From assembly GCA_012729375.1 (NCBI GenBank), contig JAAYDE010000100.1, forward strand, positions 10,414 to 74,413: a stretch of 64,000 nucleotides of DNA, written 5' to 3'. This document shows, piece by piece, positions 1-64,000 of the stretch. Made by a program: the position numbers and the translations under genes. How positions within the stretch are numbered: position 1 is the stretch's first letter; every line of letters starts with the position of its first letter. Origin of the DNA: Deltaproteobacteria bacterium. Lineage in GTDB: Bacteria; Desulfobacterota; Desulfuromonadia; Desulfuromonadales; JAAYDE01. Under the pieces are notes generated by a model that had not been told where the DNA came from, did no database searches, and saw only the letters and a list, made by a program, of their open reading frames with translations.

Positions 1-319
1 GGGGCTTCTCCAGATAATGAAGGGGCGTCATGGCGGAAATGCGATCCTCGATCTCCGGGGTGCCGAAGGCGGTCATGACGATGACCGGCATATAGGGATC
101 GATCCGCATGACTTCGGTGATGAGCTGAAAACCGTCCATAACGGGCATTTTGAGATCGGTCACCAGCAGGTCTATCTTCTGTTTTTTGAAAATCTCCAGG
201 GCTTCTTTCCCATTTGCCGCACAAATTACATTGAAGCGGTCGCTGAAAGTGGCGAGGCCCTCCTCCAGGCTGAGCAGGAACGGCCTTTCGTCATCCACAA
301 TAAGGACAGTTTTCATCAT
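1..319 (-). CDS. Response regulator receiver protein (3' part lies outside the window)
   Basis: Manual translation MMKTVLIVDDERPFL...IDLLVTDLKMPVMDG...VIVMTAFG...YLEKP has the REC motifs; its ATG (319-317) overlaps the kinase TGA (ATGA coupling). Confidence 0.9.
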   Translation of the reverse strand, partial: MMKTVLIVDDERPFLLSLEEGLATFSDRFNVICAANGKEALEIFKKQKIDLLVTDLKMPVMDGFQLITEVMRIDPYMPVIVMTAFGTPEIEDRISAMTPLHYLEKP

Positions 320-1542
320 TGAACTTCCCCGAGAGAAATTGCAGGTTCCTTATAAAACTTTGTGACCGGTTTTGCAGGAGGGGCCGCGGTCAGGGGAAAG
401 ACGATTTCCACCTTGGTCCCCACCCCTTGGGCGCTGCGCACGCTGATGCTGGCATTCATCTTGGCCAGCAGTTTTTGGGTGATGACCAACCCTAAACCGT
501 TTCCTTGGGATTTGTTGGTGTAAAAAGGCCGGAAAAGAAATTTCTGCTGTTCCTCCGACATGCCGCAGCCGTTGTCCCTTATTTCGAGAAAAACGAACTT
601 TTCTTTTACCCGGCTGGCAATGCTGATTTTCGGCGAGGCGCGGCCCTCCAGGGAATCGACGGCATTGGCCAGAATATTCAGAAGGGCCTGGTTCAAGGCC
701 CGGGAATCGATATTGACAAATCTTTTCGGGGGCGCCGGTTCAAAGACCAGCTCGATGTTTTTCTGCTCAAGATCCTGGAAAACCAGATTCTTGAAGTTTT
801 CGATGAATTCTGTGAGATCGCAGGTTTTGCTCTCCAGCTTTTCAAACATGCTGAAATTTTTTAACGATTTCAGCATGTACTCCATGCGGGCGACCTCGCC
901 GGAAATGCGCTCGATATATTTGGCAATGGTCTCCCGAGAAAAATAATCCAGGTTCTTTTCCAAAACGCTGATTGTCATCTTGATGGAGTTGAGCGGATTC
1001 CCCATTTCATGACGTATCCCGGAAAAGATCATGCCGATGTTGTCCATCGTGTTAACGGCCTGGGCAATGCTTTCCAGGCGGGCCTTCTCGGTAATGTCAC
1101 GGATGAGCAGGCAGAGATGGGTCTTGGCGACGGGGTAGGTGGAATAACCGAGCATCTGATTGCCGTACCGGACCGACTGGGAAGTGTAGGCGAGCACACC
1201 GAAGGCTTGTTTGTTCTGGGGTGGATGAAGAAGTTTCGCCAGACTTTGATAGGATATCGCTTCCGGTGAAATCCCGAGGATATTCAAGGCCACGGGGTTG
1301 CAGAACTCGATGGATTGCTGGGCCGGTTCCACGATGATCACGCCGACATCGATTCCTCTCAGGACATCGGCGAAAAGACACCTTTTTTCAGGGCCGAAGC
1401 ACTCCTTTAAAGACATCGTGCCGACCATGGAGGCGGTATTGACGGTTTGGAGATCTTTTATGTCGTTCAAATTAGAGAACACTTCATCGCTCGGTCGAAA
1501 AAGGTCTTCCAATGGGCCAACGGCATCTGGTGCATTTTTCAT
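316..1542 (-). CDS. Cytoplasmic PAS-domain sensor histidine kinase (NtrB-like)
   Basis: H-box RHEMGNPLNSI, N-box NILANAVDS, G1 DNGCG, F-box LFRPFYT, G2 GNGLGL; no TM segment; PAS-like N-terminal half. Confidence 0.9.
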   Translation of the reverse strand: MKNAPDAVGPLEDLFRPSDEVFSNLNDIKDLQTVNTASMVGTMSLKECFGPEKRCLFADVLRGIDVGVIIVEPAQQSIEFCNPVALNILGISPEAISYQSLAKLLHPPQNKQAFGVLAYTSQSVRYGNQMLGYSTYPVAKTHLCLLIRDITEKARLESIAQAVNTMDNIGMIFSGIRHEMGNPLNSIKMTISVLEKNLDYFSRETIAKYIERISGEVARMEYMLKSLKNFSMFEKLESKTCDLTEFIENFKNLVFQDLEQKNIELVFEPAPPKRFVNIDSRALNQALLNILANAVDSLEGRASPKISIASRVKEKFVFLEIRDNGCGMSEEQQKFLFRPFYTNKSQGNGLGLVITQKLLAKMNASISVRSAQGVGTKVEIVFPLTAAPPAKPVTKFYKEPAISLGEVQ

Positions 1543-2183
1543 GCAATTAAGATGCCCTAAAACTCAATTTTTTGTTTTGGTTTTTTGGTGTCGCTTTTTT
1601 TCATTTGCCGATATTCATGCACAACCTGAACCGGATTTTTGTAAAAGAGGGAAAAATGATTGAAAAAAAGAAAAATAGCGTTTTGGAATTTCCTAAACTG
1701 AATGTTTTCATCAACTCTGAGCGGTCAGGAAAGGTGAACAAAAAATTCCGGCAGTACATCGGCGATAAAGAGAAAATCAAAAGACCTTTCGGCCAATCTG
1801 GGGACCCTGCTTTTGTATGGAAATTTGCCCAGGAAAGCCTGTTTTCGTTTGGCATAAAAAAGACTGGAGGAACAGGATTGATTTTTTGACTTCCGCTTCC
1901 TGTCCGCCGAAAAAACGTCGTGACAATGGATCCGGAAAAATCGCGAGAACGAGGGTTGCTTTTGAAGGGTGCGGCAAAGACCTTCATGGAGTCAGAATGC
2001 GGGTTGGCCTCGGCCTGCCCCGAAATCCATCACCATGGCATATCCTATCGAAAACAATGGTTTTTTCGTATGAACGATTTTTTCAGGAAGGAAGTTTGGA
2101 GCTGTTGTAAAGGGTCGATCGCGGTCGGCCCAGAACCTTGTTCCTGAATTTTTTGCAATAAAAATACAGTTGAATTTAAAAGA

Positions 2184-2199
2184 TGGCTTGACTAGTGCA
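2184..2199 (+). promoter_or_regulatory. Candidate sigma-54 -24/-12 promoter
   Basis: TGGCTTGACTAGTGCA has exact GG-N10-GC spacing, lies about 90 bp upstream of ATG 2291 and follows a long AT-rich intergenic region. Confidence 0.4.
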
Positions 2200-2290
2200 T
2201 GCGGTTTTCAAGTATACGGGTAATGATGTTCTCTTACTTGGAAGCCGCGAAGAGGATATTTCTGTTATTAATGAAAAGGAGATTGCGTTC

Positions 2291-2860
2291 ATGATCGGCA
2301 GAAAAGCGTGTTTATCCGCAATTGGCGCTCTTGGTTTATCACTTGTCGTGGGTGTTGGCGGGTCCTTTGCCGCTCCTCCTGCTCCTCATGTTGTGGAGTT
2401 GGCCCATAATAAACTTGCCCAAATCGGCACCGATCCCTTAATCATTGCTGCCGTCAAAGCGGCGAATGCCCAAGGGAAAACCCTCGTTGAAATCAAAGCT
2501 TTGGATGAAAAATGGATCGCCGAACGGGGTCTTGCCGAGTACATGACGAAACTGATCAACTCCGATGTCGGCAGGCATCTTTCCAATATAATGTATAGTA
2601 CCGAATATATTATGGAAATATTTGTCATGGACAATCTGGGTGCCAACGTTGCCATGACCGGAAAAACGTCGGACTATTGGCAGGGGGATGAAAAGAAATT
2701 CAAAAATTCCTTTAACGATGGAAAGGGCGGCGTATTCATCGACGATCCCGATTTTGACCTGAGTTGTCAAGCCTTTGTCGTGCAGATTTCCGTCCCCGTG
2801 ATGGATGGCGGCAAAGCCATAGGAGCGATCACCTTCAGCGTGGATGTCGACAGAATCTGA
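2291..2860 (+). CDS. Secreted stand-alone Cache/PDC sensor-domain protein
   Basis: AAGGAG RBS before ATG 2291; signal peptide (…GGSFA); EIFVMDNLGANVA..TSDYWQGDEKKF and QISVPV..IGAIT Cache-like motifs. Confidence 0.75.
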   Translation: MIGRKACLSAIGALGLSLVVGVGGSFAAPPAPHVVELAHNKLAQIGTDPLIIAAVKAANAQGKTLVEIKALDEKWIAERGLAEYMTKLINSDVGRHLSNIMYSTEYIMEIFVMDNLGANVAMTGKTSDYWQGDEKKFKNSFNDGKGGVFIDDPDFDLSCQAFVVQISVPVMDGGKAIGAITFSVDVDRI

Positions 2861-3276
2861 AAGCGGCTCGTCGAAAAAACGCCCTTATGGTTTCTGCCGG
2901 GGGGTGTCGGAGGTTTCTGAGTGTCATAAGTAGCTCTTTTCCCAAGCCTCTTCTTCTACCAAGGGAGCCGTCTGGGCGGACTTCCTGATTTGTTGTGAAG
3001 GCTTGGGGAAGGGTGGTTCCGGGCCAACGAGATGTACAAAATCCGGGAATGAGGACAAGGCGCGGGTCGGTGCCGGGGCCGGCGGTTTCGGGTGGACAGG
3101 CTGTCCTGCCGTTCCCATGGCGACCAGAAGCGGAAATTTTTGGTTGATGAAGGTGCCAAAAAAAGTAACCGCCAAAGAACTATTTCCAGCAGAATTTCAG
3201 AGAATCCATCTCCTTTCTACTTCCTGTTTTTATTTATCCCTTTCCGGTGGTGCTTCGATGTGGCAGGGGAAAATTT

Positions 3277-3861
3277 TTACCCCCGGGAAGGGACCGGATT
3301 GTAAATTCTTCCTCCGCGAGCGGCATAATCCCTGAGCACGGCAACCGCCTCTTGCCGCAACAGATCCCGTTCGACGGCAATGCCTCGGCGCTGAAGGGTG
3401 GTCACCCAATCGGGCGGTTTTGCCCCTTCATCGAAGCCGATGGCCTCGGCGTCTTCCCCGCGGGCGGCGCAGAACAGCTTGCCGATTCCCGACCAGGGCA
3501 GGGCACCGAGACACATGGCGCAGGGCTCAGTGGATGAGAAAAGCTGGTAATGCCAGCGGCCGCCGTCGCTCAGGTCAAAACGGCCGACGGACTTCTGGGC
3601 CAGAGCCAGGGCCACCATCTCGGCATGAAGAAGGGAACAGCCGCTGCCGACCACCATATTGATCCCCGGTGCGATCAGGTTGCCTGTTTCGTCGAATACC
3701 GCCGCGCCGAAGGGACCATTCATTCCCTTGTCGACATTTTGCCTGGCCAGTTCAACGACCAGATGCATTCGCTCGTCAGGATTCGCAATGGGGGAAGGAT
3801 AATTTTTCAGCAGATTTCCGACCCAAACGGGAAGACGAATGATCAGAGGTGGATATTTCAT
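3277..3861 (-). CDS. Zn-dependent nucleoside/nucleobase deaminase (guanine deaminase/TadA-like)
   Basis: GPFGAAV, HAE and EPCAMC zinc motifs. Confidence 0.85.
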   Translation of the reverse strand: MKYPPLIIRLPVWVGNLLKNYPSPIANPDERMHLVVELARQNVDKGMNGPFGAAVFDETGNLIAPGINMVVGSGCSLLHAEMVALALAQKSVGRFDLSDGGRWHYQLFSSTEPCAMCLGALPWSGIGKLFCAARGEDAEAIGFDEGAKPPDWVTTLQRRGIAVERDLLRQEAVAVLRDYAARGGRIYNPVPSRG

Positions 3862-3880
3862 CGGGCTCCCGGAAAGGTCG

Positions 3881-6616
3881 TCAACGATCAACGCGGGAAA
3901 TCTTTTCCCGCCACAGAAGTTTTTCGACACTGACGGCGAGCCAGGTCACGGCAGCCACCCCCAGGGCCCGCAGCCAGGATGCCGGGGAAACCGGGGCTGA
4001 ATGAAAGATCCAGTTCATGGTCGGCACGTAGGTAAAGAGAAGCTGGGCCCCCAAGGTCGTCAGAATGCCGGCCCACACCCAGAGGTTGCTGAAAAATCCG
4101 ACACTGAAAACGGATCGCGTCAGGGAGCGGCATTTGAGCAGATAAAAAACCTGGGTCAGCACGAAGACATTGGTCGCCACGGTTCGCGCCTGTTCTTTGC
4201 TGGCCCCGAGGCTCATCTCCCACTCAAAGAGCCCTAGAGCCCCCAACAGCAGAAGGGTCCCCACGATCACCATGCGGACGCTCAACTCGAAGGTCAGGAG
4301 CGGTTTCTGCGGGTGCCGGACACGCCGTTCCATGACATCGGGCTCCTGATTTTCAAAAGCCAATGTCAGGCCCAGAAGAACGGCCGTTCCCATGTTGAGC
4401 CAGAGAATCTGCACCGGCAGCAAAGGCAGTGACAGGCCGGCCAGTATCGCCACCATGGTCATCAAGCCCAGGCCGATATTGGTCGGCAGGGTCCAGATGA
4501 TGAATTTGGCAAGGTTGTCGAGGAGCCCTCGACCCTCCTCGATGGCTGCTTCGATAGCACTGAAACAGCTGTTCTGCAGAGCCAGATCGGCGGCTCCCCG
4601 GGCCGCTTGGCAACGGCTGTCACCGGAGACGATGCCGATGTCCGCTTTGTTGAGGGCCGGGGCGTCGTGAAAGCTGTCTCCGGTAGTTGCAACTGTATGC
4701 CCGTTGGCCTGAAGGGCTTTGATCAAGCGTTGTTTTTGTTCCGGCGAGACGCGGGCGAAAACCACGTTTTGCTCTACCATTTCCATGATTCCCGCATCGG
4801 AAAGGGTATCCAGAAGGGTTCCGGTGACCACCTCCGGACCGCTGGTACAGCCACCGGCCCCCCGGAAAAGACCGAGCTGGGCAGCGATGGCGACGGCCGT
4901 TGCCGGGTGGTCTCCGGTGATCATCTTGACCTGGATGCCGGCGCCTTGGCAGGTGGCCACCGCTTCGGCGGAGCCGGCCCGAATGGGATCGATCATCCCC
5001 TGGAGACCGATAAAGGTTAACCCGGATACGATATCGCCATGGGCGAGGATTTCCAGGCCCGGTTCACCGGTTTTTCTGGCCAGCGCCAGCACCCGCAGGC
5101 CCTGGGCGGCCATCTTTTCTACCGTGGGCATGATCGCATCTCGATCTAAAGGAATGGGACGCCCCGTTTCGTCGACAGACTCGATGCATTTTTCGAGGAC
5201 GACCTCCGCCGCGCCTTTGACATAAATCCATGGGACGGGAGGGTTCTCTTCTACATGGAGGGTAGCCATGAACTGATGGTACGGGCCGAAAGGGATGGAA
5301 TCGAGGCGGCGCAGCTTTTTTCTCTCGTCCTCAACTTTCAGCCCTCCCTTGGCGGCGGCGACAAGCAGAGCCCCTTCCGTGGGGTCGCCGTCGTAGGTCC
5401 AGTTTTTGTTTTTCTCATTGATGAATCTGGCGTTGTTGCAGAGCAGGCCCGCCCGCAGACATTCACCGAGGACAGGATGGTGCTCGGGATCTGCGGCGGC
5501 GAAACCGCCTTGGTGAAAAACGGCGCCAGCGGGTTGAGATCCGGTGTCAGAAAGGGTGTAGAGCTGGTTGCCGGCAAAAATTTCCCGCACCGTCATCTCG
5601 TTTTCCGTAAGCACGCCGGTTTTTTCGGTGCAGATGGCGCTGACGGAGCCCAGGGTTTCCGCAACGGCAGGTTTAAGAACCAGGGCGTTTCGTTGCGCCA
5701 TGCGGGCTATGCCGACGGCCAGGATGATGGCGATGACCGCGGGCAGCCCTTCCGGGATGGCGGCAAGGACCAGGGAGACCACGGACAGGGAGATGTCTTC
5801 CAGAAGCACTCCCCGATAGAAGCCGATGCCGACGGTGGTCCCGACAAGACCGAGAATGATAAACAAAAGAATCTGATTGAAGCGCGCAATGCGGCGGGCC
5901 ATGAAGGTTTTGTTGCAGGAAACGCCGGAAATCAGATCGGCGATGCGGCCCACTTCGCTGCGCCTGCCGGTGGCGACGACGGTCCCCATGCCCTGGCCGG
6001 CGACAACGCGGGTTGTTGCGTAAGCCATGTTGCGCCGTTCCGCCAGGACGGTGTTGCGCGGCAGGACATGGGCCATTTTCAGGGCGGCGACCGTTTCTCC
6101 CGTCAGCGGGGATTCGTCAATGCGCAGGTGGTGACTTTGAGAGATTCTCAGATCGGCAGGAACCCTGTCTCCGCTTTGCAGGAAAACGATATCCCCCGGT
6201 ACCAGCTGTTCCGCCGCAATGTGGGTTTTGTGTCCGGCGCGAAAAACCGTGGTTTCGTGGGGAAAGTCCTGCCAGGGAGAAGCCGCGGCCTTGAGCGCCC
6301 GCAGTTTTTGGTAAAAACGGATAACGACATTGAGAAGGACGACGCCGAAGATGATTCCCGTATCAACCCACTCGTGGAGGACGGCCATGATGATCCCTGC
6401 CGCCATTAAAACGTAAATCAACCGGTGATGGAATTGCAGGAAGAAAAGGGCCAGGGGTTGCGGCCCCCTTTTGGTGCCAAGGAGGTTGGCCCCAAAGCGG
6501 TTGCGGCGGTATTCCACAGCAAAAAGGTCCAGGCCTTTGGTCAAGTCGGTCTGGAGTATCTCGGCGACCTGTGCCACGGGGATGGAATGCCAATGCCTGC
6601 TTAAAAAAGATTCCAT
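3881..6616 (-). CDS. P-type (PII, PacL/Ca2+-like) cation ATPase homologue with degenerate catalytic motifs
   Basis: PII architecture (GDRVPAD, TGET, IPEGLP, GDPTEGAL, KGA, MITGDH, FARVSPEQK) but CTEKTGVLT replaces DKTGTLT and GDSFHD replaces GDGVND. Confidence 0.85.
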   Translation of the reverse strand: MESFLSRHWHSIPVAQVAEILQTDLTKGLDLFAVEYRRNRFGANLLGTKRGPQPLALFFLQFHHRLIYVLMAAGIIMAVLHEWVDTGIIFGVVLLNVVIRFYQKLRALKAAASPWQDFPHETTVFRAGHKTHIAAEQLVPGDIVFLQSGDRVPADLRISQSHHLRIDESPLTGETVAALKMAHVLPRNTVLAERRNMAYATTRVVAGQGMGTVVATGRRSEVGRIADLISGVSCNKTFMARRIARFNQILLFIILGLVGTTVGIGFYRGVLLEDISLSVVSLVLAAIPEGLPAVIAIILAVGIARMAQRNALVLKPAVAETLGSVSAICTEKTGVLTENEMTVREIFAGNQLYTLSDTGSQPAGAVFHQGGFAAADPEHHPVLGECLRAGLLCNNARFINEKNKNWTYDGDPTEGALLVAAAKGGLKVEDERKKLRRLDSIPFGPYHQFMATLHVEENPPVPWIYVKGAAEVVLEKCIESVDETGRPIPLDRDAIMPTVEKMAAQGLRVLALARKTGEPGLEILAHGDIVSGLTFIGLQGMIDPIRAGSAEAVATCQGAGIQVKMITGDHPATAVAIAAQLGLFRGAGGCTSGPEVVTGTLLDTLSDAGIMEMVEQNVVFARVSPEQKQRLIKALQANGHTVATTGDSFHDAPALNKADIGIVSGDSRCQAARGAADLALQNSCFSAIEAAIEEGRGLLDNLAKFIIWTLPTNIGLGLMTMVAILAGLSLPLLPVQILWLNMGTAVLLGLTLAFENQEPDVMERRVRHPQKPLLTFELSVRMVIVGTLLLLGALGLFEWEMSLGASKEQARTVATNVFVLTQVFYLLKCRSLTRSVFSVGFFSNLWVWAGILTTLGAQLLFTYVPTMNWIFHSAPVSPASWLRALGVAAVTWLAVSVEKLLWREKISRVDR

Positions 6617-6921
6617 GGTGTCTTGAACCCGCTTCGCTATTTATTGATGGGAGCCCATATCGCTCCGCAAATGCCAGGTCCGCGCGATGGTCACGGATGT
6701 CACTTGCGTCCGAGGAAATTTAACCATTTACTATTCACCGAAGCAAGAATACTTTTTTCTGGAATCCTTTCCCCGGCAAATATTTCGACGAGTGTTCCGG
6801 GGGGAGGCGGAGACCCCGGTGGGATCGTCCGAGCCTTTTATATTGGCAATGGACCGCTGAATTGTGTTAAACCAGTCTGATTTGACAAGAAGTTCAGAAT
6901 CTCGGATGGAGGAAACAAAAG

Positions 6922-7821
6922 ATGAACAAAAAACCGAAAATGGAAACCCGGGCGGGAATGATCGCCAAGGAAATTTTAAAAGAAAACGATGGTGATTGGC
7001 TGCAAACGGCGCTGAAAATGTTTGTCCTGGCCAAGGATGATCATGAACTGATGCGGGAAATCGTCGATCCGATGATCGCTGACAAGGTTTATGAGGCGCT
7101 GGAACGGATCGCGCCCATCAATTTCGGCGGCAAATCCCTTCTGACCTGCCCTCTGACCACCTGCGATTATGCGCTCCTGCGGGATGTGGGCAAGGCGGAG
7201 CTGGACAGGGAGATAGCCTACTTCGAGGAAAATCTCGGCAGAGCTCTGGAAATGGCCGCCTGGTATCATTATGTCATGGCGGCCCTCGACGAAAACCGCA
7301 AGGTCAGGGAGCAGTTTTCCGTTGAGGAGCTGATCCAATTGCGTCAGAAATTCAAGGAGGTCTACCAGGGGAAAATCCAATTTTTCATTTCCGAGTTTCC
7401 CGATCCGATCAAAAAATTGACTCTGGAGGCCGTCCAGAAAAGCCAGGGAGACTGGATGCTGGCCCTGCAGCTGATGACCAAGCGGGTTCTGGAGGATTCC
7501 CAGGCCCTTGCCCACCTGATGGGGCCGTTCTTCTTTTCCGCCCTGTGGCAGGTCTTGCACCAGGCTTCGGAGACGACCCTGGACATGACTCCGCCGATGA
7601 ATTCTCCTCTCACCTCCGGCTGGATCTTCGGGGATTCGACCCGCGCCGAACTGAAAATGGAAGTGATCTACTGGGAAGAATCCGCCCGTTTCCTGCTGCG
7701 CAAGGCCCGCTGGCTGGGTATGATCCGCGATGCCATCGGCGAATCCAAGCGGGTGCACCAGGTTCTCAGTGAAATGCATGTCAAAAAGTTCTGGAACGAT
7801 GCCTATATGTCGGTCAAATAG
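6922..7821 (+). CDS. Hypothetical protein made of two homologous ~150-aa repeats
   Basis: GGAGG RBS, 299-aa ORF with host-like codon usage, visible internal duplication. Confidence 0.7.
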   Translation: MNKKPKMETRAGMIAKEILKENDGDWLQTALKMFVLAKDDHELMREIVDPMIADKVYEALERIAPINFGGKSLLTCPLTTCDYALLRDVGKAELDREIAYFEENLGRALEMAAWYHYVMAALDENRKVREQFSVEELIQLRQKFKEVYQGKIQFFISEFPDPIKKLTLEAVQKSQGDWMLALQLMTKRVLEDSQALAHLMGPFFFSALWQVLHQASETTLDMTPPMNSPLTSGWIFGDSTRAELKMEVIYWEESARFLLRKARWLGMIRDAIGESKRVHQVLSEMHVKKFWNDAYMSVK

Positions 7822-7847
7822 CTTCCACCTGAGGATTCGGGATGTAG

Positions 7848-8933
<1,086 letters not shown>

Positions 8934-8967
8934 CCTCCCCAAAGGGGGCGGCCCTGGGATCATCGCC

Positions 8968-9813
8968 ATGAGAACGCTTTCTTTTCGCACCCCTTTCTGG
9001 CTGCGGCTGCGGTGCAACCGGCTGGCGCTGATGGGTGCGCTCATCGTGGCGGCCATGTTTCTGCTGGCATTGCTGGCGCCGTTGACGGGGCGGGATCCGG
9101 CGGCCATCGACATCGCCGCCGCCCTGTTGCCTCCTTCCTGGCAATATCCCATGGGGACCGACGATCTGGGGCGGGATGTGCTGACCCGCATCCTTTTCGG
9201 CGCCCGCATCTCCCTTCTCGTCGGTTTCGTGTCGGTGGGCATCGCGACCCTGATCGGCATCGTGCTCGGCGCTGTGGCCGGCTATTATGGGTCTTGGGTA
9301 GACGCCCTGATCATGCGTTTCGTCGATGTCATGCTCTGCTTCCCCACCTTCTTCCTTATCCTGGCGGTCATCGCCTTTCTCGATCCCTCCATCTGGAACA
9401 TCATGGCGGTGATCGGCCTGACCGGCTGGATGGGCGTGGCCCGCCTGGTGCGAGCCGAGTTTCTGTCTTTGCGCGAACGGGATTTCGTGCTGGCGGCGCG
9501 GGCGCTGGGAGCCTTTGACATGCGCATCATCTTCCGCCACATCCTGCCCAACGCCCTTTCGCCGGTGCTGGTATCGGCGACCCTGGGGGTGGCCGGGGCG
9601 ATCCTTACCGAAAGCGCTCTTTCCTTTCTCGGCATCGGCGTTCAGCCGCCCACCCCCTCCTGGGGGAACATGCTGATCGTCGGCAAGCAAACCCTCGGTT
9701 CCGCCTGGTGGCTTTCCGCCTTTCCGGGGCTGGCCATCCTGCTGACCGTCCTCGGCTACAATCTGCTGGGGGAGGGCATAAGGGATGCTCTCGATCCCCG
9801 GCTGAACCGATGA
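8968..9813 (+). CDS. Peptide/nickel ABC transporter permease (DppC/OppC family)
   Basis: GTDDLGRDVL, GARISL, EAA-like AARALGA..RIIFRHILPN, LSFLGIGVQPPTPSWG. Confidence 0.92.
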   Translation: MRTLSFRTPFWLRLRCNRLALMGALIVAAMFLLALLAPLTGRDPAAIDIAAALLPPSWQYPMGTDDLGRDVLTRILFGARISLLVGFVSVGIATLIGIVLGAVAGYYGSWVDALIMRFVDVMLCFPTFFLILAVIAFLDPSIWNIMAVIGLTGWMGVARLVRAEFLSLRERDFVLAARALGAFDMRIIFRHILPNALSPVLVSATLGVAGAILTESALSFLGIGVQPPTPSWGNMLIVGKQTLGSAWWLSAFPGLAILLTVLGYNLLGEGIRDALDPRLNR

Positions 9814-9863
9814 GGCTCCGTTTCGCCAGTTTTCGTCCCGGTCAATCTTGCTGAGGATTTTCT

Positions 9864-10679
9864 ATGCCGGAACTGCCCGAAGTGGAAACCACCCGGCGGG
9901 GGATTCTGCCTCTGGCCCAAGGGAAAACCGTCGCCGGAATCGTCACCCGCGTCCCTGCCCTGCGTCTGCCTCTCGATGTGTCCCGTCTCAGCCGCTTGCG
10001 CGGCGCCAAACTGATCGATATCGAGCGCCGCGCCAAATATCTTCTATTCCGCTTTACCAGGGGATGGCTTCTCGTTCATCTGGGCATGTCCGGCTCCCTG
10101 GGTTTCCTCTCCCGCTATGCTCCGCCCACGGCCCATGATCATGTGGATATCCGCTTTGACGACGATTCCCGTCTGCGCTTGAAGGACCCGCGCCGTTTCG
10201 GCACGGTGCTCTATCTGGAACAGGATCCCTGGGCTCATCCCCTTCTTTGCCGTTGCGGGCCGGAGCCCTTTGGGGGAGAATTCGACGGCGGCTATCTGTA
10301 CCGGATGTCGCGGGGACGGCGGCTGCCGGTGCAGTGTTTTCTTCTCGACCAGCGGGTCGTCGCCGGGCTCGGCAACATCTATGTCAACGAGGCCCTTCAC
10401 GCCAGCGGCATCGACCCCCGGCGGGCGGCAGGGAGAATCTCCAAAAAACGCTATACGCTTCTGGCGGAAGCGGTATGCCGGGTTTTGCAAAGGGCCCTGG
10501 AAGCAGGGGGGACCACATTGCGCGATTTCCGGGATGGGGTCGGCAAATCCGGCTATTTCTCCCTGCAACTCCAGGTTTACGGTCGGCGGGGGGAGTTGTG
10601 TCCGCGCTGCCGAAGGAGACTGGAAGAAGGGCGGCTTCACCAGCGCTCGATTTTTTATTGCCGGTATTGTCAGCGGTAG
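9864..10679 (+). CDS. mutM: Formamidopyrimidine-DNA glycosylase
   Basis: MPELPEVE N-terminus, HLGMSG, GLGNIY, C-terminal CPRC...CRYCQ zinc finger. Confidence 0.96.
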   Translation: MPELPEVETTRRGILPLAQGKTVAGIVTRVPALRLPLDVSRLSRLRGAKLIDIERRAKYLLFRFTRGWLLVHLGMSGSLGFLSRYAPPTAHDHVDIRFDDDSRLRLKDPRRFGTVLYLEQDPWAHPLLCRCGPEPFGGEFDGGYLYRMSRGRRLPVQCFLLDQRVVAGLGNIYVNEALHASGIDPRRAAGRISKKRYTLLAEAVCRVLQRALEAGGTTLRDFRDGVGKSGYFSLQLQVYGRRGELCPRCRRRLEEGRLHQRSIFYCRYCQR

Positions 10680-10707
10680 ACGGCCGGCGCGAAGAGGAGG
10701 GAAAAAC

Positions 10708-11211
10708 ATGGAACTTGTGGAAGGGATTCTGTCCCGGCGCAGTGTGCGGGAGTTCACCGATGAGGAGGTCGGCGCTGAAGAGCTGAAGAAGATCCTGATG
10801 GCAGGGATTCGCGCCCCTTCCGGGCTCAACAACCAGCCCTGGCGGTTTGTCGTCGTCCGTTCCCCGGAAATCCGCCGACGCCTGGCGGAACTGACCCATT
10901 ATGGTGCCATCGTCACCGGGGCGCCCCTGTGCGTCGCCGTTTTTCTCGACCGGCAGGCGGTTTACCACGAAAAAAAAGACTGCCAGGCGATAGGCGCCTG
11001 CCTGGAGAACATGCTGCTGGCCGCTCACGGTCTGGGGTTGGGAGGGGTGTGGCTGGGGGAAATTCTCAAAAACGCCGACCAGGTCCGCCTTCTTCTCGAT
11101 CTTCCCGAAAGTCTGGACCTGATGGCCCTGTTAGCCCTGGGACGTCCGCGGTTTTTTTCTCGGGAAACGGAACGCAAAGGGGTTGAGGAAGTCCTTCTGA
11201 AAGAAGTTTGA
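10708..11211 (+). CDS. Nitroreductase family protein
   Basis: GAGGAGG RBS, RRSVREF, APSGLNNQPWRF, NMLLAAHGLGLGGVW. Confidence 0.9.
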   Translation: MELVEGILSRRSVREFTDEEVGAEELKKILMAGIRAPSGLNNQPWRFVVVRSPEIRRRLAELTHYGAIVTGAPLCVAVFLDRQAVYHEKKDCQAIGACLENMLLAAHGLGLGGVWLGEILKNADQVRLLLDLPESLDLMALLALGRPRFFSRETERKGVEEVLLKEV

Positions 11212-11334
11212 AGTCGCGGCGGCCAATCCCGCCCGCCGTTCTGCCCTTTTTTGTTCCCTGGCCCCATCCATGAAAAAGGTCAATCCCCGGCCGCGGCAGG
11301 TTGTTTTTTCTGCTTTAAAAAATCCCCTGTTTGT

Positions 11335-11359
11335 ATAATTGACAGAAATACTCAGGTAT
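11335..11359 (+). promoter_or_regulatory. IscR type-1-like operator overlapping a TATAAT box upstream of cysE-iscR
   Basis: ATAATTGACAGAAATACTCAGGTAT matches ATASYYGACTRWWWYAGTCRRSTAT at 22/25 positions by eye; TATAAT at 11334-11339. Confidence 0.7.
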
Positions 11360-11427
11360 GATAATTACTCCCTGCCGAAAATAATTTGAAGTTGTTTAAT
11401 CTCGAAAAGAAAGTGGAGGTGTATCCG

Positions 11428-12165
11428 GTGCTGGCCCAATTGAAAGAAGATTTCAAGGCGGTTTTCGAGCGCGATCCCGCGGTACGCAGCGTAGCGGAGA
11501 TCATCTTCTGCTATCCCGGCTTTCATGCCATCCTCTTTTACCGGGTGAGCCACGCCCTGTGGACGAAGAAACTCTACTTCCTGGGGCGGTTGGTCTCCCA
11601 CCTCGGACGGTTTTTCACCGGCATTGAAATCCATCCCGGCGCCAAGATCGGCCATGGTTTCTTCATCGACCACGGCATGGGGGTGGTGATCGGCGAAACG
11701 GCGGAAATCGGTAACAACTGCACCCTCTATCACGGGGTGACCCTCGGCGGCACCTCCTGGGCGAAAGAGAAAAGGCATCCGACCCTGAAGGAGAATGTCG
11801 TGGTCGGCGCCGGCGCCAAGATCCTCGGCCCCTTCACCGTCGGCGAGGACTGCCGGATCGGCGCCAATTCCGTGGTGGTCAAAGAGGTTCCCCCCCATTC
11901 CACCGTTGTCGGCGTTCCCGGGCGCGTGGTCATGACCGCAGGCGTCAAGCAGGAACAGGAGCGCGCCGATCTCGAACACGGGCGCTTGCCGGATCCCCAG
12001 GCCAAGGCCATTTCCTGTCTGTTCGACCAGGTGGTCAACCTTGAGAAGAAGGTCAAGGAACTCACCCAGGAGCTCGACACGCTGCGCCGTTCCGCCACCC
12101 CTAAACGTCCGTCCCGGAAAAAGGATGCGGTCTCCCACAAGAAGGAAGAGAAGGCCAAGCAATGA
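11428..12165 (+). CDS. cysE: Serine O-acetyltransferase
   Basis: [41 protein letters not shown]; GTG start after GGAGG. Confidence 0.95.
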
Positions 12166-12611
12166 GGCTTTCCACCAAGGCACAGTATGCGGTTCGGGCC
12201 ATGGTCAGCCTCAATCTTCTCCATGAGGGCAGTCCGGTCAACCTGCGCGAGATCGCCCAGCGGGAAGATCTTTCCCTTTCCTACCTCGAGCAGTTGTTCG
12301 TTATGTTGCGCCGCAACGAGATCGTCCGCAGCGTCCGCGGTCCCGGCGGGGGATATGTCCCGGCGCGGCCGGCTGCGGAAATCCGCGTCGACGAGATCAT
12401 CGACAGTGTCGAAGAGACCCTGGTGCCGGTGGCCTGTATGGAAAAAGACGGCAAGTGCGTCTGTTCGGAGCAATGCGTCACCCGTTCCGTCTGGCAGGGC
12501 CTGGGGGAGCGGATTCGCGAATTTCTCGGTTCCATTACCCTGGAGGAACTCACCAGGGAAGCACGCAAAAAGATGGAGGGGATTTCCTCCAATGAAAACT
12601 TGAAGTCATGA
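12162..12611 (+). CDS. iscR: Rrf2-family Fe-S regulator IscR
   Basis: [30 protein letters not shown], Cys cluster [14 protein letters not shown]; located upstream of iscS. Confidence 0.88.
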
Positions 12612-12625
12612 AAGGGGAAAGAGAC

Positions 12626-13807
12626 GTGAAAAGAATTTATCTGGACAACAACGCCACCACCGCGGTTCGTCCGGAAGTCCTGCAAGGGATGCTCCCTTTT
12701 TTCTGCGAGGCCTTCGGCAATCCGTCGAGCGTCCATTGGGCGGGCAGCCAGGTCAGCCCGGCGATCGAAAAAGCGCGCGGCCAGGTGGCGCAACTGCTCA
12801 ACTGTCAGCCGACGGAAATCGTTTTCACCGCCTGCGGCAGTGAAGGGGACAACTTCGCCCTGAAGGGGACGGTGGACGTTCTCCGGGAAAAGGGCAATCA
12901 CATCATCACCACCGCCGTGGAACATCCCGCGGTTCTCGACACCTGTCGCTTTCTGGAAAAAAAGGGCGTCGAGATCACCTATCTGCCGGTGGACGGAGAG
13001 GGACGGCTCGACCTCGACCTGCTGGAAAGATCGATCACTCCCCGCACCATCCTCATCAGTGTCATGTGGGCCAACAACGAAACCGGCGTCGTCTTTCCCA
13101 TCCACGAGATCGGCGTCGTCGCCCGCCGGCACAAGGTCCGCTTTTTCTGCGACGCGGTTCAGGCGGTGGGGCGCCTTCCCGTGGATGTCCAGAAGGCCCA
13201 GGTCGATCTGCTTTCCCTTTCTGGCCATAAGATCGGCGCCCCCAAAGGGGTTGGCGCCCTTTTCGTGCGCAAGGGGAACCCCCTGACGCCCCTGATTCAC
13301 GGCGGCCACCAGGAACGGCGGCGGCGCGCCGGAACCCACAATGTTCCCGGCATCGTCGGTTTGGGCATCGCCTGCCAAAAGGCCATGGACGAATTGAGTT
13401 TTGTTCCGGGCCGTATGGAGCCGTTGCGCGAGTGTTTGCAGAGCGGGCTTCTCACCCTGGTTCCGGAAATCAAGGTAAACGGCGCTTCGGCTCCTCGTCT
13501 TCCCAATACCCTGAATCTCTGTTTCGCCGGGATCGAGGGGGAGGCTCTGCTGCTCCATCTCGACATAGCGGGGATTGCCGCTTCCAGCGGCAGCGCCTGT
13601 ACTTCCGATGATCACGGCATGTCCCATGTGCTCGAGGCGATGGGGGTCGACCCGTTGCTCGGGCAGTCGAGCGTTCGCTTCAGTCTCGGCCGGGACACCG
13701 TGGCCGAGGATATCGACCGTGTTCTCGAGGTTGTGCCTGGAGTCGTCCAGAAGTTGCGGGATATGAGCCCCTTCTGGGAGGGCAGGGCCTGCCGCCGCGC
13801 ATCCTGA
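12626..13807 (+). CDS. iscS: Cysteine desulfurase (IscS/NifS)
   Basis: IYLDNNATT, GNPSSVH, SGHKIG (PLP Lys), SSGSACTS catalytic Cys; alternative ATG start at 12608. Confidence 0.95.
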   Translation: MKRIYLDNNATTAVRPEVLQGMLPFFCEAFGNPSSVHWAGSQVSPAIEKARGQVAQLLNCQPTEIVFTACGSEGDNFALKGTVDVLREKGNHIITTAVEHPAVLDTCRFLEKKGVEITYLPVDGEGRLDLDLLERSITPRTILISVMWANNETGVVFPIHEIGVVARRHKVRFFCDAVQAVGRLPVDVQKAQVDLLSLSGHKIGAPKGVGALFVRKGNPLTPLIHGGHQERRRRAGTHNVPGIVGLGIACQKAMDELSFVPGRMEPLRECLQSGLLTLVPEIKVNGASAPRLPNTLNLCFAGIEGEALLLHLDIAGIAASSGSACTSDDHGMSHVLEAMGVDPLLGQSSVRFSLGRDTVAEDIDRVLEVVPGVVQKLRDMSPFWEGRACRRAS

Positions 13808-13874
13808 GCGGCGCTGGGGATGAACGAGCGGTTCGTCGGCAGGCGGTCCGGGGTTTTGTCCCGATCAATTTCAC

Positions 13875-13898
13875 ACCCCCTCAGGGGGGTTATTTTTT
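13875..13898 (+). terminator. Terminator-like hairpin between iscS and iscU
   Basis: ACCCCC-TCAG-GGGGGT followed by TATTTTTT. Confidence 0.45.
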
Positions 13899-13916
13899 GC
13901 CAAGGAGATCGAGTTT

Positions 13917-14285
13917 ATGTATTCCGAAAAGGTTTTGGATCACTTCACCAACCCCCGCAATGTCGGCGAGATGACCAACGCCGACGCCACCGGCGAATTC
14001 GGCAGTTCCCATTGCGGCGACACCATCAAGGTTTTCCTTAAAGTGGAAGACAACGTGATTCAGGATATCAAGTTCAAGACCTTCGGCTGTGCGGCCGCTA
14101 TCGCCAGCTCGTCGATAATGACGGAAATGGTGCGGGGAAAGACCCTGGAGGATGGCCTGCAGTTGACCAACGATATGGTGGCCGAGGCGCTGGACGGCCT
14201 TCCTCCGGAAAAGATGCACTGTTCCTGTCTGGCGGCCGACGGCCTCCACAAAGCGATTCAAAACTATCTGAACGGGCAAAAATGA
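13917..14285 (+). CDS. iscU: Fe-S scaffold protein IscU/NifU-N
   Basis: [36 protein letters not shown]. Confidence 0.95.
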
Positions 14286-14343
14286 CCGCGGCCCTTATAC
14301 CGTTCCCCGCCGGAACCAGGCCGTTCCGGTCGCTGCCGCGGCG

Positions 14344-15399
14344 ATGACGAAGTCTCTCCGGAGCAAGGTTTTTGTCGCCCTGAGCGGCGGTATCGACTCG
14401 GCCGTAGCCGCGCTTCTGCTGTTGCGGCAGGGATGGAGGGTGGAGGGCATCACCATGCGGCTGGTGGCCTCCTCGGCGCCGAACGGGAAAGGGGATCTGG
14501 TGGCGGAAGCCGCTGCCGTGGCCGCGGCCCTCGGCATCCCCCATCATCTGGTCGATCTGAAGGAAGCCTTTCGCCGGCACGTGATCGAGCCTTTTCGGGA
14601 TGAGTACCTGCGCGGCAGGACCCCCAATCCCTGCGTGGTCTGCAACGGGGCTGTCAAATTCGGCCTGTTGCGGGAAGAGGCGCGGCGCCGCGGCGGGGAT
14701 TTTTTCGCCACCGGGCATTACGCGCGCATTGTCGATGCTGGCGGTCGCCGACTTCTGGCCAAGGGATACGATCCGGACAAGGATCAAAGCTATTTTCTTT
14801 TTCTGCTGACTCAAGAGCAGCTGGGGGGAACCCTCTTTCCCCTGGGGGAACTGACCAAGGAGCGAGTTCGGCAGATCGCCGCGGAAAACCAACTCGACAG
14901 GGCCGACCGCGACGAAAGCCAGGATATCTGTTTCATCGGCAGCGAAGGGTATGGCGGTTTTCTGCGCCGCGACTGTGGCGTCATCGGCAGGGAAGGGGAG
15001 ATTCGCCACATCACCGGGCGAATCCTGGGCCGCCATCAGGGAATTCATCTTTTTACCGTGGGTCAGCGGCGGGGATTGGGGCTTTCCTGGCCGGAACCGC
15101 TCTATGTGTTGTGCCTGGACGCGGAGCAAAACAGGGTCATCGTCGGCGAAAGGCGGCATCTGGCGGCCACGCATCTCGAGGCGAAAGGGGTGCGCTGGAT
15201 ATCCTCCGCGCCGCAGGGGCCGCTGTCCTGCCGTTGCCGCATCCGCTATCGGCACCGGGAAGCCGCGGCCGTCGTCCTGCCCCTGGGTGAGCAACGGGTC
15301 GCCGTCGATTTCCGCGAGCCCCAGATTGGGATCACCCCCGGCCAGGCGGCGGTTTTTTATCAGGGGGATTTGGTCATGGGTGGAGGATGGATCGTCTAG
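14344..15399 (+). CDS. mnmA: tRNA 2-thiouridylase
   Basis: [53 protein letters not shown]. Confidence 0.95.
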
Positions 15400-16700
15400 G
15401 CAAAACCGTCTCCCTGGTCACCCTCGGCTGCAAAACCAATCAGTTCGAGACCAGCCTCATGGAGGAACGCCTCCGTTCCGCGGGTTTTGAGGTGGTGCCT
15501 TTCGAGGCGGGGGCCGATCTGGTCGTCGTCAATACCTGCACCGTGACCGCCGCCACCGACACCCAGTCCCGTAACCTGGTGCGGCGCAGCCGCCGGCTCA
15601 ACCCCCATTGCCGTATCGTGGTGACGGGATGCTACGCCCAGGTCAAGCCGCAGATATGGGCGGATTTCCCCGGTGTCTTTCTGGTTCTCGGCAACGAGGA
15701 AAAAAGCTCGCTCCTCGCCTGCCTGGCGGAAGGCGGCGCGGAAGGGCGCGTTCGTGTTTCCGACATCCGCGCCGCCTGTTCCGGCCTTTCCCTGGCATCC
15801 CACCCGGTCACCGACCGCAGCCGCGCCTATGTGCAGATTCAAAACGGCTGCGATGCCTTTTGCACCTACTGCATCATTCCCTTTGCCCGGGGGGCCAGCC
15901 GTTCCCTGGCGCCGGAAAAAGTTCTCGCCGAAGCCGCCGCATTGACCGGACAGGGTTTTTCGGAAATCGTTCTGACCGGCATCCATATCGGCTGTTACGG
16001 GCGCGATCTCGTGCCTTCCACCTCCCTTTTCGATTTGGTTTGCCGCCTCGAAAAGGAAACTTCCGTGCCGCGAATCCGCCTCGGTTCCATCGAGCCCCAG
16101 GAGCTTACTTGCCCCCTGATCGACGCCATGGCCGCTTCGGAGCGACTCTGCTCCCATTTCCACATCCCCCTTCAATCAGGGGATGACGACGTGCTGAAGC
16201 GCATGGGCCGGCCCTACGGGCGGGATTTCTTCCGGGATCTGGTCAACCGCATTCATGCAACGATCGCCGATGCAGGGATCGGCGTCGATGTCATTGCCGG
16301 TTTTCCGGGGGAAAGCGAAAGGGAATTCCGCCATACCTGGGAACTGATCGAGAGCCTGCCGGTGAGCTATCTCCATGTTTTTCCGTACAGCCGACGCCCG
16401 GGGACCGCGGCCGCGGCGATGAAAAATCAGTTGCCGGCCGCCCTGGTCAAGGAGCGCGCGGCCTTGCTGCGCCAACTGGGCGAGAGCAAAAAAAGGTCTT
16501 TTTACCGTCGTTTTTTGGGGCGAAGACTCAGGGTTGTGGTTGAAGGAGAGAAAAAGGGGGGGATGCACCGGGGCTTGTCGGGAAATTTTCTGCCGGTATA
16601 TTTCCCTTGTGACAACCATCGGGCGAAGGAGATCGTCACTGTGGAGATCCAGGGGATTTCAGAAAAGGGCCTGAGGGGAAAGATCATCGCCGTGGGATAA
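15387..16700 (+). CDS. mtaB: tRNA t6A37 methylthiotransferase (radical SAM)
   Basis: [29 protein letters not shown] radical-SAM motif, [12 protein letters not shown]. Confidence 0.92.
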
Positions 16701-16793
16701 TTTTCCCGTGGAAATCTGCGCAAACCTTAGCAACAGAGCGAGGATGCCGGCGGTTCCCGGAAGGCCGGTTTTCCATGAACGAAAGGAACATGG

Positions 16794-17159
16794 ATGAAAA
16801 CAACAATCTACCTGGTCATTTTATACTCTGGTTTCATCATCAGTGCCTTTATCTTTTGTTCCTCTCTCTTCGTTACTCTGATCAGCCGCTATCGACTGGA
16901 AAAAAAACTGGCCGCCAACCGGGCATGGCTGACCCCCAACTGGCTGGCAATCCTCTTTCTCGGTTTCGGAACGCCTTTTTTCTTTCTGGGTGTTCTGTTG
17001 TGGAACCGCGGCGAGTTGAATATGGTTCTGATCACCACCGGTGTGGCGCTGGCCCTTGGCTTTCTGCTGGGGCGCAAGGCCGAGGAAGAGCTGCGGGATT
17101 ATGGACAGAGGAAGGGCGGCGGCGGGGGAACCAGGAAAAAGAAAACCCGGCGCCGGTAG
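16794..17159 (+). CDS. Hypothetical small membrane protein (3 predicted TM segments, basic C-tail)
   Basis: 121-aa ORF with three hydrophobic stretches. Confidence 0.6.
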   Translation: MKTTIYLVILYSGFIISAFIFCSSLFVTLISRYRLEKKLAANRAWLTPNWLAILFLGFGTPFFFLGVLLWNRGELNMVLITTGVALALGFLLGRKAEEELRDYGQRKGGGGGTRKKKTRRR

Positions 17160-17243
17160 GAAACGATGTCTCCCCTGAATCCGCCCTGATTCCCTGGTGC
17201 GGGGTACCGTTGCCGCCGGCAATTTTTTCGGCCGGCCGCCGGG

Positions 17244-18002
17244 TCAGTGGTTCTGGTAATAGATGGCCGAATGATCCATGATGTCGTGAACCTGAATGGC
17301 CGTTTCCAGAAACTGTTCCATTTCGTGGGGAGGAATTTTTTTTCTGTGGCGATAGACGATGAGCTTTTCTCCCTTCCCTTCGATGCACAGATCCCGTTCC
17401 TTTTCGCAGAGGATGATAATCCCTGAGTTGAGGAAAATGCCGCGGATTTTTTCCTCTTCCTGGCCGTAGAGCTGGTAGATTTCCGAAAACAGGGGGAAGG
17501 AACGGCATTCGATGGTTCGATAGCCTAATTTGTTTTCAAGTCTCTCCATGGCGCTGGACTCCATGGCCGCCCGAGGTTGCAGGGAAAAAGCGGGGAGAAA
17601 AAGGTTGTTGGTTTTGAAACAGGCCAGAGTCTGGACCAGGCACGATTCATCCTCCCCGTCCTGTTCCATGGCGGCCGGGTCCCCCTCGATTTTGGTTTTG
17701 TAATCGAAAACGGCCACGAAAGCCTGACCCATCCCCCGGGTCAGAAGATTTTCCTCGAAGCCGGGTCTGCCCGAATTGAACAGGGGCAGGGAGGAAAATT
17801 GCTGGAGGATGGAACCATCCCCTGCCTCACGGAAAGAGAAGGCCAACTGGAGGGCGACTTCTTTCATTTCCGCGGTCCTCTTGCGGGTGAAGCGTTTGCC
17901 GAGGATCATGGCCGATCCCCAAAGGATGAGGGTCGTTCCCGAAATGAGGGTGAGAACCTGGTCGGTTCCCAGCATTTTGATCTTTTCGAACAGGGTCACC
18001 AT
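17244..18002 (-). CDS. Hypothetical N-terminally membrane-anchored protein
   Basis: GGGGAG RBS, single TM followed by basic residues, 252 aa. Confidence 0.7.
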   Translation of the reverse strand: MVTLFEKIKMLGTDQVLTLISGTTLILWGSAMILGKRFTRKRTAEMKEVALQLAFSFREAGDGSILQQFSSLPLFNSGRPGFEENLLTRGMGQAFVAVFDYKTKIEGDPAAMEQDGEDESCLVQTLACFKTNNLFLPAFSLQPRAAMESSAMERLENKLGYRTIECRSFPLFSEIYQLYGQEEEKIRGIFLNSGIIILCEKERDLCIEGKGEKLIVYRHRKKIPPHEMEQFLETAIQVHDIMDHSAIYYQNH

Positions 18003-18149
18003 TTCTTAATCTCCCCTTCCTGTCGATCGGATTACCATTCCCTCCTCTTCAGTTAAGGGAAAAGCCTCTTGTGGCGGTGAAAAAAACTTTTTTAATCAAA
18101 ACCAGTTGGATTCTATCATAGAAAATGGGTTTTTCCCTTGGGAAAACGG

Positions 18150-18182
18150 CAAGGGGGCAATCCCCGCGGGAATGCCCCCTTG
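18150..18182 (-). terminator. Intrinsic terminator after gdhA
   Basis: CAAGGGGGCATTCCC/GGGATTGCCCCCTTG hairpin followed by CCGTTTT on the minus strand. Confidence 0.65.
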
Positions 18183-18204
18183 AACAGTTTTCCCGACCTG
18201 GGTT

Positions 18205-19548
18205 TTACACCAGGCCCTGGTCGATCATGGCGTCGGCCACCCGGATAAATCCGGCGATGTTCGCGCCCTTGACGTAATTGACGTAGCCGTCGGCTTCCTG
18301 GCCATATTTCAGGCAGTTGTTGTGGATGGCGACCATGATTTCGTGGAGCCGGCGGTCCACTTCCTCCCTGGTCCAGGACAACCGCATGCTGTTCTGGCTC
18401 ATCTCCAGGCCGGAAGTGGCCACGCCGCCGGCGTTGGAGGCTTTGCCGGGGGCGAAGAGAAGTTTCGCTTTCTGGATGACATGGACCGCCTTGGGAGTGC
18501 ATGGCATATTGGCCCCTTCGCAGACGGCCAGGCATCCGTTGGCGACAAGCTTCCTGGCGTCCTCCTCGTCCACTTCGTTCTGGGTGGCGCAGGGCAGGGC
18601 GATGTCGCACTTGACTTCCCAGGGACGCCGGTCTTTGAAGAATTGGGCGTGGGGATACTGCTGGGCGTAGGGTTCGCAGATGTCCATGTTGGAGGCCCTG
18701 AGCTTGAGCAGAAAATCGATCTTCTCGCCGGCGATGCCGTCGGGGTCGTAGATATAGCCGTCGGGGCCGGAAATGGTCACTACCTTGGCGCCCAGTTGGG
18801 TGGCTTTCAGGGTCGCGCCCCAGGCCACATTGCCAAAACCGGAAACGGAGACGGTTTTGCCTTCGAAGGATTCCTGATTCCTCTTCAGCATCTCCTCGGC
18901 GAAATAAACGCAACCGAAACCGGTGGCTTCGGGACGGACCAGACTCCCCCCCCAATTCAGGCCCTTGCCGGTGAGAACGCCGGTAAATTCGTTTTTAAGC
19001 CTTTTGTACTGACCGAACAAATAGCCGACTTCCCGTCCTCCGACCCCGATGTCCCCGGCCGGAACGTCGGTGTCGGCGCCGATGTGGCGAAACAGTTCGG
19101 TCATGAAGCTCTGGCAAAATCTCATGACTTCGTTGTCGGTTTTCCCTTTGGGATCGAAATCCGAGCCGCCCTTGCCGCCACCCATCGGCAGGGTGGTCAG
19201 GCTGTTTTTGAAAACCTGCTCGAAAGCGAGAAATTTCAGAATGCCGAGGTTGACGCTGGGGTGAAAACGCAAGCCTCCTTTATAGGGTCCGATGGCGCTG
19301 TTCATTTCGATGCGGAAACCCCGGTTGACCTTGATTTCACCCTTGTCGGTCATCCAGGGGACGCGGAAAATGATGATCCTTTCCGGTTCGACGATGCGCT
19401 TGAGGATTCTGGCTTCCTCATATCGAGGGTGTTCCTCGATATAGGGCATGACCGATTCCACCACCTCGGAAACGGCCTGGTGGAATTCCAGTTCTCCAGG
19501 ATTTTTGCGGACCACCGCCTCAAGGAATTCTTCAATTCTTTTTGACAT
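18205..19548 (-). CDS. gdhA: NADP-specific glutamate dehydrogenase
   Basis: AAGGAG RBS; GPYKGGLRFHP, GGGKGG, DVPAGDIGVG, GFGNVA, EGANMP, NAGGVATSGLEMSQN. Confidence 0.96.
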   Translation of the reverse strand: MSKRIEEFLEAVVRKNPGELEFHQAVSEVVESVMPYIEEHPRYEEARILKRIVEPERIIIFRVPWMTDKGEIKVNRGFRIEMNSAIGPYKGGLRFHPSVNLGILKFLAFEQVFKNSLTTLPMGGGKGGSDFDPKGKTDNEVMRFCQSFMTELFRHIGADTDVPAGDIGVGGREVGYLFGQYKRLKNEFTGVLTGKGLNWGGSLVRPEATGFGCVYFAEEMLKRNQESFEGKTVSVSGFGNVAWGATLKATQLGAKVVTISGPDGYIYDPDGIAGEKIDFLLKLRASNMDICEPYAQQYPHAQFFKDRRPWEVKCDIALPCATQNEVDEEDARKLVANGCLAVCEGANMPCTPKAVHVIQKAKLLFAPGKASNAGGVATSGLEMSQNSMRLSWTREEVDRRLHEIMVAIHNNCLKYGQEADGYVNYVKGANIAGFIRVADAMIDQGLV

Positions 19549-19683
19549 GTTTTTACTCCTTGTGTTGTTATGAAAAGGTTTCGTAAAGAAAGGGGTTCTT
19601 TTCTTTGTTAACTTCCGAAGACGCACTCGTAAATAAGTAATTATCTATGATCATTATGATTTTTGAAAAAAATCAGGTTCCTG

Positions 19684-19743
19684 AAAAAAGAAAAAGACAT
19701 CCCCTGAGGACGCCTTTGTCTTAATCGCGCACGCCGTTGTGCG
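19684..19743 (-). promoter_or_regulatory. ANTAR-target RNA (two hexaloop hairpins) overlapping an intrinsic terminator in the gdhA leader
   Basis: Minus strand: CGCAC-AACGGC-GTGCG, 7-nt spacer, GAC-AAAGGC-GTC; the second hairpin overlaps the terminator AAAGGCGTCC...GGATGTCTTT and its U-tract. Confidence 0.85.
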
Positions 19744-19764
19744 TTCTGCAAATTTCTTCGCCCC

Positions 19765-19794
19765 TGTATACTGATTTTCGAGGAAAGATGTCAA
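19765..19794 (-). promoter_or_regulatory. Candidate sigma-70 promoter for gdhA
   Basis: TTGACA-N18-TATACA, about 20 bp upstream of the first ANTAR hairpin. Confidence 0.5.
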
Positions 19795-19932
19795 GGGCTT
19801 TGGTAAAGTGGTCGCGGTTCCTTCGGCGCATCGCCCTTGCTTCTCCGAACACATTGAAATATCATATGAAAAAATTTCATCTCCGACGGTTTTTAAAGGG
19901 CCCTTGCGGCCTGGAATGGAAGGAATGCCGAT

Positions 19933-20682
19933 TTGAGCGAATATGAAGACAACTCCTCTCCCTCGCCGGACAGACTTCTGAACGCCCTCTCCAGAATCAG
20001 CGAGGCCATTACATCCGATCTTTATCTGGACGATATTCTCAAGTTCATCGTCACCGTTACGGCGGAACTACTGCAGTCCAAGATCTGCTCTCTGATGCTG
20101 CTGGACGAAAGCAGTAAGGAACTGGTGGTCAAGGCAACTCAATCGATCAGCGAGGATTATCTCCGCAAACCGAACATCAAGCTGGGGACGGGGATTGCCG
20201 GCAAGGTGGTCCAGACGGGAAAGGAATTGACCGTCGCCGATGTCAAAAAGGATCGCCGCTACATCTGCACCGACATCGCCTGCAAGGAAAATCTCTGCTC
20301 CCTGCTCAGCGTTCCTCTGCTTTACAAGGGTTCGGTGATCGGGGTGCTCAACTGCTACACCTCGGTTCCCCATGTCTTTACCGCCGCGGAAAAGAAGGCC
20401 ATTCGCTCGATAGCCAATCAGGCGGCGGTGGTCATCGCCAACTTCAAACTGGTGGTGGAAAGTCAGGTGATCAAGGAGGAACTGGAGGCCCGCAAACTGA
20501 TCGAGACTGCCAAGCGCCTGCTGATGGAACAGGAAGGGGTCAGCGAGCGGGAAGCCTACAACCGGATGCGGCAGTACAGCATGAACACGCGGCGCAGCAT
20601 GCGCGTTGTGGCTGAGGCCATCGTGCTGACCCAGAAGGCCAATCTCACCGAGCTCAAGCCGATGTTTCTGCGCAGCAAATAG
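19933..20682 (+). CDS. GAF-ANTAR RNA-binding antiterminator
   Basis: AAGGA RBS with TTG start; GAF domain (GIAGKVV, SLLSVPL, IGVLNCY), then coiled coil and ANTAR motif RKLIETAKRLLM..SEREAYNRMRQYSMN..MRVVAEAI. Confidence 0.92.
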   Translation: MSEYEDNSSPSPDRLLNALSRISEAITSDLYLDDILKFIVTVTAELLQSKICSLMLLDESSKELVVKATQSISEDYLRKPNIKLGTGIAGKVVQTGKELTVADVKKDRRYICTDIACKENLCSLLSVPLLYKGSVIGVLNCYTSVPHVFTAAEKKAIRSIANQAAVVIANFKLVVESQVIKEELEARKLIETAKRLLMEQEGVSEREAYNRMRQYSMNTRRSMRVVAEAIVLTQKANLTELKPMFLRSK

Positions 20683-20738
20683 CCTTTGGCGTCACTCCTG
20701 CGGAGGGCGTGTGCGGCGGCGTTTCAGCGGTGGTTGGG

Positions 20739-21242
20739 TTATTCTCGGGCGGCGCGGAGCGCCTGGACCAGAATTTCGACCCGGCCGCCCTTGGGCAGCG
20801 CGGCGACCTGAAAGGCCGCCCTGGCCGGTGGATTCGTCGTGAAAAAGGTTGCGTAAACTTCGTTCATCGCAGCAAAATCATTGATGTCTGCCAGGAAAAC
20901 CTGAACTTGGACCACATCCTGCACTGTAAAGGAGGCTTCCTCCAGAATCGCCTGGACATTGGCCAGGGCCTGGCGGGTTTCAGCGACGACTCCACCCGGG
21001 ACCAGGGTTCCGGCAGCGGGGTCAATACCGAGTTGTCCGGAGATGAACAACTGGTTTTCCACCTGTATCGCCTGGGAATAGGGGCCGATAGCGGCCGGTG
21101 CTTGAGGGGTGTGAATGATTTTCCGTTGGGTGCTGGCCATGTCCGCTCCTTGTGCCGGCAAAGATACCGTTGACAGAAAAAGCAATATCCAAAAGGGAGT
21201 GAGGCGCAAAAGGGCTGGCCCCTTTTTCGTGTCTGCCGCCAT
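20739..21242 (-). CDS. ridA: RidA (YjgF/UK114) enamine deaminase, with optional N-terminal signal peptide
   Basis: APAAIGPYSQA, ISGQL, FAAMNEVYA, PPARAAFQVAALP..VEI; second start at 21140. Confidence 0.9.
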   Translation of the reverse strand: MAADTKKGPALLRLTPFWILLFLSTVSLPAQGADMASTQRKIIHTPQAPAAIGPYSQAIQVENQLFISGQLGIDPAAGTLVPGGVVAETRQALANVQAILEEASFTVQDVVQVQVFLADINDFAAMNEVYATFFTTNPPARAAFQVAALPKGGRVEILVQALRAARE

Positions 21243-21256
21243 TGTGCGGCCTCCTC

Positions 21257-22927
21257 TCAGAACAGGCCGGAAATTCTTCCCTGATCATCGATGTCGATGT
21301 TTTCCGCCGCGGGCTTGGAAGGCAGTCCCGGCATGCGCATCGTCTCCCCGGTGATCGGGATGATAAACCCGGCACCGGCCGCCACCTCGACTTCACGGAT
21401 GGTCAGCACAAAATCGGTGGGCCGGCCGTATTTCTTCGGGTTTTCGGAGAGAGATAGAGGGGTTTTGGCGATGCAGATGGGCAGTTTATCCAGACCCAGT
21501 TTTTCTATTCTTTCCAGATCCTTTTTGGCGTCGTGGCGGAAGGCGACGGTGGTTGCGCCATAGATGCGCGTAGCCACGGTCTCGATTTTTTTCCTGACGC
21601 TCCAGTTCCAGTCGTAAAGCGGCGCAAACGGCGCATCATAGGCGGCGACCGTCTCGGTCACCAACTGCGCCAGTTCGATGCACCCTGCTCCCCCCTTGCC
21701 CCATGCATCCACGGTGGCCGCCTTGACGCCCAATCCCGCGCAGTGTTTTTTGACCAGTTCCAGTTCCTCTTCGGTGTCGTTTTCAAAACGGTTGATGGCC
21801 ACCACCGGACGAATGTGGAAAATGGCCGCATTCTCCAGATGTTTTTCGAGGTTGCAGAGGCCGTTCTGCAAGGCCGCGGGGTTGGGCCGGTCGAGGCCTT
21901 CCGGAGAGCCGCTGCCGTGGTATTTGAGCGCCCGCAATGTGACCACCAGCACCACGGCGTGGGGGGTGAGACCGGAGTAACCGCATTTGATGTGGAGGAA
22001 CTTCTCCGCTCCCAGGTCGAAACCGAAACCGGCCTCGGTCACGACATAATCGGCCAGGCTCAGACCCATGCGGGTGGCGATGACCGAATTGGTGCCCTGG
22101 GCGATGTTGGCGAAGGGGCCCCCGTGGATCAGGGCCGGGGTCCCCTCGATGGTCTGCACCAGGTTCGGTTGAATGGCGTCCTTGAGAAGGGCGGCCATGG
22201 CTCCCTGGGCCTTGAGATCGCGGGCAAAAACCGGGTTTTTGTCGTAAGTGTCGCCGACATAGATGTTGCCGAGGCGCTGTTTGAGATCGGCCAGGTTTTC
22301 CGACAGGCAGAGAATGGCCATGACTTCCGAAGCCGCGGTGATGTCGAAACCGCTTTCCCGCGGCACGCCGTGGCTGGGGCCGCCGAGGCCGATGACCAGA
22401 TGGCGCAGGGTGCGGTCGTTGAGGTCCATGACCCGTTTCCAGACTACGGTGCGCGGATCGATGCCCAGAGAATATTTGCGGTTCTGGAGGTTGTTGTCGA
22501 TGAGGGCGGTGAGCAGATTGTGGGCTTTTTCCACCGCGGCAAAGTCGCCGGTGAAATGGAGGTTGATATCCTCCATCGGCAAAACCTGGGAATAGCCCCC
22601 TCCGGCGGCGCCTCCCTTGATGCCGAAAACCGGGCCGAGGGAAGGCTCGCGCAGGACCACCAGCGATTTTTTGCCGATTTTCTCAAGTCCCTGGGCCAAA
22701 CCGACGGAAGTGGTGGTTTTCCCTTCCCCGGCCGGTGTCGGCGTGATCGCCGAAACCAGGATCAGGCGGCTTTTTTGGCCCTTGTCGCGGTCGATCAGCG
22801 AGAGGGGGAGCTTGGCCTTGTAGTTCCCGTAATATGCCAATGAATCTCTGGGGATATTCAATTTTTCAGCGATTTCAAGAATAGGGCGGAGGGGGGCCTG
22901 GTAAGCTATTTCCATGTTGGTCGGCAT
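21257..22927 (-). CDS. fhs: Formate-tetrahydrofolate ligase
   Basis: TPAGEGKTT, GIKGGAAGGGYSQV, HGGPFANIAQG, TEAGFG, MPGLP. Confidence 0.97.
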   Translation of the reverse strand: MPTNMEIAYQAPLRPILEIAEKLNIPRDSLAYYGNYKAKLPLSLIDRDKGQKSRLILVSAITPTPAGEGKTTTSVGLAQGLEKIGKKSLVVLREPSLGPVFGIKGGAAGGGYSQVLPMEDINLHFTGDFAAVEKAHNLLTALIDNNLQNRKYSLGIDPRTVVWKRVMDLNDRTLRHLVIGLGGPSHGVPRESGFDITAASEVMAILCLSENLADLKQRLGNIYVGDTYDKNPVFARDLKAQGAMAALLKDAIQPNLVQTIEGTPALIHGGPFANIAQGTNSVIATRMGLSLADYVVTEAGFGFDLGAEKFLHIKCGYSGLTPHAVVLVVTLRALKYHGSGSPEGLDRPNPAALQNGLCNLEKHLENAAIFHIRPVVAINRFENDTEEELELVKKHCAGLGVKAATVDAWGKGGAGCIELAQLVTETVAAYDAPFAPLYDWNWSVRKKIETVATRIYGATTVAFRHDAKKDLERIEKLGLDKLPICIAKTPLSLSENPKKYGRPTDFVLTIREVEVAAGAGFIIPITGETMRMPGLPSKPAAENIDIDDQGRISGLF

Positions 22928-23130
22928 AGATCCTCGCTTCGAAGGGATTGACCCATGTCACTGCCGGTGCGGTGTTATGACCGCCAAACTATTATATATA
23001 GGACATACCTGCTGCTCTGGAAAGAAAAAAGTTGGCTGGCCCGCTTTTCGTGGATGGTCAGCGAACGTCTTTTTTGGTAGCTTGATAGCCGATTTCAACT
23101 GAGGGAGAAAATTCCGGAGGGAGCGGGCAC

Positions 23131-23592
23131 ATGGCGGAGGGAACCGAACGGAGGGAATATCCGGGATCGCCCAGGGTGGCTGTCGGCGCCGTGGTGATTC
23201 ATGATGGAAAAATTTTAATGGTTTGCCGGGGCATGCCGCCTGCCAAAGGCTTATGGTCGATTCCCGGCGGCATGGTGGAACTTGGAGAGACTCTGCAGCA
23301 GGCCGCCGAGCGGGAGATCCTGGAGGAGACCGGGTTGCTGGTCAGGGCCGGGGAACCGATATATTCCTTTGAAATCATCGACCGGGACCAGCAGGAGAAG
23401 GTTCGCTTCCACTACGTCATCATCGATCTGGTGGCCGACCTGGTCGGCGGAGAACTGCAGAAGCAGGGGGGGGATGACGCCAAGGAGGCGCGCTGGTTCT
23501 CTTTCGATGAACTGAAAAATCTGCCGATGAGCGATATGACCAGGAAACTTCTGGAGGACAGGAACCAGGTCCTTGCGGTTTTGGAAAAATAA
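23131..23592 (+). CDS. NUDIX hydrolase (ADP-ribose pyrophosphatase-like)
   Basis: Nudix box GGMVELGETLQQAAEREILEETG. Confidence 0.92.
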   Translation: MAEGTERREYPGSPRVAVGAVVIHDGKILMVCRGMPPAKGLWSIPGGMVELGETLQQAAEREILEETGLLVRAGEPIYSFEIIDRDQQEKVRFHYVIIDLVADLVGGELQKQGGDDAKEARWFSFDELKNLPMSDMTRKLLEDRNQVLAVLEK

Positions 23593-23647
23593 CGGTTTGC
23601 GTGATGGTCCTTTGGTTTTTCACGGTTTCACTGGACGGGAGGTCGGG

Positions 23648-24490
23648 ATGCTTTGGAAAGGGCGGAAAGGGAGTGCCAATGTCGAGGACCGTCGGGGTCT
23701 CCCGGTAAAAGGAGCCGTCGGCGGCGGGATCGGAACCCTGCTTTTAGCTGTGGTGATCTATTTTCTGGGGGGCGATCCGACCCAATTAATCAATACGGTT
23801 CAAGTCAACACGCAAGCGCCGGCCGCCTCCCAAAAAAGAGCCGCGGCAGAAGACGAAATGGGCCAATTCGTCTCCGTTGTTTTGGCTGAAACCGAAAACG
23901 TCTGGAGCGATCTGTTGCGCAAAAACAACATGACCTACCGGCATCCCAAGCTGGTTCTCTATAGCGGCAGCGTGCGTTCGGCCTGCGGATATTCCAGCGC
24001 CGCCACCGGACCCTTCTACTGCCCCGGCGATCAAAAGGTCTATATCGACCTCAGTTTTTTCGAGGAATTACAACGCAAGTTCCAGGCGCCGGGGGATTTT
24101 GCCATGGCCTATGTGATCGCCCACGAGGTCGGGCACCACGTCCAAACGCTTTTGGGGATCAGTGACCAGTTGATGGCGATGCGCTCAAAGGTCAGCGAAA
24201 GGGAATTCAACCAGTATCTGGTGCGTTTCGAGCTGCAGGCGGATTATCTGGCGGGCGTCTGGGCCCACCACGTCAAGAGGATGCAACTGCTGGAGCCGGG
24301 GGACCTGGAGGAAGCCCTGAATGCGGCCAGCGCCATCGGCGATGACCGCATTCAGAAGCGGGCGCAGGGATATGTGGTCCCCGACAGCTTCACCCATGGC
24401 ACTTCCGAACAGCGCAAACGGTGGTTCAACAAAGGTTTCACCGCCGGCGACCTGAGTGCGGGCAACACCTTCAAGGCGAAGGTTTTGTAA
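23648..24490 (+). CDS. Neutral zinc metallopeptidase (YpfJ-like)
   Basis: SANVEDRRG, TM segment, GPFYCP, AHEVGHHVQ, ELQAD, DSFTHG. Confidence 0.9.
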   Translation: MLWKGRKGSANVEDRRGLPVKGAVGGGIGTLLLAVVIYFLGGDPTQLINTVQVNTQAPAASQKRAAAEDEMGQFVSVVLAETENVWSDLLRKNNMTYRHPKLVLYSGSVRSACGYSSAATGPFYCPGDQKVYIDLSFFEELQRKFQAPGDFAMAYVIAHEVGHHVQTLLGISDQLMAMRSKVSEREFNQYLVRFELQADYLAGVWAHHVKRMQLLEPGDLEEALNAASAIGDDRIQKRAQGYVVPDSFTHGTSEQRKRWFNKGFTAGDLSAGNTFKAKVL

Positions 24491-24502
24491 GCGGTCCTGG
24501 TA

Positions 24503-24536
24503 ATGGGGGCGGGAGCGGTTTTTCTCCCGCCCCCAT
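24503..24536. terminator. Hairpin between convergent genes
   Basis: Perfect 13-bp inverted repeat ATGGGGGCGGGAG/CTCCCGCCCCCAT. Confidence 0.65.
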
Positions 24537-24548
24537 GTTCATCGGTTG

Positions 24549-25367
24549 TCATGCCGGGTGAAGGCCGACGAGGTTTTCGATGTTTTGGGTGACCTGGGCG
24601 GGAAGTCCCAGATTTGCGGCCAGGCGATCGAGATATTCCCGTTCCGCCGCCGTGTCGACTTCGATGGCCAGCAGGGAGGCCGCGTAGAGTTCCGCCGCCA
24701 GTTCCGGCTTGCCGCGCACCGCGGCCACCAGTTCATCCGTTTCCATGGGCTTTTCCATTTGCGTCATCATGTAGTGTTGACCCTGGTCGTTTGCTCCCGA
24801 TTCCCGCACTTTGGCCACCATCCGGTCGATTTCCCTGGCGTCGATCCGGCCGTCCGCCTTGGTGGCGTTGATCATGGCCCGCAGCACGAGTTCCGACTGC
24901 CTCTCCAATTCATCCGCTTCCCGGTTGGTTTGCGGTTCCACCAGGCCGAGGGGGGCCTTGGCCTGGTGGCCGCTTTTTTTCAAGGCCTGATAGGCCATGG
25001 CGCCGAGCAGGGCCATGAGCCCGCCGCCCATGGCGCCGCCCATCGATTTCCCGCCGCCGCCAAAAAGTGCGCCGAGCAGTGCGCCCAGGCCTCCCACTGC
25101 CAGGTTTTTCTGGCCGCCGACGGCCCGTCCCACATCGCCCAGGATATCGCCCAGCATGCTGCTTCCCTGCCCCGCTGCGCCTTCGGCCCTTCCTCCCCCG
25201 AGCATGCCGGAGAGCCAGTCGGTGATCCCGCCACCGGCGGCTTGCGCCGGAGTTCCGCCGAACATCTCCGACATCTTGTCCAGGTTAAGAGCATTGCGCA
25301 TGCGATCCTGGGAAGACGGGGCCTTTCCCGATTGCAGCATCGCTTCCAGAAGCTTGCCGATTTCCAT
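24549..25367 (-). CDS. DUF533/YebE (TerB-like) membrane protein
   Basis: Gly-rich hydrophobic N-half, LRAMINATKADGRID, ELYAASLLAI...EREYLDRLA. Confidence 0.85.
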   Translation of the reverse strand: MEIGKLLEAMLQSGKAPSSQDRMRNALNLDKMSEMFGGTPAQAAGGGITDWLSGMLGGGRAEGAAGQGSSMLGDILGDVGRAVGGQKNLAVGGLGALLGALFGGGGKSMGGAMGGGLMALLGAMAYQALKKSGHQAKAPLGLVEPQTNREADELERQSELVLRAMINATKADGRIDAREIDRMVAKVRESGANDQGQHYMMTQMEKPMETDELVAAVRGKPELAAELYAASLLAIEVDTAAEREYLDRLAANLGLPAQVTQNIENLVGLHPA

Positions 25368-25568
25368 GTTTTGTCACTCCCTTGGAGTTTTGGCAGGCGG
25401 CTGAAAAACATTGCCCTTGGCCCTTATGGCACGGTGCGCGGACTTCCAAGAGGCTTTGCGCCTTTGTTAAAAACCCGCCTGCCTCGCCTAAGGCGCCAAA
25501 TCCTTGTTTTTCAGCAGCCTGTTATAAAAATTAAGGTATTGCGATCTGCCGCCGAATGAAAAAATGCT

Positions 25569-26000
25569 TCAGTCGAGGGGAATGCGGATTTTCTGGCCGG
25601 GATAGATCAGGTTGGCGTCCTTGATGACTTCCCGGTTGGCTTCGAAGATCCGCGGGTATTCGCTGGCCTTGCCGTAAAACTGCTTGGCGATCGCGGATAG
25701 CGTATCTCCTTTTTTGATGACGTAATATTCGACTTTTTTCTCCGCCGGAGGCGCCGACAGCCCGTCAATCTTGACCTCGGAAACCCCCTGAACATTGCCG
25801 GCCAAAAGGACGGCTTTTTCCATGGCCTCCTGGCTGGCCGCCTGACCGGACAGAGATACCACCCCCTCGTTGAACTCGACTTTCAGGCCGGTGACACCGG
25901 GGTTGTCCTCTTCAATGTTTTTTTTGATCTTTTCAGCGGCGTCCTCTTCTTTGCTGAACAGTTTCTTGCCGATCTCCTTCATGAAATCAAATAATCCCAT
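25569..26000 (-). CDS. kbp: BON-LysM potassium-binding protein
   Basis: MGLFDFMKEIGKKLF, GNVQGV, LysM GDTLSAIAK..IFEAN..IYPGQKIRIP. Confidence 0.88.
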   Translation of the reverse strand: MGLFDFMKEIGKKLFSKEEDAAEKIKKNIEEDNPGVTGLKVEFNEGVVSLSGQAASQEAMEKAVLLAGNVQGVSEVKIDGLSAPPAEKKVEYYVIKKGDTLSAIAKQFYGKASEYPRIFEANREVIKDANLIYPGQKIRIPLD

Positions 26001-26226
26001 AGCCTTTTCCTTTCCAATAAAAGAGCCTGCAGATAAGTTTTAAACCTAGTCTTATTCTACCACTTGCCGGAGGCTGAAAAGGGCGTCCAGCCGATAAAAA
26101 ACATCCGACGGGTGCGGCCGCCGGGCGAGAACCGGTGGCGATACGGTATGGGTACCCGCTTGTTAAGGTAATGCAGGATCGCTCTAGGAAGGCTTGGCGG
26201 CCGGTAAGGTTGGGGTGTTGCTTTTT

Positions 26227-26415
26227 CTAGGTTCCCTGGGGCGGATAGGCTTCGCCTTGGCGTGGGATTTCGGGAAGGGAGGGGTTTTTCTCCTGAACGG
26301 ATTCCCAGGTTTTGATGTCGTAAATACCGGCATCACAGCCGGGAAAGTAGCATTCGAAAGGATAATCCTCGACGGAAGCGAAGGCCCTGAAACACCGCGA
26401 ACACCAGAAATACAT
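26227..26415 (-). CDS. Small Cys-rich hypothetical protein (CxxC...CxxxxC)
   Basis: GGGAG RBS before MYFWCSRC; 62 aa; fills the gap between the flavodoxin gene and kbp. Confidence 0.55.
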   Translation of the reverse strand: MYFWCSRCFRAFASVEDYPFECYFPGCDAGIYDIKTWESVQEKNPSLPEIPRQGEAYPPQGT

Positions 26416-26483
26416 GATCACTCCCGAAAAAAGTAAAGGCCGGCCGGAGGAGCGTTTTCCCCTCTCCGGCCGGTTTGCGCCGT

Positions 26484-26984
26484 CTAACCGTGGCGTGCCT
26501 TGAGGAGAATATCCTTGACGAATTCCCGGGCGTCCTGCAAATCGGCATCATCCGGATGGGTGGCCGCGGTCCGCGCTTCATCCACCCAGGCCCGGTGCTC
26601 CGGTTTTTGGGAGAGGGCGTCGAGAAGGGCCATCTTCACCTTTCCCCTCGCGCCAAAGGTACCCAGGATCTTGAGATCCTTGCCGATGCCCGCGAGTTGA
26701 TGGAAGGCCGATACGGCCCGTTCGCCCCCCCGCAGAGAACCGTGGGTGGTGAAGAAAGCCACTTTTTTACCTTTGGGAATGGTGCGGATGAAGGTTTCGA
26801 CTTTGGGAGGAACGCTATGGACCTGGACCGGGAAACCGCAGAAGATGAGATCGTAGTCGCCCGTTCCGGGAACGACGTCCAGGGGCAATAATTCTTTACC
26901 TTCCCCCGGAATGCTGTCGAAGATCTCCTGGGCCACTTTTTCCGTGTTACCGGTTTCCGATAGATACGCTACCAGTATTTTCAT
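26484..26984 (-). CDS. Flavodoxin-family protein
   Basis: MKILVAYLSETGNTEKVA FMN phosphate loop; KKVAFFTTHG. Confidence 0.88.
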   Translation of the reverse strand: MKILVAYLSETGNTEKVAQEIFDSIPGEGKELLPLDVVPGTGDYDLIFCGFPVQVHSVPPKVETFIRTIPKGKKVAFFTTHGSLRGGERAVSAFHQLAGIGKDLKILGTFGARGKVKMALLDALSQKPEHRAWVDEARTAATHPDDADLQDAREFVKDILLKARHG

Positions 26985-27244
26985 GTTCACCTTCCCGGAA
27001 TTTTAAGGGTATTGAAAAGGATATTTTACTGAACGTCCGGCGTCGGCAGGGGCAACCCGCATGCTTTTCCGCTCGCCAAAACAATAACCTGTTTACAGTA
27101 GGATAGCTTATGTGTCAACTCTCATGCGCCGAGGCGGAAAAATAAATTGGGTGTTTCTGCTTTGGGAAGGCCGGCACAAACCCCTTCCGGGTCAACCTTG
27201 GCAAAGGGTCGCGATCCATCAGTTTCCAGGGGTGAAATAATAAA

Positions 27245-27274
27245 TTTACCTGGGGCTTCAATAGGGATTATAAT
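27245..27274 (+). promoter_or_regulatory. Candidate sigma-70 promoter of the S1 gene
   Basis: TTTACC-N18-TATAAT, 35 bp before ATG 27310. Confidence 0.45.
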
Positions 27275-27309
27275 ACACCGTTTATTTATCCTACATCTTT
27301 GAGGTTTTC

Positions 27310-28545
27310 ATGAAAGAACGTGACGACGAGTGGAATGAGGAAAATGAGGAAGGTGAAGAGAATGAAGAGGGGAGTTTCGCCCAACTCTTCGAAGAGAGCC
27401 TGAAGACCGCCAAGGTGCGCCTGGAACCGGGGCAGAAGGTCGAGGGAAAGGTCCTGCAGATTGGTGGTGACTGGATTTTTCTCGATGTCGGGCAGAAAGG
27501 CGAAGGAATTCTCGACGCCCGCGAACTGCTCGATGCCGAGGGCAATCTGACCGTCGCCGTCGGCGACAAGGTCAGCGCCTATTTCCTTTCCGGCAGTGGC
27601 GGCGAACTCCGTTTTACCACCAAGCTCAGCGCGGGGGCGGCGGGAGCGGCGCAGATGGAAGAAGCCTGGCGCAGCCGCATCCCGGTTGAGGGGCGGATCG
27701 AAAAGGAGATCAAGGGCGGCTATGAGATACGGCTCAGCGGCGGCGTGAGGGCTTTCTGCCCCTTCTCCCAGCTCGGCCTGCGCCGCCAGGATTCTTCCGT
27801 CGAGGTGATCGGCCAGTCCCGCCCGTTCCGGATCACCCAGTTCAGTGAGCGGGGCCGCAACATTGTCGTTTCCCATCGGGTGCTTCTGGAAGAAGAGCAG
27901 AAACAACGCCGCGAAGCCCTCAAGGAAACGCTCCAGCCGGGGATGGTGGTCAGGGGGGTGATCACCAACCTTCGCGACTTCGGCGCTTTTGTCGATATCG
28001 GCGGCGTCGAGGGGCTGGTACCTATTTCCGAAGTCGCCTACGGCCGGGTGGAGGATATCCGCTCCGTACTGCAGGTGGGACAGGAGCTGGAGGTCGCGGT
28101 CAAAAGCTGCGATTGGGAAAAAAACCGTTTTTCCTTCAGCATCCGCGACACCCTGGCCGATCCCTGGAGCCGGGTGGATGCTGATTTCCAGGAAGGAGCT
28201 TCCTATACCGGAAAGGTGGCCCGCCTCGTTCCCTTCGGCGCTTTCGTCACCCTGAAAGAGGGCATCGACGGGCTGATCCACATCTCCAAGCTGGGAGCCG
28301 GCCGGCAGATCAAACACGCCCAGGAAGTTGTGCAGACCGGCGACACCGTAGCGGTGACCATCGAAAAAATCGACCGCGATCAGCGGCGCGTCTCGCTGGT
28401 CCTTGCCCAATCGGCTGCGGCGGCGCCGGCAACCATGACGCCGGAGGAGCAGGAGCCGACCTCGTATGTTGAAAAGCCGGCTGCGTCCGGCATGGGAACC
28501 TTTGCCGATCTGCTGCAAGGGGCAAAAACCAAAAAACGCCGCTGA
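27310..28545 (+). CDS. rpsA: Ribosomal protein S1-like RNA-binding protein (short, 4 S1 domains)
   Basis: Repeated S1 motifs (FGAFVDIGGVEGLVPISE; FGAFVTLKEGIDGLIHISKL), C-terminal GTFADLL; 411 aa, probably a paralogue. Confidence 0.75.
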   Translation: MKERDDEWNEENEEGEENEEGSFAQLFEESLKTAKVRLEPGQKVEGKVLQIGGDWIFLDVGQKGEGILDARELLDAEGNLTVAVGDKVSAYFLSGSGGELRFTTKLSAGAAGAAQMEEAWRSRIPVEGRIEKEIKGGYEIRLSGGVRAFCPFSQLGLRRQDSSVEVIGQSRPFRITQFSERGRNIVVSHRVLLEEEQKQRREALKETLQPGMVVRGVITNLRDFGAFVDIGGVEGLVPISEVAYGRVEDIRSVLQVGQELEVAVKSCDWEKNRFSFSIRDTLADPWSRVDADFQEGASYTGKVARLVPFGAFVTLKEGIDGLIHISKLGAGRQIKHAQEVVQTGDTVAVTIEKIDRDQRRVSLVLAQSAAAAPATMTPEEQEPTSYVEKPAASGMGTFADLLQGAKTKKRR

Positions 28546-28557
28546 TGGATTTCGTAA

Positions 28558-28605
28558 AGGCGATAAAAGCCCGGGTATCTCCCCATGCCTGGGCTTTTAT
28601 CGCCT
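28558..28605 (+). terminator. Long hairpin after the S1 gene
   Basis: AGGCGATAAAAGCCCGGG...CCTGGGCTTTTATCGCCT inverted repeat. Confidence 0.6.
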
Positions 28606-28659
28606 CCGAGGCGGAATCCGCCGCCGGGCATTCCCGGACCCGTGCAAGGAGTCGCTGCA

Positions 28660-29280
28660 ATGAGCCTGTTTGACGAAGTAGCGCAACAATGGGACAGGGA
28701 TCCGGTCCGCCGGCAACGGGCGCTGCAGGTCGCCGATTCGATGCGGAAAGGTATCCCTCTGGATGGCACCTGGCGGGCGTTGGAATTCGGCTGCGGCACC
28801 GCCCAGCTGAGTTTCTGCCTGCGCCACGAATTGGCGGAGATCACCCTGGTCGACACCTCGGAAGGGATGCTCGATGTGGCCCGGGATAAGATCGCCGCCG
28901 CCGGCGTGACCCACATGAGGCCGCTGCTGGCCGATCTGACCGCGGGGGAGCTGCCCGGCGGCCGCTTCGAGCTGATTTACTCGATGATGGCCCTGCACCA
29001 TTTGCCGGCGCCGGAAGGGATCATCCCGGTTTTTTGGGACCTGCTCAACGAGGGGGGGTACCTGTGCATCGCCGAACTGGAGAAGGGGGAGGTTTCCTTC
29101 CATGGCGAGGATTTCCCGGGGCATGACGGCTTTGCCAGGGAAGAACTGGCCGGAATGGTGGTCAGGGAAGGGTTTGACAGCCCACGGATCGATGACTGTT
29201 TTGTCATCCGCCGCGACGCTGCTGGACAAATCGAAGAGTTCAACGTCCTGCTTCTCATCTGCCGCAAACCGGCAAGTTGA
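28660..29280 (+). CDS. Class I SAM-dependent methyltransferase
   Basis: AAGGAG RBS; LEFGCGTA, VDTSEGML, YSMMALHH. Confidence 0.88.
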   Translation: MSLFDEVAQQWDRDPVRRQRALQVADSMRKGIPLDGTWRALEFGCGTAQLSFCLRHELAEITLVDTSEGMLDVARDKIAAAGVTHMRPLLADLTAGELPGGRFELIYSMMALHHLPAPEGIIPVFWDLLNEGGYLCIAELEKGEVSFHGEDFPGHDGFAREELAGMVVREGFDSPRIDDCFVIRRDAAGQIEEFNVLLLICRKPAS

Positions 29281-29303
29281 GCCGCTGTTTCCGCCGCCGA
29301 TGG

Positions 29304-30042
29304 CTAGTGGTCTTCCCTTTCCTTGAGCAGGCGCATGATCTCGTCCTCGCCCATCGGCCGCGGATGTTTGACGCGCAGGCTTTCCGACCATTCCCGGGCA
29401 AAATCCTTCTGCAGCCAGAGGTTCAGGCCCAGGGTGATGAGCATGGCCAAAAGGGTGCCCAGACTGGCCAGGGCCATATCCTTGTGGGCGTCCCACACAT
29501 CCCCCTGGGTTCCCAGGTAGGCCACACCCCGATCGCCGCCGAAAAATTCCGCCGCCGCCCATTCGAAAAGCTCGAAAAGCATGGACGTGGACATGGTGAA
29601 ATCCAGGGGCAGGAAATACCCCCAGACACCGCTGGCGTCGGCGACCCGGAAATAGAGTTCGCGAATGGGATAGGCGAGGAGCAGGCCATAGGAGAAATGG
29701 ACGATGCGGTCGAAGTTGTTGCGTTCCCAGCCGAGGGCCTGATTGAGGCTGTGGCCGCTCAGGGATTGCAACCAGGCGTCGTAGGGGACCTCGGCGTAGG
29801 TGTAATGGGCACCGATTTCGTGAAGAAAGAGGAACAGAAAAACCAGGGTGTAGGAAATGCGTGACAGGGGAAAGCGGCGACAGGTCAGCACCAGAAAAAG
29901 GGCGAAGGCCAAAACCAGGACGTTTTCCAGCGCCCAGTCCCGGCGGTCATGGGGATCGACGGCCAGAAAAAAATTCCGCGGCAAAGAGCAGGGGCAGGAA
30001 CAGGAAATAATGACGGTGGGGGATTCGGGTTAAAAATTTCAT
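29304..30042 (-). pseudogene. DUF2238 (YjdF-like) membrane protein, frameshifted in a T7 tract
   Basis: DWALEN, HEIGAHYTYAEVP, RNNFDRIVHF, LGTQGDVWDAHKDM; the natural start (GAGGTG RBS, ATG 30042, MKFLTRIPH...) is out of frame at A7 29967-29973. Confidence 0.7.
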
Positions 30043-30075
30043 GATGCCGGCACCTCGAAGGATGAAATGGCGACC

Positions 30076-30915
30076 TTATACTTTTTGGGGCACCGTCTTT
30101 GGGGGTTCCATTTTCTTGTCGAAAGGCGGCAAGCTGGCCCCGGTCAGAAAACCGACGACGACCCGGTTGAAAATCTCCGCCTGATCGGCCGGGGTGGCAT
30201 GACCGGAATCTTCGACAATTTCCAGTCGCGCGCCGGGTATTTCCCGCGCACAGGATTTTTTGACCTCCAGGGGGATGAAATCCTCACGGCCCGCCAGGAT
30301 CAGGGTCGGCACGGCGATAGCGGAAAGCCGGTCTACCAGGCTCCATCCCGACATCCCCTTCAGGGTTTGCAGATAGATGCGCGGGTCGTTGGCCGACCAG
30401 CGCTTTTCGAATCCCCGCCGCAGCGGTTCCTGCCCCTCTTTCGGGAAAAGACGCCGGGCGAGAACCTTGGCCGTTCTCTCCATGCCGAACAGACGGGTCA
30501 GCAGGAGGCGCTGCCCCAGCTCCCAGCGTTGCCGCCAGCTGCCGCGGGGGAGTTCCGGAGCGCTGTTGACGATGACCAGGCCGGCGACCACCTCGGGAAA
30601 ATCGACCGCCATCTGCAGGGCGACCATGCCGCCGAGGGAGATTCCCATCACTTGCGCCGGGAAAAATCCCAGGGATGTCATAAAATCGGCGGTGTCGGCG
30701 GCAAAACCGGGAATGGTGTAGCCGCATGCCGGGCGTGAGGAACGGCCGTGGCCGCGCAGATCGATGGTGATCGTCCGGAAATGCTGGCGCAGAGCCGGCA
30801 GTTGCAGACCCCAGTCCCGGCCGCTGCCTCCCAGCCCGTGAATCAGCAGCAAAGGGGGGCCGTACCCGGAAACCTCATAGTAGAGTTCCTCCCCTTCGGC
30901 AGTTTTCCACAGCAT
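30076..30915 (-). CDS. Alpha/beta-fold hydrolase (enol-lactonase/BioH-like)
   Basis: LIHGLGG, DLRGHGRS, GISLGG nucleophile elbow, GRED, SGH. Confidence 0.9.
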   Translation of the reverse strand: MLWKTAEGEELYYEVSGYGPPLLLIHGLGGSGRDWGLQLPALRQHFRTITIDLRGHGRSSRPACGYTIPGFAADTADFMTSLGFFPAQVMGISLGGMVALQMAVDFPEVVAGLVIVNSAPELPRGSWRQRWELGQRLLLTRLFGMERTAKVLARRLFPKEGQEPLRRGFEKRWSANDPRIYLQTLKGMSGWSLVDRLSAIAVPTLILAGREDFIPLEVKKSCAREIPGARLEIVEDSGHATPADQAEIFNRVVVGFLTGASLPPFDKKMEPPKTVPQKV

Positions 30916-30961
30916 ATTGTCGCGCCTTGAATGAGGGTTTTTCGTCCTTTGCCGATCCGTT

Positions 30962-31003
30962 CCCTCCCTAACCCTCCCCCGGAGGGGGGAGGGTTAGGGA
31001 GGG
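30962..31003. repeat. Perfect 19-bp inverted repeat (REP-like, G-quadruplex-prone)
   Basis: CCCTCCCTAACCCTCCCCC-GGAG-GGGGGAGGGTTAGGGAGGG. Confidence 0.85.
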
Positions 31004-31035
31004 GGGGCAGGAGAGGGGCGAGGGGGCGGAGCGGG

Positions 31036-31419
31036 TCAGCGTGTCTCTCTGGCTCTTTTCATCCGGTCGCTGTGCAGTTCCTGGAGTTGCATCGCGCAGG
31101 CCATGTGGACCGTCCTGGCCAGGTTGATGGCCTCCACGGCGGCGATCCCGGCGTTTTCCATCATCACCTGCTGGCGTACGGTTTCCGTCAGCAGGTAGAT
31201 TTTCATCCCCAATTGCGCCTTGGGGGAGGAGTTGGGGCGTTCCGCCAGCCGGTTGGCCGCGTTCCGGTATTCCCGCGGCAGGCCGGCCGATTCCAGCAAG
31301 TCGCCGGCCAAGGTTTCATAATCGGTCAGATAGAGTTCGATATCGGCATGGGTGCGGTTCCCGTCCAGGAGACCGCGCAGGCGGCGAATCGCTTCTTCCG
31401 TCGGTGAGGGTTGTTCCAT
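31036..31419 (-). CDS. Hypothetical helical protein
   Basis: AGAGGA RBS before MEQPSPTEEA; 127 aa; GC-rich codon usage. Confidence 0.6.
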   Translation of the reverse strand: MEQPSPTEEAIRRLRGLLDGNRTHADIELYLTDYETLAGDLLESAGLPREYRNAANRLAERPNSSPKAQLGMKIYLLTETVRQQVMMENAGIAAVEAINLARTVHMACAMQLQELHSDRMKRARETR

Positions 31420-31601
31420 CGTCGGTTGTCCTCTGTGGATAGGGGTGGCAGAAACGGCCGCCGCCACGGAGGCGGCGGGCAGGGACTTTTTGAACTGGAT
31501 TCCAGCCCGCTCGGCATGCTATCAAGAAGGCTGGACGGGCCGCAATCCTCAAATCCTCAGGCAGTCTCAAAAAGTTATCAGCGGATTGAAAAATAAACTC
31601 T

Positions 31602-32411
31602 ATGGTTGACGTACAGAATCGCCCCGACAACCGCAACATCCCCATCGATCAGGTCGGCGTTGCCGATTTGCGCTACCCGATCACCGTTCTCGACCGTTAT
31701 CAGGGACGGCAGGGCACCGTGGCCAACATCCGGATGACGGTCAATCTTCCCCACCATTTCAAGGGGACGCACATGAGCCGCTTCATCGAGGTGCTCAACT
31801 CCCACCGGGGAGAGGTGACCATGTGGACGGTGCTGCGGATTCTCCACGATCTCAAGGAACGTCTCGACGCCGAACGGGCCCGTGTGGAAGTGAATTTCCC
31901 TTATTTTCTGGAAAAATTGGCGCCGGTGAGCCGGGCGCCGGGCCTTATGGAATACGAATGCGCCTTCATCGGCGAATCGGGCGCCGGGGGGGATGATTTC
32001 ATTCTCAGCGTCAAGGTGCCGGTGACCAGCCTGTGCCCCTGCAGCAAGGCCCTGTCCCGGTACGGGGCACACAACCAGCGCGGCCATATCACCATCGAGG
32101 CACGCAGCTGCGTTGTCGCGAAAAAGCCGGAGGAGCTGATCTGGATCGAGGAACTGGTCGAGGTGGCCGAATCCTCCGCTTCCGCTCCCGTCTATGCCCT
32201 GCTCAAGCGGGACGATGAAAAAGCGCTGACCGAGATGGCCTACGACCATCCCGTTTTCGTCGAGGACATCGTCCGCAATGTCGCCCAGAAGTTGATGGCC
32301 GACGATCGCGTGGCCTGGTTCAAGGTGACCGCCGTCAACCAGGAAAGCATACACAACCACAGCGCTTTCGCCGAGATCGAGTGGCGGCGGGAAACGTCCG
32401 CGACGGCCTAG
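31602..32411 (+). CDS. folE2: GTP cyclohydrolase IB
   Basis: KGTHMSRF, TSLCPCSK, GAHNQRG, FVEDIVR, ESIHNHSA. Confidence 0.95.
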   Translation: MVDVQNRPDNRNIPIDQVGVADLRYPITVLDRYQGRQGTVANIRMTVNLPHHFKGTHMSRFIEVLNSHRGEVTMWTVLRILHDLKERLDAERARVEVNFPYFLEKLAPVSRAPGLMEYECAFIGESGAGGDDFILSVKVPVTSLCPCSKALSRYGAHNQRGHITIEARSCVVAKKPEELIWIEELVEVAESSASAPVYALLKRDDEKALTEMAYDHPVFVEDIVRNVAQKLMADDRVAWFKVTAVNQESIHNHSAFAEIEWRRETSATA

Positions 32412-33352
32412 CTTTGCACCGCTTTCCGGTTTTTGTTTTCAGCCAGAAATTCCGCCATCGTCTCTTCGGCCTTGAGATAGCCCAGCCGGATCAGTTCGTC
32501 GGCGCGGTGGAAATCGAGAAAGGTGCAGGCGCTCTTCGGGATGGGGATGATGAGGTCGGGGGAATAGGTGGCCAGCTTGAAACGGGCGATGGCGTTCTGC
32601 ATCGTGTCCATCGATTGGGAGATGATATCGAGCAGGCCGATCTCCTCTTCCTGTGCTTTTTCATCCTCTCTAGGCAGCCATTTCTGCTGCAGATCCTCCA
32701 CGAAATTGAGAATGCCGTTTCGGTAACGCTCCCAGGCGTTGTGAGGCAGGGTGTCGTCCTCCGCCGCCGCGATGACCGGCGCCTCCCCTTTGGCGCTGAG
32801 GCTCACCGCAATGGTCAGGTCGGTCATGTCCCGCAAGGTCGGCGCGATGGGGATGGGGTTGAGCAGGCCGCCGTCGAAAAGAACCTTGCCCTGGTAGTTG
32901 AAGGGGGTGAAAAAGGTGGGAATGGCGATGGAGGCGCGGATGGCGTCGAACAGGGGTCCTTTGCTCAGCCAGACCTCCTTTTCCGCCTGGATATCGGTGG
33001 CCACCGCCGTGAAGGAAATGGGCAGATCCTCGATGTTGCGGTCTCCGATCAGTTTCTTGAGGGCGCCGATGACCTTTTCTCCTTTGAAAAAGCCCCTGCC
33101 GCCGAAAGTGAAATCGAGCAGCATCAGTACGTCTTTGCGTTCCAGGGCCCGCGCCCAGTGGGCGTAAGCATCGAGTTCCCCCGCGGCATAGATGCCGCCG
33201 ATGAGAGCGCCCATGGAGCAACCCGCAATGGAACGGATGTCAAAGCCGTTTTCGGTCAGCCACCGAATGATGCCGATATGGGCGTAACCGCGGGCGCCAC
33301 CGCTGCCGAGCACCAGGGAGACGGTGGTTTTTTTCTTCTTTTTAGCGGCCAT
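32408..33352 (-). CDS. Patatin-like phospholipase (RssA/NTE family)
   Basis: GSGGARG, GCSMG, DGG motifs. Confidence 0.92.
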   Translation of the reverse strand: MAAKKKKKTTVSLVLGSGGARGYAHIGIIRWLTENGFDIRSIAGCSMGALIGGIYAAGELDAYAHWARALERKDVLMLLDFTFGGRGFFKGEKVIGALKKLIGDRNIEDLPISFTAVATDIQAEKEVWLSKGPLFDAIRASIAIPTFFTPFNYQGKVLFDGGLLNPIPIAPTLRDMTDLTIAVSLSAKGEAPVIAAAEDDTLPHNAWERYRNGILNFVEDLQQKWLPREDEKAQEEEIGLLDIISQSMDTMQNAIARFKLATYSPDLIIPIPKSACTFLDFHRADELIRLGYLKAEETMAEFLAENKNRKAVQS

Positions 33353-34064
33353 GGGATAACTCCTTCGACGAATCGTTGAGGTCCTTGGGTTGAAAATCTT
33401 CGGAGGCGATGCGGTGGGCCCAGCGGGTGGTTTCCGGGAGGCGGTAGCGGGTCACACAGCGCAGGACGAAATCCCGGGCCTTTTCCAGGCTGATCCGGTG
33501 CCCGGCGGAGATGAACAGCGGCTTGATCCCGGTTCGTGTCCTTACCACTGAGCCGATGATCTCGCCCCGGTCGGTCAACGGTACCCAGTTCCCCTTTTCT
33601 TCCGGAAGCGGCCCGAAGGTGCCGCAAAGGCGTGATTTGGCGACGCCGACGGCCGGCAGGCCGGTGAGCAGCCCGAGATGGCAGGCGAGACCGAAACGAC
33701 GCGGATGCGCCCGCCCCTGGCCGTCGCAGAGCAGCAGATCGGGGCGAACCCGCAACCTGGCCAGCGCCGCCAGCGCCGCCGGCGCTTCGCGGAAGGAGAG
33801 CAGCCCCGGCACGTATGGAAAGCATAGTTCCTTTTCGGCGACCGCCCAATCGGCCAACTCCAGTTCCGGAAAACTCAGCACCGCCACCGCCGCCCTGGCT
33901 TTTTCCTCCCCCTTCCTCCAACCCACGTCGATGCCCGCGACAAAACGCACCTCGTTGAAATCATCCGCCGTGACGACCTTGCCGGCCAGGGATTTCTGGA
34001 GAACGACGGCTTCCCTGGGGGTCAGGTCCCAGGGGTGAAAAAGATCGGAAGAGAAAGAGGTCAT
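33342..34064 (-). CDS. nfi: Endonuclease V
   Basis: AGIDVG, FPYVPGLLSFRE, DGQGRAHPRRFGLA, GVAKS, RLPETTRWAH. Confidence 0.95.
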   Translation of the reverse strand: MTSFSSDLFHPWDLTPREAVVLQKSLAGKVVTADDFNEVRFVAGIDVGWRKGEEKARAAVAVLSFPELELADWAVAEKELCFPYVPGLLSFREAPAALAALARLRVRPDLLLCDGQGRAHPRRFGLACHLGLLTGLPAVGVAKSRLCGTFGPLPEEKGNWVPLTDRGEIIGSVVRTRTGIKPLFISAGHRISLEKARDFVLRCVTRYRLPETTRWAHRIASEDFQPKDLNDSSKELSHGR

Positions 34065-34305
34065 GGTTCTCAATTTCCTTGGACGTGTGTCGGTTTAAAA
34101 AGCTATCACATTCCGCGGAGGTGAGGGTAGGAGTTCCTGGGGGTGCGACGGATTAAAGGGCAACAAAGAATTTTTAGAAAGTGTTCTCGTCCTTGACGGA
34201 TGTGGAGAAATGTGTAAAAAATAAAATACTTTTAACAGGTTGCAAGGTTAAAAAGAGCGATTTGCCAGGCGACTTGGGCCCTTTTTAGGTGCTGGGGGAT
34301 TAGGG

Positions 34306-35469
34306 ATGCTTATAACCAGGCTGGTTCTGAAAAATTGGCGCAATTTCAAAAACATTGACGTCCACTTGCGAGAGAGGGTGTATGTCATTGGTCCCAATGC
34401 CTCCGGTAAATCAAACTTTTTGGATGTATTACGATTTTTAAGGGATATTGCCAAAGCCGAAGGCGGTGGGTTGCAAAAAGCGGTCAAGGATCGGGGAGGG
34501 ATGACGAAGTTGCGCTGTCTGATGGCCCGTAAAGATACCGAAATATTGATTGAGGTAGAGATTTCGGAGCGTGTTGATACTCCCGCGACATGGAAATACT
34601 CCCTTGGTTTTCGAAGCGAAGGGAAAGGGGCTCAACGGGTTATCGTCAGCCGGGAACGGGTGGAAGATCTTGTCAATGGGGCGGTTCTCCTCGAACGACC
34701 CGTCGAGGCTGATAAAAGTGATCCGGAAATGCGAACCCAAACCCATCTTGAGCAGATCAATACCAACAAAAATTTTCGGGAATTGGCGGATTTTTTCGCC
34801 AATGTGACCTACTTGCATCTGGTCCCCCAGTTGCTCAAGCATGCCGACCAACTGGGAGGCTACCGGCTGGAGGATGATCCCTTCGGACAGGCCTTTCTGG
34901 AACGGATTGCCAAGACTCCTGAAAAAACCCAGGAGTCACGGCTTAAGAAAATCGAAAAGGTGCTCAGGGTTTGTGTCCCAAACATGCGAGATCTGAGGTT
35001 TAAGCGCGATGAAATAAAAGGGACCCCCCATTTGGAAGCCATGTATGAACATTGGCGTCCGGAGGCCGGGTGGCAGCGGGAGGACCAGTTTTCCGACGGG
35101 ACCTTGCGGCTGCTCGGCATCATGTGGTCGCTGCTGGAAGGGGATTCCCTGCTTTTGCTGGAAGAGCCGGAACTCTCACTGAATGAGGATATTGTCCGAC
35201 AAATCCATAAGCTGCTCTGGAGCATGCAGCGGCAGGCCAAATATCGCCGGCAGATTTTTATTACCACTCACAGTGAAGCCTTGCTTGAGGATCAATCCAT
35301 CGATGCCCGCGAAGTCATCAGGCTGGAGCCGAACAAGAACGGCACCTTGGCACACGAGACATCCGAGGAAGATCTGAAATTGATTTCAGCTGGTTACACC
35401 ATTTCAGAGGTAATTTTGCCGAAAGCCAAGCCCGCCAAAATGGATCAGCTGAATCTGCCGTTCCAATAG
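34306..35469 (+). CDS. ABC-type AAA ATPase (AAA_21/AAA_15-like), putative defence ATPase
   Basis: NWRNF, Walker A GPNASGKSN, signature-like FSDGTLR, Walker B LLLEEPE, ITTHS; lower GC than flanks by eye. Confidence 0.88.
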   Translation: MLITRLVLKNWRNFKNIDVHLRERVYVIGPNASGKSNFLDVLRFLRDIAKAEGGGLQKAVKDRGGMTKLRCLMARKDTEILIEVEISERVDTPATWKYSLGFRSEGKGAQRVIVSRERVEDLVNGAVLLERPVEADKSDPEMRTQTHLEQINTNKNFRELADFFANVTYLHLVPQLLKHADQLGGYRLEDDPFGQAFLERIAKTPEKTQESRLKKIEKVLRVCVPNMRDLRFKRDEIKGTPHLEAMYEHWRPEAGWQREDQFSDGTLRLLGIMWSLLEGDSLLLLEEPELSLNEDIVRQIHKLLWSMQRQAKYRRQIFITTHSEALLEDQSIDAREVIRLEPNKNGTLAHETSEEDLKLISAGYTISEVILPKAKPAKMDQLNLPFQ

Positions 35470-35483
35470 GCATAGGACCGAAT

Positions 35484-36076
35484 ATGCTGAATGTGATCGT
35501 GGAGGATGTCCTCAGCGAAACGGTCATGAGGAGATTGCTCGAACAGGTTGGATTTCAGGGAGAGTCCACTTTTCGAATGATGCGGGGAAACGGGAAAATC
35601 CGCCAAGGGATGCCGAAATTTGCTGTGGCCGCGAGCCGATTTTTCCCGCACATCGTTTTGACCGATCTGGACCGGTATCCCTGCCCTTTGGCTCTGATGG
35701 AGACCTGGAGCATGGGATCTCTTCCCGAAGCCCTGTTGTTTCGGATCGCGGTGCATGAGGTCGAATCATGGCTGATGGCGGATCGGGAGAGGTTTGCTGC
35801 TTCTCTGTCTCTGCCAATTGGCAAGGTGCCTCTTAACCCTGATTTGGAACCCGATGCCAAGCAATGTCTGTTCGGATTGATTCGGAAAAGCAGGAAACGG
35901 AGGCTTCGGAAAGAGCTTCTGCCGACGGTTGGGTCTCATATCGGCCCCTTAACGATTTTTTTTGCCAGTTTGTCCGGGAGCATTGGCAGGTGGAAGAAGC
36001 TGCCAAGCATTCTCCCAGTCTGGGACGGAGTCTGGATAGGTTGGCTGCCTTTTGTGGCAAAATTGCCAAACGTTAA
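35484..36076 (+). pseudogene. DUF4276-like TOPRIM protein, frameshifted near 35945-35951
   Basis: VED, LTDLD, EVESWLMADRE motifs; the family-like C-terminus (NDFFCQFVREHW...HSPSLGR) continues in another frame to TAA 36076. Confidence 0.7.
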
Positions 36077-36132
36077 AGTACCTGCCATTGCTGTCAACCC
36101 TTGTTCTGCGAACGGATTTTTCTTTTTCCCCC

Positions 36133-37578
36133 ATGTCCCTTGATTTCACCACCCTGGAGCTGCTGCGCCAGAACCATCCCGCCTGGAAACTGCTGCGCTC
36201 CGATAACGCCTCGCTGGTGGCTGGATTCCTGTACCGGGTTTTTGTCGCGCCCAATGTCCGGATCATGTCCCAGGCCGATCTGGCCGAGGCCTTGGAGGAT
36301 GAGCTCTTCGCCCTGCGGGAGCAGTACGGGGCCGAGGCCTTCCCGCGTTCGGGGCGGTCCTATCTCGACGACTGGGCCGACAATGCCAAGGGCTGGTTGC
36401 GGAAGTTTTATCCCGCCGGTTCCGACGAACCCCATTTCGATCTGACCCCGGCCACGGAAAAGGCCCTGACCTGGCTGGCCAGCCTGGGGGAGCGGCGTTT
36501 CGTGGGGACCGAGTCACGGCTGCTGACCCTGTTCGAACTGCTCCGGCAGATGAGCGAAGGGAGCCAGACCGATCCCCGGGTGCGCATCGCCGAGCTGCAG
36601 AAGCGCCGCGACGCCATCGACGCGGAGATCGGTCGCATCCGCAACGGCGATATTCCGCTGCTGGACGAGACCGCCATCAAAGATCGGTTCCAGCAGTTTC
36701 TGCAGATGGCCAGGGAACTGCTGAGCGATTTCCGCGCCGTCGAAGGCAACTTTCGCCATCTCGACCGCCGGGTGCGGGAGCGTATCGCGCTCTGGGAGGG
36801 GGGGAAGGGCGCTCTGCTGGAAGAGATCATGGGCGAGCGGGACGCCATCGCCGATTCCGACGAGGGCAAGAGCTTCCGGGCCTTTTGGGATTTTCTCATG
36901 TCCCCGACCCGGCAGGAGGAACTGACCCGCCTCCTGGAGCAGATCCTGGATCTGAAACCGGTTCAGGAGCTGCATCCGGAGCCGCGGCTGCAGCGCATCC
37001 ATTACGACTGGCTGGAAGCGGGCGAGCACACCCAGCGCACCGTGGCCCTGCTTTCCCGCCAGTTGCGGCGCTTTCTCGACGACCAGGCGTGGCTGGAAAA
37101 CCGCCGCATCATGGATATCCTGCGCGACATCGAGGGCCGCGCCCTGGCGGTGCGCGAGGCACCGCCGGCGGGAACCTTCATGGCCTTGGCCGAAACCGGC
37201 GCGGCCATCGAACTCCCCTTTGAACGCCCCCTCTATTCTCCGCCCCTGAAACCGCTGATCGCCGATCTGGATCCGGAGGTCGGGGAGGCCGAAATCGATA
37301 CGGCGGCGCTTTACGCCCAAGTGGTGGTTGATCGCGAGGAGTTGGCCGGTTATATTCGTCGCGAGTTGCAGTCGGCTTCCCGGATCGGCCTCGGCGAGGT
37401 CATCGCTCGCCATCCCCTGCGTCACGGCCTGGCCGAGCTGATCGCCTACCTGCAGGTCGCCGGCGAATGGCCCGGCTCGGCCGTGGACGAGGAGCAGCGG
37501 GAGCGGGTGGAGTGGGAAACGGCGGAGGGCGCGGTTCGCGCGGCCCGGATTCCGCGCATTGTTTTCGTGAGGGAGTGA
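36133..37578 (+). CDS. jetA: Wadjet JetA (DUF3375, kleisin-like)
   Basis: HPAWKLLR, GWLRKFY, FVGTESRL, GKSFRAFWDFL, LRRFLDDQAWLENRR; first gene of a four-gene block. Confidence 0.9.
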   Translation: MSLDFTTLELLRQNHPAWKLLRSDNASLVAGFLYRVFVAPNVRIMSQADLAEALEDELFALREQYGAEAFPRSGRSYLDDWADNAKGWLRKFYPAGSDEPHFDLTPATEKALTWLASLGERRFVGTESRLLTLFELLRQMSEGSQTDPRVRIAELQKRRDAIDAEIGRIRNGDIPLLDETAIKDRFQQFLQMARELLSDFRAVEGNFRHLDRRVRERIALWEGGKGALLEEIMGERDAIADSDEGKSFRAFWDFLMSPTRQEELTRLLEQILDLKPVQELHPEPRLQRIHYDWLEAGEHTQRTVALLSRQLRRFLDDQAWLENRRIMDILRDIEGRALAVREAPPAGTFMALAETGAAIELPFERPLYSPPLKPLIADLDPEVGEAEIDTAALYAQVVVDREELAGYIRRELQSASRIGLGEVIARHPLRHGLAELIAYLQVAGEWPGSAVDEEQRERVEWETAEGAVRAARIPRIVFVRE

Positions 37579-37580
37579 CG

Positions 37581-38210
37581 ATGGCGATCCCGGCTAAAGG
37601 AACCCCCGGGGTTCCAGGCGATGGCCCCGATCTGTCGGCCGTGGTGGTGCCGCTGCTCAAAGGGGTGGTCTACCTGGAGGAGAGCCCCGAACTGTGGAAT
37701 TCCCTGCTGAATCTACAGGCGGCGGTGCGCGATTACGTGGCCGTGCTCGGCCTGGAACTGATCCTGGACGAGGCCGAGGGGTATGCTTTTCTGCGCTCCA
37801 GGCCGGAGGCCGCGGACGAGGCGGCCAGGGTGCCGCGCCTGGTGGCGCGGCGCCAGCTCTCCTTCCCGGTCAGTCTGCTGCTGGCGCTGCTGCGCAAGAA
37901 GCTGGCCGAGTTTGACGCCGCGGGCGGCGGCACGCGGCTGATCCTTTCCCGGGACGAGGTGGCCGAGCTGATTCGGGTTTTCCTCCCTGCCGGGAGCAAC
38001 GAAACCCGGTTGATCGACCAGGTTGACGGTTATCTCAACAAGGTGGTGGATCTCGGTTTCGCCCGGCGCCTGCGGGGTCAAGAGGAGATGTTCGAAGTGC
38101 GTCGCATACTCAAGGCGTTCGTCGATGCCCAGTGGCTCAACGAGCTGGATCAGCGGCTCGCCGCCTATCAGGAGCGGCTGGGCCGGCCGGGAGAGCGGGA
38201 AGATGACTGA
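37581..38210 (+). CDS. jetB: Wadjet JetB (DUF4194, KITE-like)
   Basis: [46 protein letters not shown]. Confidence 0.9.
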
Positions 38211-41200
38211 AAACCTCGAGTTGGAATTCATGGCGGATGACCGGCTGGCCGGGTTCCGTTTGCAACGTCTGGAAGTGCTCAACTGGGGGACCTTTGACCG
38301 CCGGGTGTGGGTCCTGCCTCTGAACGGCCGTAACGCCCTGCTGACCGGGGATATCGGTTCCGGGAAATCGACCCTGGTGGATGCCCTGACCACCCTGCTG
38401 GCGCCGATCCAGCGCATCGCCTACAACAAGGCGGCCGGGGCCGACGCCAAGGAACGGAGCCTGCGCTCCTACACCCTGGGCTACTACAAATCGGAGCGCC
38501 AGGAAACCCTCGGCAGCGCCAAGCCGGTGGCGCTGCGCGACCACAACAGCTATTCGGTGCTCCTCGGCGTTTTTCACAACGCCGGCTACGCCAAGACCGT
38601 GACCCTGGCCCAGGTCTTCTGGATGAAGGAGGCTCAGGGGCAGCCGGCCCGGTTCTATGCGGCCTGCGAGCGCGACCTGACCATCGGCGCCGACTTCGCC
38701 CAATTCGGCGCCGACATCCTCACGTTGCGCAAGCGCCTCAAGGACGCGGGAGTGGCCCTGTTCGACAGCTTTCCCCCCTACGGCGCCTGGTTCCGCCGCC
38801 GTTTCGGGATCGACAACGAGCAGGCCCTCGATCTCTTCCTCCAGACCGTGTCCCTCAAATCGGTCGGAAATCTCACCGAGTTCGTCCGCACCCACATGCT
38901 CGAACCCTTTGACGTGGCGCCGCGCATCGCCGCTCTCATCAAGCATTACGACGACCTTCACCGCGCCTATGAAGCGGTTTTGAAGGCCAAGCGCCAGATC
39001 GAGATGCTGGGTCCCCTGGTGGCCGACTGCGACCGCCACGGGCAACTGATCGGCGCTGTCGCGGAGCTGCGCGCCTGCCGGGAAGCCCTCAAACCCTGGT
39101 TTTGCGGCTTCAAGCTGGAATTGCTGGAGAAACGCCTCGCCTCCCTGGACGAGGAACTGGAGCGGCATCAGAGTGCCATCCAGCGCCTGGAAGAACAGCG
39201 CCAGGCCCGGCGCGAACAGGAGCGGGAACTGCGCCGCAGCATCGCGGAACAGGGGGGCGACCGCATCGCCGCCCTGGCGGCGGCGATCCGCCGCCAGGAG
39301 GAAGAGCAGGAACGGCGCCGGCACAAGGCCGGTTACTACGGGGATCTGATCCGGGCTCTCGACCTTCCTCCGGCCGAGGATGAAGAATCCTTCCTGGATC
39401 AACGCCGGCATTGGCGGACTCTGCGGGAAGAAGCCGCTGAAAAAGAGGCCGCGGCCCAGAACGAGATGACCGAAGCCGGGGTTTTTCTGGCGCAGAAGCG
39501 TTCCGAGCACGACCGGCTGGCCGCTGAAATCAACGGTCTCAAACGCCGGGCCAGCAATATCGATGAACAGCAGATCACTCTGCGCCGCGCCCTGTGCCGC
39601 GCCCTTGACCTGGCGGAGGACGAATTCCCCTTTGCCGGCGAACTGATCCAGGTGCGGGAGGAGGAACGGGAGTGGGAAGGGGCCATCGAGCGGCTGTTGC
39701 GGAATTTCGGTCTGTCATTGCTGGTTCCGGATTCTCACTACTCCCGCGTGGCCGAGTGGGTGGACCGCACCCAGCTGAAAGGGCGGCTGGTCTATTTTCG
39801 TGTGCGCGAGGGCACAAAACCGCAGGAGACGTCCCCCATTTCCCCCGATTCGCTGTGCCGCAAGCTGGCTCTGAAACCCGATTCCCCCTATTACGACTGG
39901 CTGGAACGGGAGATCGCCCGCCGTTTTGATCTGGCCTGCTGCGCCACCCAGGAGCAGTTCCGGCGGGAGGCCCGGGCCCTGACCAGGGCCGGGCAGGTCA
40001 AGATGCCGGGGGAGCGCCACGAAAAGGACGACCGCCACGACCTCAACGACCGCAGCCGTTACGTCCTCGGCTGGAGCAACGCCGCCAAGCTGGCCGTTCT
40101 GGAAAGCCGGCGCCGCCGGCTGGAAAGGCATATGGGGGAGCTCGGCGCCCGCATTGCCGCTTTGCAGCAGGAGCGAAACCTTCTTCAGGAGCGGCTGGCC
40201 ATCCTCTCCAAACTGGAAGAGTACCGCGATTTTCGTGAACTCGACTGGCGCCCTCTGGTTTTGGAGATCGCCGGCCTTGAGGAAGAGAAGAAACGGCTCG
40301 AAACCGCCTCCGACACCCTTTTGGTGCTCGGTGCCAGGCTCGCGGAGGTGGAAACAGCACTGGCCGAGACGGAACAGCAACTCGACGACCGCAAGGACCG
40401 GCGTTCCCGAACCGAAGAGAAGAAAACCTTCGCGGCAGGGCTGCGCGACCAGACCCGCGCCTTGCTGGCGGCCGCGGGGCCGGGCCACGACCGGCATTTC
40501 GAACGGCTGGCGGGGTTGCGGCAAGAGGCCCTGGGCGAAGTGTCCCTGACGGTCGAGTCCTGCGAAAACCGCGAGCGGGAGATGCGGGATTGGCTCCAGA
40601 CCCAAATCGATGCCGAGGACGGCAAGATCCGCCGCCTGCAGGACAAAATTATCGATGCCATGCGTTCCTTCAGTACCTCCTATCCTCTCGAAACCCAGGA
40701 GGTGGATGTGGCCGTGGAAGCGGCCGGGGACTACCGGACGCTGCTGGAGCAGTTGCAAAGCGACGATCTGCCGCGCTTCGAGGCCCGTTTCAAGGAGCTG
40801 CTCCAAGAGAACACGATCCGCGAGGTGGCCAATTTCCAGTCGCAACTGAACCGGGAGCGGGAGACGATCAAGGAACGGATCGGCCACATCAACGATTCCC
40901 TGACCCAGATCGATTACAATCCCGGCCGCTACATCGCCCTCGAGGCCCAGGCGGCTCCGGACCCCGAGGTCCGGGAATTTCAGGCGGATTTGCGGGCCTG
41001 CACGGAAGACGCCCTGACCGGATCCGAGGAGTTCCACTATTCCGAGGGGAAGTTCCTCCAGGTGCGGCGGATCATCGAGCGTTTCCGCGGCCGGGAAGGC
41101 TCTTCGGAAATCGACCGGCGCTGGACCGCCAAGGTCACGGACGTGCGCAACTGGTTCGTCTTCGCGGCCAGCGAACGCTGGCGCGAGGACGACAGCGAAT

Positions 41201-41571
41201 ACGAGCATTATGCCGATTCGGCCGGCAAGTCGGGCGGGCAGAAGGAAAAACTCGCCTACACCGTGCTGGCCGCCAGCCTGGCCTATCAGTTCGGCCTCGA
41301 ATGGGGGGCGGTCCGGTCGCGCTCCTTCCGCTTCGTGGTCATCGACGAGGCCTTCGGCCGCGGCTCCGACGACTCGGCCCGCTACGGTCTCCAGCTCTTC
41401 GCCCAGCTCAACCTGCAACTGCTCATTGTCACACCCCTGCAGAAGATACACATCATCGAACCTTTTGTTTCCGCCGTCGGCTTTGTCCATAACGAGGACG
41501 GCCGCGCTTCGGTGCTGCGCAACCTGACCATCGAGGAGTACCGGGCCGAAAAGCAAAGGCAGACGGCATGA
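38203..41571 (+). CDS. jetC: Wadjet JetC SMC-like ATPase
   Basis: LNWGTF, Walker [10 protein letters not shown], long coiled coils, signature KSGGQ, Walker B VVIDEAF. Confidence 0.93.
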
Positions 41572-42746
41572 CCTGGACGACGCCGGCCGAGCTGCGCTCC
41601 CAGGTCCAGAAATGGTATGACCGCGGGATCCTGCTGGCGGCCTTGGCCGAAAACGGAGAAGAGTTCCCACGCCGGCTGAATCTCCGGGGTCCGACCTCCC
41701 GTGACCTTGGGGAGCGTTTTGGCGAGGTTCGCGACTGGATTGCGAACCTCCAGGAGGGAGCCAAGTTTTACCGCATCGAGTGGCGCCGCATCCGGCATCG
41801 GGTTCTCGGCGCCAATTCGGTGCCCGCGGAAGTCTGGGTCGATTCCCTGGAAGACGCCCTGGCCATGATCGGCCGCCGCCGGCAGGCGGAGCGTTTTTCC
41901 GACTTGCTGGCAACGACCGCGGAACGCCTCCCGGAGCTGCGCCCCTGGCTGGCCAAGAGGCCCCTCCGGGCCCTGGAACTGGCTGACGATTGGATGCTCC
42001 TTATCGATATCGTAATCTGGCTGCGCCATCATCCGCGGCCCGCAATCTACCTGCGCCAGGTAGACCTTCCCGGAGTGGACAGCAAGTTCATTGAAAGACA
42101 CCGTGGGGTTCTGGCCGAACTTTTCGATCTGGTCCTTCCCTCCGCGGCTGTTGGCGCCGATGCCGGCGGGGTCAGCGGTTTTTGCCGCCGCTACGGCTTC
42201 CGTGACAAGCCGGTGCGGGTGCGGTTGCGCCTCCTCGACCCCGACCTGGCATTGTTCCCCACGGCCACCGATCAGGACATCACGATCACCGCCGACACGT
42301 TTGTCGCCCTGGAAACGGCGGCGACCCGGGTCTTTATCACCGAAAACGAGATCAATTTTCTCGCCTTTCCGCCCGTAAAACAGGGCATGGTTCTGTTCGG
42401 CTCCGGCTACGGCTTTGAAACCCTGGCCGGCGCGGCCTGGCTGCAAAAACGGGAACTCCTTTACTGGGGGGATATCGATACCCACGGTTTTGCCATCCTC
42501 GACCAGTTCCGGGCTTATTTCCCAAACGCCCGCTCCTTTCTCATGGATCGGGAAACCCTGCTGGCCCATCGCCTTTGCTGGGGGAAGGAACCGCAACCCG
42601 AAACCCGGGACCTCAAACGGCTGACGGAGGAGGAGCAGGCCCTCTACGACGATCTGCGCGCCGACCGCCTGGGGTGCCGGCTGCGCCTGGAACAGGAGAA
42701 GATCGGTTTTTCCTGGCTGCAAAGGGCGCTGGCCGATCTGCCTTGA
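41568..42746 (+). CDS. jetD: Wadjet JetD TOPRIM nuclease (DUF3322+DUF2220)
   Basis: [41 protein letters not shown]; ATGA overlap with jetC. Confidence 0.93.
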
Positions 42747-43140
42747 ATTGGTTTTCCGTTAACTGCCGCCGGGGATAGGGCGACCAGCCATGGCGAGCCT
42801 CCCGGACCAAGGTTGAAAGCCCTGGGTGCCCACCGATCTCCCTGCTTGGGGGGGCGCGATGCCCATCTTTATCGCCGCCAGTAAAACCTCCGCCATGAGC
42901 TGACCGACTCCTGTTTCAAACCTGGGATTTCGCGGCGTCTCTGCTAAAATGTCATTCTGGTTATCGAGAAGTGAGAAGAGGGGCGTCTGAAGAGCCGCTC
43001 CATCGCCGCCGGTCAGCGCGAGCTGCATGGGGGGAAATCTACCCGTTCCCTTCGCCAGGATTGCCGAGGCTTTTTTATCCATCCCATATTCCAGATCAAA
43101 AGGGAAGTCGGTTTCAGAAGCCTTCCCGAAAGGAGGAGAA

Positions 43141-44766
43141 GTGAGTAACGCCACCAAGACAGCCGCTCTGTTTCCCGCGCCGGAAAAAATCCCCCAAGCC
43201 TTTCGCATTGCTCAGTCCGTGGAGCAGAAGGAGTACCTTGTCGGCGGGGAAATTTGTTTTTGGCATGGACCCTGCGAAGAGGTTCATTCGCCGGTGTGTC
43301 TGGCTACGGGTTCGGGTCTGGAAGAAACGCGAATCGGCAGTTATCCCCTTTTGACCGAGGAGGAAGCCCTCGCCGCTTTGACGGCGGCTTGCCGGGCCTA
43401 TGACCATGGCCGGGGCCGATGGCCGACCATGGCCGTGGAAGACCGCATCCGTCACCTGGAAGACTTCGCCTACCGCATGAAGGAAAAGCGTGACGAGGTG
43501 ATCCGCCTGCTGATGTGGGAGATCGGCAAGAGCCTGGCGGATTCCGGCAAGGAATTCGACCGCACCGTCGATTATATCCTCGATACCATCGATGCCCTCA
43601 AGGATCTGGACCGGGCCGGGTCGAGATTCGTTATCGACCAGGGGGTTATCGGCCAGATCCGCCGGGCGCCCCTGGGCGTCGTGCTGTGCATGGGGCCTTT
43701 CAACTATCCCCTGAACGAAACCTTCACCACGCTCATTCCGGCCTTGATCATGGGCAATACGGTCATCTTCAAGCCACCCAAGCACGGAGTTCTGCTCCAT
43801 CGGCCGCTGCTCGAGGCCTTTCGCGATTCCTTTCCGCCGGGGGTCGTCAATACCGTTTACGGTGACGGCGCGACCGTCGTCGGGCCGCTCATTAAATCCG
43901 CCAAAATCGATGTGCTGGCCTTTATCGGCACCAGCCGTGTCGGCGACCTTCTAAAAAAGCAGCACCCCAAACCCCATCGGCTGCGCTGCGTCCTCGGTCT
44001 GGAAGCCAAAAACCCCGCCATCATTCTCGCTGATGCCGATCTCGATCTTACCGTCCGGGAGTGTGTTCTCGGCGCCCTTTCCTATAACGGCCAGCGCTGC
44101 ACCGCCCTGAAGCTGCTTTTCGTCCACAGCAGCATTGCCGAGGCATTCCTGGACAAACTCGGCGCCGCAGTGGAGGCGTTGACACCGGGCATGCCCTGGG
44201 AGGAGGGGGTTCAGATCACCCCCTTGCCGGAGAGGGGGAAAACCGCCTACCTCAGCGAGTTGATCGAAGATGCAAGAAAGCAGGGCGCCGCGGTGGTCAA
44301 CGCCAGCGGTGGGCTGGTCAACCGCACCTTCATGTTCCCGGCGGTCCTTTATCCGGTCACTCCGGAAATGCGGATTTTCAAGGAGGAGCAGTTCGGTCCT
44401 CTTGTCCCCGTGGTTTTTTACGATGACATCGAGGAGCCGCTGCGTTATGTCACCGAGTCGGATTACGGTCAGCAGGTGAGCATTTTCGGCACCGATCCGG
44501 AGCTCATCGCCGCCCTGATCGATCCGCTGGTAAACCAGGTCTGCCGGGTCAATATCAACAGCCAGTGTCAGCGCGGACCCGACACCTTCCCGTTTACGGG
44601 ACGGAAGGACTCGGCCGAGGGAACCCTTTCGGTTTCCGACGCGCTGCGGGTTTTTTCCATTCGCACCATGGTGGCGGCCAAGGAGACCGACCTCAACAAA
44701 CAGATCATCACCACGGTGACCCGCCACCGCAAATCCCGCTTCCTTTCCACCAATTTTCTGCTCTGA
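43141..44766 (+). CDS. gapN: Non-phosphorylating NADP-dependent glyceraldehyde-3-phosphate dehydrogenase-like aldehyde dehydrogenase
   Basis: AGGAGGA RBS with GTG start; GPFNYPLNE, LGLEAKNP, YNGQRCTA, EEQFGP, QRGPDTFPFTGRKDS. Confidence 0.8.
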   Translation: MSNATKTAALFPAPEKIPQAFRIAQSVEQKEYLVGGEICFWHGPCEEVHSPVCLATGSGLEETRIGSYPLLTEEEALAALTAACRAYDHGRGRWPTMAVEDRIRHLEDFAYRMKEKRDEVIRLLMWEIGKSLADSGKEFDRTVDYILDTIDALKDLDRAGSRFVIDQGVIGQIRRAPLGVVLCMGPFNYPLNETFTTLIPALIMGNTVIFKPPKHGVLLHRPLLEAFRDSFPPGVVNTVYGDGATVVGPLIKSAKIDVLAFIGTSRVGDLLKKQHPKPHRLRCVLGLEAKNPAIILADADLDLTVRECVLGALSYNGQRCTALKLLFVHSSIAEAFLDKLGAAVEALTPGMPWEEGVQITPLPERGKTAYLSELIEDARKQGAAVVNASGGLVNRTFMFPAVLYPVTPEMRIFKEEQFGPLVPVVFYDDIEEPLRYVTESDYGQQVSIFGTDPELIAALIDPLVNQVCRVNINSQCQRGPDTFPFTGRKDSAEGTLSVSDALRVFSIRTMVAAKETDLNKQIITTVTRHRKSRFLSTNFLL

Positions 44767-44862
44767 GGGGGGACGAAAGAACCGCGGCCGGGGAACGGGA
44801 AGAGGGGACGGCAAGAAATCCCCTGGCCGCATCCGCAGGGTTGGCGAGGGGTCGAACCGGCA

Positions 44863-45543
44863 TCAAGGCTGGACGTGAACGGTTCCTGCGGCGTCCCAGG
44901 CCTGCTGCCAGAAAGCGATTTCACATTGGATGCCGGCGACGAAGGCGCGGACCGCCTCATCCTGTTCCGCTTTCTCCTTGCCCGGGGCCCAGCGATTCAG
45001 GCACGCGATCCATTGTTCGGCCATTTCCTGCACGGCCGGGTCGGCGTACAGGTCCAGCCAGAGGCGGTAGGGATGGTGCGGGTCGGCGGTGCTTTCCATA
45101 AGCGCCAGCCGCCGCCCCACCTCCGCGTAGAGGACGGTGCAGGGAGTGGCGGCGGCGAGGGCGACCAGTTCCCAGTCATGCCCGACGGCGTCGCTTTCCT
45201 GCTCCATATAGGCTGTCGTGGCGGCCGCGGGGGCTTCATCCACCCAGGGCAACCGGAGCTGCTTGAACAGCTGCTCCTGAATGCCCAGTTCCGCCTCTTC
45301 GGAAATCCCGGCCGAGTATTCGAAAAGAAGCCGATCTTCTTCCGACCGGGCACGGGCGGCGAGGGCCCGGCACACCCGCACGTAATTCCGCAGATACCAA
45401 CCATCCTGAAGCAGATAGTGCTGCATCTGCCTGGGGGTCAAGGCGCCGGCGGCCAGGCCCTTTACGAAGGGATGGGTCGCGGCCTGCTCCCAAAGGGGGC
45501 CGCAGGCCGCCACGCAGCGCTGGTAGAATGATTGCTCAGCCAT
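44863..45543 (-). CDS. tenA: TenA thiaminase II / aminopyrimidine aminohydrolase
   Basis: [17 protein letters not shown] catalytic Cys, HPY..WLDLY, EIAFW. Confidence 0.85.
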
Positions 45544-45581
45544 GAATATCGTCGAAACGGTTGAACCCCTTTATCCCGAAA

Positions 45582-46283
45582 TCAGGGTTTTACGGCGCAC
45601 ACCGCCACGTAGTCGCCGGATTGATAGCCCTCGATCGGGTCTTCCGGGGTGGTATCGGAAAAACAGGGATGGCGGGTCAAAGTCTGCATGAAAGTGAAGC
45701 CGGTGAAGCCGGCTTTCAGAGCGGCGTCGATCTTGTCCTGGGTCGGCCGCCAGTTGGCGCCGCCGGCCAGTTCGACGGGGTAGGGATCCCTGGGCAGAAT
45801 GCCGCGCAGACGGGGATCCTCCCAGGTACCATAGGCGCCGCCAAGGCGGTACAGAATTCCGAACGAACTTTCCGCCGGAACATCGATCAGCAAAACCCTG
45901 CCACCGCTTTTCAGCAGGCGATAGGCTTCGGCGACGGCGGCATCCAGGTCGGCGATGTATCCGGGGGAGCCGTTGAACATGACCGTGTCGTAGGCTCCGT
46001 TTTCCAGGGGCATTTTTTCGGCGCCGGCCGCAACTACCCTCATCCCCCGTTTGCGGGCGATCTCCCCCATGGGCGCGGAAGGTTCCAGACCTTCGCTGAT
46101 GGAGATGCCGTAACGGCTTCGCAGCAACTGTTCAAACAGGCCCGTGCCGCAGCCGACGCTCAAGGTCCGGCCGGGGTTTTCCCCCAAAACCTGGGCCACC
46201 AGCCTGAGTTCTGATTCCAAAACCGTTTCGTTTCTTTGGAACCACGCATCATAGATATCGGAATATTCATCAAAGGTGATCAT
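45582..46283 (-). CDS. Class I SAM-dependent methyltransferase
   Basis: YDAWF, SVGCGTGLFE, GLEPS, AEKMP, AYRLLKSGG. Confidence 0.88.
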   Translation of the reverse strand: MITFDEYSDIYDAWFQRNETVLESELRLVAQVLGENPGRTLSVGCGTGLFEQLLRSRYGISISEGLEPSAPMGEIARKRGMRVVAAGAEKMPLENGAYDTVMFNGSPGYIADLDAAVAEAYRLLKSGGRVLLIDVPAESSFGILYRLGGAYGTWEDPRLRGILPRDPYPVELAGGANWRPTQDKIDAALKAGFTGFTFMQTLTRHPCFSDTTPEDPIEGYQSGDYVAVCAVKP

Positions 46284-46378
46284 CTTCTCTCTCGCGATCA
46301 AAAAAGAAAAAGTAGCAACTGCCTGAAACCACGGTGCCGGCGGCGGCCGGAAGCCGCCCACCAACGAGCCGGTTTGAC

Positions 46379-46407
46379 CTTGTAATTCAGTAAGGTTTTT
46401 CTGTCAA
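46379..46407 (-). promoter_or_regulatory. Candidate sigma-70 promoter for methyltransferase-tenA
   Basis: TTGACA-N17-TACAAG. Confidence 0.45.
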
Positions 46408-46469
46408 CACAAAACCATTCACGAAGGTCGCTTATCGGGAGAGATTGGTCGATCCGGCGGCATCTTCGG

Positions 46470-48182
46470 TCAAAGCAAAAAAGAAATGAAGGAGTACCCC
46501 GAAATCTCGATGTGTTTCACATCGCGGGCGTATGTTGAAAAGAGGATCATGCCGAGTTGCTTGAGCTCTTCCGGGCGGGCATGAAAAAAGCTGTCCGGCA
46601 TGGCGAAATTGTTTATATCGTCCATATGGTGTCCGCAGATCGCTTCGGTGAAATAGCCGTCCTCGGTTTTCGAAATGCGGAAGGTGAGGGAGCATTCCTC
46701 GTCATCCGGTTTTTCGCCGACCATGTAGCAGAACACCTCCTCACAGCACAACGACAGGCGGCTCAGGGTCATGTCGGAGATGGCAAGCTTCTTTTGTCCC
46801 CCTTCCAGGAGGGCTTGGACCTTGGGCAGTTCGTCGATTCGCGCCTGGAATGTTCCCTGTAGACGTTTTTTGGGCGTCAGATAGGCCACCGTGCTCAGGA
46901 ACAGGGCGGTGAAGCCGCCGATGGCAACGCTGTTTTGGAGTACCGGGGCCAGGGTGTCCGGCACGACGCCGGGAAAGTAGGTTCCGCTTTCGGCGACCAG
47001 TCCGACGGTCAATGAAAGACCGAGGATGAGGCCGTGCTGGTTGTCGAAGCGGTTCATGGTCACCAGACCGATGCCGGCATGGAAGAGCAGAGAAACAATA
47101 ACGATGAGGAACCCGCCCATAACGGGCGGCGGCATGTCGAGAATGATGGCGCTGACCTTGGGCATGAAGGCCAGCAGCAGGAGAATCCCGGCGCCGCAGG
47201 TGCCGATACGCCGGGAAGCGACGCCGGTGATGTGGATGAGCGGCAGGTTGTCGCAATAGAGGGAGGGTACGGCGGTGCCGAAAAGACCCCCGGCAATCTT
47301 GCTCAGACCGTCGCAGTAGAGCCCCGCCTGCACCTGATTGTAGGCGACCCGCCGAAAATCGCGGTTGGAGAGCTGTTGCACCAGCATCAGGTTGCCGGTG
47401 TTTTCGATCATGCTGGCCATCATGGCCATGGCGAAGGCGAAAACCAGCGGCAGATGCTGGGAGGTGATGTTGAACTCGATTCCCGGCCAGGCCATCGGCG
47501 GCAATCCGAACCAGGGGGCGCGCAGGGTGTGTTCGAAATGGGTCTGCCCCGCCAGAAAGGCGGCGCCGTAACCTGTCGCCAGGGAGAGGATGGGACTCCA
47601 CAGTTTCAGCTTCGTCGAGCCGAAAAGCATGAACAGGGTCAGGGTCAGCGCGGTCAATCCGCCGATAGCGAGTTTGGCGAGGGTCATCTGCTTCGAGCCG
47701 CCGGCGGGACCGGCCCATATCTCCAGGGCGATGGGCACCATGGAGACAGCGATAAGCAGGATGACGACCCCGCCCACGGCCGGGGTGATGATGTGGCGGA
47801 AAAAACGGATGAAAAAGGTGTAGAGAAAAATGATGGGAACGGTGAGCAGGGTCATGGCGGCCAGGGTGCCGAAGCCCCCCATCTTCACCGCGTCCAGGGA
47901 ACAGATCAGGAAGGCGCTGTAGGAACCGGTGAAGAGGATGAAGCCCGCGCCGATGCCGAATTGCCGGCGGCTTTGCAGATAGGTGAAGGCGGCGGCGATG
48001 AGAATGATGGCGAAGGTGGTGAATTGCAGGGTGTCGGGGGCCAGGGCGAGGGTCTTGCCGAGCACGTTGGGGATGAAAATGATGCCGTCGAAGATGACCA
48101 GCACATGGGTGAGAGCCAGCGCCATGGAAAGCAAAAGGGGTGGATTTTCGTTGACATCGTATTTCAGTTCGCTGTTCTGCAT
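46470..48182 (-). CDS. NCS2 (uracil/xanthine) permease fused to a C-terminal RsbW-like HATPase domain
   Basis: YDVNENPP start, multiple TM segments, PAVGGVVILLIA, APWFGLP, TGVASRR, PPVMGG; extra ~135-aa soluble tail at 46470-46877. Confidence 0.85.
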   Translation of the reverse strand: MQNSELKYDVNENPPLLLSMALALTHVLVIFDGIIFIPNVLGKTLALAPDTLQFTTFAIILIAAAFTYLQSRRQFGIGAGFILFTGSYSAFLICSLDAVKMGGFGTLAAMTLLTVPIIFLYTFFIRFFRHIITPAVGGVVILLIAVSMVPIALEIWAGPAGGSKQMTLAKLAIGGLTALTLTLFMLFGSTKLKLWSPILSLATGYGAAFLAGQTHFEHTLRAPWFGLPPMAWPGIEFNITSQHLPLVFAFAMAMMASMIENTGNLMLVQQLSNRDFRRVAYNQVQAGLYCDGLSKIAGGLFGTAVPSLYCDNLPLIHITGVASRRIGTCGAGILLLLAFMPKVSAIILDMPPPVMGGFLIVIVSLLFHAGIGLVTMNRFDNQHGLILGLSLTVGLVAESGTYFPGVVPDTLAPVLQNSVAIGGFTALFLSTVAYLTPKKRLQGTFQARIDELPKVQALLEGGQKKLAISDMTLSRLSLCCEEVFCYMVGEKPDDEECSLTFRISKTEDGYFTEAICGHHMDDINNFAMPDSFFHARPEELKQLGMILFSTYARDVKHIEISGYSFISFLL

Positions 48183-48235
48183 GGTCTGCGGTTTCTCTTT
48201 TTATCCTTGCCTTGAAAAACATTCGTCGGCCGTGA

Positions 48236-48568
48236 TTACCCTTCGATCTCCGCCAGATTCTCCACAATGGTGAACATGGACTGAAATCCGGAGATTTTAA
48301 AGACCTCCTTCACCATGCCGGAAAGACCGCAAAAGCGCAGGTTTCCTCCTTTTCCCCTGAGTTTTTTGGCGGCGGAAAGGATGCTGCGCAGCCCGGCAGA
48401 GCTGATGTAGTCCAAGGCGGAGAGCTCGGCGACGATGTCGATTTTCCCCTTCTGCATCAGTGCCTGGCAGGTTTTTTCAAAATCAGGTGCGGTAACCGCG
48501 TCCATCCTCCCGGTGACGGTAACCAGCGTCAGGTTTCCCTTTTCTTGGCAGCCCATGGTTAGACTCAT
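48236..48568 (-). CDS. STAS anti-sigma-factor antagonist (SpoIIAA/RsbV-like)
   Basis: GRMDAVTAPDFE, LDYISSAGLRSIL, VKEVFKISGF; AAGGA RBS; 110 aa. Confidence 0.92.
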   Translation of the reverse strand: MSLTMGCQEKGNLTLVTVTGRMDAVTAPDFEKTCQALMQKGKIDIVAELSALDYISSAGLRSILSAAKKLRGKGGNLRFCGLSGMVKEVFKISGFQSMFTIVENLAEIEG

Positions 48569-48677
48569 TGTTTTTTCCTTTCTCTGTGTTTCCAAAATAT
48601 GGGACGGCAGGCATGGTCTTAACGTTCGATGGCGCCGCTCCATCGGCAAAAATGTTGATGGTGCGGCGAACTCTGGT

Positions 48678-48706
48678 AACATACTGGCGAGGTTGTCAAC
48701 TTGCAA
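48678..48706 (-). promoter_or_regulatory. Candidate sigma-70 promoter for the STAS-permease pair
   Basis: TTGCAA-N17-TATGTT, about 110 bp upstream of the STAS ATG. Confidence 0.45.
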
Positions 48707-48749
48707 CCCGTCTCTTCCGTGAAGGCCGGCACGGTCCATCTGTTGACCG

Positions 48750-49982
48750 CTACAGCAGCAAGGCGGCCACGGCGCCGGTCATGCAGGCGGCGAGCGTGCC
48801 GGACAAAAGGGAACGCAGGCCCAGGGCGACGATTTCCTGGCGGCGCTGCGGAGCCATGGCCCCCATGCCGCCGATCATGATGCCCAGGCTCCCCGGGTTG
48901 GCAAATCCGCAGAGGGCGTAACTCATCACCACCAGGCTCTTTGGGCTCAAAGCTTCCGGCGCGAGTTGGGACATCTGCAGATAGGCGACGAATTCGTTGA
49001 CCATGGTTTTTACCCCGAGAAGAGATCCGGCGGTCATCGTTTCCCGCCAGGGAATGCCGATCAGCCAGGTGACCGGCGCGAAGAGTAATCCCGCCAGCCT
49101 CTCCAGCGTCATTGGTGCGCCGGTCCAGGGGAGGATTCCCAGGATCAGGTTGATCAACTCCACCAGGGCGACCATGACAATCATCATGGCGACGATATGG
49201 ATGAGCAGCTGCACCCCCTGCGCCGTGCCCTGGGTGATGGCGTCCATGCTGCCGTTGACCCCGGTTTCCGGCTCCAGGGCGCCGTCGGTGACCGGATTCT
49301 GCTCGGGGACCATGACCTTGGCGATCAGCACCGCCGCCGGGGCACTGATCAGCGAGGCGGTCAGGATATGCCCCATGATGTTGGGAACCAGGCCTTTGAG
49401 CAGGGTGGCGTAGAGCACCATCACCGTGCCGGCAATCGTCGCCATGCCCGTGGTCATCAGGGTGAAGAGCTCGCTGCGGGTCATCTTCTGCAGGTAGGGG
49501 CGGATGAACAGGGGGGATTCGACCATGCCCACGAAGATGTTGGCGGCCACTCCCAGGCCTTCGGCTCCCCCCAGGGACAAGGTTTTGCGCAGGCACAGGG
49601 AAAAGAAATTGACGATGCGCGGCAGGACGTTCCAGTAAAAGAGCAGGGAAGAGAGGGCACTGATCAAAAGGACCATGGGCAATCCGCGAAAGGCGAGAAG
49701 GTAGGCGGCGCCGGAGAAAGGTTCGGGAAAGGGCAGGGGGCCGCCGCCGAGATAGCCGAAGACGACGGTGGTGCCGGCTTTGGTTGCCTTTTCGAGGATG
49801 GTCACGGCGGAATTGAGCCACAGAAAAGCGGTCTGGAAAATCTCCAGATTGAGCAACAGGAAAGCGGTCACGAACTGCAGGGCCAGGCCCGTGGCCACCA
49901 CCTTCCAGGGAAAACGTTTCCGGTTTTCACTGAAAAGCCAGGCGATAAGGATAAAAACGATCAACCCGCAAAGACTCTGCAC
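48750..49982 (-). CDS. nupC: Concentrative nucleoside transporter (CNT/NupC)
   Basis: FSENRK, ANIFVGMVESPL, GMATIAG, NEFVAY, YALCGFAN. Confidence 0.9.
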   Translation of the reverse strand: MQSLCGLIVFILIAWLFSENRKRFPWKVVATGLALQFVTAFLLLNLEIFQTAFLWLNSAVTILEKATKAGTTVVFGYLGGGPLPFPEPFSGAAYLLAFRGLPMVLLISALSSLLFYWNVLPRIVNFFSLCLRKTLSLGGAEGLGVAANIFVGMVESPLFIRPYLQKMTRSELFTLMTTGMATIAGTVMVLYATLLKGLVPNIMGHILTASLISAPAAVLIAKVMVPEQNPVTDGALEPETGVNGSMDAITQGTAQGVQLLIHIVAMMIVMVALVELINLILGILPWTGAPMTLERLAGLLFAPVTWLIGIPWRETMTAGSLLGVKTMVNEFVAYLQMSQLAPEALSPKSLVVMSYALCGFANPGSLGIMIGGMGAMAPQRRQEIVALGLRSLLSGTLAACMTGAVAALLL

Positions 49983-50009
49983 CCGGTCCTTGCTCCCTTA
50001 GGTTTATGG

Positions 50010-50468
50010 TTAAAGAAACCGCCGAAAGGCGGGGAAGTTTTCCCCGAGGTTCCTGGTCAGGTCGGGACAATCGGTCAAAAAATTGAAATCCTCGAACTCG
50101 AAACCGGGCGCCACGGTACACCCCACCAAGCTGTAGTCCCCCAGCGATTCCGCGGCCTGGAAAAGGCCTCCCTCCACCACTGCGGCGTAACCGGTGCCTG
50201 GTCCAAGAATCCGCTGTTGAATTCCCGTTCCGTCAAAGGACACCAGGCGCAGGGGTGATCCCTCGTAAAAATTCCAGATTTCGTCATGGCGGAGCCTGTG
50301 AAAGCGGCTGACTTCCCCCTGTAAAAGCAGAAAGTAGATATGGGTCACCGCCTGGCGTCGGAGCCCCGTTGCCGGGGCATCCACCGCTTGCCGGGAACAG
50401 TGGATCCGCTTGAAATATCCTCCTTCCGGGTGCGGGGCCAAACCATAACTGCGGATCAGTTTGTGCAC
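50010..50468 (-). CDS. DUF985 cupin protein
   Basis: HPEGGYF, THIYFLL, FHRL..DEIW, GCTVAPGFEFEDF; GTG start after AGGAG. Confidence 0.88.
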   Translation of the reverse strand: MHKLIRSYGLAPHPEGGYFKRIHCSRQAVDAPATGLRRQAVTHIYFLLLQGEVSRFHRLRHDEIWNFYEGSPLRLVSFDGTGIQQRILGPGTGYAAVVEGGLFQAAESLGDYSLVGCTVAPGFEFEDFNFLTDCPDLTRNLGENFPAFRRFL

Positions 50469-50832
50469 GGTTTTTCTTTCTCCTGGATTTTGGCGCCGCA
50501 ACGGAATCCGGAAAGGCGTTCCGGCAGGCTGTCAAAAAAAACGGCACCTTTGGCCCTTAGAGGGTCGCTCGGGTTTTCCAAATGCCCACAGATCTTTTTA
50601 ACCGCTCGCTGGAGATGCTGAAGGGAGGGTAACTCTTCGCCGGTCAATAATCAAGAAGGAGAGCCCGGCGGGATCAAGAGTCTCTTTCATCCCCCCGAAA
50701 AAAACCTGTTTTGGAAAGATTTGCCGGTGTCGTGAAAAATTTTTGAAACGTGCCATAATTAAAGACAAAGAGTCCTCAACCGGGGATATTCCCGTTTCCG
50801 CCAAAGCGTTCAACCATGAAAGGAGGTAAACC

Positions 50833-51156
50833 ATGCCCGAGAAAATCAAAAAAGCAGCAGAAGAAAGACTGGCTGAACTGCAGAAGGAGTTTGAAAGACT
50901 CACCAAGCAGGTGCAGAGAAACCGCGATCTGATCGCCTCCAACGACGAGAGGATTCAATCCAACAAAGACCTGATCGAATCCAACAAGGCGCGAATTGCC
51001 GCATTTGATAAGCTGTCAAAAACGGTTGAGGAAAACCGCACCCGGCTCGAACAGCTAATGAAAAAAGCTCCCGTCGAATTCGCCAAGGAAGCTGGCGTCT
51101 GGAAGAAAGCCCTGGACGAATGGGCTGAAGAAATGAGATTGTTCGGCCAGACCTGA
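50833..51156 (+). CDS. Small coiled-coil protein with IxxN heptads
   Basis: AGGAGG RBS; heptads VQRNRDL/IASNDER/IQSNKDL/IESNKAR. Confidence 0.8.
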   Translation: MPEKIKKAAEERLAELQKEFERLTKQVQRNRDLIASNDERIQSNKDLIESNKARIAAFDKLSKTVEENRTRLEQLMKKAPVEFAKEAGVWKKALDEWAEEMRLFGQT

Positions 51157-51461
51157 GCCTCTTTTTATTTCCCAAAATTAGCTCCTTCCTTGATTTTGCC
51201 CGGCCTGATTTTGCCAGAGAGACCCTTCCGGGTCTTTTTTTTTGTTTTACGGCCACAGGGCTTCGATCCTTTCGCATAAAAAGAAAAAGAACCTGTGTTG
51301 AGATCACACAAGAACAGAGTATAATAAATACTCCAATGTTTTCGTATGATTACATGTTTGGTCAAGAAAAGCAGGCACCTTGGCCGGGTTTCAGCGGCCG
51401 TTCTCAGGCGCCGGGCCTGTCTTGGCGGTGGGAAATTCTAAACAACCTTCGGGAGGATGGC

Positions 51462-52262
51462 ATGGCGGAAAGAAACACCCTGGAACTGCCTTCGGCCCTG
51501 AGCCATTTCTATCGGCTCTGGGCCGCTTCAGATGCCCGCAACGTGGCGGTTTTCCTCGACTACGACGGTACCCTGACGCCGATTGTTGAGCGTCCGGAAA
51601 TGGCCCTGCTGGCGCCGAACATGAAGGACGCGGTGCGTCTTGTCGCCTCCAGGGCGACGGTGGCGGTGATCAGCGGGCGGGATCTGCAGGATGTGCGCAA
51701 CCTGGTCGGCCTGGAGGAGATCTGCTATGCCGGCAGTCATGGTTTCGACATCTATCGGCCTGGCGGCGAACGGATCGAACTGGAAGACGGGAAACGATAC
51801 CTTGCCGATCTCGACGCCGCCCAACGGAAACTGGAAGAGCGGTTTGCCGGCATCGAAGGCAGCCAGGTGGAAAGGAAGAAGTACGCCCTCGCCGTTCACT
51901 ACCGGCGGGTTCTTCCCGCCGTGGCGGAGTCGGTTCGCCGCATTTTCGATGAGGTGGCCTCCTCGTTCCCCCGTTTGCGCACCACGGGCGGCAAAAAGGT
52001 TTACGAACTGCGTCCGGACGTCGATTGGCACAAGGGTAAGGCGGTGGCCTATCTGCTGAAGGTCCTCGGTCTCGATCACGCCGGGGTGATGCCTCTCTAC
52101 ATCGGCGACGATCTGACCGACGAGGATGCTTTTGTGGAACTGAAAAATCACGGCGTGGGGATTGTCGTACGGGATGAAGCACGGCCGACGGCGGCGCGTT
52201 TTTCCCTAATCGATATCGATGAGGTGCGCCGTTTCCTGGAAAATCTGGCGGTCATTTTGTGA
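51462..52262 (+). CDS. otsB: Trehalose-6-phosphate phosphatase
   Basis: FLDYDGTL, ISGR, GSHG, HYR, ELRP..HKG, GDDLTDEDAF. Confidence 0.92.
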   Translation: MAERNTLELPSALSHFYRLWAASDARNVAVFLDYDGTLTPIVERPEMALLAPNMKDAVRLVASRATVAVISGRDLQDVRNLVGLEEICYAGSHGFDIYRPGGERIELEDGKRYLADLDAAQRKLEERFAGIEGSQVERKKYALAVHYRRVLPAVAESVRRIFDEVASSFPRLRTTGGKKVYELRPDVDWHKGKAVAYLLKVLGLDHAGVMPLYIGDDLTDEDAFVELKNHGVGIVVRDEARPTAARFSLIDIDEVRRFLENLAVIL

Positions 52263-52273
52263 GGAGGGCGCCC

Positions 52274-54757
52274 ATGGAAGGTCAAGCGCCGGACACCTGG
52301 TCGCTGGTTTACGAGGGTTTCGACGCCCAAGGGGAAGGCCTGCGGGAGACCCTCTGCACCCTGGGAAACGGTTATTTCGCCACCCGCGGTGCGGCTCCGG
52401 AAAGCGCGGCGGACGGCATACGCTATCCCGCCACCTATGTGGCCGGGGCCTACAACCGGCTGCGGACAGAACTCTCGGGGATGATGGTCGAAAACGAGGA
52501 TCTGGTCAATTTCCCCAACTGGGTGCGGATGAGATTCCGCATCGAGGGCGGTGATTGGTTCGATCCGATGAACACGGAACTTCTCCACTATCGCCAGGAA
52601 CTGGACATGCGGCGCGGCATTCTGCTGCGCTGCATCCGTTTCCGAGATGGCGCCGGACGGGTCACCTCCCTCCACGAACGGCGCCTGGTTCATCAGAAGT
52701 GGCCCCATCTCGGTGCTCAATCCCTGGTCCTTGCCGCCGAGAACTGGGCCGGCGAGGTGGAATTTGAATCGGCCCTGGACGGCAGGGTGGCCAACACCGG
52801 AGTGGAGCGTTACCGCCGGCTCAGCAACGTCCACCTGGTTCCCCTGGGAAACAGCTTCCCCCATGAACGCATCCTGTGCCTCAAGGTCCACACCAGCCAA
52901 TCGGGGATCACCGTGGCCCAGGGGATGAGAACCCGGGTTTTCAGCAATGGGGAAGATTCAGCTGTGACGCTGCAGAGGGTCGATGCGCCCGGTTTCGCCG
53001 CGCACCGTTTCTGTTTGCGTTTGCAAGCCGGAGAAGAGACCCGGGTCGAAAAGGTTGTTTCCCTGTTTACCTCCCGGGACCGGGCCATCGCCGAGTGCGG
53101 CGAGGCGGCCGTGCTCGCGGTTTCGCGGGCCGCCGATTTCGAGGAACTCGCCGATCACCAGGAGCGCGCCTGGAGACATCTCTGGAGTCGCTTTGCCATC
53201 GATGTGGAGGGGAACGGTCCGCAGACGGTGATGATTCTGCGCCTGCATCTGTTTCATCTCCTGCAGACGGTATCGATCCACGCCATCGATCTGGATGCCG
53301 GGGTGCCGGCGCGGGGGTGGCACGGGGAGGCCTATCGCGGCCATATCTTCTGGGATGAACTCTTCATCATGCCGCTGTTCAACCTGCGTTTTCCGGAGAT
53401 CACCAGGGCCTTGCTCCGCTACCGTTTCCGGCGCCTCGACGAAGCGCGCACCAACGCCCGCGAGGCCGGTTTCCGGGGAGCCATGTTCCCCTGGCAGAGC
53501 GGCAGCAGCGGCCGGGAGGAGAGCCAGAAAATCCACCTCAACCCCCGTTCGGGACGCTGGCTGCCCGACAATTCCAACCTGCAGCGCCACGTCAATCTGG
53601 CCATCGCCTGCAACATCTGGCAGTACTACCAGGTGACCCGCGACGTGGAGTTCATGGCTTTCTGCGGCGCCGAGATGATTTTCGAGATCGCCCGCTTTTT
53701 CTGCAGCGCCGCCCATTACAATCCGGCCCTCGACCGCTGGGAAATCCACGGTGTGATGGGGCCCGACGAATACCATGACGATTATCCGGGCAAACAGGGG
53801 GAGGGGCTCAACAACAACGCCTATACCAACCTGATGACGGTCTGGCTGCTGTGCCGGGCGCTGGAACTGGTGGAGATTCTTCCCGAGGACCAGCGCGCCG
53901 CTCTTGGCGACGCCATTGATCTGCAACCGCGGGAAATCGCCGTATGGGAGGAGATCAGCCGCAAGATGCGCATCGTCTTCCACGGCGACGGCATCATCAG
54001 CCAGTTCGAGGGCTATGACCAGCTGGCGGAGTTTGATTGGGAAAAATACCGCGGGCGCTATGGAGAGGTGATGCGGCTCGATCGCATCCTGGAGGCGGAA
54101 GGGGACACCCCCAACCGTTACAAACTGTCCAAGCAGGCCGACGTGCTGATGCTCTTCTACCTGTTCTCGAACACCGAGCTGGAATCCCTCTTCGAGCGGC
54201 TCGGCTATCCTTTCGACGAGGGGATGGTCAAACGCAATACTGATTATTACCTCTACCGCACCTCCCACGGCTCCACCCTGAGCCAGCTGGTCCACTCCTG
54301 GGTACTGGCCCGCTCGGACCGGGACCGCTCCTGGAAGCTTTTCATCCGCGCCTTGGAAAGCGACGTCCGCGATGTCCAGGGGGGCACCACCCCCGAGGGG
54401 ATTCACCTGGGCGCCATGGCCGGAACCGTCGACCTGGTGCAGCGCTGCTACCTGGGCATCGAAACCCGCGAGGACGTCCTCTGGTTCGATCCCTGCCTGC
54501 CCGATGAACTCAAACGCCTGACCCTGCGCCTGCTTTACCGCGGCCAGCTTCTGGAGGTGGAATGCACCCAGGAACGGATCGCCATACAGGCCCTGCGCAA
54601 CGGCCTGGCGCCTTCGGTCCGCATCGGTTTCGGCGGCGAAACCTTTGACCTTGGCGGCGGCAGGACTCTGCACTTCGCGCTGCCCGCCGCCACCTCGGCC
54701 TGCGTGCCCGCTTTCAGCGGGCGAGGACGAACCCGCCGTCGCGGACCTCGACCATGA
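52274..54757 (+). CDS. GH65 trehalose/maltose phosphorylase-hydrolase family protein
   Basis: LGNGYFATRG, ARGWHGEAYRGHIFWDE, GPDEYH, KQADVLML, GIHLGAMAG. Confidence 0.92.
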   Translation: MEGQAPDTWSLVYEGFDAQGEGLRETLCTLGNGYFATRGAAPESAADGIRYPATYVAGAYNRLRTELSGMMVENEDLVNFPNWVRMRFRIEGGDWFDPMNTELLHYRQELDMRRGILLRCIRFRDGAGRVTSLHERRLVHQKWPHLGAQSLVLAAENWAGEVEFESALDGRVANTGVERYRRLSNVHLVPLGNSFPHERILCLKVHTSQSGITVAQGMRTRVFSNGEDSAVTLQRVDAPGFAAHRFCLRLQAGEETRVEKVVSLFTSRDRAIAECGEAAVLAVSRAADFEELADHQERAWRHLWSRFAIDVEGNGPQTVMILRLHLFHLLQTVSIHAIDLDAGVPARGWHGEAYRGHIFWDELFIMPLFNLRFPEITRALLRYRFRRLDEARTNAREAGFRGAMFPWQSGSSGREESQKIHLNPRSGRWLPDNSNLQRHVNLAIACNIWQYYQVTRDVEFMAFCGAEMIFEIARFFCSAAHYNPALDRWEIHGVMGPDEYHDDYPGKQGEGLNNNAYTNLMTVWLLCRALELVEILPEDQRAALGDAIDLQPREIAVWEEISRKMRIVFHGDGIISQFEGYDQLAEFDWEKYRGRYGEVMRLDRILEAEGDTPNRYKLSKQADVLMLFYLFSNTELESLFERLGYPFDEGMVKRNTDYYLYRTSHGSTLSQLVHSWVLARSDRDRSWKLFIRALESDVRDVQGGTTPEGIHLGAMAGTVDLVQRCYLGIETREDVLWFDPCLPDELKRLTLRLLYRGQLLEVECTQERIAIQALRNGLAPSVRIGFGGETFDLGGGRTLHFALPAATSACVPAFSGRGRTRRRGPRP

Positions 54758-55883
54758 CCATGGAATCGATGTCGAGGCCGTTGTGGTCTTCCGGGGTCAG
54801 GTTGTAGATGCCGGAGACGCCGACGAAGTCTTTGGTGTTCTCGATGGCCTGGCGCAGGGCCTTGGGTTCGGTCCCGGCCTTGCGGATGGCTTCGGCGACG
54901 ATGGTGACGGCATCCCAGGCGTAACCCGAATGGGTGTTGATGGGAAACTGCCGGTCGAAATCGTAGACCTCATCGTAGAGATGGATGAAGTTGAGGATGG
55001 TCTTTTTCTGGGGGTCGCTGTCGGGGAGCTGGGCGGCGACCAACAGCTTCGTGGACGGCATCCGGTCCCCTTCCGAGGCGGCGCCCGCCAGTTCGATGTA
55101 TTTGGGGTCGGGCAGACCGTGGCACTGAAAAAGGGGCAGCTCGATGCCCAGCTGATGGCGGTTTTTGGCGACGATGGCCCCGGCCGGTCCGATGGTCCAG
55201 CAGATGACGGCCTGAGGAGCGTCATTGCGGAGGCGGGTGAGCTGGGGCGTCATGTCCGTGTCCTGGGGGCCGAAGGACTCCCGGGCGGCAAAGGTGATGC
55301 CGAATTCGGGGGCGAGTTTTTCCATCCACTCGGCGCCGTCCTTGCCGAAACTGTCGGCGGCGTAGAGCAGGGCCACCCGCTCCAGCTTTTTGTCCCGCAG
55401 GTAGGTGAAAAGACGCTTCACCGCGGTTTCGGAACGCTGCGGCGATTTGAAGACGTATTCAAAGGAGCCGTATTTTCCTCCCATGATGATCGGATCTCCG
55501 CCCACCGTCATGAAGGTCGGGATGCCGGCCTTCTCCACGATCGGTTTGACGGTCATGCCGGTGCCGGTGCGCGTCGGTCCGATGATGGCCGCCACCTTGT
55601 CCTGATAGATGAATTTCTTCGCCAGGGTCGCCGCCTTGGCCGGATTGCCCTCGGTATCGCCGATCACCAGCTTCAGGGGGCGGCCGGCGACCCCGCCGGC
55701 CTTGTTGATTTCGGCGACGGCCATTTCCGCCACCAGTTTGGTCGGTGTGCCGATATTGCTGGCCGGCCCCGAAAGGTCGAAAAAAGCCCCCAGGCGGATC
55801 TCTTCCGCCGCTATGGAGGCGGAGCCCCAGGTCAGAAAAATCGCCACCATGAGACCGGCAAGGGTTGCCATTCTGCTGTTCAT
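54714..55883 (-). CDS. Liv-type ABC substrate-binding protein (probably for an aromatic acid)
   Basis: Signal peptide, LSGPASNIG, INKAGGVAGRPL, last gene of the liv-paaK operon. Confidence 0.88.
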   Translation of the reverse strand: MNSRMATLAGLMVAIFLTWGSASIAAEEIRLGAFFDLSGPASNIGTPTKLVAEMAVAEINKAGGVAGRPLKLVIGDTEGNPAKAATLAKKFIYQDKVAAIIGPTRTGTGMTVKPIVEKAGIPTFMTVGGDPIIMGGKYGSFEYVFKSPQRSETAVKRLFTYLRDKKLERVALLYAADSFGKDGAEWMEKLAPEFGITFAARESFGPQDTDMTPQLTRLRNDAPQAVICWTIGPAGAIVAKNRHQLGIELPLFQCHGLPDPKYIELAGAASEGDRMPSTKLLVAAQLPDSDPQKKTILNFIHLYDEVYDFDRQFPINTHSGYAWDAVTIVAEAIRKAGTEPKALRQAIENTKDFVGVSGIYNLTPEDHNGLDIDSMVMVEVRDGGFVLAR

Positions 55884-55919
55884 GATCCGTCTCCCTTCTC
55901 TTTTTTTACGGTGATAGGG

Positions 55920-58010
55920 TCAGATAATCGAATCCCTGATGCGTTGGTCGAAGATGCGCTGGCTCTTTTTCTCCGAGCGGGGCAGGGATCCATAGTCGAC
56001 AACGGCGATGTCCACCGAGACCAGCAGCAGTTTCTTGACCTGGTGGGCGATTTCCGCCGTTATTTCAGGGATTCGCTCCTTTTCGACGCTCTTTCCCTTT
56101 TCCACCTTGAGAAGCATCGAATCCCGTCCGCTCTCCGCGTCGCGGCTGAGGTGGACCTGGTATTCGGAACCGAGGCCGGGGATCTGGGAAAGGATGGCGT
56201 CGATGGAGGAAGGGTAGATATTGACGCCGCGGAACTTGAACATGTCGTCGGTGCGCCCCTTGAGGCGGGAGTGGCGGGGCAGCGGCGAGCCGCAGGTGCA
56301 GCGCCCCGGAATGATGCGGGTGATGTCGTGGGTGCGGTAGCGGATCAGCGGCGCCGCTTCCTTGCGCAAGGTGGTGACGACCATCTCGCCCCATTCGCCG
56401 TCGGGGAGGGGCTGCAGGGTGACGGGGTCGATGATTTCAAGGATGTAGTAATCGCCCCAATAGTGGATGCAGTCGTGGTGGATGCATTCGATGCCGGTGC
56501 CCGGTCCGTAGAGTTCGGTCAGGCCGGGGATGTCGAAGAGTTCCGCGCCGCCGAAGAGTTCCGAGATCTTCTGGCGCATGCCGCGGGAGGAACGCTCCGA
56601 ACCGTAGATGACCTTGCGGATGTTGATCTTGTGGGCGATGCCGCGGCGGTGGATCTCTTCCGCCATCAGCAGGGCCATGGAGGCGGTGCTGCAGAAGACG
56701 GTGGGCTGGAAATCGAGGAGGAACTGGCACTGCAGATCGACGTTGCCGGGGCCGATGGGGATGGCCATGGCGCCCACCTTTTCACAGCCCCACTGGAAGC
56801 CGGCGCCGGCGGTCCAGACGCCGTAGCCGACGGCGATCTGCACCCGGTCGAGGGGCGTGACCCCGGCCATGGCGTAGGCGCGGGCAAAAAAGTGGATCCA
56901 GTCGTCCACGTCCTTCTGGGTGTAGCAGAGCACCTTGCGTTTGCCGGTGGTGCCGGAGCTGGCGTGGATGCGCACGATCTGCTCGAAAGGAACCGCCCGC
57001 AGCGGGAAGGGGTAGCCGTCCCGCAGGTCCTCTGCGGTGGTCAGGGGCAGACGCACGATGTCGGCCAGGGAGGTGATGTCGCCGGGGACGATGCCGGCCT
57101 TTTCTAGGCGCTCCCGGTAGAAGGCGGAGCCCTCGTAGGCGTGGCGCAGGGTCCATTGCAGACCGCGGAGCTGCAGATCGGCCAGTTCCTGTTTGGTGCC
57201 GAAGGAAGGGACGAATTGCTGCTGGTTCATGGGCGTTTTCTCCAATCTGATATTGGTCAGGCCGGCGGCGCCGAGACGGCTTCCCGCCGGATTGTTTTCC
57301 GTTGCCGCGCCGAGAAAGGCGCGCCGCAGCTGGGGATCGTTGAGCAGCCGCCAACTCTCCCCGGAATCGACGATGCGGCCGTTGGCCAGCAGGAAGGCCC
57401 TGCGGGAGGCGGCCAGGGCCCTGGCCGCGTTCTGCTCGACGAGGAGGATGGTGGTGCCGCTGCGCCCCAGTTGGCGGATGATATCAAACAACTGGTCGGT
57501 GATTAAAGGGGAAAGTCCCAGGCTCGGCTCGTCCAGAAGGAGAAGTTCCGGCCCCGCCATTAATGCCCGGCCCATGGCCGCCATCTGCTGCTCGCCACCG
57601 GACAGGGTTCCGGCGATACGGGCGAGCTTGCCGGCGAGCATCGGCAGGATGTCGACCACCTCCTGGAGGCGGCGTTTCACCTCCCCGCCGGGGAGCTTCA
57701 GGGCGACGGCGCCGAGGCGCAGGTTTTCCGCCACGGTCAGATCGGGGAAAAGCTCGCGCCCTTCCGGAGAAAGGGCGAGCCCCTTGGCGACGATCCGGCG
57801 CGGAGAAAGACCGCACAGGTTCTCGTCCTGAAAGAGAATGCGCCCGCCGCTGCTGGGCAACAGCCCCATGACCGCCTTCAGCAGCGTCGTTTTCCCTGCT
57901 CCGTTGGCGCCGACCAGGGCCACCGTCTCCCCGGCCGCCACCGCGAGGTCGACCTTGTCGAGGGCCAGGGCCGCGCCGTAATGGGCGGATAGATTTTCGA
58001 TCTTGAGCAT
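55920..58010 (-). CDS. Fusion of LivF-type ABC ATPase and phenylacetate-CoA ligase (PaaK)
   Basis: N-half GANGAGKTT, LSGGEQQM, LLLDEPS, VEQN; C-half HASSGTTG, YGVWTAG, PGLTE, RYRTHD, GRTDDMFKFRGVN; no stop between them. Confidence 0.88.
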   Translation of the reverse strand: MLKIENLSAHYGAALALDKVDLAVAAGETVALVGANGAGKTTLLKAVMGLLPSSGGRILFQDENLCGLSPRRIVAKGLALSPEGRELFPDLTVAENLRLGAVALKLPGGEVKRRLQEVVDILPMLAGKLARIAGTLSGGEQQMAAMGRALMAGPELLLLDEPSLGLSPLITDQLFDIIRQLGRSGTTILLVEQNAARALAASRRAFLLANGRIVDSGESWRLLNDPQLRRAFLGAATENNPAGSRLGAAGLTNIRLEKTPMNQQQFVPSFGTKQELADLQLRGLQWTLRHAYEGSAFYRERLEKAGIVPGDITSLADIVRLPLTTAEDLRDGYPFPLRAVPFEQIVRIHASSGTTGKRKVLCYTQKDVDDWIHFFARAYAMAGVTPLDRVQIAVGYGVWTAGAGFQWGCEKVGAMAIPIGPGNVDLQCQFLLDFQPTVFCSTASMALLMAEEIHRRGIAHKINIRKVIYGSERSSRGMRQKISELFGGAELFDIPGLTELYGPGTGIECIHHDCIHYWGDYYILEIIDPVTLQPLPDGEWGEMVVTTLRKEAAPLIRYRTHDITRIIPGRCTCGSPLPRHSRLKGRTDDMFKFRGVNIYPSSIDAILSQIPGLGSEYQVHLSRDAESGRDSMLLKVEKGKSVEKERIPEITAEIAHQVKKLLLVSVDIAVVDYGSLPRSEKKSQRIFDQRIRDSII

Positions 58011-58022
58011 GACTTGGTCCCT

Positions 58023-58100
58023 GTGATTGGTGATTGGTGACTGGCACCAGGTAATTGGCGGGCGATCACCAATGACCGCTGACAATTGACGGATGACGGA
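58023..58100. repeat. Degenerate heptamer repeats in the livG-livF spacer
   Basis: GTGATTG GTGATTG GTGACTG ... GTAATTG, and TGACGGA TGACGGA. Confidence 0.5.
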
Positions 58101-58147
58101 TCCAGGCCAAGCCGCCTAAAGGGCGAAGGCCCTGTTTTGACATTCGG

Positions 58148-58912
58148 TCAGGCGGTGACGCTCATCCTCCCCAGATAGGCCTCGATCACCCGTGGGTTGG
58201 TGCGGATTTCCTGGGGGGCGCCGGCGGCGATCAGGCGGCCGCCGTCGAGGACGACGACATGGTCGGAGACGGTCATGACCAGGTCCATATCGTGTTCCAC
58301 CAGCAGTATGGTCAGCCCGGCGCCGTGCAGGCGGCGGATCTCCATTGCGATGCGGGCCGTTTCGGCACCATTGAGGCCGGCCACCGGTTCGTCGAGAAGG
58401 AGCAGCCGCGGCCCGGCGACGAGGGCGCGGGCCATCTCCACCCTTTTTTTGTCCCCGTAGGAGAGGACCGATGCCGGCCAGCGGGCCTTGTCGGCGAGGC
58501 CGAAGTTGTCAAGCATGGCCATGGCCTTGAGCCGCAAAAGGCGTTCCCGGTGACGGGTGGCCGGCAGCCGCAGCAGGGATTTGACAAAGGATTGCTCGGC
58601 CTCCGGAGTGAGTCCGGCGAGGACGTTTTCTAGAACCGTGAGGCGCGGGAAGAGGGCGAGGTTCTGGAAGGTCCGGGCGATGCCGAGATAGGGGCGCCGG
58701 TGGCAGGGGAGGTCATCGATCCGCCGCCCTGTGAAACGGATGGCGCCGGCATCTGGGTTCAAAGTACCGGCGATGCAGTTGATGAGCGTCGATTTGCCGG
58801 CGCCGTTGGGGCCGATGAGGGCGGTGGTCATTCCTTCCCGGCATCGAAAGGAGACCTCCTCCAGGGCCGGAAGGCCGCCGAAATGTTTGCTGATACCGTC
58901 AATTTCGAGCAT
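58148..58912 (-). CDS. livG: LivG-type ABC ATPase
   Basis: GPNGAGKST, ARTFQN, LSYGDKKRVE, LLDEP, VEHDM, VIEAYLG. Confidence 0.88.
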   Translation of the reverse strand: MLEIDGISKHFGGLPALEEVSFRCREGMTTALIGPNGAGKSTLINCIAGTLNPDAGAIRFTGRRIDDLPCHRRPYLGIARTFQNLALFPRLTVLENVLAGLTPEAEQSFVKSLLRLPATRHRERLLRLKAMAMLDNFGLADKARWPASVLSYGDKKRVEMARALVAGPRLLLLDEPVAGLNGAETARIAMEIRRLHGAGLTILLVEHDMDLVMTVSDHVVVLDGGRLIAAGAPQEIRTNPRVIEAYLGRMSVTA

Positions 58913-59894
58913 TATTTGCTTTTCTCAGCAGACGCATCCGCAGCAGATCCTTTAATCCCGAAACCAGCCCCTGGGGGAGCAGGATCAACACGGTGACCAC
59001 GATCAGGCCATGGATGATGTCCCGAAAGGTTTCGAAAAAATGCAGAAACTCCGGCAGGAGAATGATCAGGGAGGCGCCGAAGAGGCTTCCCCAGATCGAC
59101 CCCAGACCGCCGATTACCACCATGGTGACCAGTTCGACGGAATTGAAGATGGTGAAGGAATCGGGATTGATGAAGGTATAGCAGTGGGCGAAGAGACTGC
59201 CGGCCACAGAGGCGAGAACGGCGGAGAGGACGAAAATCCGGATTTTGGCGCGATGGACCTGGATGCCCAGGCTGGCGGCGGCGGTTTCGTTCTGGGCCAC
59301 GGCGGCCAGGGCTAGGCCGAGGCTGCTGCGGGCCAGGTTGAGACCGAGGGTAAGAACCAGGATGGCGGCTCCCCAGGCCAGATAGTGAAAGCGGGTTTCG
59401 TCGTCGATGGCTACCCCCGCCAGGGAAAGATGGGGGATGCCGGCCAGTCCGCTGGGGCCGCCGGTCACCCTGTCCCATTGCATCATGACGGTGTAGCAGA
59501 CGATGTTGAAGCCCAAGGTGGCCATGGCCAGGTAATGCCCTGACAGGCGCAGGGTGGGGATCGCCACCAGAAAGGCGGTGAGGCCGACGGCGACGGCCGT
59601 TGCCGCCATCGCCAGCCAGGGGTTGATGCCGAGGTGGACGGTCAACAGCGCCGAGCCGTAGGCGCCGAGGCCGAGATAGGCCGCATGCCCCAAGGAGATC
59701 TGTCCGGCGTAGCCGATGAACAGGTTGAGGCCGATCACGGCGATCAGGTAGACGGCGATCAGGTTGGAGATGCCCAGCAGATAGGGGTTCCCGACCCAGG
59801 CGGGATAGACCAAGAGAAACAGGGCGAGCAGGCAGACGCTGAGCCCGGTGCGGTGGCTGGAAAAAAAGTAGCGGATTCTGTCCCGTGGCGTCAT
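58899..59894 (-). CDS. livM: LivM-type ABC permease
   Basis: GYAGQISLGHAA, LRLSGHYLAMATL, TGGPSG, VIGGLGS. Confidence 0.88.
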   Translation of the reverse strand: MTPRDRIRYFFSSHRTGLSVCLLALFLLVYPAWVGNPYLLGISNLIAVYLIAVIGLNLFIGYAGQISLGHAAYLGLGAYGSALLTVHLGINPWLAMAATAVAVGLTAFLVAIPTLRLSGHYLAMATLGFNIVCYTVMMQWDRVTGGPSGLAGIPHLSLAGVAIDDETRFHYLAWGAAILVLTLGLNLARSSLGLALAAVAQNETAAASLGIQVHRAKIRIFVLSAVLASVAGSLFAHCYTFINPDSFTIFNSVELVTMVVIGGLGSIWGSLFGASLIILLPEFLHFFETFRDIIHGLIVVTVLILLPQGLVSGLKDLLRMRLLRKANNARN

Positions 59895-59904
59895 TTCTTG
59901 CCCC

Positions 59905-60786
59905 TCACCGTTTTGCGGAGCCGAAAAGCCCTGCGGGGCGGATGAAAAGGACCAGTAGCAGAAGACCGAAGGCGATGACATCCTTGTAGGCGCTGCTGAG
60001 GCCGGCCGCCGCCAGGGACTCCAAAACGCCGAGGAGGACGCCGCCGGCAACCGCTCCCACGAAGGAGCCGAAGCCGCCGAGAATGGCCGCGGCGAACCCT
60101 TTCAGGCCGAGCAGAACGCCCACGTCGTAACTCAGGGTGGTGATCGGCGTGACCAGGGCGCCCGCCAAGCCTCCCATGCCTCCGGCGATGGCGAAGCTGA
60201 TCATGCGGATGCGTCCGCCGTCTATGCCGACCACGGCGGCGGCGTCGGCATTGGAGGCCACGGCGCGCATGCACAGCCCCAGGGTGGTGCGGCGGAAAAT
60301 CCAGATCAGCAGCAGAACGGCGCCGGCGGTGAGCAGGAAAATCCACAGAATCTGCGGCAGGATGGTGGCTCCGAACAGACGTATCGGCTCATCGGCGGTC
60401 AGTGGGGGCACGGCCATGCGGTTTTTCCCCCAGGCCAGTTTCATGATGCCGCGCAGAATGACCGACAGGCCGATGGTCAAAAAGATCAGCACCAGATGAT
60501 TGTCGGAACGGGAAGGGCGGATGCCGACCCTTTCCACGGCCATACCGGTGACGGCGGCCGCTGTTACCGCTCCGGCCAGGGCCAGAGGCATGGGCAACCC
60601 GAAAAGGAAAAGGGCGCTGTACAGAAACATACCCCCCAGAGAGACCAGATCGACCTGGGTGAAGTTGACGATCCCCATGGTGTTGTGAACCACGCAGAAA
60701 CCGAGGGCGATAAGGGCGTAAATGGCGCCGTTGGTAAGGCCGGCGAAAAGAAACTGGAGGGAATCGGTGAGGGTCGGCATGTTCAT
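59905..60786 (-). CDS. livH: LivH-type ABC permease
   Basis: GAIYALIALG, GIVNF, RAVASN, KGFAAAILGG, RPAGLFG. Confidence 0.88.
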   Translation of the reverse strand: MNMPTLTDSLQFLFAGLTNGAIYALIALGFCVVHNTMGIVNFTQVDLVSLGGMFLYSALFLFGLPMPLALAGAVTAAAVTGMAVERVGIRPSRSDNHLVLIFLTIGLSVILRGIMKLAWGKNRMAVPPLTADEPIRLFGATILPQILWIFLLTAGAVLLLIWIFRRTTLGLCMRAVASNADAAAVVGIDGGRIRMISFAIAGGMGGLAGALVTPITTLSYDVGVLLGLKGFAAAILGGFGSFVGAVAGGVLLGVLESLAAAGLSSAYKDVIAFGLLLLVLFIRPAGLFGSAKR

Positions 60787-61303
60787 ATCAACAGAGAAAA
60801 CCTGACGCGATAATCCATCGGGTCCATGGCAGAAGGAAATTTCGGAGTAACCCGTTTCAGGTGGCAGGGCCGCCATCGGGTCGATGCAAAACTGTGCCTT
60901 TGACCCATTTGCGGCGTTGCTCGGTTTTTTCGAATGTTAACATTGTTTTGGCCTAAGCCTGTGCTTTTCATAGCCCTGGCGTCTGCCTTGAGAAACCGAT
61001 TCCTGGTTTTCAACAGCCTGCCGAGGAATTCTCCCAAAAAGAGCCAAATGGAGCGGTTACCGGCATTTTTCCCGGCAGGGAAACGGCATCGCCGCGGTTG
61101 CTTCCCATGGCGCCGTTAAAATCGGCCGACAGGGGCTTTCGAGCGCTTGACTTATTTTGGGAATACTTTTATAAAAGTCAAACTTAAATCCACCAACGCC
61201 AAAAAATGATTGTTTTATAAAGAAATTCAAAGACCTCCGGAAGATCGTCCGGTGTCGTTTGCGAGAGTTCATATTTGTTTCCGATGGGGAAAGGAGCGAC
61301 TTT

Positions 61304-62434
61304 ATGAAGAAAGCGTTTGTTCTCGGTTTAACGCTGGTTTTGGCCATGGCCGGAGCGGGGCTCTGCCTGGCGGCCGAACCGATCAAGATCGGCCTCATGG
61401 CTCCCGTGACTGGCTCCTGGGCCAGTGAAGGGGAGGACATGAAAAATATTGTCAACCTGCTGGCCGAAGAGGTGAACGCCCAGGGCGGACTTCTGGGGCA
61501 GAAGGTCGCCGTCGTTCTGGAAGATGACGCCGGTGATCCGCGCACGGCATCCCTGGCCGCTCAGCGTCTCGCCACCCAAGGTGTGAAAGCGGTGATCGGC
61601 ACCTACGGTTCCTCGGTGACCGAAGCCTCCCAAAGCATCTACGACGAGTCTTCGATCCTGCAGGTGGCCAACGGTTCCACCGCCATCCGGTTGACGGAGA
61701 AGGGGCTCAAATATTTCTTCCGGACCTGCCCCCGCGACGACGAACAGGGGCGCGTGGCCGCCCAGACCATACGCCAGATGGGTTTCAAAAAGGTCGCCAT
61801 CCTCCACGACAACACCAGCTACGCCAAGGGCCTGGCCGACGAAGGCAATGCCCTGCTGAAAAAAGACGGTGTCAAGATCGTCTTCTTCGACGCACTGACT
61901 CCCGGCGAACGGGACTTCACCGCCATTCTCACCAAGATGAAAGCGGCCAAGCCGGATGCGGTATTCTTTACCGGTTATTTCCCCGAACTGGGCTTGATCC
62001 TGCGCCAGAAGAAGGAAATGAACTGGCCGGTGCCCTTCATCGGCGGTGACGCCACCAACAATCCCGACCTGGTCAAGATCGCCGGCAAAGTTGCCGCGGA
62101 AGGCTACTATTTCCTCAGCCCTCCTGTTCCCCAGGATCTTCCCTTCGAAAAAACCAAGGCGTTTCTCAAAGCTTATACCGCCAAGCATGGCGCCGCCCCC
62201 GGCTCCATCTGGGCGGTATTGGCCGGTGACGGTTTCCTGACCGTCGTTGAGGCGATCAAGGCCACTCAATCGACGGACCCCGAAAAACTGGCGGCATTCC
62301 TTCACAGCGGTCAGCAGAAGATCTCCGGTCTGACCGGTGAAATCAGCTTCAACGCCAAGGGCGACCGTGTCGGCGAGGTTTATCGTGTCTATCGTGTCGA
62401 CGCCGACGGCAATTTCGTCCTGCAAGACAAATAA
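61304..62434 (+). CDS. livK: Branched-chain amino-acid ABC substrate-binding protein
   Basis: AAGGAG RBS, signal peptide, EDDAGDP, FFRTCPRDDEQG, HDNTSYAKGLA. Confidence 0.85.
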   Translation: MKKAFVLGLTLVLAMAGAGLCLAAEPIKIGLMAPVTGSWASEGEDMKNIVNLLAEEVNAQGGLLGQKVAVVLEDDAGDPRTASLAAQRLATQGVKAVIGTYGSSVTEASQSIYDESSILQVANGSTAIRLTEKGLKYFFRTCPRDDEQGRVAAQTIRQMGFKKVAILHDNTSYAKGLADEGNALLKKDGVKIVFFDALTPGERDFTAILTKMKAAKPDAVFFTGYFPELGLILRQKKEMNWPVPFIGGDATNNPDLVKIAGKVAAEGYYFLSPPVPQDLPFEKTKAFLKAYTAKHGAAPGSIWAVLAGDGFLTVVEAIKATQSTDPEKLAAFLHSGQQKISGLTGEISFNAKGDRVGEVYRVYRVDADGNFVLQDK

Positions 62435-62456
62435 ATAGGGCATTCGATGCCGTTGC

Positions 62457-62487
62457 GGCGGCGGCCGGCTTCCTTGCGGCCGCCGCC
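62457..62487 (+). other. Intercistronic GC-rich hairpin after the binding-protein gene (mRNA stabiliser or partial terminator)
   Basis: Perfect 11-bp stem GGCGGCGGCCG/CGGCCGCCGCC. Confidence 0.6.
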
Positions 62488-62563
62488 TGGAAACCTTGCT
62501 GGTTCTCTTGCGGGCGGCCTGTTGTGCAGCGGGCCGCCTGTTTACGTGCCCGGAAAAAGAAAG

Positions 62564-63469
62564 ATGGAAGAGTTTTTTCAGCAGTTGACGAACGGCCTCG
62601 CGGTGGGCTGCATCTATGCTCTCATCGCCCTCGGCTACACCATGGTCTATGGCGTTCTCAAGCTGATCAACTTTGCCCATGGCGATCTCTTCACCCTCGG
62701 CGCCTACCTGGGCCTGACCCTGCTCACCTCCCTGGGCCTGAGCGGCCGTCTCGGGCCGCTCCTCGGACTGCTGCTGCTGGCGGTTCTGGTCATGGGTTTC
62801 GTGGCCCTCACCGGCGCCCTGCTGGAGAGGGCCGCCTACCGGCCGTTGCGCCAGTCGCCGCGTCTTTCGGCGGTGGTATCGGCCCTCGGCGCCTCCATTT
62901 TCCTGCAGAATACGATCATGTTGATCTACGGCGCCCGAATCCACGTCTATCCCCAGGATATCCTGCCGAAAGTGGCCCTGGAAATCGGCGGGGTGTCCAT
63001 TCCCCTGGTGCGGATTCTGGTTTTCGTGGTTTCCCTGCTGCTGATGGGCGCCCTTTTCCTCTTTATCCAGAGAACCCGCCTGGGCACCGCCATCCGGGCG
63101 GCGGCCATCGATCAGGCGGCAGCCCGGTTGATGGGAATCAATGTCGATCAGGTCATTCTCATCGTCTTTCTGATCGGTCCCGGTCTCGGCGGCGTGGCGG
63201 GGCTGCTGGTCGGCCTTTACTACGGCCAGGTAAACTTCACCATGGGCTGGGTGTACGGCCTGAAGGCCTTTACCGCCGCCATCCTCGGCGGTATCGGCAA
63301 CATTCCCGGGGCCATGGTCGGGGGTCTCATCCTCGGTGTCATCGAGGCTCTCGGCGCGGCCTATATTTCGGTGGCCTGGAAGGACGCCATCGCCTTTCTG
63401 GTGCTGATCGTGATCCTGATCGTGCGCCCGACAGGCATTCTGGGCGAACGGGTGGCGGACAAGGTATGA
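62564..63469 (+). CDS. livH: Branched-chain amino-acid ABC permease
   Basis: QQLTNGL, YALIALGYTMVYGVLKLINFAHGD, KAFTAAILGGIG, RPTGILG. Confidence 0.92.
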   Translation: MEEFFQQLTNGLAVGCIYALIALGYTMVYGVLKLINFAHGDLFTLGAYLGLTLLTSLGLSGRLGPLLGLLLLAVLVMGFVALTGALLERAAYRPLRQSPRLSAVVSALGASIFLQNTIMLIYGARIHVYPQDILPKVALEIGGVSIPLVRILVFVVSLLLMGALFLFIQRTRLGTAIRAAAIDQAAARLMGINVDQVILIVFLIGPGLGGVAGLLVGLYYGQVNFTMGWVYGLKAFTAAILGGIGNIPGAMVGGLILGVIEALGAAYISVAWKDAIAFLVLIVILIVRPTGILGERVADKV

Positions 63470-63497
63470 CGATATCCGGGCGGTATTTTGACAAGAT

Positions 63498-64000
63498 ATG
63501 ATTGATGCGAAATACAAAATGGGGGGCTTCATCGCCCTGGCCATGCTGCTGGCCGTCTCACCCCTGTTCCTCAACGCCTACTGGGTGGATGTCCTCAACA
63601 GCGTCGGTCTCTATGCCCTGCTGGCCTTGAGCCTGAACGTCATTCTCGGCGACGCCGGTCTCTACAACATGGGCCACGCCGCCTTCTTCGCCGTGGGCGC
63701 CTATACCGCCGCCTATCTCAACACCCAGTTCGGCGTCCCCATTCTCTGGGCGCTGCCCATCAGCGGCATATCGGCCGGCCTCTTCGGGGTTGTCCTCGCC
63801 CGTCCCGTCATCCATCTGCGCGGTGATTACCTGCTGATTGTCACCGTCGGTGTCGGTGAGATCATCCGCATCGCTTTGATCAACAATGTCTTCGGCGTTA
63901 CCGGCGGCCCCAACGGCATCTTCGGCATCGCCCGGCCCGAACTGTTCGGATTCCGCATCCGCCGCCCCCAGGAGTTTTTCTATCTCATCTGGGGCTTTGT
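63498..64000 (+). CDS. livM: Branched-chain amino-acid ABC permease (runs off the window end)
   Basis: Manual translation MIDAKYKMGGFIALAMLL...SLNVILGDAGLYNMGHAAFFAVGAY...LRGDYLLIVT...TGGPNG. Confidence 0.88.
   Translation, partial: MIDAKYKMGGFIALAMLLAVSPLFLNAYWVDVLNSVGLYALLALSLNVILGDAGLYNMGHAAFFAVGAYTAAYLNTQFGVPILWALPISGISAGLFGVVLARPVIHLRGDYLLIVTVGVGEIIRIALINNVFGVTGGPNGIFGIARPELFGFRIRRPQEFFYLIWGF

Follow-up and report, generated by a model that had tools for sequence, protein, structure and literature searches.

Antitermination by ANTAR proteins and its tie to nitrogen genes are already established. The target RNA of this class consists of two hairpins with 6-nt loops that have A as the first and G as the fourth base (A1/G4), a short linker, and a terminator that lies over the second hairpin, P2 (PMC8934654, PMC3369931). 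The EutV/EutW system of Enterococcus faecalis resembles the glutamate dehydrogenase (gdhA) leader reported here in its A1/G4 hexaloops, short linker, P2-terminator overlap and proposed dimeric ANTAR binder (PMC8934654, PMC3369931), and EutV antitermination is abolished by a linker that is 20 nt longer (PMC8934654). However, EutV is a REC-ANTAR protein, which is phosphorylated by a kinase and acts on ethanolamine genes, whereas at the locus studied here a GAF sensor without a receiver domain is encoded beside gdhA. NasR of Klebsiella oxytoca is likewise a one-component, ligand-sensing ANTAR antiterminator, whose target leader precedes an operon for nitrogen assimilation. Of the one-component ANTAR proteins, just two are described as characterised, NasR and PAL being the only ones named in the accessible part of a 2020 source (PMC7496416). 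NasR differs in sensing nitrate/nitrite through a NIT domain and in its target, nasF; the protein studied here has a GAF domain as its sensor, for which a ligand is proposed from domain likeness, and gdhA as its putative target. In Geobacter sulfurreducens, the REC-ANTAR response regulator GnfR acts on nitrogen-fixation genes, and control of gdhA lies with RpoN and GnfM and does not involve antitermination (PMC2995071). GnfK/GnfR represents ANTAR antitermination of nitrogen genes within the same order, but the genome investigated here has neither a second ANTAR gene nor a true nifH (best match 34.9 bits).

The combination of GAF and ANTAR domains is a common ANTAR architecture without a studied example. 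None had been characterised as of 2012 according to the accessible text of PMC3369931, and a 2025 review displays the architecture and, in its accessible part, describes no case (PMC12591593). In our literature search we found no description of a GAF-ANTAR/gdhA pair; the supplementary target lists of PMC3369931 may include a gdhA leader. The gdhA leader described below gives the class a clear candidate target.

The window, that is the whole stretch of 64,000 nt that was analysed, contains gdhA and, divergent from it, the gene for the regulator, which lies 190 nt from P1, the first hairpin. Dual hexaloops with A1/G4, a 7-nt spacer, a TTGACA promoter candidate and a terminator overlapping P2 had been read on the gdhA strand in the earlier note, and all of them could be confirmed to the base; the interval given there, 19684-20682, is correct, with the last base of the T tract at one end and the regulator's stop codon at the other. 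The positions of the individual features are listed in Table 1.

Table 1 Features of the gdhA leader and of the divergent regulator gene, in window coordinates.
Feature	Position	Strand	Details and evidence
gdhA, glutamate dehydrogenase, 447 aa	18205..19548	-	ATG at 19548; Pfam ELFV_dehydrog 305 bits, ELFV_dehydrog_N 171 bits
Promoter candidate TTGACA-N18-TATACA	19765..19794	-	-35 TTGACA 19794-19789, 18-nt spacer, -10-like TATACA 19770-19765
P1 hairpin CGCAC/AACGGC/GTGCG	19728..19743	-	Hexaloop with A1 and G4; read from sequence; present in fold
P1-P2 linker CGATTAA, 7 nt	19721..19727	-	Read from sequence
P2 hairpin GAC/AAAGGC/GTC, putative antiterminator element	19709..19720	-	Hexaloop with A1 and G4; read from sequence
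Intrinsic terminator	19683..19717	-	Stem 19717-19693, followed by U tract TTCTTTTTTC; consensus terminator scan; MFE fold
GAF-ANTAR one-component regulator, 249 aa	19933..20682	+	Pfam; AlphaFold2 model
GAF domain of regulator	~20026-20436	+	Pfam GAF_2 residues 32-168, 69.2 bits; GAF 64 bits
ANTAR domain of regulator (PF03861)	~20473-20625	+	Pfam residues 181-231, 67 bits (cut-off 27.3)

All sequence features by which an ANTAR target RNA is recognised are present in the window, namely two hexaloops, A1/G4, a short linker, the exclusion between P2 and terminator, and an encoded ANTAR protein. The terminator stem comprises 11 pairs, 4 of them G-C, with a loop of 3 (consensus scan). Since its 5' arm starts at 19717, within the P2 loop, and overlaps this loop and the 3' arm of P2, the two structures are mutually exclusive. 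When the leader is folded for minimum free energy, P1 and the terminator form and P2 does not. The promoter candidate is missing from the consensus promoter scan because its -10 element ends in A; TTGACA recurs at the same place in each of the 7 distinct family leaders, with a TA-rich hexamer 17-18 nt further downstream. The start of gdhA is placed by an alignment with its paralog and orthologs that runs from residue 1. Assembled contigs from the RNA-labelled runs X1, X2, X4 and X9 yielded five pieces (151-335 nt), all of which lie inside the two coding regions; none covers 19629-19957, so that they are uninformative on the transcript end and on read-through.

Taken singly, the measures of the leader give little support. 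With 1 site where 0.7 were expected, the terminator scan is at chance level, and the fold of the whole leader is not better than that of shuffled sequences (z = -1.18; 19 of 200 shuffles fold equally well). No Rfam family matched the leader at its gathering score. The best match, narK RNA (RF03032), has a gathering score of 43.2 bits, of which the leader reached only 21.1 (E = 0.36), and membership was rejected; its consensus contains the same two words as the leader, a loop with CAACGGCG and GACAAAG.CGUC. The narK RNA is linked to ANTAR proteins, and in our literature search we found no paper that makes this link. A match to ctRNA_p42d (17.6 bits, below the gathering score) concerned the terminator alone and was also rejected.

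Although the single measures are weak, the composite element is rare. A scanner for a hairpin with an A..G loop, followed by a hairpin with an A..G hexaloop and an overlapping terminator, with a maximum linker of 30 nt, replaced a cruder genome scan, which had returned 57 candidates, mostly noise. When both strands of the 2.67-Mb genome were searched with this stricter scanner, 5 sites emerged, including two gdhA leaders: the one in the window and that of a second gdhA paralog (75% identical), which is located on another contig with the same element upstream. From the 3 unrelated sites, the chance of one site on the correct strand of the 384-nt spacer was computed as ~2e-4. In the genome, which is rated 100% complete, no ANTAR gene other than that of the regulator was found (one match, 70 bits), and beyond the two gdhA leaders the genome-wide composite scan recognised no other ANTAR-type site for its product.

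The earlier note had also described the divergent neighbour as GAF, coiled coil and ANTAR, acting without a kinase. Indeed, Pfam matches GAF_2 and ANTAR, a long helix lies between them in the AlphaFold2 model, and no receiver domain is among the 4 Pfam hits of the protein, which bears out both parts of this description. The missing N-terminal receiver domain also led us to reject a two-component ANTAR response regulator of the EutV, GnfR or PdtaR type, and the source label 'response regulator PdtaR' on a homolog is a misnomer for an architecture without this domain. The model (mean pLDDT 83.7) displays a GAF domain (residues 12-142), a long helix (151-201) and two further helices (205-219 and 223-246), that is GAF, long helix and a three-helix ANTAR domain at the C-terminus. 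A homodimer was predicted with a score of 0.61, whereas the highest-scoring of 3 controls reached 0.00; that the prediction passed may reflect likeness to solved GAF/ANTAR dimers. The mark used for this was reached by 20 of 30 proteins whose solved structures are pairs of one chain and by 1 of 23 solved as single chains, counts that are rough since our own alignment was used. The predicted interface is formed by helices 11-29 and 152-187; the runs share at least 90% of the contacts, and the partner pLDDT is at least 83.

Conservation of the element was investigated with a covariance model, R1, which was built from gdhA leader elements only and searched over 151 genomes of the order. As the earlier note had suggested such a search over orthologous leaders and genomes and had made its reading depend on conserved hairpins, the outcome bears directly on it and is in its favour: 7 matches reached at least 50 bits (50-64), and these are located in 5 of the 151 genomes, all belonging to the regulator-bearing family f1 and each directly upstream of gdhA. 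The same 5 genomes, out of 7 in family f1, are those that carry the regulator. In one of the two others, G047, gdhA, regulator and element are all missing, and in G073 a contig end cuts gdhA; the sister genome G033 has both leader copies, like the window's genome. Within the 7 distinct family leaders, whose genomes are kin and not independent samples, 15 pairs of P1 and terminator were compared, of which 3 are changed on both sides and none is broken. The terminator keeps 10 pairs, 2 of them changed on both sides and 0 broken, and the basal C-G pair of P1 has become U-A in 2 of 7 relatives. P1 and terminator are thus conserved with compensatory changes. The linker measures 7-14 nt, and A1 and G4 are invariant. 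The P2 stem and its loop positions 1-4 are unchanged, while positions 5-6 covary with the 3' arm of the terminator. Because P2 has only 3 bp and never varies in the family, there is no covariation support for it at this level.

A wider set of 14 distinct sequences was obtained with a pattern that itself demanded A1 and G4, which are accordingly invariant there, as well as the inner 4 pairs of P1 and the inner 3 pairs of P2, so that only the outer pairs are unbiased. In this set, 89.5% of the cells are paired, a share that never exceeds 53% once the partner is shifted along, and 5 of 11 pairs are changed on both sides, with a covariation score of 0.375 versus 0.201 in shuffles (reached by 0 of 500). 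The P1 pair 2-18 forms in all 14 sequences, with 5 pair types, and the outer pair 43-56 in 6 of 14 only.

The hairpins and terminator could also form an attenuator that is constitutive or controlled otherwise, by NTP levels, another protein or metabolite binding to the RNA, in which case the regulator would act elsewhere and its adjacency would be mere synteny. This would fit the lack of covariation of P2 within the family and the loci of same-phylum regulator homologs, where gdhA was found within ~1.5 kb in 0 of 19 cases; the pairing of regulator and gdhA is not general. However, loop positions 1-4 of both hairpins are fixed while positions 5-6 and the stems change, which argues for recognition of the loops by a protein rather than for structure alone. 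Element, regulator and gdhA are moreover jointly present or jointly absent across the 7 family genomes, no known riboswitch family in Rfam matches, and the genome-wide scan leaves the sole ANTAR protein without another ANTAR-type site. We therefore regard an attenuator unrelated to the regulator as very unlikely.

Another possibility arises from the distance of ~135 nt between terminator and gdhA start codon. Decoy RNAs carrying ANTAR sites titrate EutV, and the short transcript from promoter to terminator (~75 nt) could similarly be a small RNA that titrates the regulator, with gdhA transcribed from a separate promoter further downstream. A promoter-like TTTTCA-N18-GATAAT is indeed present downstream of the terminator (19669-19640), but it is not conserved in the leader of the closest relative, G033, and in G060 and G083 the terminator tail and the ATG are only ~57 nt apart, a distance that would hardly accommodate such a promoter. 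Considering also that the element stands directly before gdhA on the same strand in 7 of 7 strong matches, and that the composite scan of the genome found no other target which a decoy could free, a decoy function appears highly improbable.

A protein could finally bind the leader and affect mRNA stability or translation instead of termination. ANTAR proteins are RNA binders, whose output depends on the competitor of the bound hairpin; some ANTAR targets overlap ribosome-binding sites, and translation control has been proposed for them. Here, the competitor of P2 is a canonical terminator that covaries with it, and P2 is located ~140 nt upstream of the Shine-Dalgarno sequence AAGGAG of gdhA, so that it cannot occlude the ribosome-binding site. 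An output other than antitermination hence has very little probability in our view.

The best reading is ANTAR-type antitermination of gdhA by the neighbouring GAF-ANTAR protein, and we hold it with good confidence; RNA binding, antitermination and action as a dimer are what we infer for the regulator. Transcription would start at the sigma-70-type promoter, ~15 nt upstream of P1. In the default state, P1 and the strong terminator would form in the emerging RNA, and the polymerase would stop ~135 nt short of the gdhA start codon. In its RNA-binding state, a GAF-ANTAR dimer would bind P1 and P2 by their A1/G4 hexaloops and hold the weak 3-bp helix of P2, whereby the terminator would lose its 5' arm and read-through into gdhA would follow. 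The second gdhA paralog, with the same leader, would be controlled by the same protein.

Whether the protein is in its RNA-binding state would depend on a small molecule bound by the GAF domain. The closest structures to it are PtsP GAF domains (3ci6, E 3.5e-16; 3trc, E 6.8e-16), with target-normalised TM-scores of 0.87-0.88 for PtsP GAF structures in the fold comparison, and among NCBIfam models PtsP (9e-15) and NifA (9e-12) match best. Full-length PtsP/EI-Ntr (NF008283) was rejected as an assignment, since the match of 54 bits (cut-off 583) covers only profile positions 2-159, the GAF part. PtsP (EI-Ntr) and NifA GAF domains are thus the closest relatives in sequence and fold, and their outputs are a phosphotransferase or a sigma-54 activator, whereas that of the regulator is predicted to be an RNA-binding ANTAR domain. 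The GAF domain of NifA binds 2-oxoglutarate. That of EI-Ntr is reported to bind glutamine (PMC4848567). Because of this likeness, the most favoured candidate for the ligand is a metabolite that reports nitrogen status, either glutamine or 2-oxoglutarate, a guess with some support; identity is only 24-28%, so that the ligand may differ. What we propose for the ligand and for the sign of the response (gene on or off) is drawn entirely from domain likeness.

The locus represents a minimal, clean system with one regulator, two near-identical leaders and one enzyme. The question of what a GAF-ANTAR protein senses and controls is directly testable here, on a protein of 249 aa and an RNA of 60 nt. 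Glutamate dehydrogenase is the entry of ammonium into glutamate. If the proposed antitermination is true, gdhA would here be controlled by a route unlike Nac repression in Klebsiella and RpoN/GnfM in Geobacter (both cited in PMC2995071).

GAF-ANTAR proteins of ~240 aa form a family with 6518 cluster representatives at E <= 1e-10, and those listed, some of which are labelled Omnitrophota by their sources, are 60-68% identical. In 80 metagenome loci with regulator homologs, gdhA is present in 23, and in 15 of these it follows the regulator in the same orientation, with its start 272-357 nt further downstream. Sites of the composite scanner occur in 24 of the 80 loci, 28 sites in all, compared with 1-2 in each of 5 shuffles; they are located before gdhA, glnA and GAF-ANTAR paralogs. 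At some loci, genes of the glutamate-synthase family adjoin the regulator, one of them with an element in front. Three sites (L082:6348, L090:6333, L095:2895) are false positives, namely terminators at the 3' end of gdhA, and the 'P1' assigned in L070, L074, L088 and L097 is also false, as loops of a middle hairpin were picked owing to the maximum linker of 30 nt.

This middle hairpin belongs to a clade labelled Omnitrophota, in which the regulator is located immediately upstream of gdhA and a related leader is present. In leaders of this type, the P1 loop has 7 nt, P1 and P2 are 23 to ~100 nt apart, and an extra terminator-like hairpin lies between them; by eye, no second ANTAR-type hairpin was seen before this middle terminator. 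One of the 13 leaders (L062) has G instead of A at position 1 of the P2 loop. The wide spacing sits badly with the linker limit reported for EutV in the accessible text of PMC8934654. The regulator of the Desulfuromonadales family is 62-68% identical to metagenome or Omnitrophota-labelled proteins and at most 56% to same-phylum homologs, and owing to this closer relationship the module may have been acquired laterally by the family. For GAF-ANTAR proteins in general, it is conceivable, if rather doubtful, that they represent a widespread nitrogen sensor independent of kinases and of PII/NtrC, in which direct binding of glutamine or 2-oxoglutarate would set read-through of whichever ammonium-assimilation gene the host uses.

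Below 50 bits, 49 rows were listed in the R1 search, of which we inspected 20 (L023-L042). About 6 of these 20 (L032-L035, L038 and L039) contain hairpins and a terminator in intergenic DNA, and the remaining ones, located in coding sequence, were taken as noise. Among the weak matches (17-27 bits) in other families of the order are hairpin-terminator leaders before nifH (Pfam 436 bits) and before a radical-SAM gene, which were found although R1 had been trained on gdhA leaders. Genes of this kind are the targets reported for GnfR (PMC2995071), and P1 of these leaders is very similar to that of gdhA, with the form GCAC-AAYGNN-GTGC.

The gdhA gene and the gene of the GAF-ANTAR regulator diverge from a 384-nt spacer, in which the gdhA strand carries a promoter candidate, two hairpins with A1/G4 loops (P1 and P2) and a terminator. 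The earlier note had described the hexaloops, their 7-nt spacing, the TTGACA hexamer and the overlap of P2 with a terminator, and each of these details proved correct in the sequence and in a terminator scan; the GAF and ANTAR domains claimed for the divergent neighbour were both found by Pfam, the latter with 67 bits at a cut-off of 27.3. Since the 5' arm of the terminator begins within the loop of P2, the two structures are mutually exclusive, and P1 and the terminator are present in the minimum-free-energy fold of the leader. According to the available parts of PMC8934654 and PMC3369931, EutV targets carry a dual-hexaloop motif with A1 and G4, need a short linker and act by terminator competition; the gdhA leader resembles them in its A1/G4 dual hexaloops, its short linker and a terminator competing with P2. 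A further promoter-like sequence between the terminator and gdhA (9/12 matches) is probably due to chance, because it is absent from the leader of the closest relative. Directly 3' of gdhA lies an ORF of 252 aa matching no Pfam family at E <= 0.01.

Features of the gdhA-regulator locus and related leaders (window coordinates unless another genome, contig or locus is named)
Feature	Position	Strand	Remarks
gdhA	18205-19548	-	447 aa; Pfam ELFV_dehydrog 305 bits
GAF-ANTAR regulator gene	19933-20682	+	249 aa; GAF residues 32-168, ANTAR residues 181-231
Promoter candidate	TTGACA 19794-19789, TATACA 19770-19765	-	18 nt between hexamers
P1	19743-19728	-	CGCAC-AACGGC-GTGCG
Linker between P1 and P2		-	CGATTAA
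P2	19720-19709	-	GAC-AAAGGC-GTC
Terminator	19717-19693	-	11-pair stem, then TTCTTTTTTC
Promoter-like site	19640-19669	-	TTTTCA-N18-GATAAT
ORF 3' of gdhA	17244-18002	-	
RidA/L-PSP family gene	20739-21242	-	Pfam 134.8 bits
Second element	G000:C92:47229-47274 (L004 2030-2075)	+	another contig of the same genome, outside the window; gdhA paralog at L004 2272-3612
Weak ANTAR-type leaders	L032-L035, L038		genomes G080, G128, G030, G124, G008; other families of the order
Omnitrophota-type leaders with extra hairpin	L062, L067, L070, L074, L078, L081, L082, L086-L088, L095, L097		regulator-gdhA spacer

Taken alone, neither the terminator scan (1 terminator-like site vs 0.7 expected) nor the fold of the leader (z = -1.18) is impressive, and no Rfam family scored above threshold for the leader, the best being narK RNA with 21.1 bits vs 43.2. 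The composite is rare: a search for two A..G-loop hairpins with an overlapping terminator gives five sites in the entire 2.67-Mb genome, two of which share nearly identical P1 and P2. One is the window leader; the other precedes a gdhA paralog (446 aa, 75% identical) and has its own TTGACA promoter, P1 (CGCAC-AATGGT-GTGCG), P2 (GAC-AAAGGC-GTC) and terminator. Completeness of the genome is rated at 100% and contamination at 4.47%. The second copy is no binning artefact, because G033, another genome from this genus, likewise carries the two paralogs with a leader in front of each. The window's genome further encodes a single ANTAR-domain gene, two genes of glnA type and two of amtB type.

Among 201 genomes of the order, the regulator has full-length orthologs (69-100% identical) only in the family of the window's organism, namely in its own genome and in four of the six other family genomes; seven further genomes match at E <= 1e-20, where the alignment is confined to the GAF region of far longer proteins. 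A near relative of the organism is a Desulfuromonadaceae MAG with 90% identity in the regulator. The covariance-model search that the earlier note had proposed was run with a model (R1) built from five leaders, all of them gdhA leaders, and over 151 genomes of the order it returned seven matches at 50-64 bits, all in the same five regulator-bearing genomes and each directly upstream of gdhA, so that the element does recur in orthologous gdhA leaders of the family. The two remaining family genomes are G073, in which a contig end cuts gdhA at residue 131, and the 100% complete G047, in which neither gdhA (with this query) nor regulator nor element was found. Element, regulator and gdhA co-occur across the family genomes, and the TTGACA -35 hexamer with a TA-rich hexamer 17-18 nt downstream is kept in all seven distinct family leaders.

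For these seven leaders RNAalifold predicted P1 and the terminator with 15 pairs, none broken and three with changes on both sides. At the base of P1, five leaders have a C-G and two a U-A pair, and two terminator pairs track positions 5 and 6 of the P2 loop (GC, AC or AT), positions 1-4 (AAAG) being invariant. Judged from the sequences, this is the pattern that would be expected if a protein reads the first four bases and the last two may vary as long as the terminator is still able to form. P2's three core pairs, being invariant within the family, are uninformative on covariation either way. In a set of 14 distinct sequences including metagenome leaders, 89.5% of cells were paired vs at most 53% with the 3' partner slid, 5 of 11 pairs had changes on both sides, and the covariation score was 0.375 vs 0.201 for shuffles (reached by 0 of 500), these sequences having been picked by a pattern that demands the inner pairs, which leaves the outer pairs as the only unbiased test. 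Of those, pair 2-18 is formed in all 14 sequences with five pair types, 1-19 in 9 of 13, 42-57 in 10 of 14 and 43-56 in 6 of 14. The leader holds a promoter-proximal P1/P2 pair of ANTAR type, with a terminator that competes and co-varies with P2.

Elsewhere in the order, R1 weakly matches (17-27 bits) leaders from other families that share a very similar P1, a second A..G hexaloop and a terminator (e.g. GGCAC-AATGGC-GTGCC and GGC-AACGAG-GCC). These leaders precede nifH (Pfam 436 bits) and a radical-SAM (NifB-like) gene, which fits the role reported for GnfR, a REC-ANTAR regulator of Geobacter (PMC2995071), and presumably represent the GnfR regulon described there. The window's genome has no true nifH (best match 34.9 bits). 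In G. sulfurreducens, gdhA is controlled by RpoN and GnfM (PMC2995071), which makes the gdhA attenuator a trait of the window's family rather than of the order.

In an AlphaFold2 model of the regulator (mean pLDDT 83.7), a GAF fold (12-142) is followed by one long helix (151-201) and helices 205-219 and 223-246; the protein is thus modelled as a GAF domain, a helical stalk and a three-helix ANTAR domain. The one-component reading of the earlier note holds in that this ANTAR protein beside gdhA is without a receiver domain. A predicted homodimer scored 0.61 vs 0.00 for the best of three controls; of proteins with solved structures, 20 of 30 pairs of one chain and 1 of 23 single chains attained this mark (rough counts, own alignment used). 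At least 90% of contacts agree between runs, partner pLDDT is at least 83, and the interface comprises helix 11-29 and stalk 152-187; because GAF and ANTAR dimers have already been solved, the score indicates likeness rather than proof. Among solved structures, the GAF domain is most closely related to 3e0y, a GAF domain from Geobacter whose function is unknown, and to 3ci6 and 3trc, the GAF domains of PtsP. PtsP (9e-15) and NifA (9e-12) head the NCBIfam matches, each scoring far below the cut-off set for the full-length protein. The GAF domain of NifA binds 2-oxoglutarate. That of EI-Ntr is reported to bind glutamine in the available part of PMC4848567.

By default, transcription would terminate, with three pairs in P2 vs eleven in the terminator. 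A dimeric regulator in its active state would bind both loops and hold P2, and polymerase would then read into gdhA and likewise into its paralog; the GAF domain would set the active state by binding a metabolite. Geobacter gdhA is expressed at plentiful ammonium (PMC2995071), and activation by glutamine or inactivation by 2-oxoglutarate would fit such a pattern, the opposite response logic being the one that would fit relatives of the regulator preceding glnA. The RNA mechanism is known; what is new is the class of sensor and the target. A GAF-ANTAR regulator of gdhA is described in none of the papers that our literature searches returned, and no GAF-ANTAR protein had been characterised according to the available parts of PMC3369931 and PMC7496416; one from Streptomyces is called 'of unknown function' (PMC12838073, 2026). 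The term 'Glutamate dehydrogenase' is absent from the main text of PMC3369931.

The assignment extends to a large GAF-ANTAR family. The regulator has 6518 cluster representatives at E <= 1e-10; among those listed, the ones outside the family are 60-68% identical, several with source names such as Omnitrophota. A metagenome scan yielded 366 stretches encoding relatives, and gdhA is present in 23 of the best 80 loci, a lower bound, since the sequence of many loci stops less than 1 kb from the regulator gene. Four of the 23 are divergent as in the window (gdhA 76-94% identical), 15 have the gdhA start 272-357 nt downstream on the same strand, three have gdhA further downstream and one upstream. 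The regulators of the co-directional group are 81-100% identical to a protein labelled Omnitrophota by NCBI. Their spacers carry a TTGAAA-N17-TATAAT-like promoter, a P1 with a 7-nt loop (AACAC-AAAGTGA-GTGTT) and a P2 (GGAT-AAYGAC-GTCC) at whose 3' arm a long terminator begins; one of 13 leaders examined (L062) has G at P2 loop position 1. Between P1 and P2, 11 of 12 aligned leaders contain an extra terminator-like hairpin with a U tract, which L090 lacks, and a further hairpin of ANTAR type, through which this first terminator could be controlled, was not found in them.

The same hairpin search gave 28 sites in 24 of the 80 loci vs 1-2 per shuffle (five dinucleotide shuffles). Besides gdhA, the genes that follow are glnA, a small sigma/LuxR-like gene and further GAF-ANTAR paralogs, the last of which suggests autoregulation. 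Where GAF-ANTAR paralogs stand in tandem (L054, L059, L065, L068, L069, L072, L104, L126), an element (P1 tttc-AGYGTTA-gaaa, P2 aggat-AAAGAC-gtcct) lies between the first and second copy, suggesting that one regulator controls the next.

Of 401 genomes from the phylum of the window's organism, 108 contain a homolog at E <= 1e-40, with identities of no more than 56%, and gdhA was found within about 1.5 kb of it in 0 of 19 loci examined. Because the regulator is closer to metagenome and Omnitrophota-labelled proteins (62-68% identical) than to those of its phylum, and is confined to one family within the order, these comparisons suggest that it may have been acquired laterally, perhaps together with gdhA. 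Glutamate-synthase-domain genes also adjoin the regulator. One same-phylum locus (L146) has a convincing element before a gene whose N-terminus resembles the metagenome glutamate-synthase-domain neighbour. In another clade (L075, L117, L118, L120, L123, L124, L127, L146), such a gene of 529-550 aa follows 46-304 nt after the regulator (Pfam 58 bits for the domain in L118), and in L117 gdhA also lies just upstream. In the window, the regulator gene is convergent with the RidA/L-PSP family gene, with no evident terminator between them, and the latter has an N-terminal extension of ~45 residues. Two loci, L104 and L107, carry two dual-hairpin-terminator elements in tandem.

What the first reader, a model, noticed from the sequence alone, without database searches (positions are those of the whole stretch)
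46470..48568. Nucleobase permease fused to an anti-sigma-like domain, paired with a STAS anti-anti-sigma protein: a candidate transporter-coupled partner-switching system
Seen: the NCS2 permease continues past its last TM helix into a ~135-aa soluble tail (TFQARIDELPKVQALL...LSLCCEEVFCYM...KQLGMILFSTYARDVKHIE). By eye this follows the RsbW/SpoIIAB HATPase pattern, but the N-box Asn (EEVFCY), the DxG motif and the GGxG lid are lost. Directly upstream on the same strand, 53 bp away and with its own candidate promoter, is a stand-alone STAS protein retaining the phospho-acceptor motif DYISSAGLR. Known: RsbW/RsbV pairs form partner-switching modules, and NCS2 shares its fold with SLC26/SulP transporters, which carry STAS domains. 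Inference: the permease may be a transceptor whose pseudo-kinase tail docks the STAS protein, either gating transport by STAS phosphorylation state or signalling substrate flux. I do not know a characterised NCS2 of this architecture. The neighbours (nupC, cupin, methyltransferase, tenA) fit a nucleoside/pyrimidine-salvage context.
Basis: partly seen in the sequence, partly recalled or inferred. Interest (0 to 1): 0.82.

Follow-up and report, generated by a model that had tools for sequence, protein, structure and literature searches.

The report
Nucleobase-type permease with dead RsbW tail
A membrane transporter of the nucleobase/ascorbate family carries at its inner end a kinase-dead copy of the bacterial anti-sigma protein RsbW, and in this genome the matching small STAS protein is encoded right in front of it, suggesting a transporter that docks a signalling protein.

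Summary
Window 46470-48182(-) encodes a 570-aa NCS2 permease. Its last ~138 residues have no Pfam hit of their own, but they are homologous to RsbW/SpoIIAB-type HATPase_c_2 domains. The evidence is a profile-profile match (99.4%, E 1.3e-21) and an AF2 model whose Foldseek matches listed with E<=1e-3 are all RsbW/UsfX/SpoIIAB chains. The fusion is a conserved family: all 59 aligned members carry PF00860. None of the 59 keeps the N-box Asn, and the G1 and G2 glycines are gone. It is therefore an ancient pseudokinase. A 110-aa STAS gene with an intact phospho-acceptor loop lies 53 bp upstream. A complex prediction places that loop on the tail's invariant Glu-Glu/Leu-Gly surface (0.82 against best control 0.01), but similar complexes are solved, so the model may be recalling them. 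STAS adjacency is confined to the window's genus. Elsewhere it recurs only as DUF4325 in one genus and as a STAS-N protein in one metagenome locus. The nucleoside-salvage neighbours are not conserved. My best reading is a kinase-dead RsbW tail that docks unphosphorylated STAS on the transporter. Whether docking controls transport or signals outward is unknown. I found no description in print in five searches.

The parts
46470..48182 (-). Gene for the 570-aa NCS2/SLC23-type permease with a C-terminal RsbW-like tail (P0001)
   Evidence: ORF. PF00860 E 2.3e-38. The full-length AF2 model (pLDDT 84) best matches UapA, SVCT1 and UraA, then SLC26 and SLC4. All 59 aligned homologues carry PF00860.
46878..48182 (-). 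Transmembrane (7+7) permease domain, residues 1 to ~435
   Evidence: Aligns to UraA over residues 9-437 (E 6e-14) and to SVCT1 and UapA. The last membrane helix is H418-435 in the model. Where UraA has ENIGVMAITR, this protein has DNLPLIHITG, so the substrate cannot be assigned.
46470..46886 (-). Cytoplasmic tail, residues 433-570: a kinase-dead RsbW/SpoIIAB-type (HATPase_c_2-like) domain. About 4 residues link it to TM14.
   Evidence: AF2 pLDDT 81, pTM 0.78. Foldseek top hits are UsfX, RsbW and SpoIIAB (E 2e-6, TM 0.63-0.68). hhalign against PF13581 proteins gives 99.4%. The profile of 13 tails finds stand-alone proteins, and 9 of 10 sampled carry PF13581. The first strand of the tail starts at residue 440.
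46722..46757 (-). N-box remnant LSLCCEEVFCYM (residues 476-487). The Glu-Glu pair is kept and the Mg-ATP Asn is replaced by Tyr486.
   Evidence: Aligns to LAxEExFVNI of stand-alone RsbW-like proteins, in which the Asn is invariant. None of 59 family members has Asn at this position. E481 and E482 make the most confident predicted contacts with STAS S56 and S57.
46539..46568 (-). G2-box remnant ELKQLGMILF (residues 539-548). Only the last Gly of the canonical GGLG is kept.
   Evidence: L540, L543 and G544 are invariant or nearly invariant and lie in the predicted STAS interface.
48236..48568 (-). Gene for a stand-alone 110-aa STAS protein of the SpoIIAA/RsbV type (P0002), 53 bp upstream of the permease
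   Evidence: PF01740 1.4e-18 and TIGR00377 2e-23, above cut-off. A GAAAGGA motif lies before the ATG, and the scan lists no terminator-like site on the minus strand between the STAS stop and the permease ATG. The same STAS-permease pair is present in the sister genome G170.
48386..48412 (-). STAS phospho-acceptor loop DYISSAGLR (residues 53-61)
   Evidence: Sequence. Y54-R61 is invariant in 44 homologues. Residues 53-54, 56-58 and 60-61 are in the predicted interface.

Best explanation
The gene encodes a divergent NCS2 (SLC23-type) secondary transporter. A few residues after TM14, its cytoplasmic C-terminus continues into a kinase-dead RsbW/SpoIIAB-type domain.

Shown here:
- The tail is homologous to HATPase_c_2 anti-sigma Ser kinases and is predicted to have their fold.
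- The fusion is an old, conserved family.
- Every member examined lacks the N-box Asn and the G1 and G2 glycines needed to bind Mg-ATP.
- What stays invariant is the Glu-Glu of the N-box helix and the Leu-Gly of the G2 helix.

Inferred:
- This conserved surface is kept because it docks the phospho-acceptor loop of an unphosphorylated STAS protein. The STAS encoded 53 bp upstream is probably co-transcribed with the permease.
- The tail cannot phosphorylate STAS itself. Binding would be switched off by a kinase acting in trans and switched on again by a PP2C phosphatase. Candidates in this genome are the dCache-HAMP-PP2C-HATPase_c_2 sensor on contig C17 and the GAF-PP2C/STAS/RsbW module on C92.
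- A phosphate on Ser57 would face the two invariant glutamates and should expel the STAS.
- The STAS would sit where the fused STAS domain of the structurally related SLC26/SulP transporters sits, after TM14. This makes it a non-covalent, switchable equivalent.

Open: whether docking changes transport, or whether the transporter's state titrates STAS away from its soluble partners. In relatives without an adjacent STAS gene, the partner would be one of the STAS proteins encoded elsewhere.
For: 1. Homology and fold. hhalign of A2 vs A3 gives 99.4%, E 1.3e-21, 136 columns. The profile of 13 tails against 1.84 billion representatives gives 180 hits at E<=1e-3. Below the fused permeases these are ~135-aa proteins, and 9 of 10 sampled carry PF13581. 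PF13581 itself hits 13 of 59 family members at E<=0.01, best 6.8e-11. The profile against PDB sequences ranks UsfX and RsbW first (E 0.03-0.065). Foldseek matches listed with E<=1e-3 are all RsbW/UsfX/SpoIIAB chains.

2. Pseudokinase. None of 59 members has the N-box Asn, and G1 and G2 are degenerate.

3. Real, conserved fusion. 46 proteins at >=54% identity. 25 full-length 50%-identity cluster representatives among the 150 listed. 13 of 401 sampled genomes of the phylum. 51 metagenome loci.

4. STAS docking. Complex score 0.82/0.82/0.81 against a best control of 0.01. The mark was reached by 58 of 80 solved complexes and 2 of 110 mismatched pairs. The runs share >=95% of contacts and the partner pLDDT is >=89. 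The interface uses tail L20, L46, E49, E50, L108, L111 and G112, which are invariant or nearly invariant in A2. It also uses STAS Y54 and S56-A58, which are invariant in A4.

5. Genomic link.
- STAS and permease are the only pair conserved between G000 and G170. tenA, the methyltransferase, nupC and the cupin are absent from the 9.7-kb G170 locus.
- The other five STAS domains of G000 each lie within 3 kb of a canonical PF13581 domain.
- In five other genomes the closest P0002 homologues each sit next to a canonical PF13581 gene. In four of the six places the order is STAS then RsbW, the order seen here as STAS then tail-bearing permease.
- Other STAS-fold genes lie beside the permease in one genus (DUF4325, 3 genomes) and in locus L066 (STAS-N 410 aa).

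6. Precedent. In M. smegmatis the anti-SigF RsbW1 lacks kinase activity, and its STAS antagonist RsfB is phosphorylated by a separate RsbW2 that keeps the N, G1 and G2 motifs (PMC7693655, passages read).
Against: - STAS adjacency is the exception in the family. No PF01740 match lies within 5 kb of the permease in any of the 10 other genomes. The nearest are 6.4, 13 and 16 kb away. Only 1 of 51 metagenome loci has a STAS ORF, found with an A4-based HMM and 14 further STAS/DUF4325 queries. L002 and L003 have none.
- No neighbour is conserved in more than 6 of 65 loci.
- In two of the three genomes of that genus, the DUF4325 gene comes with its own weak HATPase_c_2-like ORF, so it may not need the tail.
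- SpoIIAB-SpoIIAA, RsbW-RsbV and UsfX-RsfB complexes are solved (they appear). The high complex score may therefore reflect likeness to known structures, and only one STAS was tried.
- The invariant Glu-Glu/Leu-Gly residues are also conserved in active kinases, so their retention is not specific proof of a docking role.
- Nothing here measures binding, ATP binding or transport.
Confidence: 0.55

Rival explanations
1. The tail is a structural or allosteric appendage with no STAS partner. For example, it could be a dimerisation module under the dimeric transporter (RsbW/SpoIIAB proteins are dimers and NCS2 transporters are dimers; recalled knowledge). Or its degenerate nucleotide pocket could sense a cytoplasmic metabolite. 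On this reading the adjacent STAS gene in this genus is a lineage-specific coincidence.
For: Most family members have no STAS gene nearby, and no neighbour is conserved. The short linker of about 4 residues to TM14 fits a rigid appendage. The complex prediction may be recalled from solved RsbW-STAS structures (caveat).
Against: STAS-fold genes recur beside the permease in three separate lineages, each with a different STAS type. STAS and permease are the only conserved pair between G000 and G170. The family-wide invariant residues coincide with the predicted STAS interface. P0002 is the only STAS in the genome with no canonical RsbW domain nearby.
Confidence: 0.25
2. The tail is a membrane-tethered anti-sigma, or anti-activator, domain. 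It would sequester a transcription factor at the membrane, and STAS would displace it. That would make a full partner-switching circuit whose input is the transporter's state, in other words a transceptor.
For: The closest structural relatives are anti-sigma factors caught with sigma factors or STAS antagonists (8jzt, 1l0o, 8ih8). Kinase-dead RsbW1/UsfX still acts as an anti-sigma factor (PMC7693655, passages). A sigma-54 activator with no regulatory domain lies directly downstream of the permease in 6 loci.
Against: No sigma-factor gene is linked to the locus in the window (Pfam of neighbours). The sigma-54 activator neighbour occurs in only 6 of 65 loci. No target was tested.
Confidence: 0.12
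3. The tail is still an active Ser kinase with non-canonical motifs (His or Tyr in place of the N-box Asn) and phosphorylates the adjacent STAS protein.
For: The catalytic-base Glu is retained (E482 is invariant). The STAS Ser57 is positioned against it in the model.
Against: None of 59 members has Asn. The G1 DxG is absent and two of the three G2 glycines are lost. RsbW homologues that cluster with anti-sigma factors lacking kinase activity did not phosphorylate STAS in vitro, whereas RsbW2, which keeps the N, G1 and G2 motifs, did (PMC7693655, passages).
Confidence: 0.05

Closest known systems
RsbW / SpoIIAB / UsfX anti-sigma factors (Pfam HATPase_c_2, PF13581) with their STAS antagonists RsbV / SpoIIAA / RsfB
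   Same: Same predicted fold and demonstrable sequence homology. A STAS gene lies immediately upstream, as in canonical STAS-RsbW pairs. The predicted interface centres on the STAS phospho-acceptor loop and the N-box and G2 helices. Kinase-dead members that rely on a separate kinase are known (RsbW1 and RsbW2 of M. smegmatis, PMC7693655).
   Different: The domain is fused to the C-terminus of a 14-TM permease instead of being a soluble ~140-aa protein. All three ATP motifs are degenerate across the whole family. There is no linked sigma factor. Pfam's model does not detect the window's copy.
SLC26/SulP anion transporters with a fused C-terminal STAS domain
   Same: They share the 7+7 inverted-repeat membrane fold. 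SLC26 chains are the next-best structural matches after SLC23, and the abstract of PMC6497670 states the shared architecture (listing). In both cases a cytoplasmic regulatory domain follows TM14 and a STAS fold is involved.
   Different: Here the membrane domain is PF00860, not PF00916. The fused domain is the binding partner of STAS, not a STAS domain. STAS is a separate protein that could be switched on and off. The same genome also has an ordinary SulP-STAS protein on contig C17.
Characterised NCS2/NAT transporters (UraA, UapA, XanQ/PbuX, SVCT1)
   Same: PF00860 match, alignment across all 14 TM segments, and best structural matches.
   Different: Scores fall below the NCBIfam pbuX and ncs2 cut-offs. 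The segment aligned to the UraA signature motif reads DNLPLIHITG. There are ~135 extra C-terminal residues. The substrate is unknown.
MlaB, the stand-alone STAS subunit of the MlaFEDB ABC transporter (recalled, not examined here)
   Same: A small STAS-only protein serving as an accessory subunit of a transporter. P0002 gives a weak NCBIfam mlaB_1 hit (E 0.084, far below cut-off).
   Different: MlaB binds an ABC ATPase, not an RsbW-like domain, and P0002 is a SpoIIAA/RsbV-type STAS (TIGR00377 above cut-off).

Membership tests
NCS2/NAT (SLC23) permeases, PF00860 | Match to the family profile above the curated cut-off | tested here: met
   PF00860 132.4 bits against a cut-off of 27. All 59 homologues match.
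NCS2/NAT (SLC23) permeases, PF00860 | 14-TM 7+7 inverted-repeat fold | tested here: met
   The AF2 model (pLDDT 84) best matches UapA, SVCT1 and UraA (E 1e-16 to 1e-11, TMt 0.62-0.78). This is a predicted structure, not a solved one.
NCS2/NAT (SLC23) permeases, PF00860 | NAT signature motif [Q/E/P]-N-x-G-x-x-x-x-T-[R/K/G] in TM10 (motif recalled from the literature) | tested here: inconclusive
   The segment aligned to UraA's ENIGVMAITR is DNLPLIHITG. N, T and the final G fit; the first position is D and the G is P.
NCS2/NAT (SLC23) permeases, PF00860 | Membership of a substrate-defined subfamily (xanthine pbuX, uracil, RutG) | tested here: not met
   All NCBIfam subfamily and equivalog scores fall below their cut-offs (208.7 vs 414; 69.9 vs 477; 48.6 vs 758).
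RsbW/SpoIIAB-type anti-sigma Ser kinases (HATPase_c_2, PF13581) | Sequence homology to the family | tested here: met
   hhalign 99.4%, E 1.3e-21. The tail profile retrieves PF13581 proteins. PF13581 hits 13 of 59 family members at E<=0.01. The window's own tail is not detected by the Pfam model.
RsbW/SpoIIAB-type anti-sigma Ser kinases (HATPase_c_2, PF13581) | Bergerat (GHKL) alpha/beta fold | tested here: met
   AF2 model with pLDDT 81. Foldseek matches listed with E<=1e-3 are all RsbW/UsfX/SpoIIAB chains, followed by SiaB, the Rv1364c RsbW domain and histidine-kinase CA domains.
RsbW/SpoIIAB-type anti-sigma Ser kinases (HATPase_c_2, PF13581) | N-box Asn that binds Mg-ATP | tested here: not met
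   The position is Tyr486 here and His/Tyr/Phe/Leu in the other 58, so 0 of 59 have Asn. Asn is invariant in 15 stand-alone relatives.
RsbW/SpoIIAB-type anti-sigma Ser kinases (HATPase_c_2, PF13581) | G1 (DxG) and G2 (GGxG) nucleotide-binding boxes | tested here: not met
   The G1 D and G are not aligned to D and G. G2 is reduced to xxLG.
RsbW/SpoIIAB-type anti-sigma Ser kinases (HATPase_c_2, PF13581) | Binds a STAS antagonist | tested here: inconclusive
   The complex prediction scores 0.82 against a best control of 0.01. Similar complexes are solved, so this supports likeness and does not show binding.
RsbW/SpoIIAB-type anti-sigma Ser kinases (HATPase_c_2, PF13581) | Binds and inhibits a sigma factor | not tested
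   No candidate sigma factor is linked to the locus.
Partner-switching system (STAS / RsbW / PP2C / output) | STAS protein with a conserved phosphorylatable Ser | tested here: met
   DYISSAGLR is present. S56 and S57 are invariant in 44 homologues. TIGR00377 scores above cut-off.
Partner-switching system (STAS / RsbW / PP2C / output) | Cognate Ser kinase and PP2C phosphatase | tested here: inconclusive
   Neither is in the locus. The genome encodes candidates elsewhere: a dCache-HAMP-SpoIIE-HATPase_c_2 protein on C17, and GAF-SpoIIE plus RsbW on C92. The C17 kinase domain is the closest G000 homologue of the RsbWs paired with P0002 homologues in other genomes. Which of them acts on P0002 is unknown.
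Partner-switching system (STAS / RsbW / PP2C / output) | Defined output (a sigma factor or other target released by the switch) | not testable with these tools
   The output would be transport activity or an unknown partner.
SLC26/SulP-STAS transporters | Sulfate_transp (PF00916) membrane domain with a fused STAS domain | tested here: not met
   P0001 matches only PF00860, and the tail is an RsbW-like domain, not a STAS domain. This is an analogy, not membership.

The most novel reading that the evidence does not exclude
The permease is a transceptor. Its kinase-dead RsbW tail competes with soluble RsbW kinases for one STAS protein, so the transporter's conformational or occupancy state sets how much free STAS enters the cell's partner-switching network, and STAS phosphorylation in turn gates transport. 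It would be a non-covalent, phosphorylation-switchable counterpart of the fused STAS domain of SLC26 transporters. It would also show that transporters of the 7+7 fold have been coupled to STAS signalling twice, from opposite sides of the same protein-protein interface.
Probability: 0.2. Interest if true: 0.85.

Novelty: new variant of a known kind. Interest (0 to 1): 0.64.

Why it matters
Partner-switching modules (STAS, RsbW, PP2C) are known mainly as regulators of sigma factors and of a few other soluble targets. STAS domains on transporters are known only as covalent parts of SLC26/SulP.

An NCS2 transporter that carries the binding partner of STAS would link these two fields. It would give a direct test of whether STAS proteins can regulate, or be regulated by, a 7+7-fold transporter in trans.

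It also adds a clear case of a bacterial GHKL pseudokinase kept under selection. The family is conserved: 25 full-length cluster representatives at 50% identity among the 150 listed, and 13 of 401 sampled genomes of the phylum. The substrate of this divergent NCS2 clade, which occurs in anaerobic-digester and sludge bacteria, is unknown.

I found no description of the architecture in the open literature searched.

Tried and rejected
- Direct Pfam and PDB sequence searches with the tail alone gave nothing useful.
- The single-protein locus scan of genome contigs returned only 4 loci. Whole-genome searches and the metagenome scan were more useful.
- The Rfam scan of the whole window found no riboswitch or other RNA family (0 matches). 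A TPP or purine riboswitch does not explain the cluster.
- The promoter and terminator scan found no sigma-70-like site upstream of the STAS gene. The number of terminator-like sites was not above the shuffled expectation (13 against 10.2).
- I considered conserved-neighbour clustering as a route to the substrate. No neighbour is shared by more than 6 of 65 loci, so I dropped it.
- I considered thiamine-pyrimidine or nucleoside salvage as the functional context, because TenA and nupC are neighbours. I rejected it as a conserved feature, because none of tenA, the methyltransferase, nupC or the cupin is found in the sister genome's locus.
- RNA evidence is uninformative. Only short contigs inside the permease gene occur in two metatranscriptome runs (X17, X20) and in two runs that are probably DNA (X15, X16). 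None bridges the STAS-permease junction. They are contigs and cannot show transcripts.
- The ESM Atlas feature search gave only a weak lead (HATPase_c_2 in 15% of members of the rank-2 cluster, score 0.92). I do not use it as evidence.
- Whether P0003 and P0004 (71% tails) also have an adjacent STAS could not be checked. Their contig lengths (50526 and 11006) equal those of the STAS homologues P0199 and P0200.
- I could not see Supplementary Figure S5 of PMC7693655, which clusters kinase-negative anti-sigma factors, because supplements are closed.


Full report
**1. What is in the window**

On the minus strand there is a run of genes:
- Cupin_5, 50010-50501
- the nucleoside transporter nupC, 48750-49982
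- a 110-aa STAS gene, 48236-48568
- a 570-aa permease, 46470-48182
- a class-I methyltransferase, 45582-46364
- TenA, 44863-45543

The permease matches PF00860 over residues 20-396 (E 2.3e-38). It aligns to the NCBIfam pbuX and ncs2 models as far as residue 431, but scores below their cut-offs. It aligns to UraA over residues 9-437, and to SVCT1 and UapA.

The STAS protein matches PF01740 (1.4e-18). It scores above cut-off for TIGR00377, the anti-sigma factor antagonist model. It contains DYISSAGLR.

The gap between the STAS stop codon and the permease ATG is 53 bp. The scan lists no terminator-like site on the minus strand within it. The STAS gene has a GAAAGGA motif ahead of its ATG.

**2. 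The tail is a real, conserved domain**

Residues 433-570 alone have no useful Pfam hit or PDB sequence hit. The evidence that the tail is nonetheless a conserved domain fused to the permease is:
- A word-based search over the tail found 46 proteins at 54-100% identity. All carry PF00860, and most are ~570 aa long. Those that carry names are from Desulfovibrionaceae-type organisms.
- Whole-genome searches found the tail in 2 of 233 genomes of the window's own order, both in its genus.
- They found it in 13 of 401 sampled genomes of the phylum. Most of those matches are 29-35% identical and sit at the end of 570-600-aa reading frames.
- A profile of 13 diverse tails (A2), scored against 1.84 billion representatives, gave 180 hits at E<=1e-3 and 62 at E<=1e-10. 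Of the 150 listed, 25 are full-length proteins of 570-594 aa with the match at about residues 435-575.
- All 59 aligned full-length members carry PF00860.

The fusion is therefore not an assembly or frameshift artefact.

**3. The tail is a kinase-dead RsbW domain**

The AF2 model of the tail has pLDDT 81 and pTM 0.78. Its element order is beta-alpha-alpha-beta-beta, then short helices, then beta-beta.

- Foldseek against the PDB gave 18 matches at E<=1e-3. Every listed chain among them is an RsbW, UsfX or SpoIIAB anti-sigma factor (best E 2.3e-6, TM 0.63-0.68). SiaB, the RsbW domain of Rv1364c and histidine-kinase CA domains follow.
- The A2 profile against PDB sequences also ranks UsfX (E 0.033 and 0.036) and B. 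subtilis RsbW (E 0.065) first.
- Below the fused permeases, the large profile search finds ~135-aa proteins at E 1e-8 to 1e-4. Nine of the ten I sampled carry PF13581 HATPase_c_2.
- hhalign between A2 and an alignment of 15 such proteins (A3) gives probability 99.4%, E 1.3e-21, over 136 columns.
- PF13581 itself hits 13 of the 59 family members at E<=0.01, best 6.8e-11.

The alignments place the tail's L-x-C-E-E-V-F-x-(H/Y) on the N-box L-A-x-E-E-x-F-V-N.
- The Asn is invariant in A3. In the fused family that position is His, Tyr, Phe or Leu, so 0 of 59 members have Asn.
- The G1 DxG has no counterpart in the tail.
- The G2 I-G-G-L-G is reduced to x-x-L-G.

The loss is as old as the family.

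**4. Link to STAS: evidence for**

(a) Genomic context.
- The genome has six STAS domains and five PF13581 domains above cut-off.
- These sit in a GAF-PP2C/STAS/RsbW module on C92, an RsbR/S/T-like cluster on C120, and a C17 locus with a dCache-HAMP-SpoIIE-HATPase_c_2 protein, a STAS-N protein and a SulP-STAS transporter.
- The window's STAS is the only one with no canonical PF13581 domain nearby. What follows it is the tail-bearing permease.
- In five other genomes that carry the fused permease, the closest homologues of this STAS (42-55% identity) each sit next to a canonical PF13581 gene. In four of those six places the order is STAS then RsbW.
- G000 has no stand-alone orthologue of those RsbWs. 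Their best match in G000 is the kinase domain of the C17 sensor, at 33-36% identity.

(b) The sister genome.
- In G170 the STAS (68% identical) and the permease (78%) are again adjacent.
- None of tenA, the methyltransferase, nupC or the cupin is present in the 9.7-kb locus.
- The conserved unit is therefore the STAS-permease pair.

(c) Recurrence in other lineages.
- Three genomes of one other genus carry a DUF4325 (STAS-like) gene 0-0.9 kb downstream of the permease. A 900-bp indel accounts for the difference in distance.
- One metagenome locus (L066) has a divergently transcribed 410-aa protein with an N-terminal STAS domain next to the permease.

(d) Complex prediction.
- The tail with the STAS protein scored 0.82, 0.82 and 0.81, against a best control of 0.01.
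- The mark was reached by 58 of 80 solved complexes and 2 of 110 mismatched pairs.
- The runs agree in at least 95% of contacts, and the partner's pLDDT is at least 89.
- The most confident contacts pair tail E49 and E50 (E481 and E482 of the protein) with STAS S56 and S57.
- The interface includes tail L20, L46, L108, L111 and G112, which are the family's invariant or nearly invariant residues. It also includes STAS Y54 and S56-A58, which are invariant in 44 homologues.
- RsbW-RsbV, SpoIIAB-SpoIIAA and UsfX-RsfB complexes are solved. The pass therefore shows likeness to a known interface, not that this pair binds.

**5. Link to STAS: evidence against**

- In the ten other genomes with the fused permease, no PF01740 match lies within 5 kb of it. 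The nearest are 6.4 kb (G401), 13 kb (G273) and 16 kb (G348) away.
- Of 51 metagenome loci, fifty have the tail in a permease-type frame or fragment, and L090 is a 461-aa non-permease. Only L066 has a STAS ORF. I searched with an HMM built from A4 and with 14 further STAS and DUF4325 queries.
- L002 and L003 have none.
- Clustering of all neighbouring ORFs shows no partner shared by more than 6 of 65 loci.
- In G240 a weak HATPase_c_2-like ORF lies between the permease and the DUF4325 gene. That STAS-like protein may have its own partner.

This argues against a dedicated two-gene system across the family. It does not argue against docking of STAS proteins encoded elsewhere, since all ten genomes have several.

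**6. How it most likely works**

Shown here: the homology and predicted fold of the tail, the family-wide loss of its ATP motifs, and the intact phospho-acceptor loop of the STAS protein.

From established knowledge (recalled):
- Both ends of NCS2 transporters are cytoplasmic.
- TM14 belongs to the gate (dimerisation) domain.
- The STAS domain of SLC26 follows TM14 in the same fold.

The shared 7+7 architecture is stated in the abstract of PMC6497670 (listing). It is also seen here, with SLC26 chains as the next-best matches after SLC23. In the full-length model (pLDDT 84) the last membrane helix ends at residue 435 and the first strand of the tail starts at 440. The tail is therefore held close to the membrane domain.

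Inferred:
- The tail docks unphosphorylated STAS.
- A phosphate on Ser57 would face the two invariant glutamates and release the STAS.
- The kinase and phosphatase act in trans.

This division of labour has a precedent. In M. smegmatis only RsbW2, which keeps the N, G1 and G2 motifs, phosphorylates the STAS protein RsfB. RsbW1 and RsbW3 cluster with anti-sigma factors that lack kinase activity (PMC7693655, passages read).

It remains open whether docking regulates transport or reports the transporter's state. I put 0.55 on the docking model. For the rivals I put 0.25 on a STAS-independent structural or allosteric tail, 0.12 on a tethered anti-sigma or anti-activator, and 0.05 on a still-active kinase.

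**7. Comparison and novelty**

- The membrane domain is a member of NCS2, but of no subfamily with a defined substrate.
- The tail is a homologue of PF13581. It fails the catalytic features that define the kinase, so it should be called RsbW-like or a pseudokinase, not an RsbW kinase.
- The protein is not a SulP/SLC26 transporter. The resemblance is functional analogy on a shared membrane fold.

Five full-text searches found no paper describing an NCS2 or xanthine permease with an RsbW/HATPase_c_2 domain or with a STAS partner. A review of STAS-only proteins, of which I read passages, mentions transporters only in connection with SLC26/SulP (PMC8256260).

I rate this a new variant of a known kind and give it an interest of 0.64. 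The architecture is solidly established and unexpected. Its functional meaning rests on inference and on a complex prediction that may be recalled from solved structures.

Noticed in passing
window 41568-42746 (+): A 392-aa protein with DUF3322 and JetD_C domains (E 3.6e-60 and 2.3e-56). This is JetD of a Wadjet anti-plasmid system, and the other jet genes probably lie upstream.
   Followed up: partly
window 51336-52262 (+) and 52259-54757 (+): A trehalose-phosphatase gene overlaps the start of a GH65 glycoside hydrolase/phosphorylase gene. This looks like a trehalose or maltose-type metabolism pair unrelated to the finding.
   Followed up: partly
L020:7117-8184 (+), and L045, L047, L049, L051, L071: A sigma-54 activator made only of the AAA+ and HTH_8 domains, with no N-terminal regulatory domain (355 aa), lies directly downstream of the fused permease in 6 of 65 loci. 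Activators of this kind are usually controlled by a partner protein.
   Followed up: no
L030:571-1890 (-), L090:1339-2724 (+), P0158, P0197: A second family of ~435-460-aa proteins has an N-terminal domain that matches the tail profile or, weakly, PF13581. The rest of the protein has no Pfam hit. In L030 the gene sits directly downstream of a STAS gene.
   Followed up: partly
G273:C8:384580-384990 (L020/L007): The tail of this genome's fused permease contains one in-frame TAG, so the ORF ends at 534 aa. It may be a pseudogene, a sequencing error or a read-through.
   Followed up: no
G000 contig C17 (L038:1538-3955, 5789-7039, 7336-9237): The same genome encodes an 805-aa dCache-HAMP-SpoIIE-HATPase_c_2 sensor, a 416-aa protein with an N-terminal STAS domain and an otherwise unassigned remainder, and an ordinary SulP-STAS transporter, all within 8 kb.
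   Followed up: partly
L028:3786-4732 compared with L025: A ~900-bp indel between species of one genus removes two small ORFs, one a weak HATPase_c_2 match. This brings the DUF4325 gene directly behind the permease in G282.
   Followed up: yes
window 46300-48800: Near-identical DNA (>=0.75 of the sampled words) is held by 14 runs from 9 studies of sludge, biogas-fermenter, bioreactor, landfill, activated-sludge and soil metagenomes and one coded organism. Six of these runs (2 studies) may be the source of this DNA.
   Followed up: no
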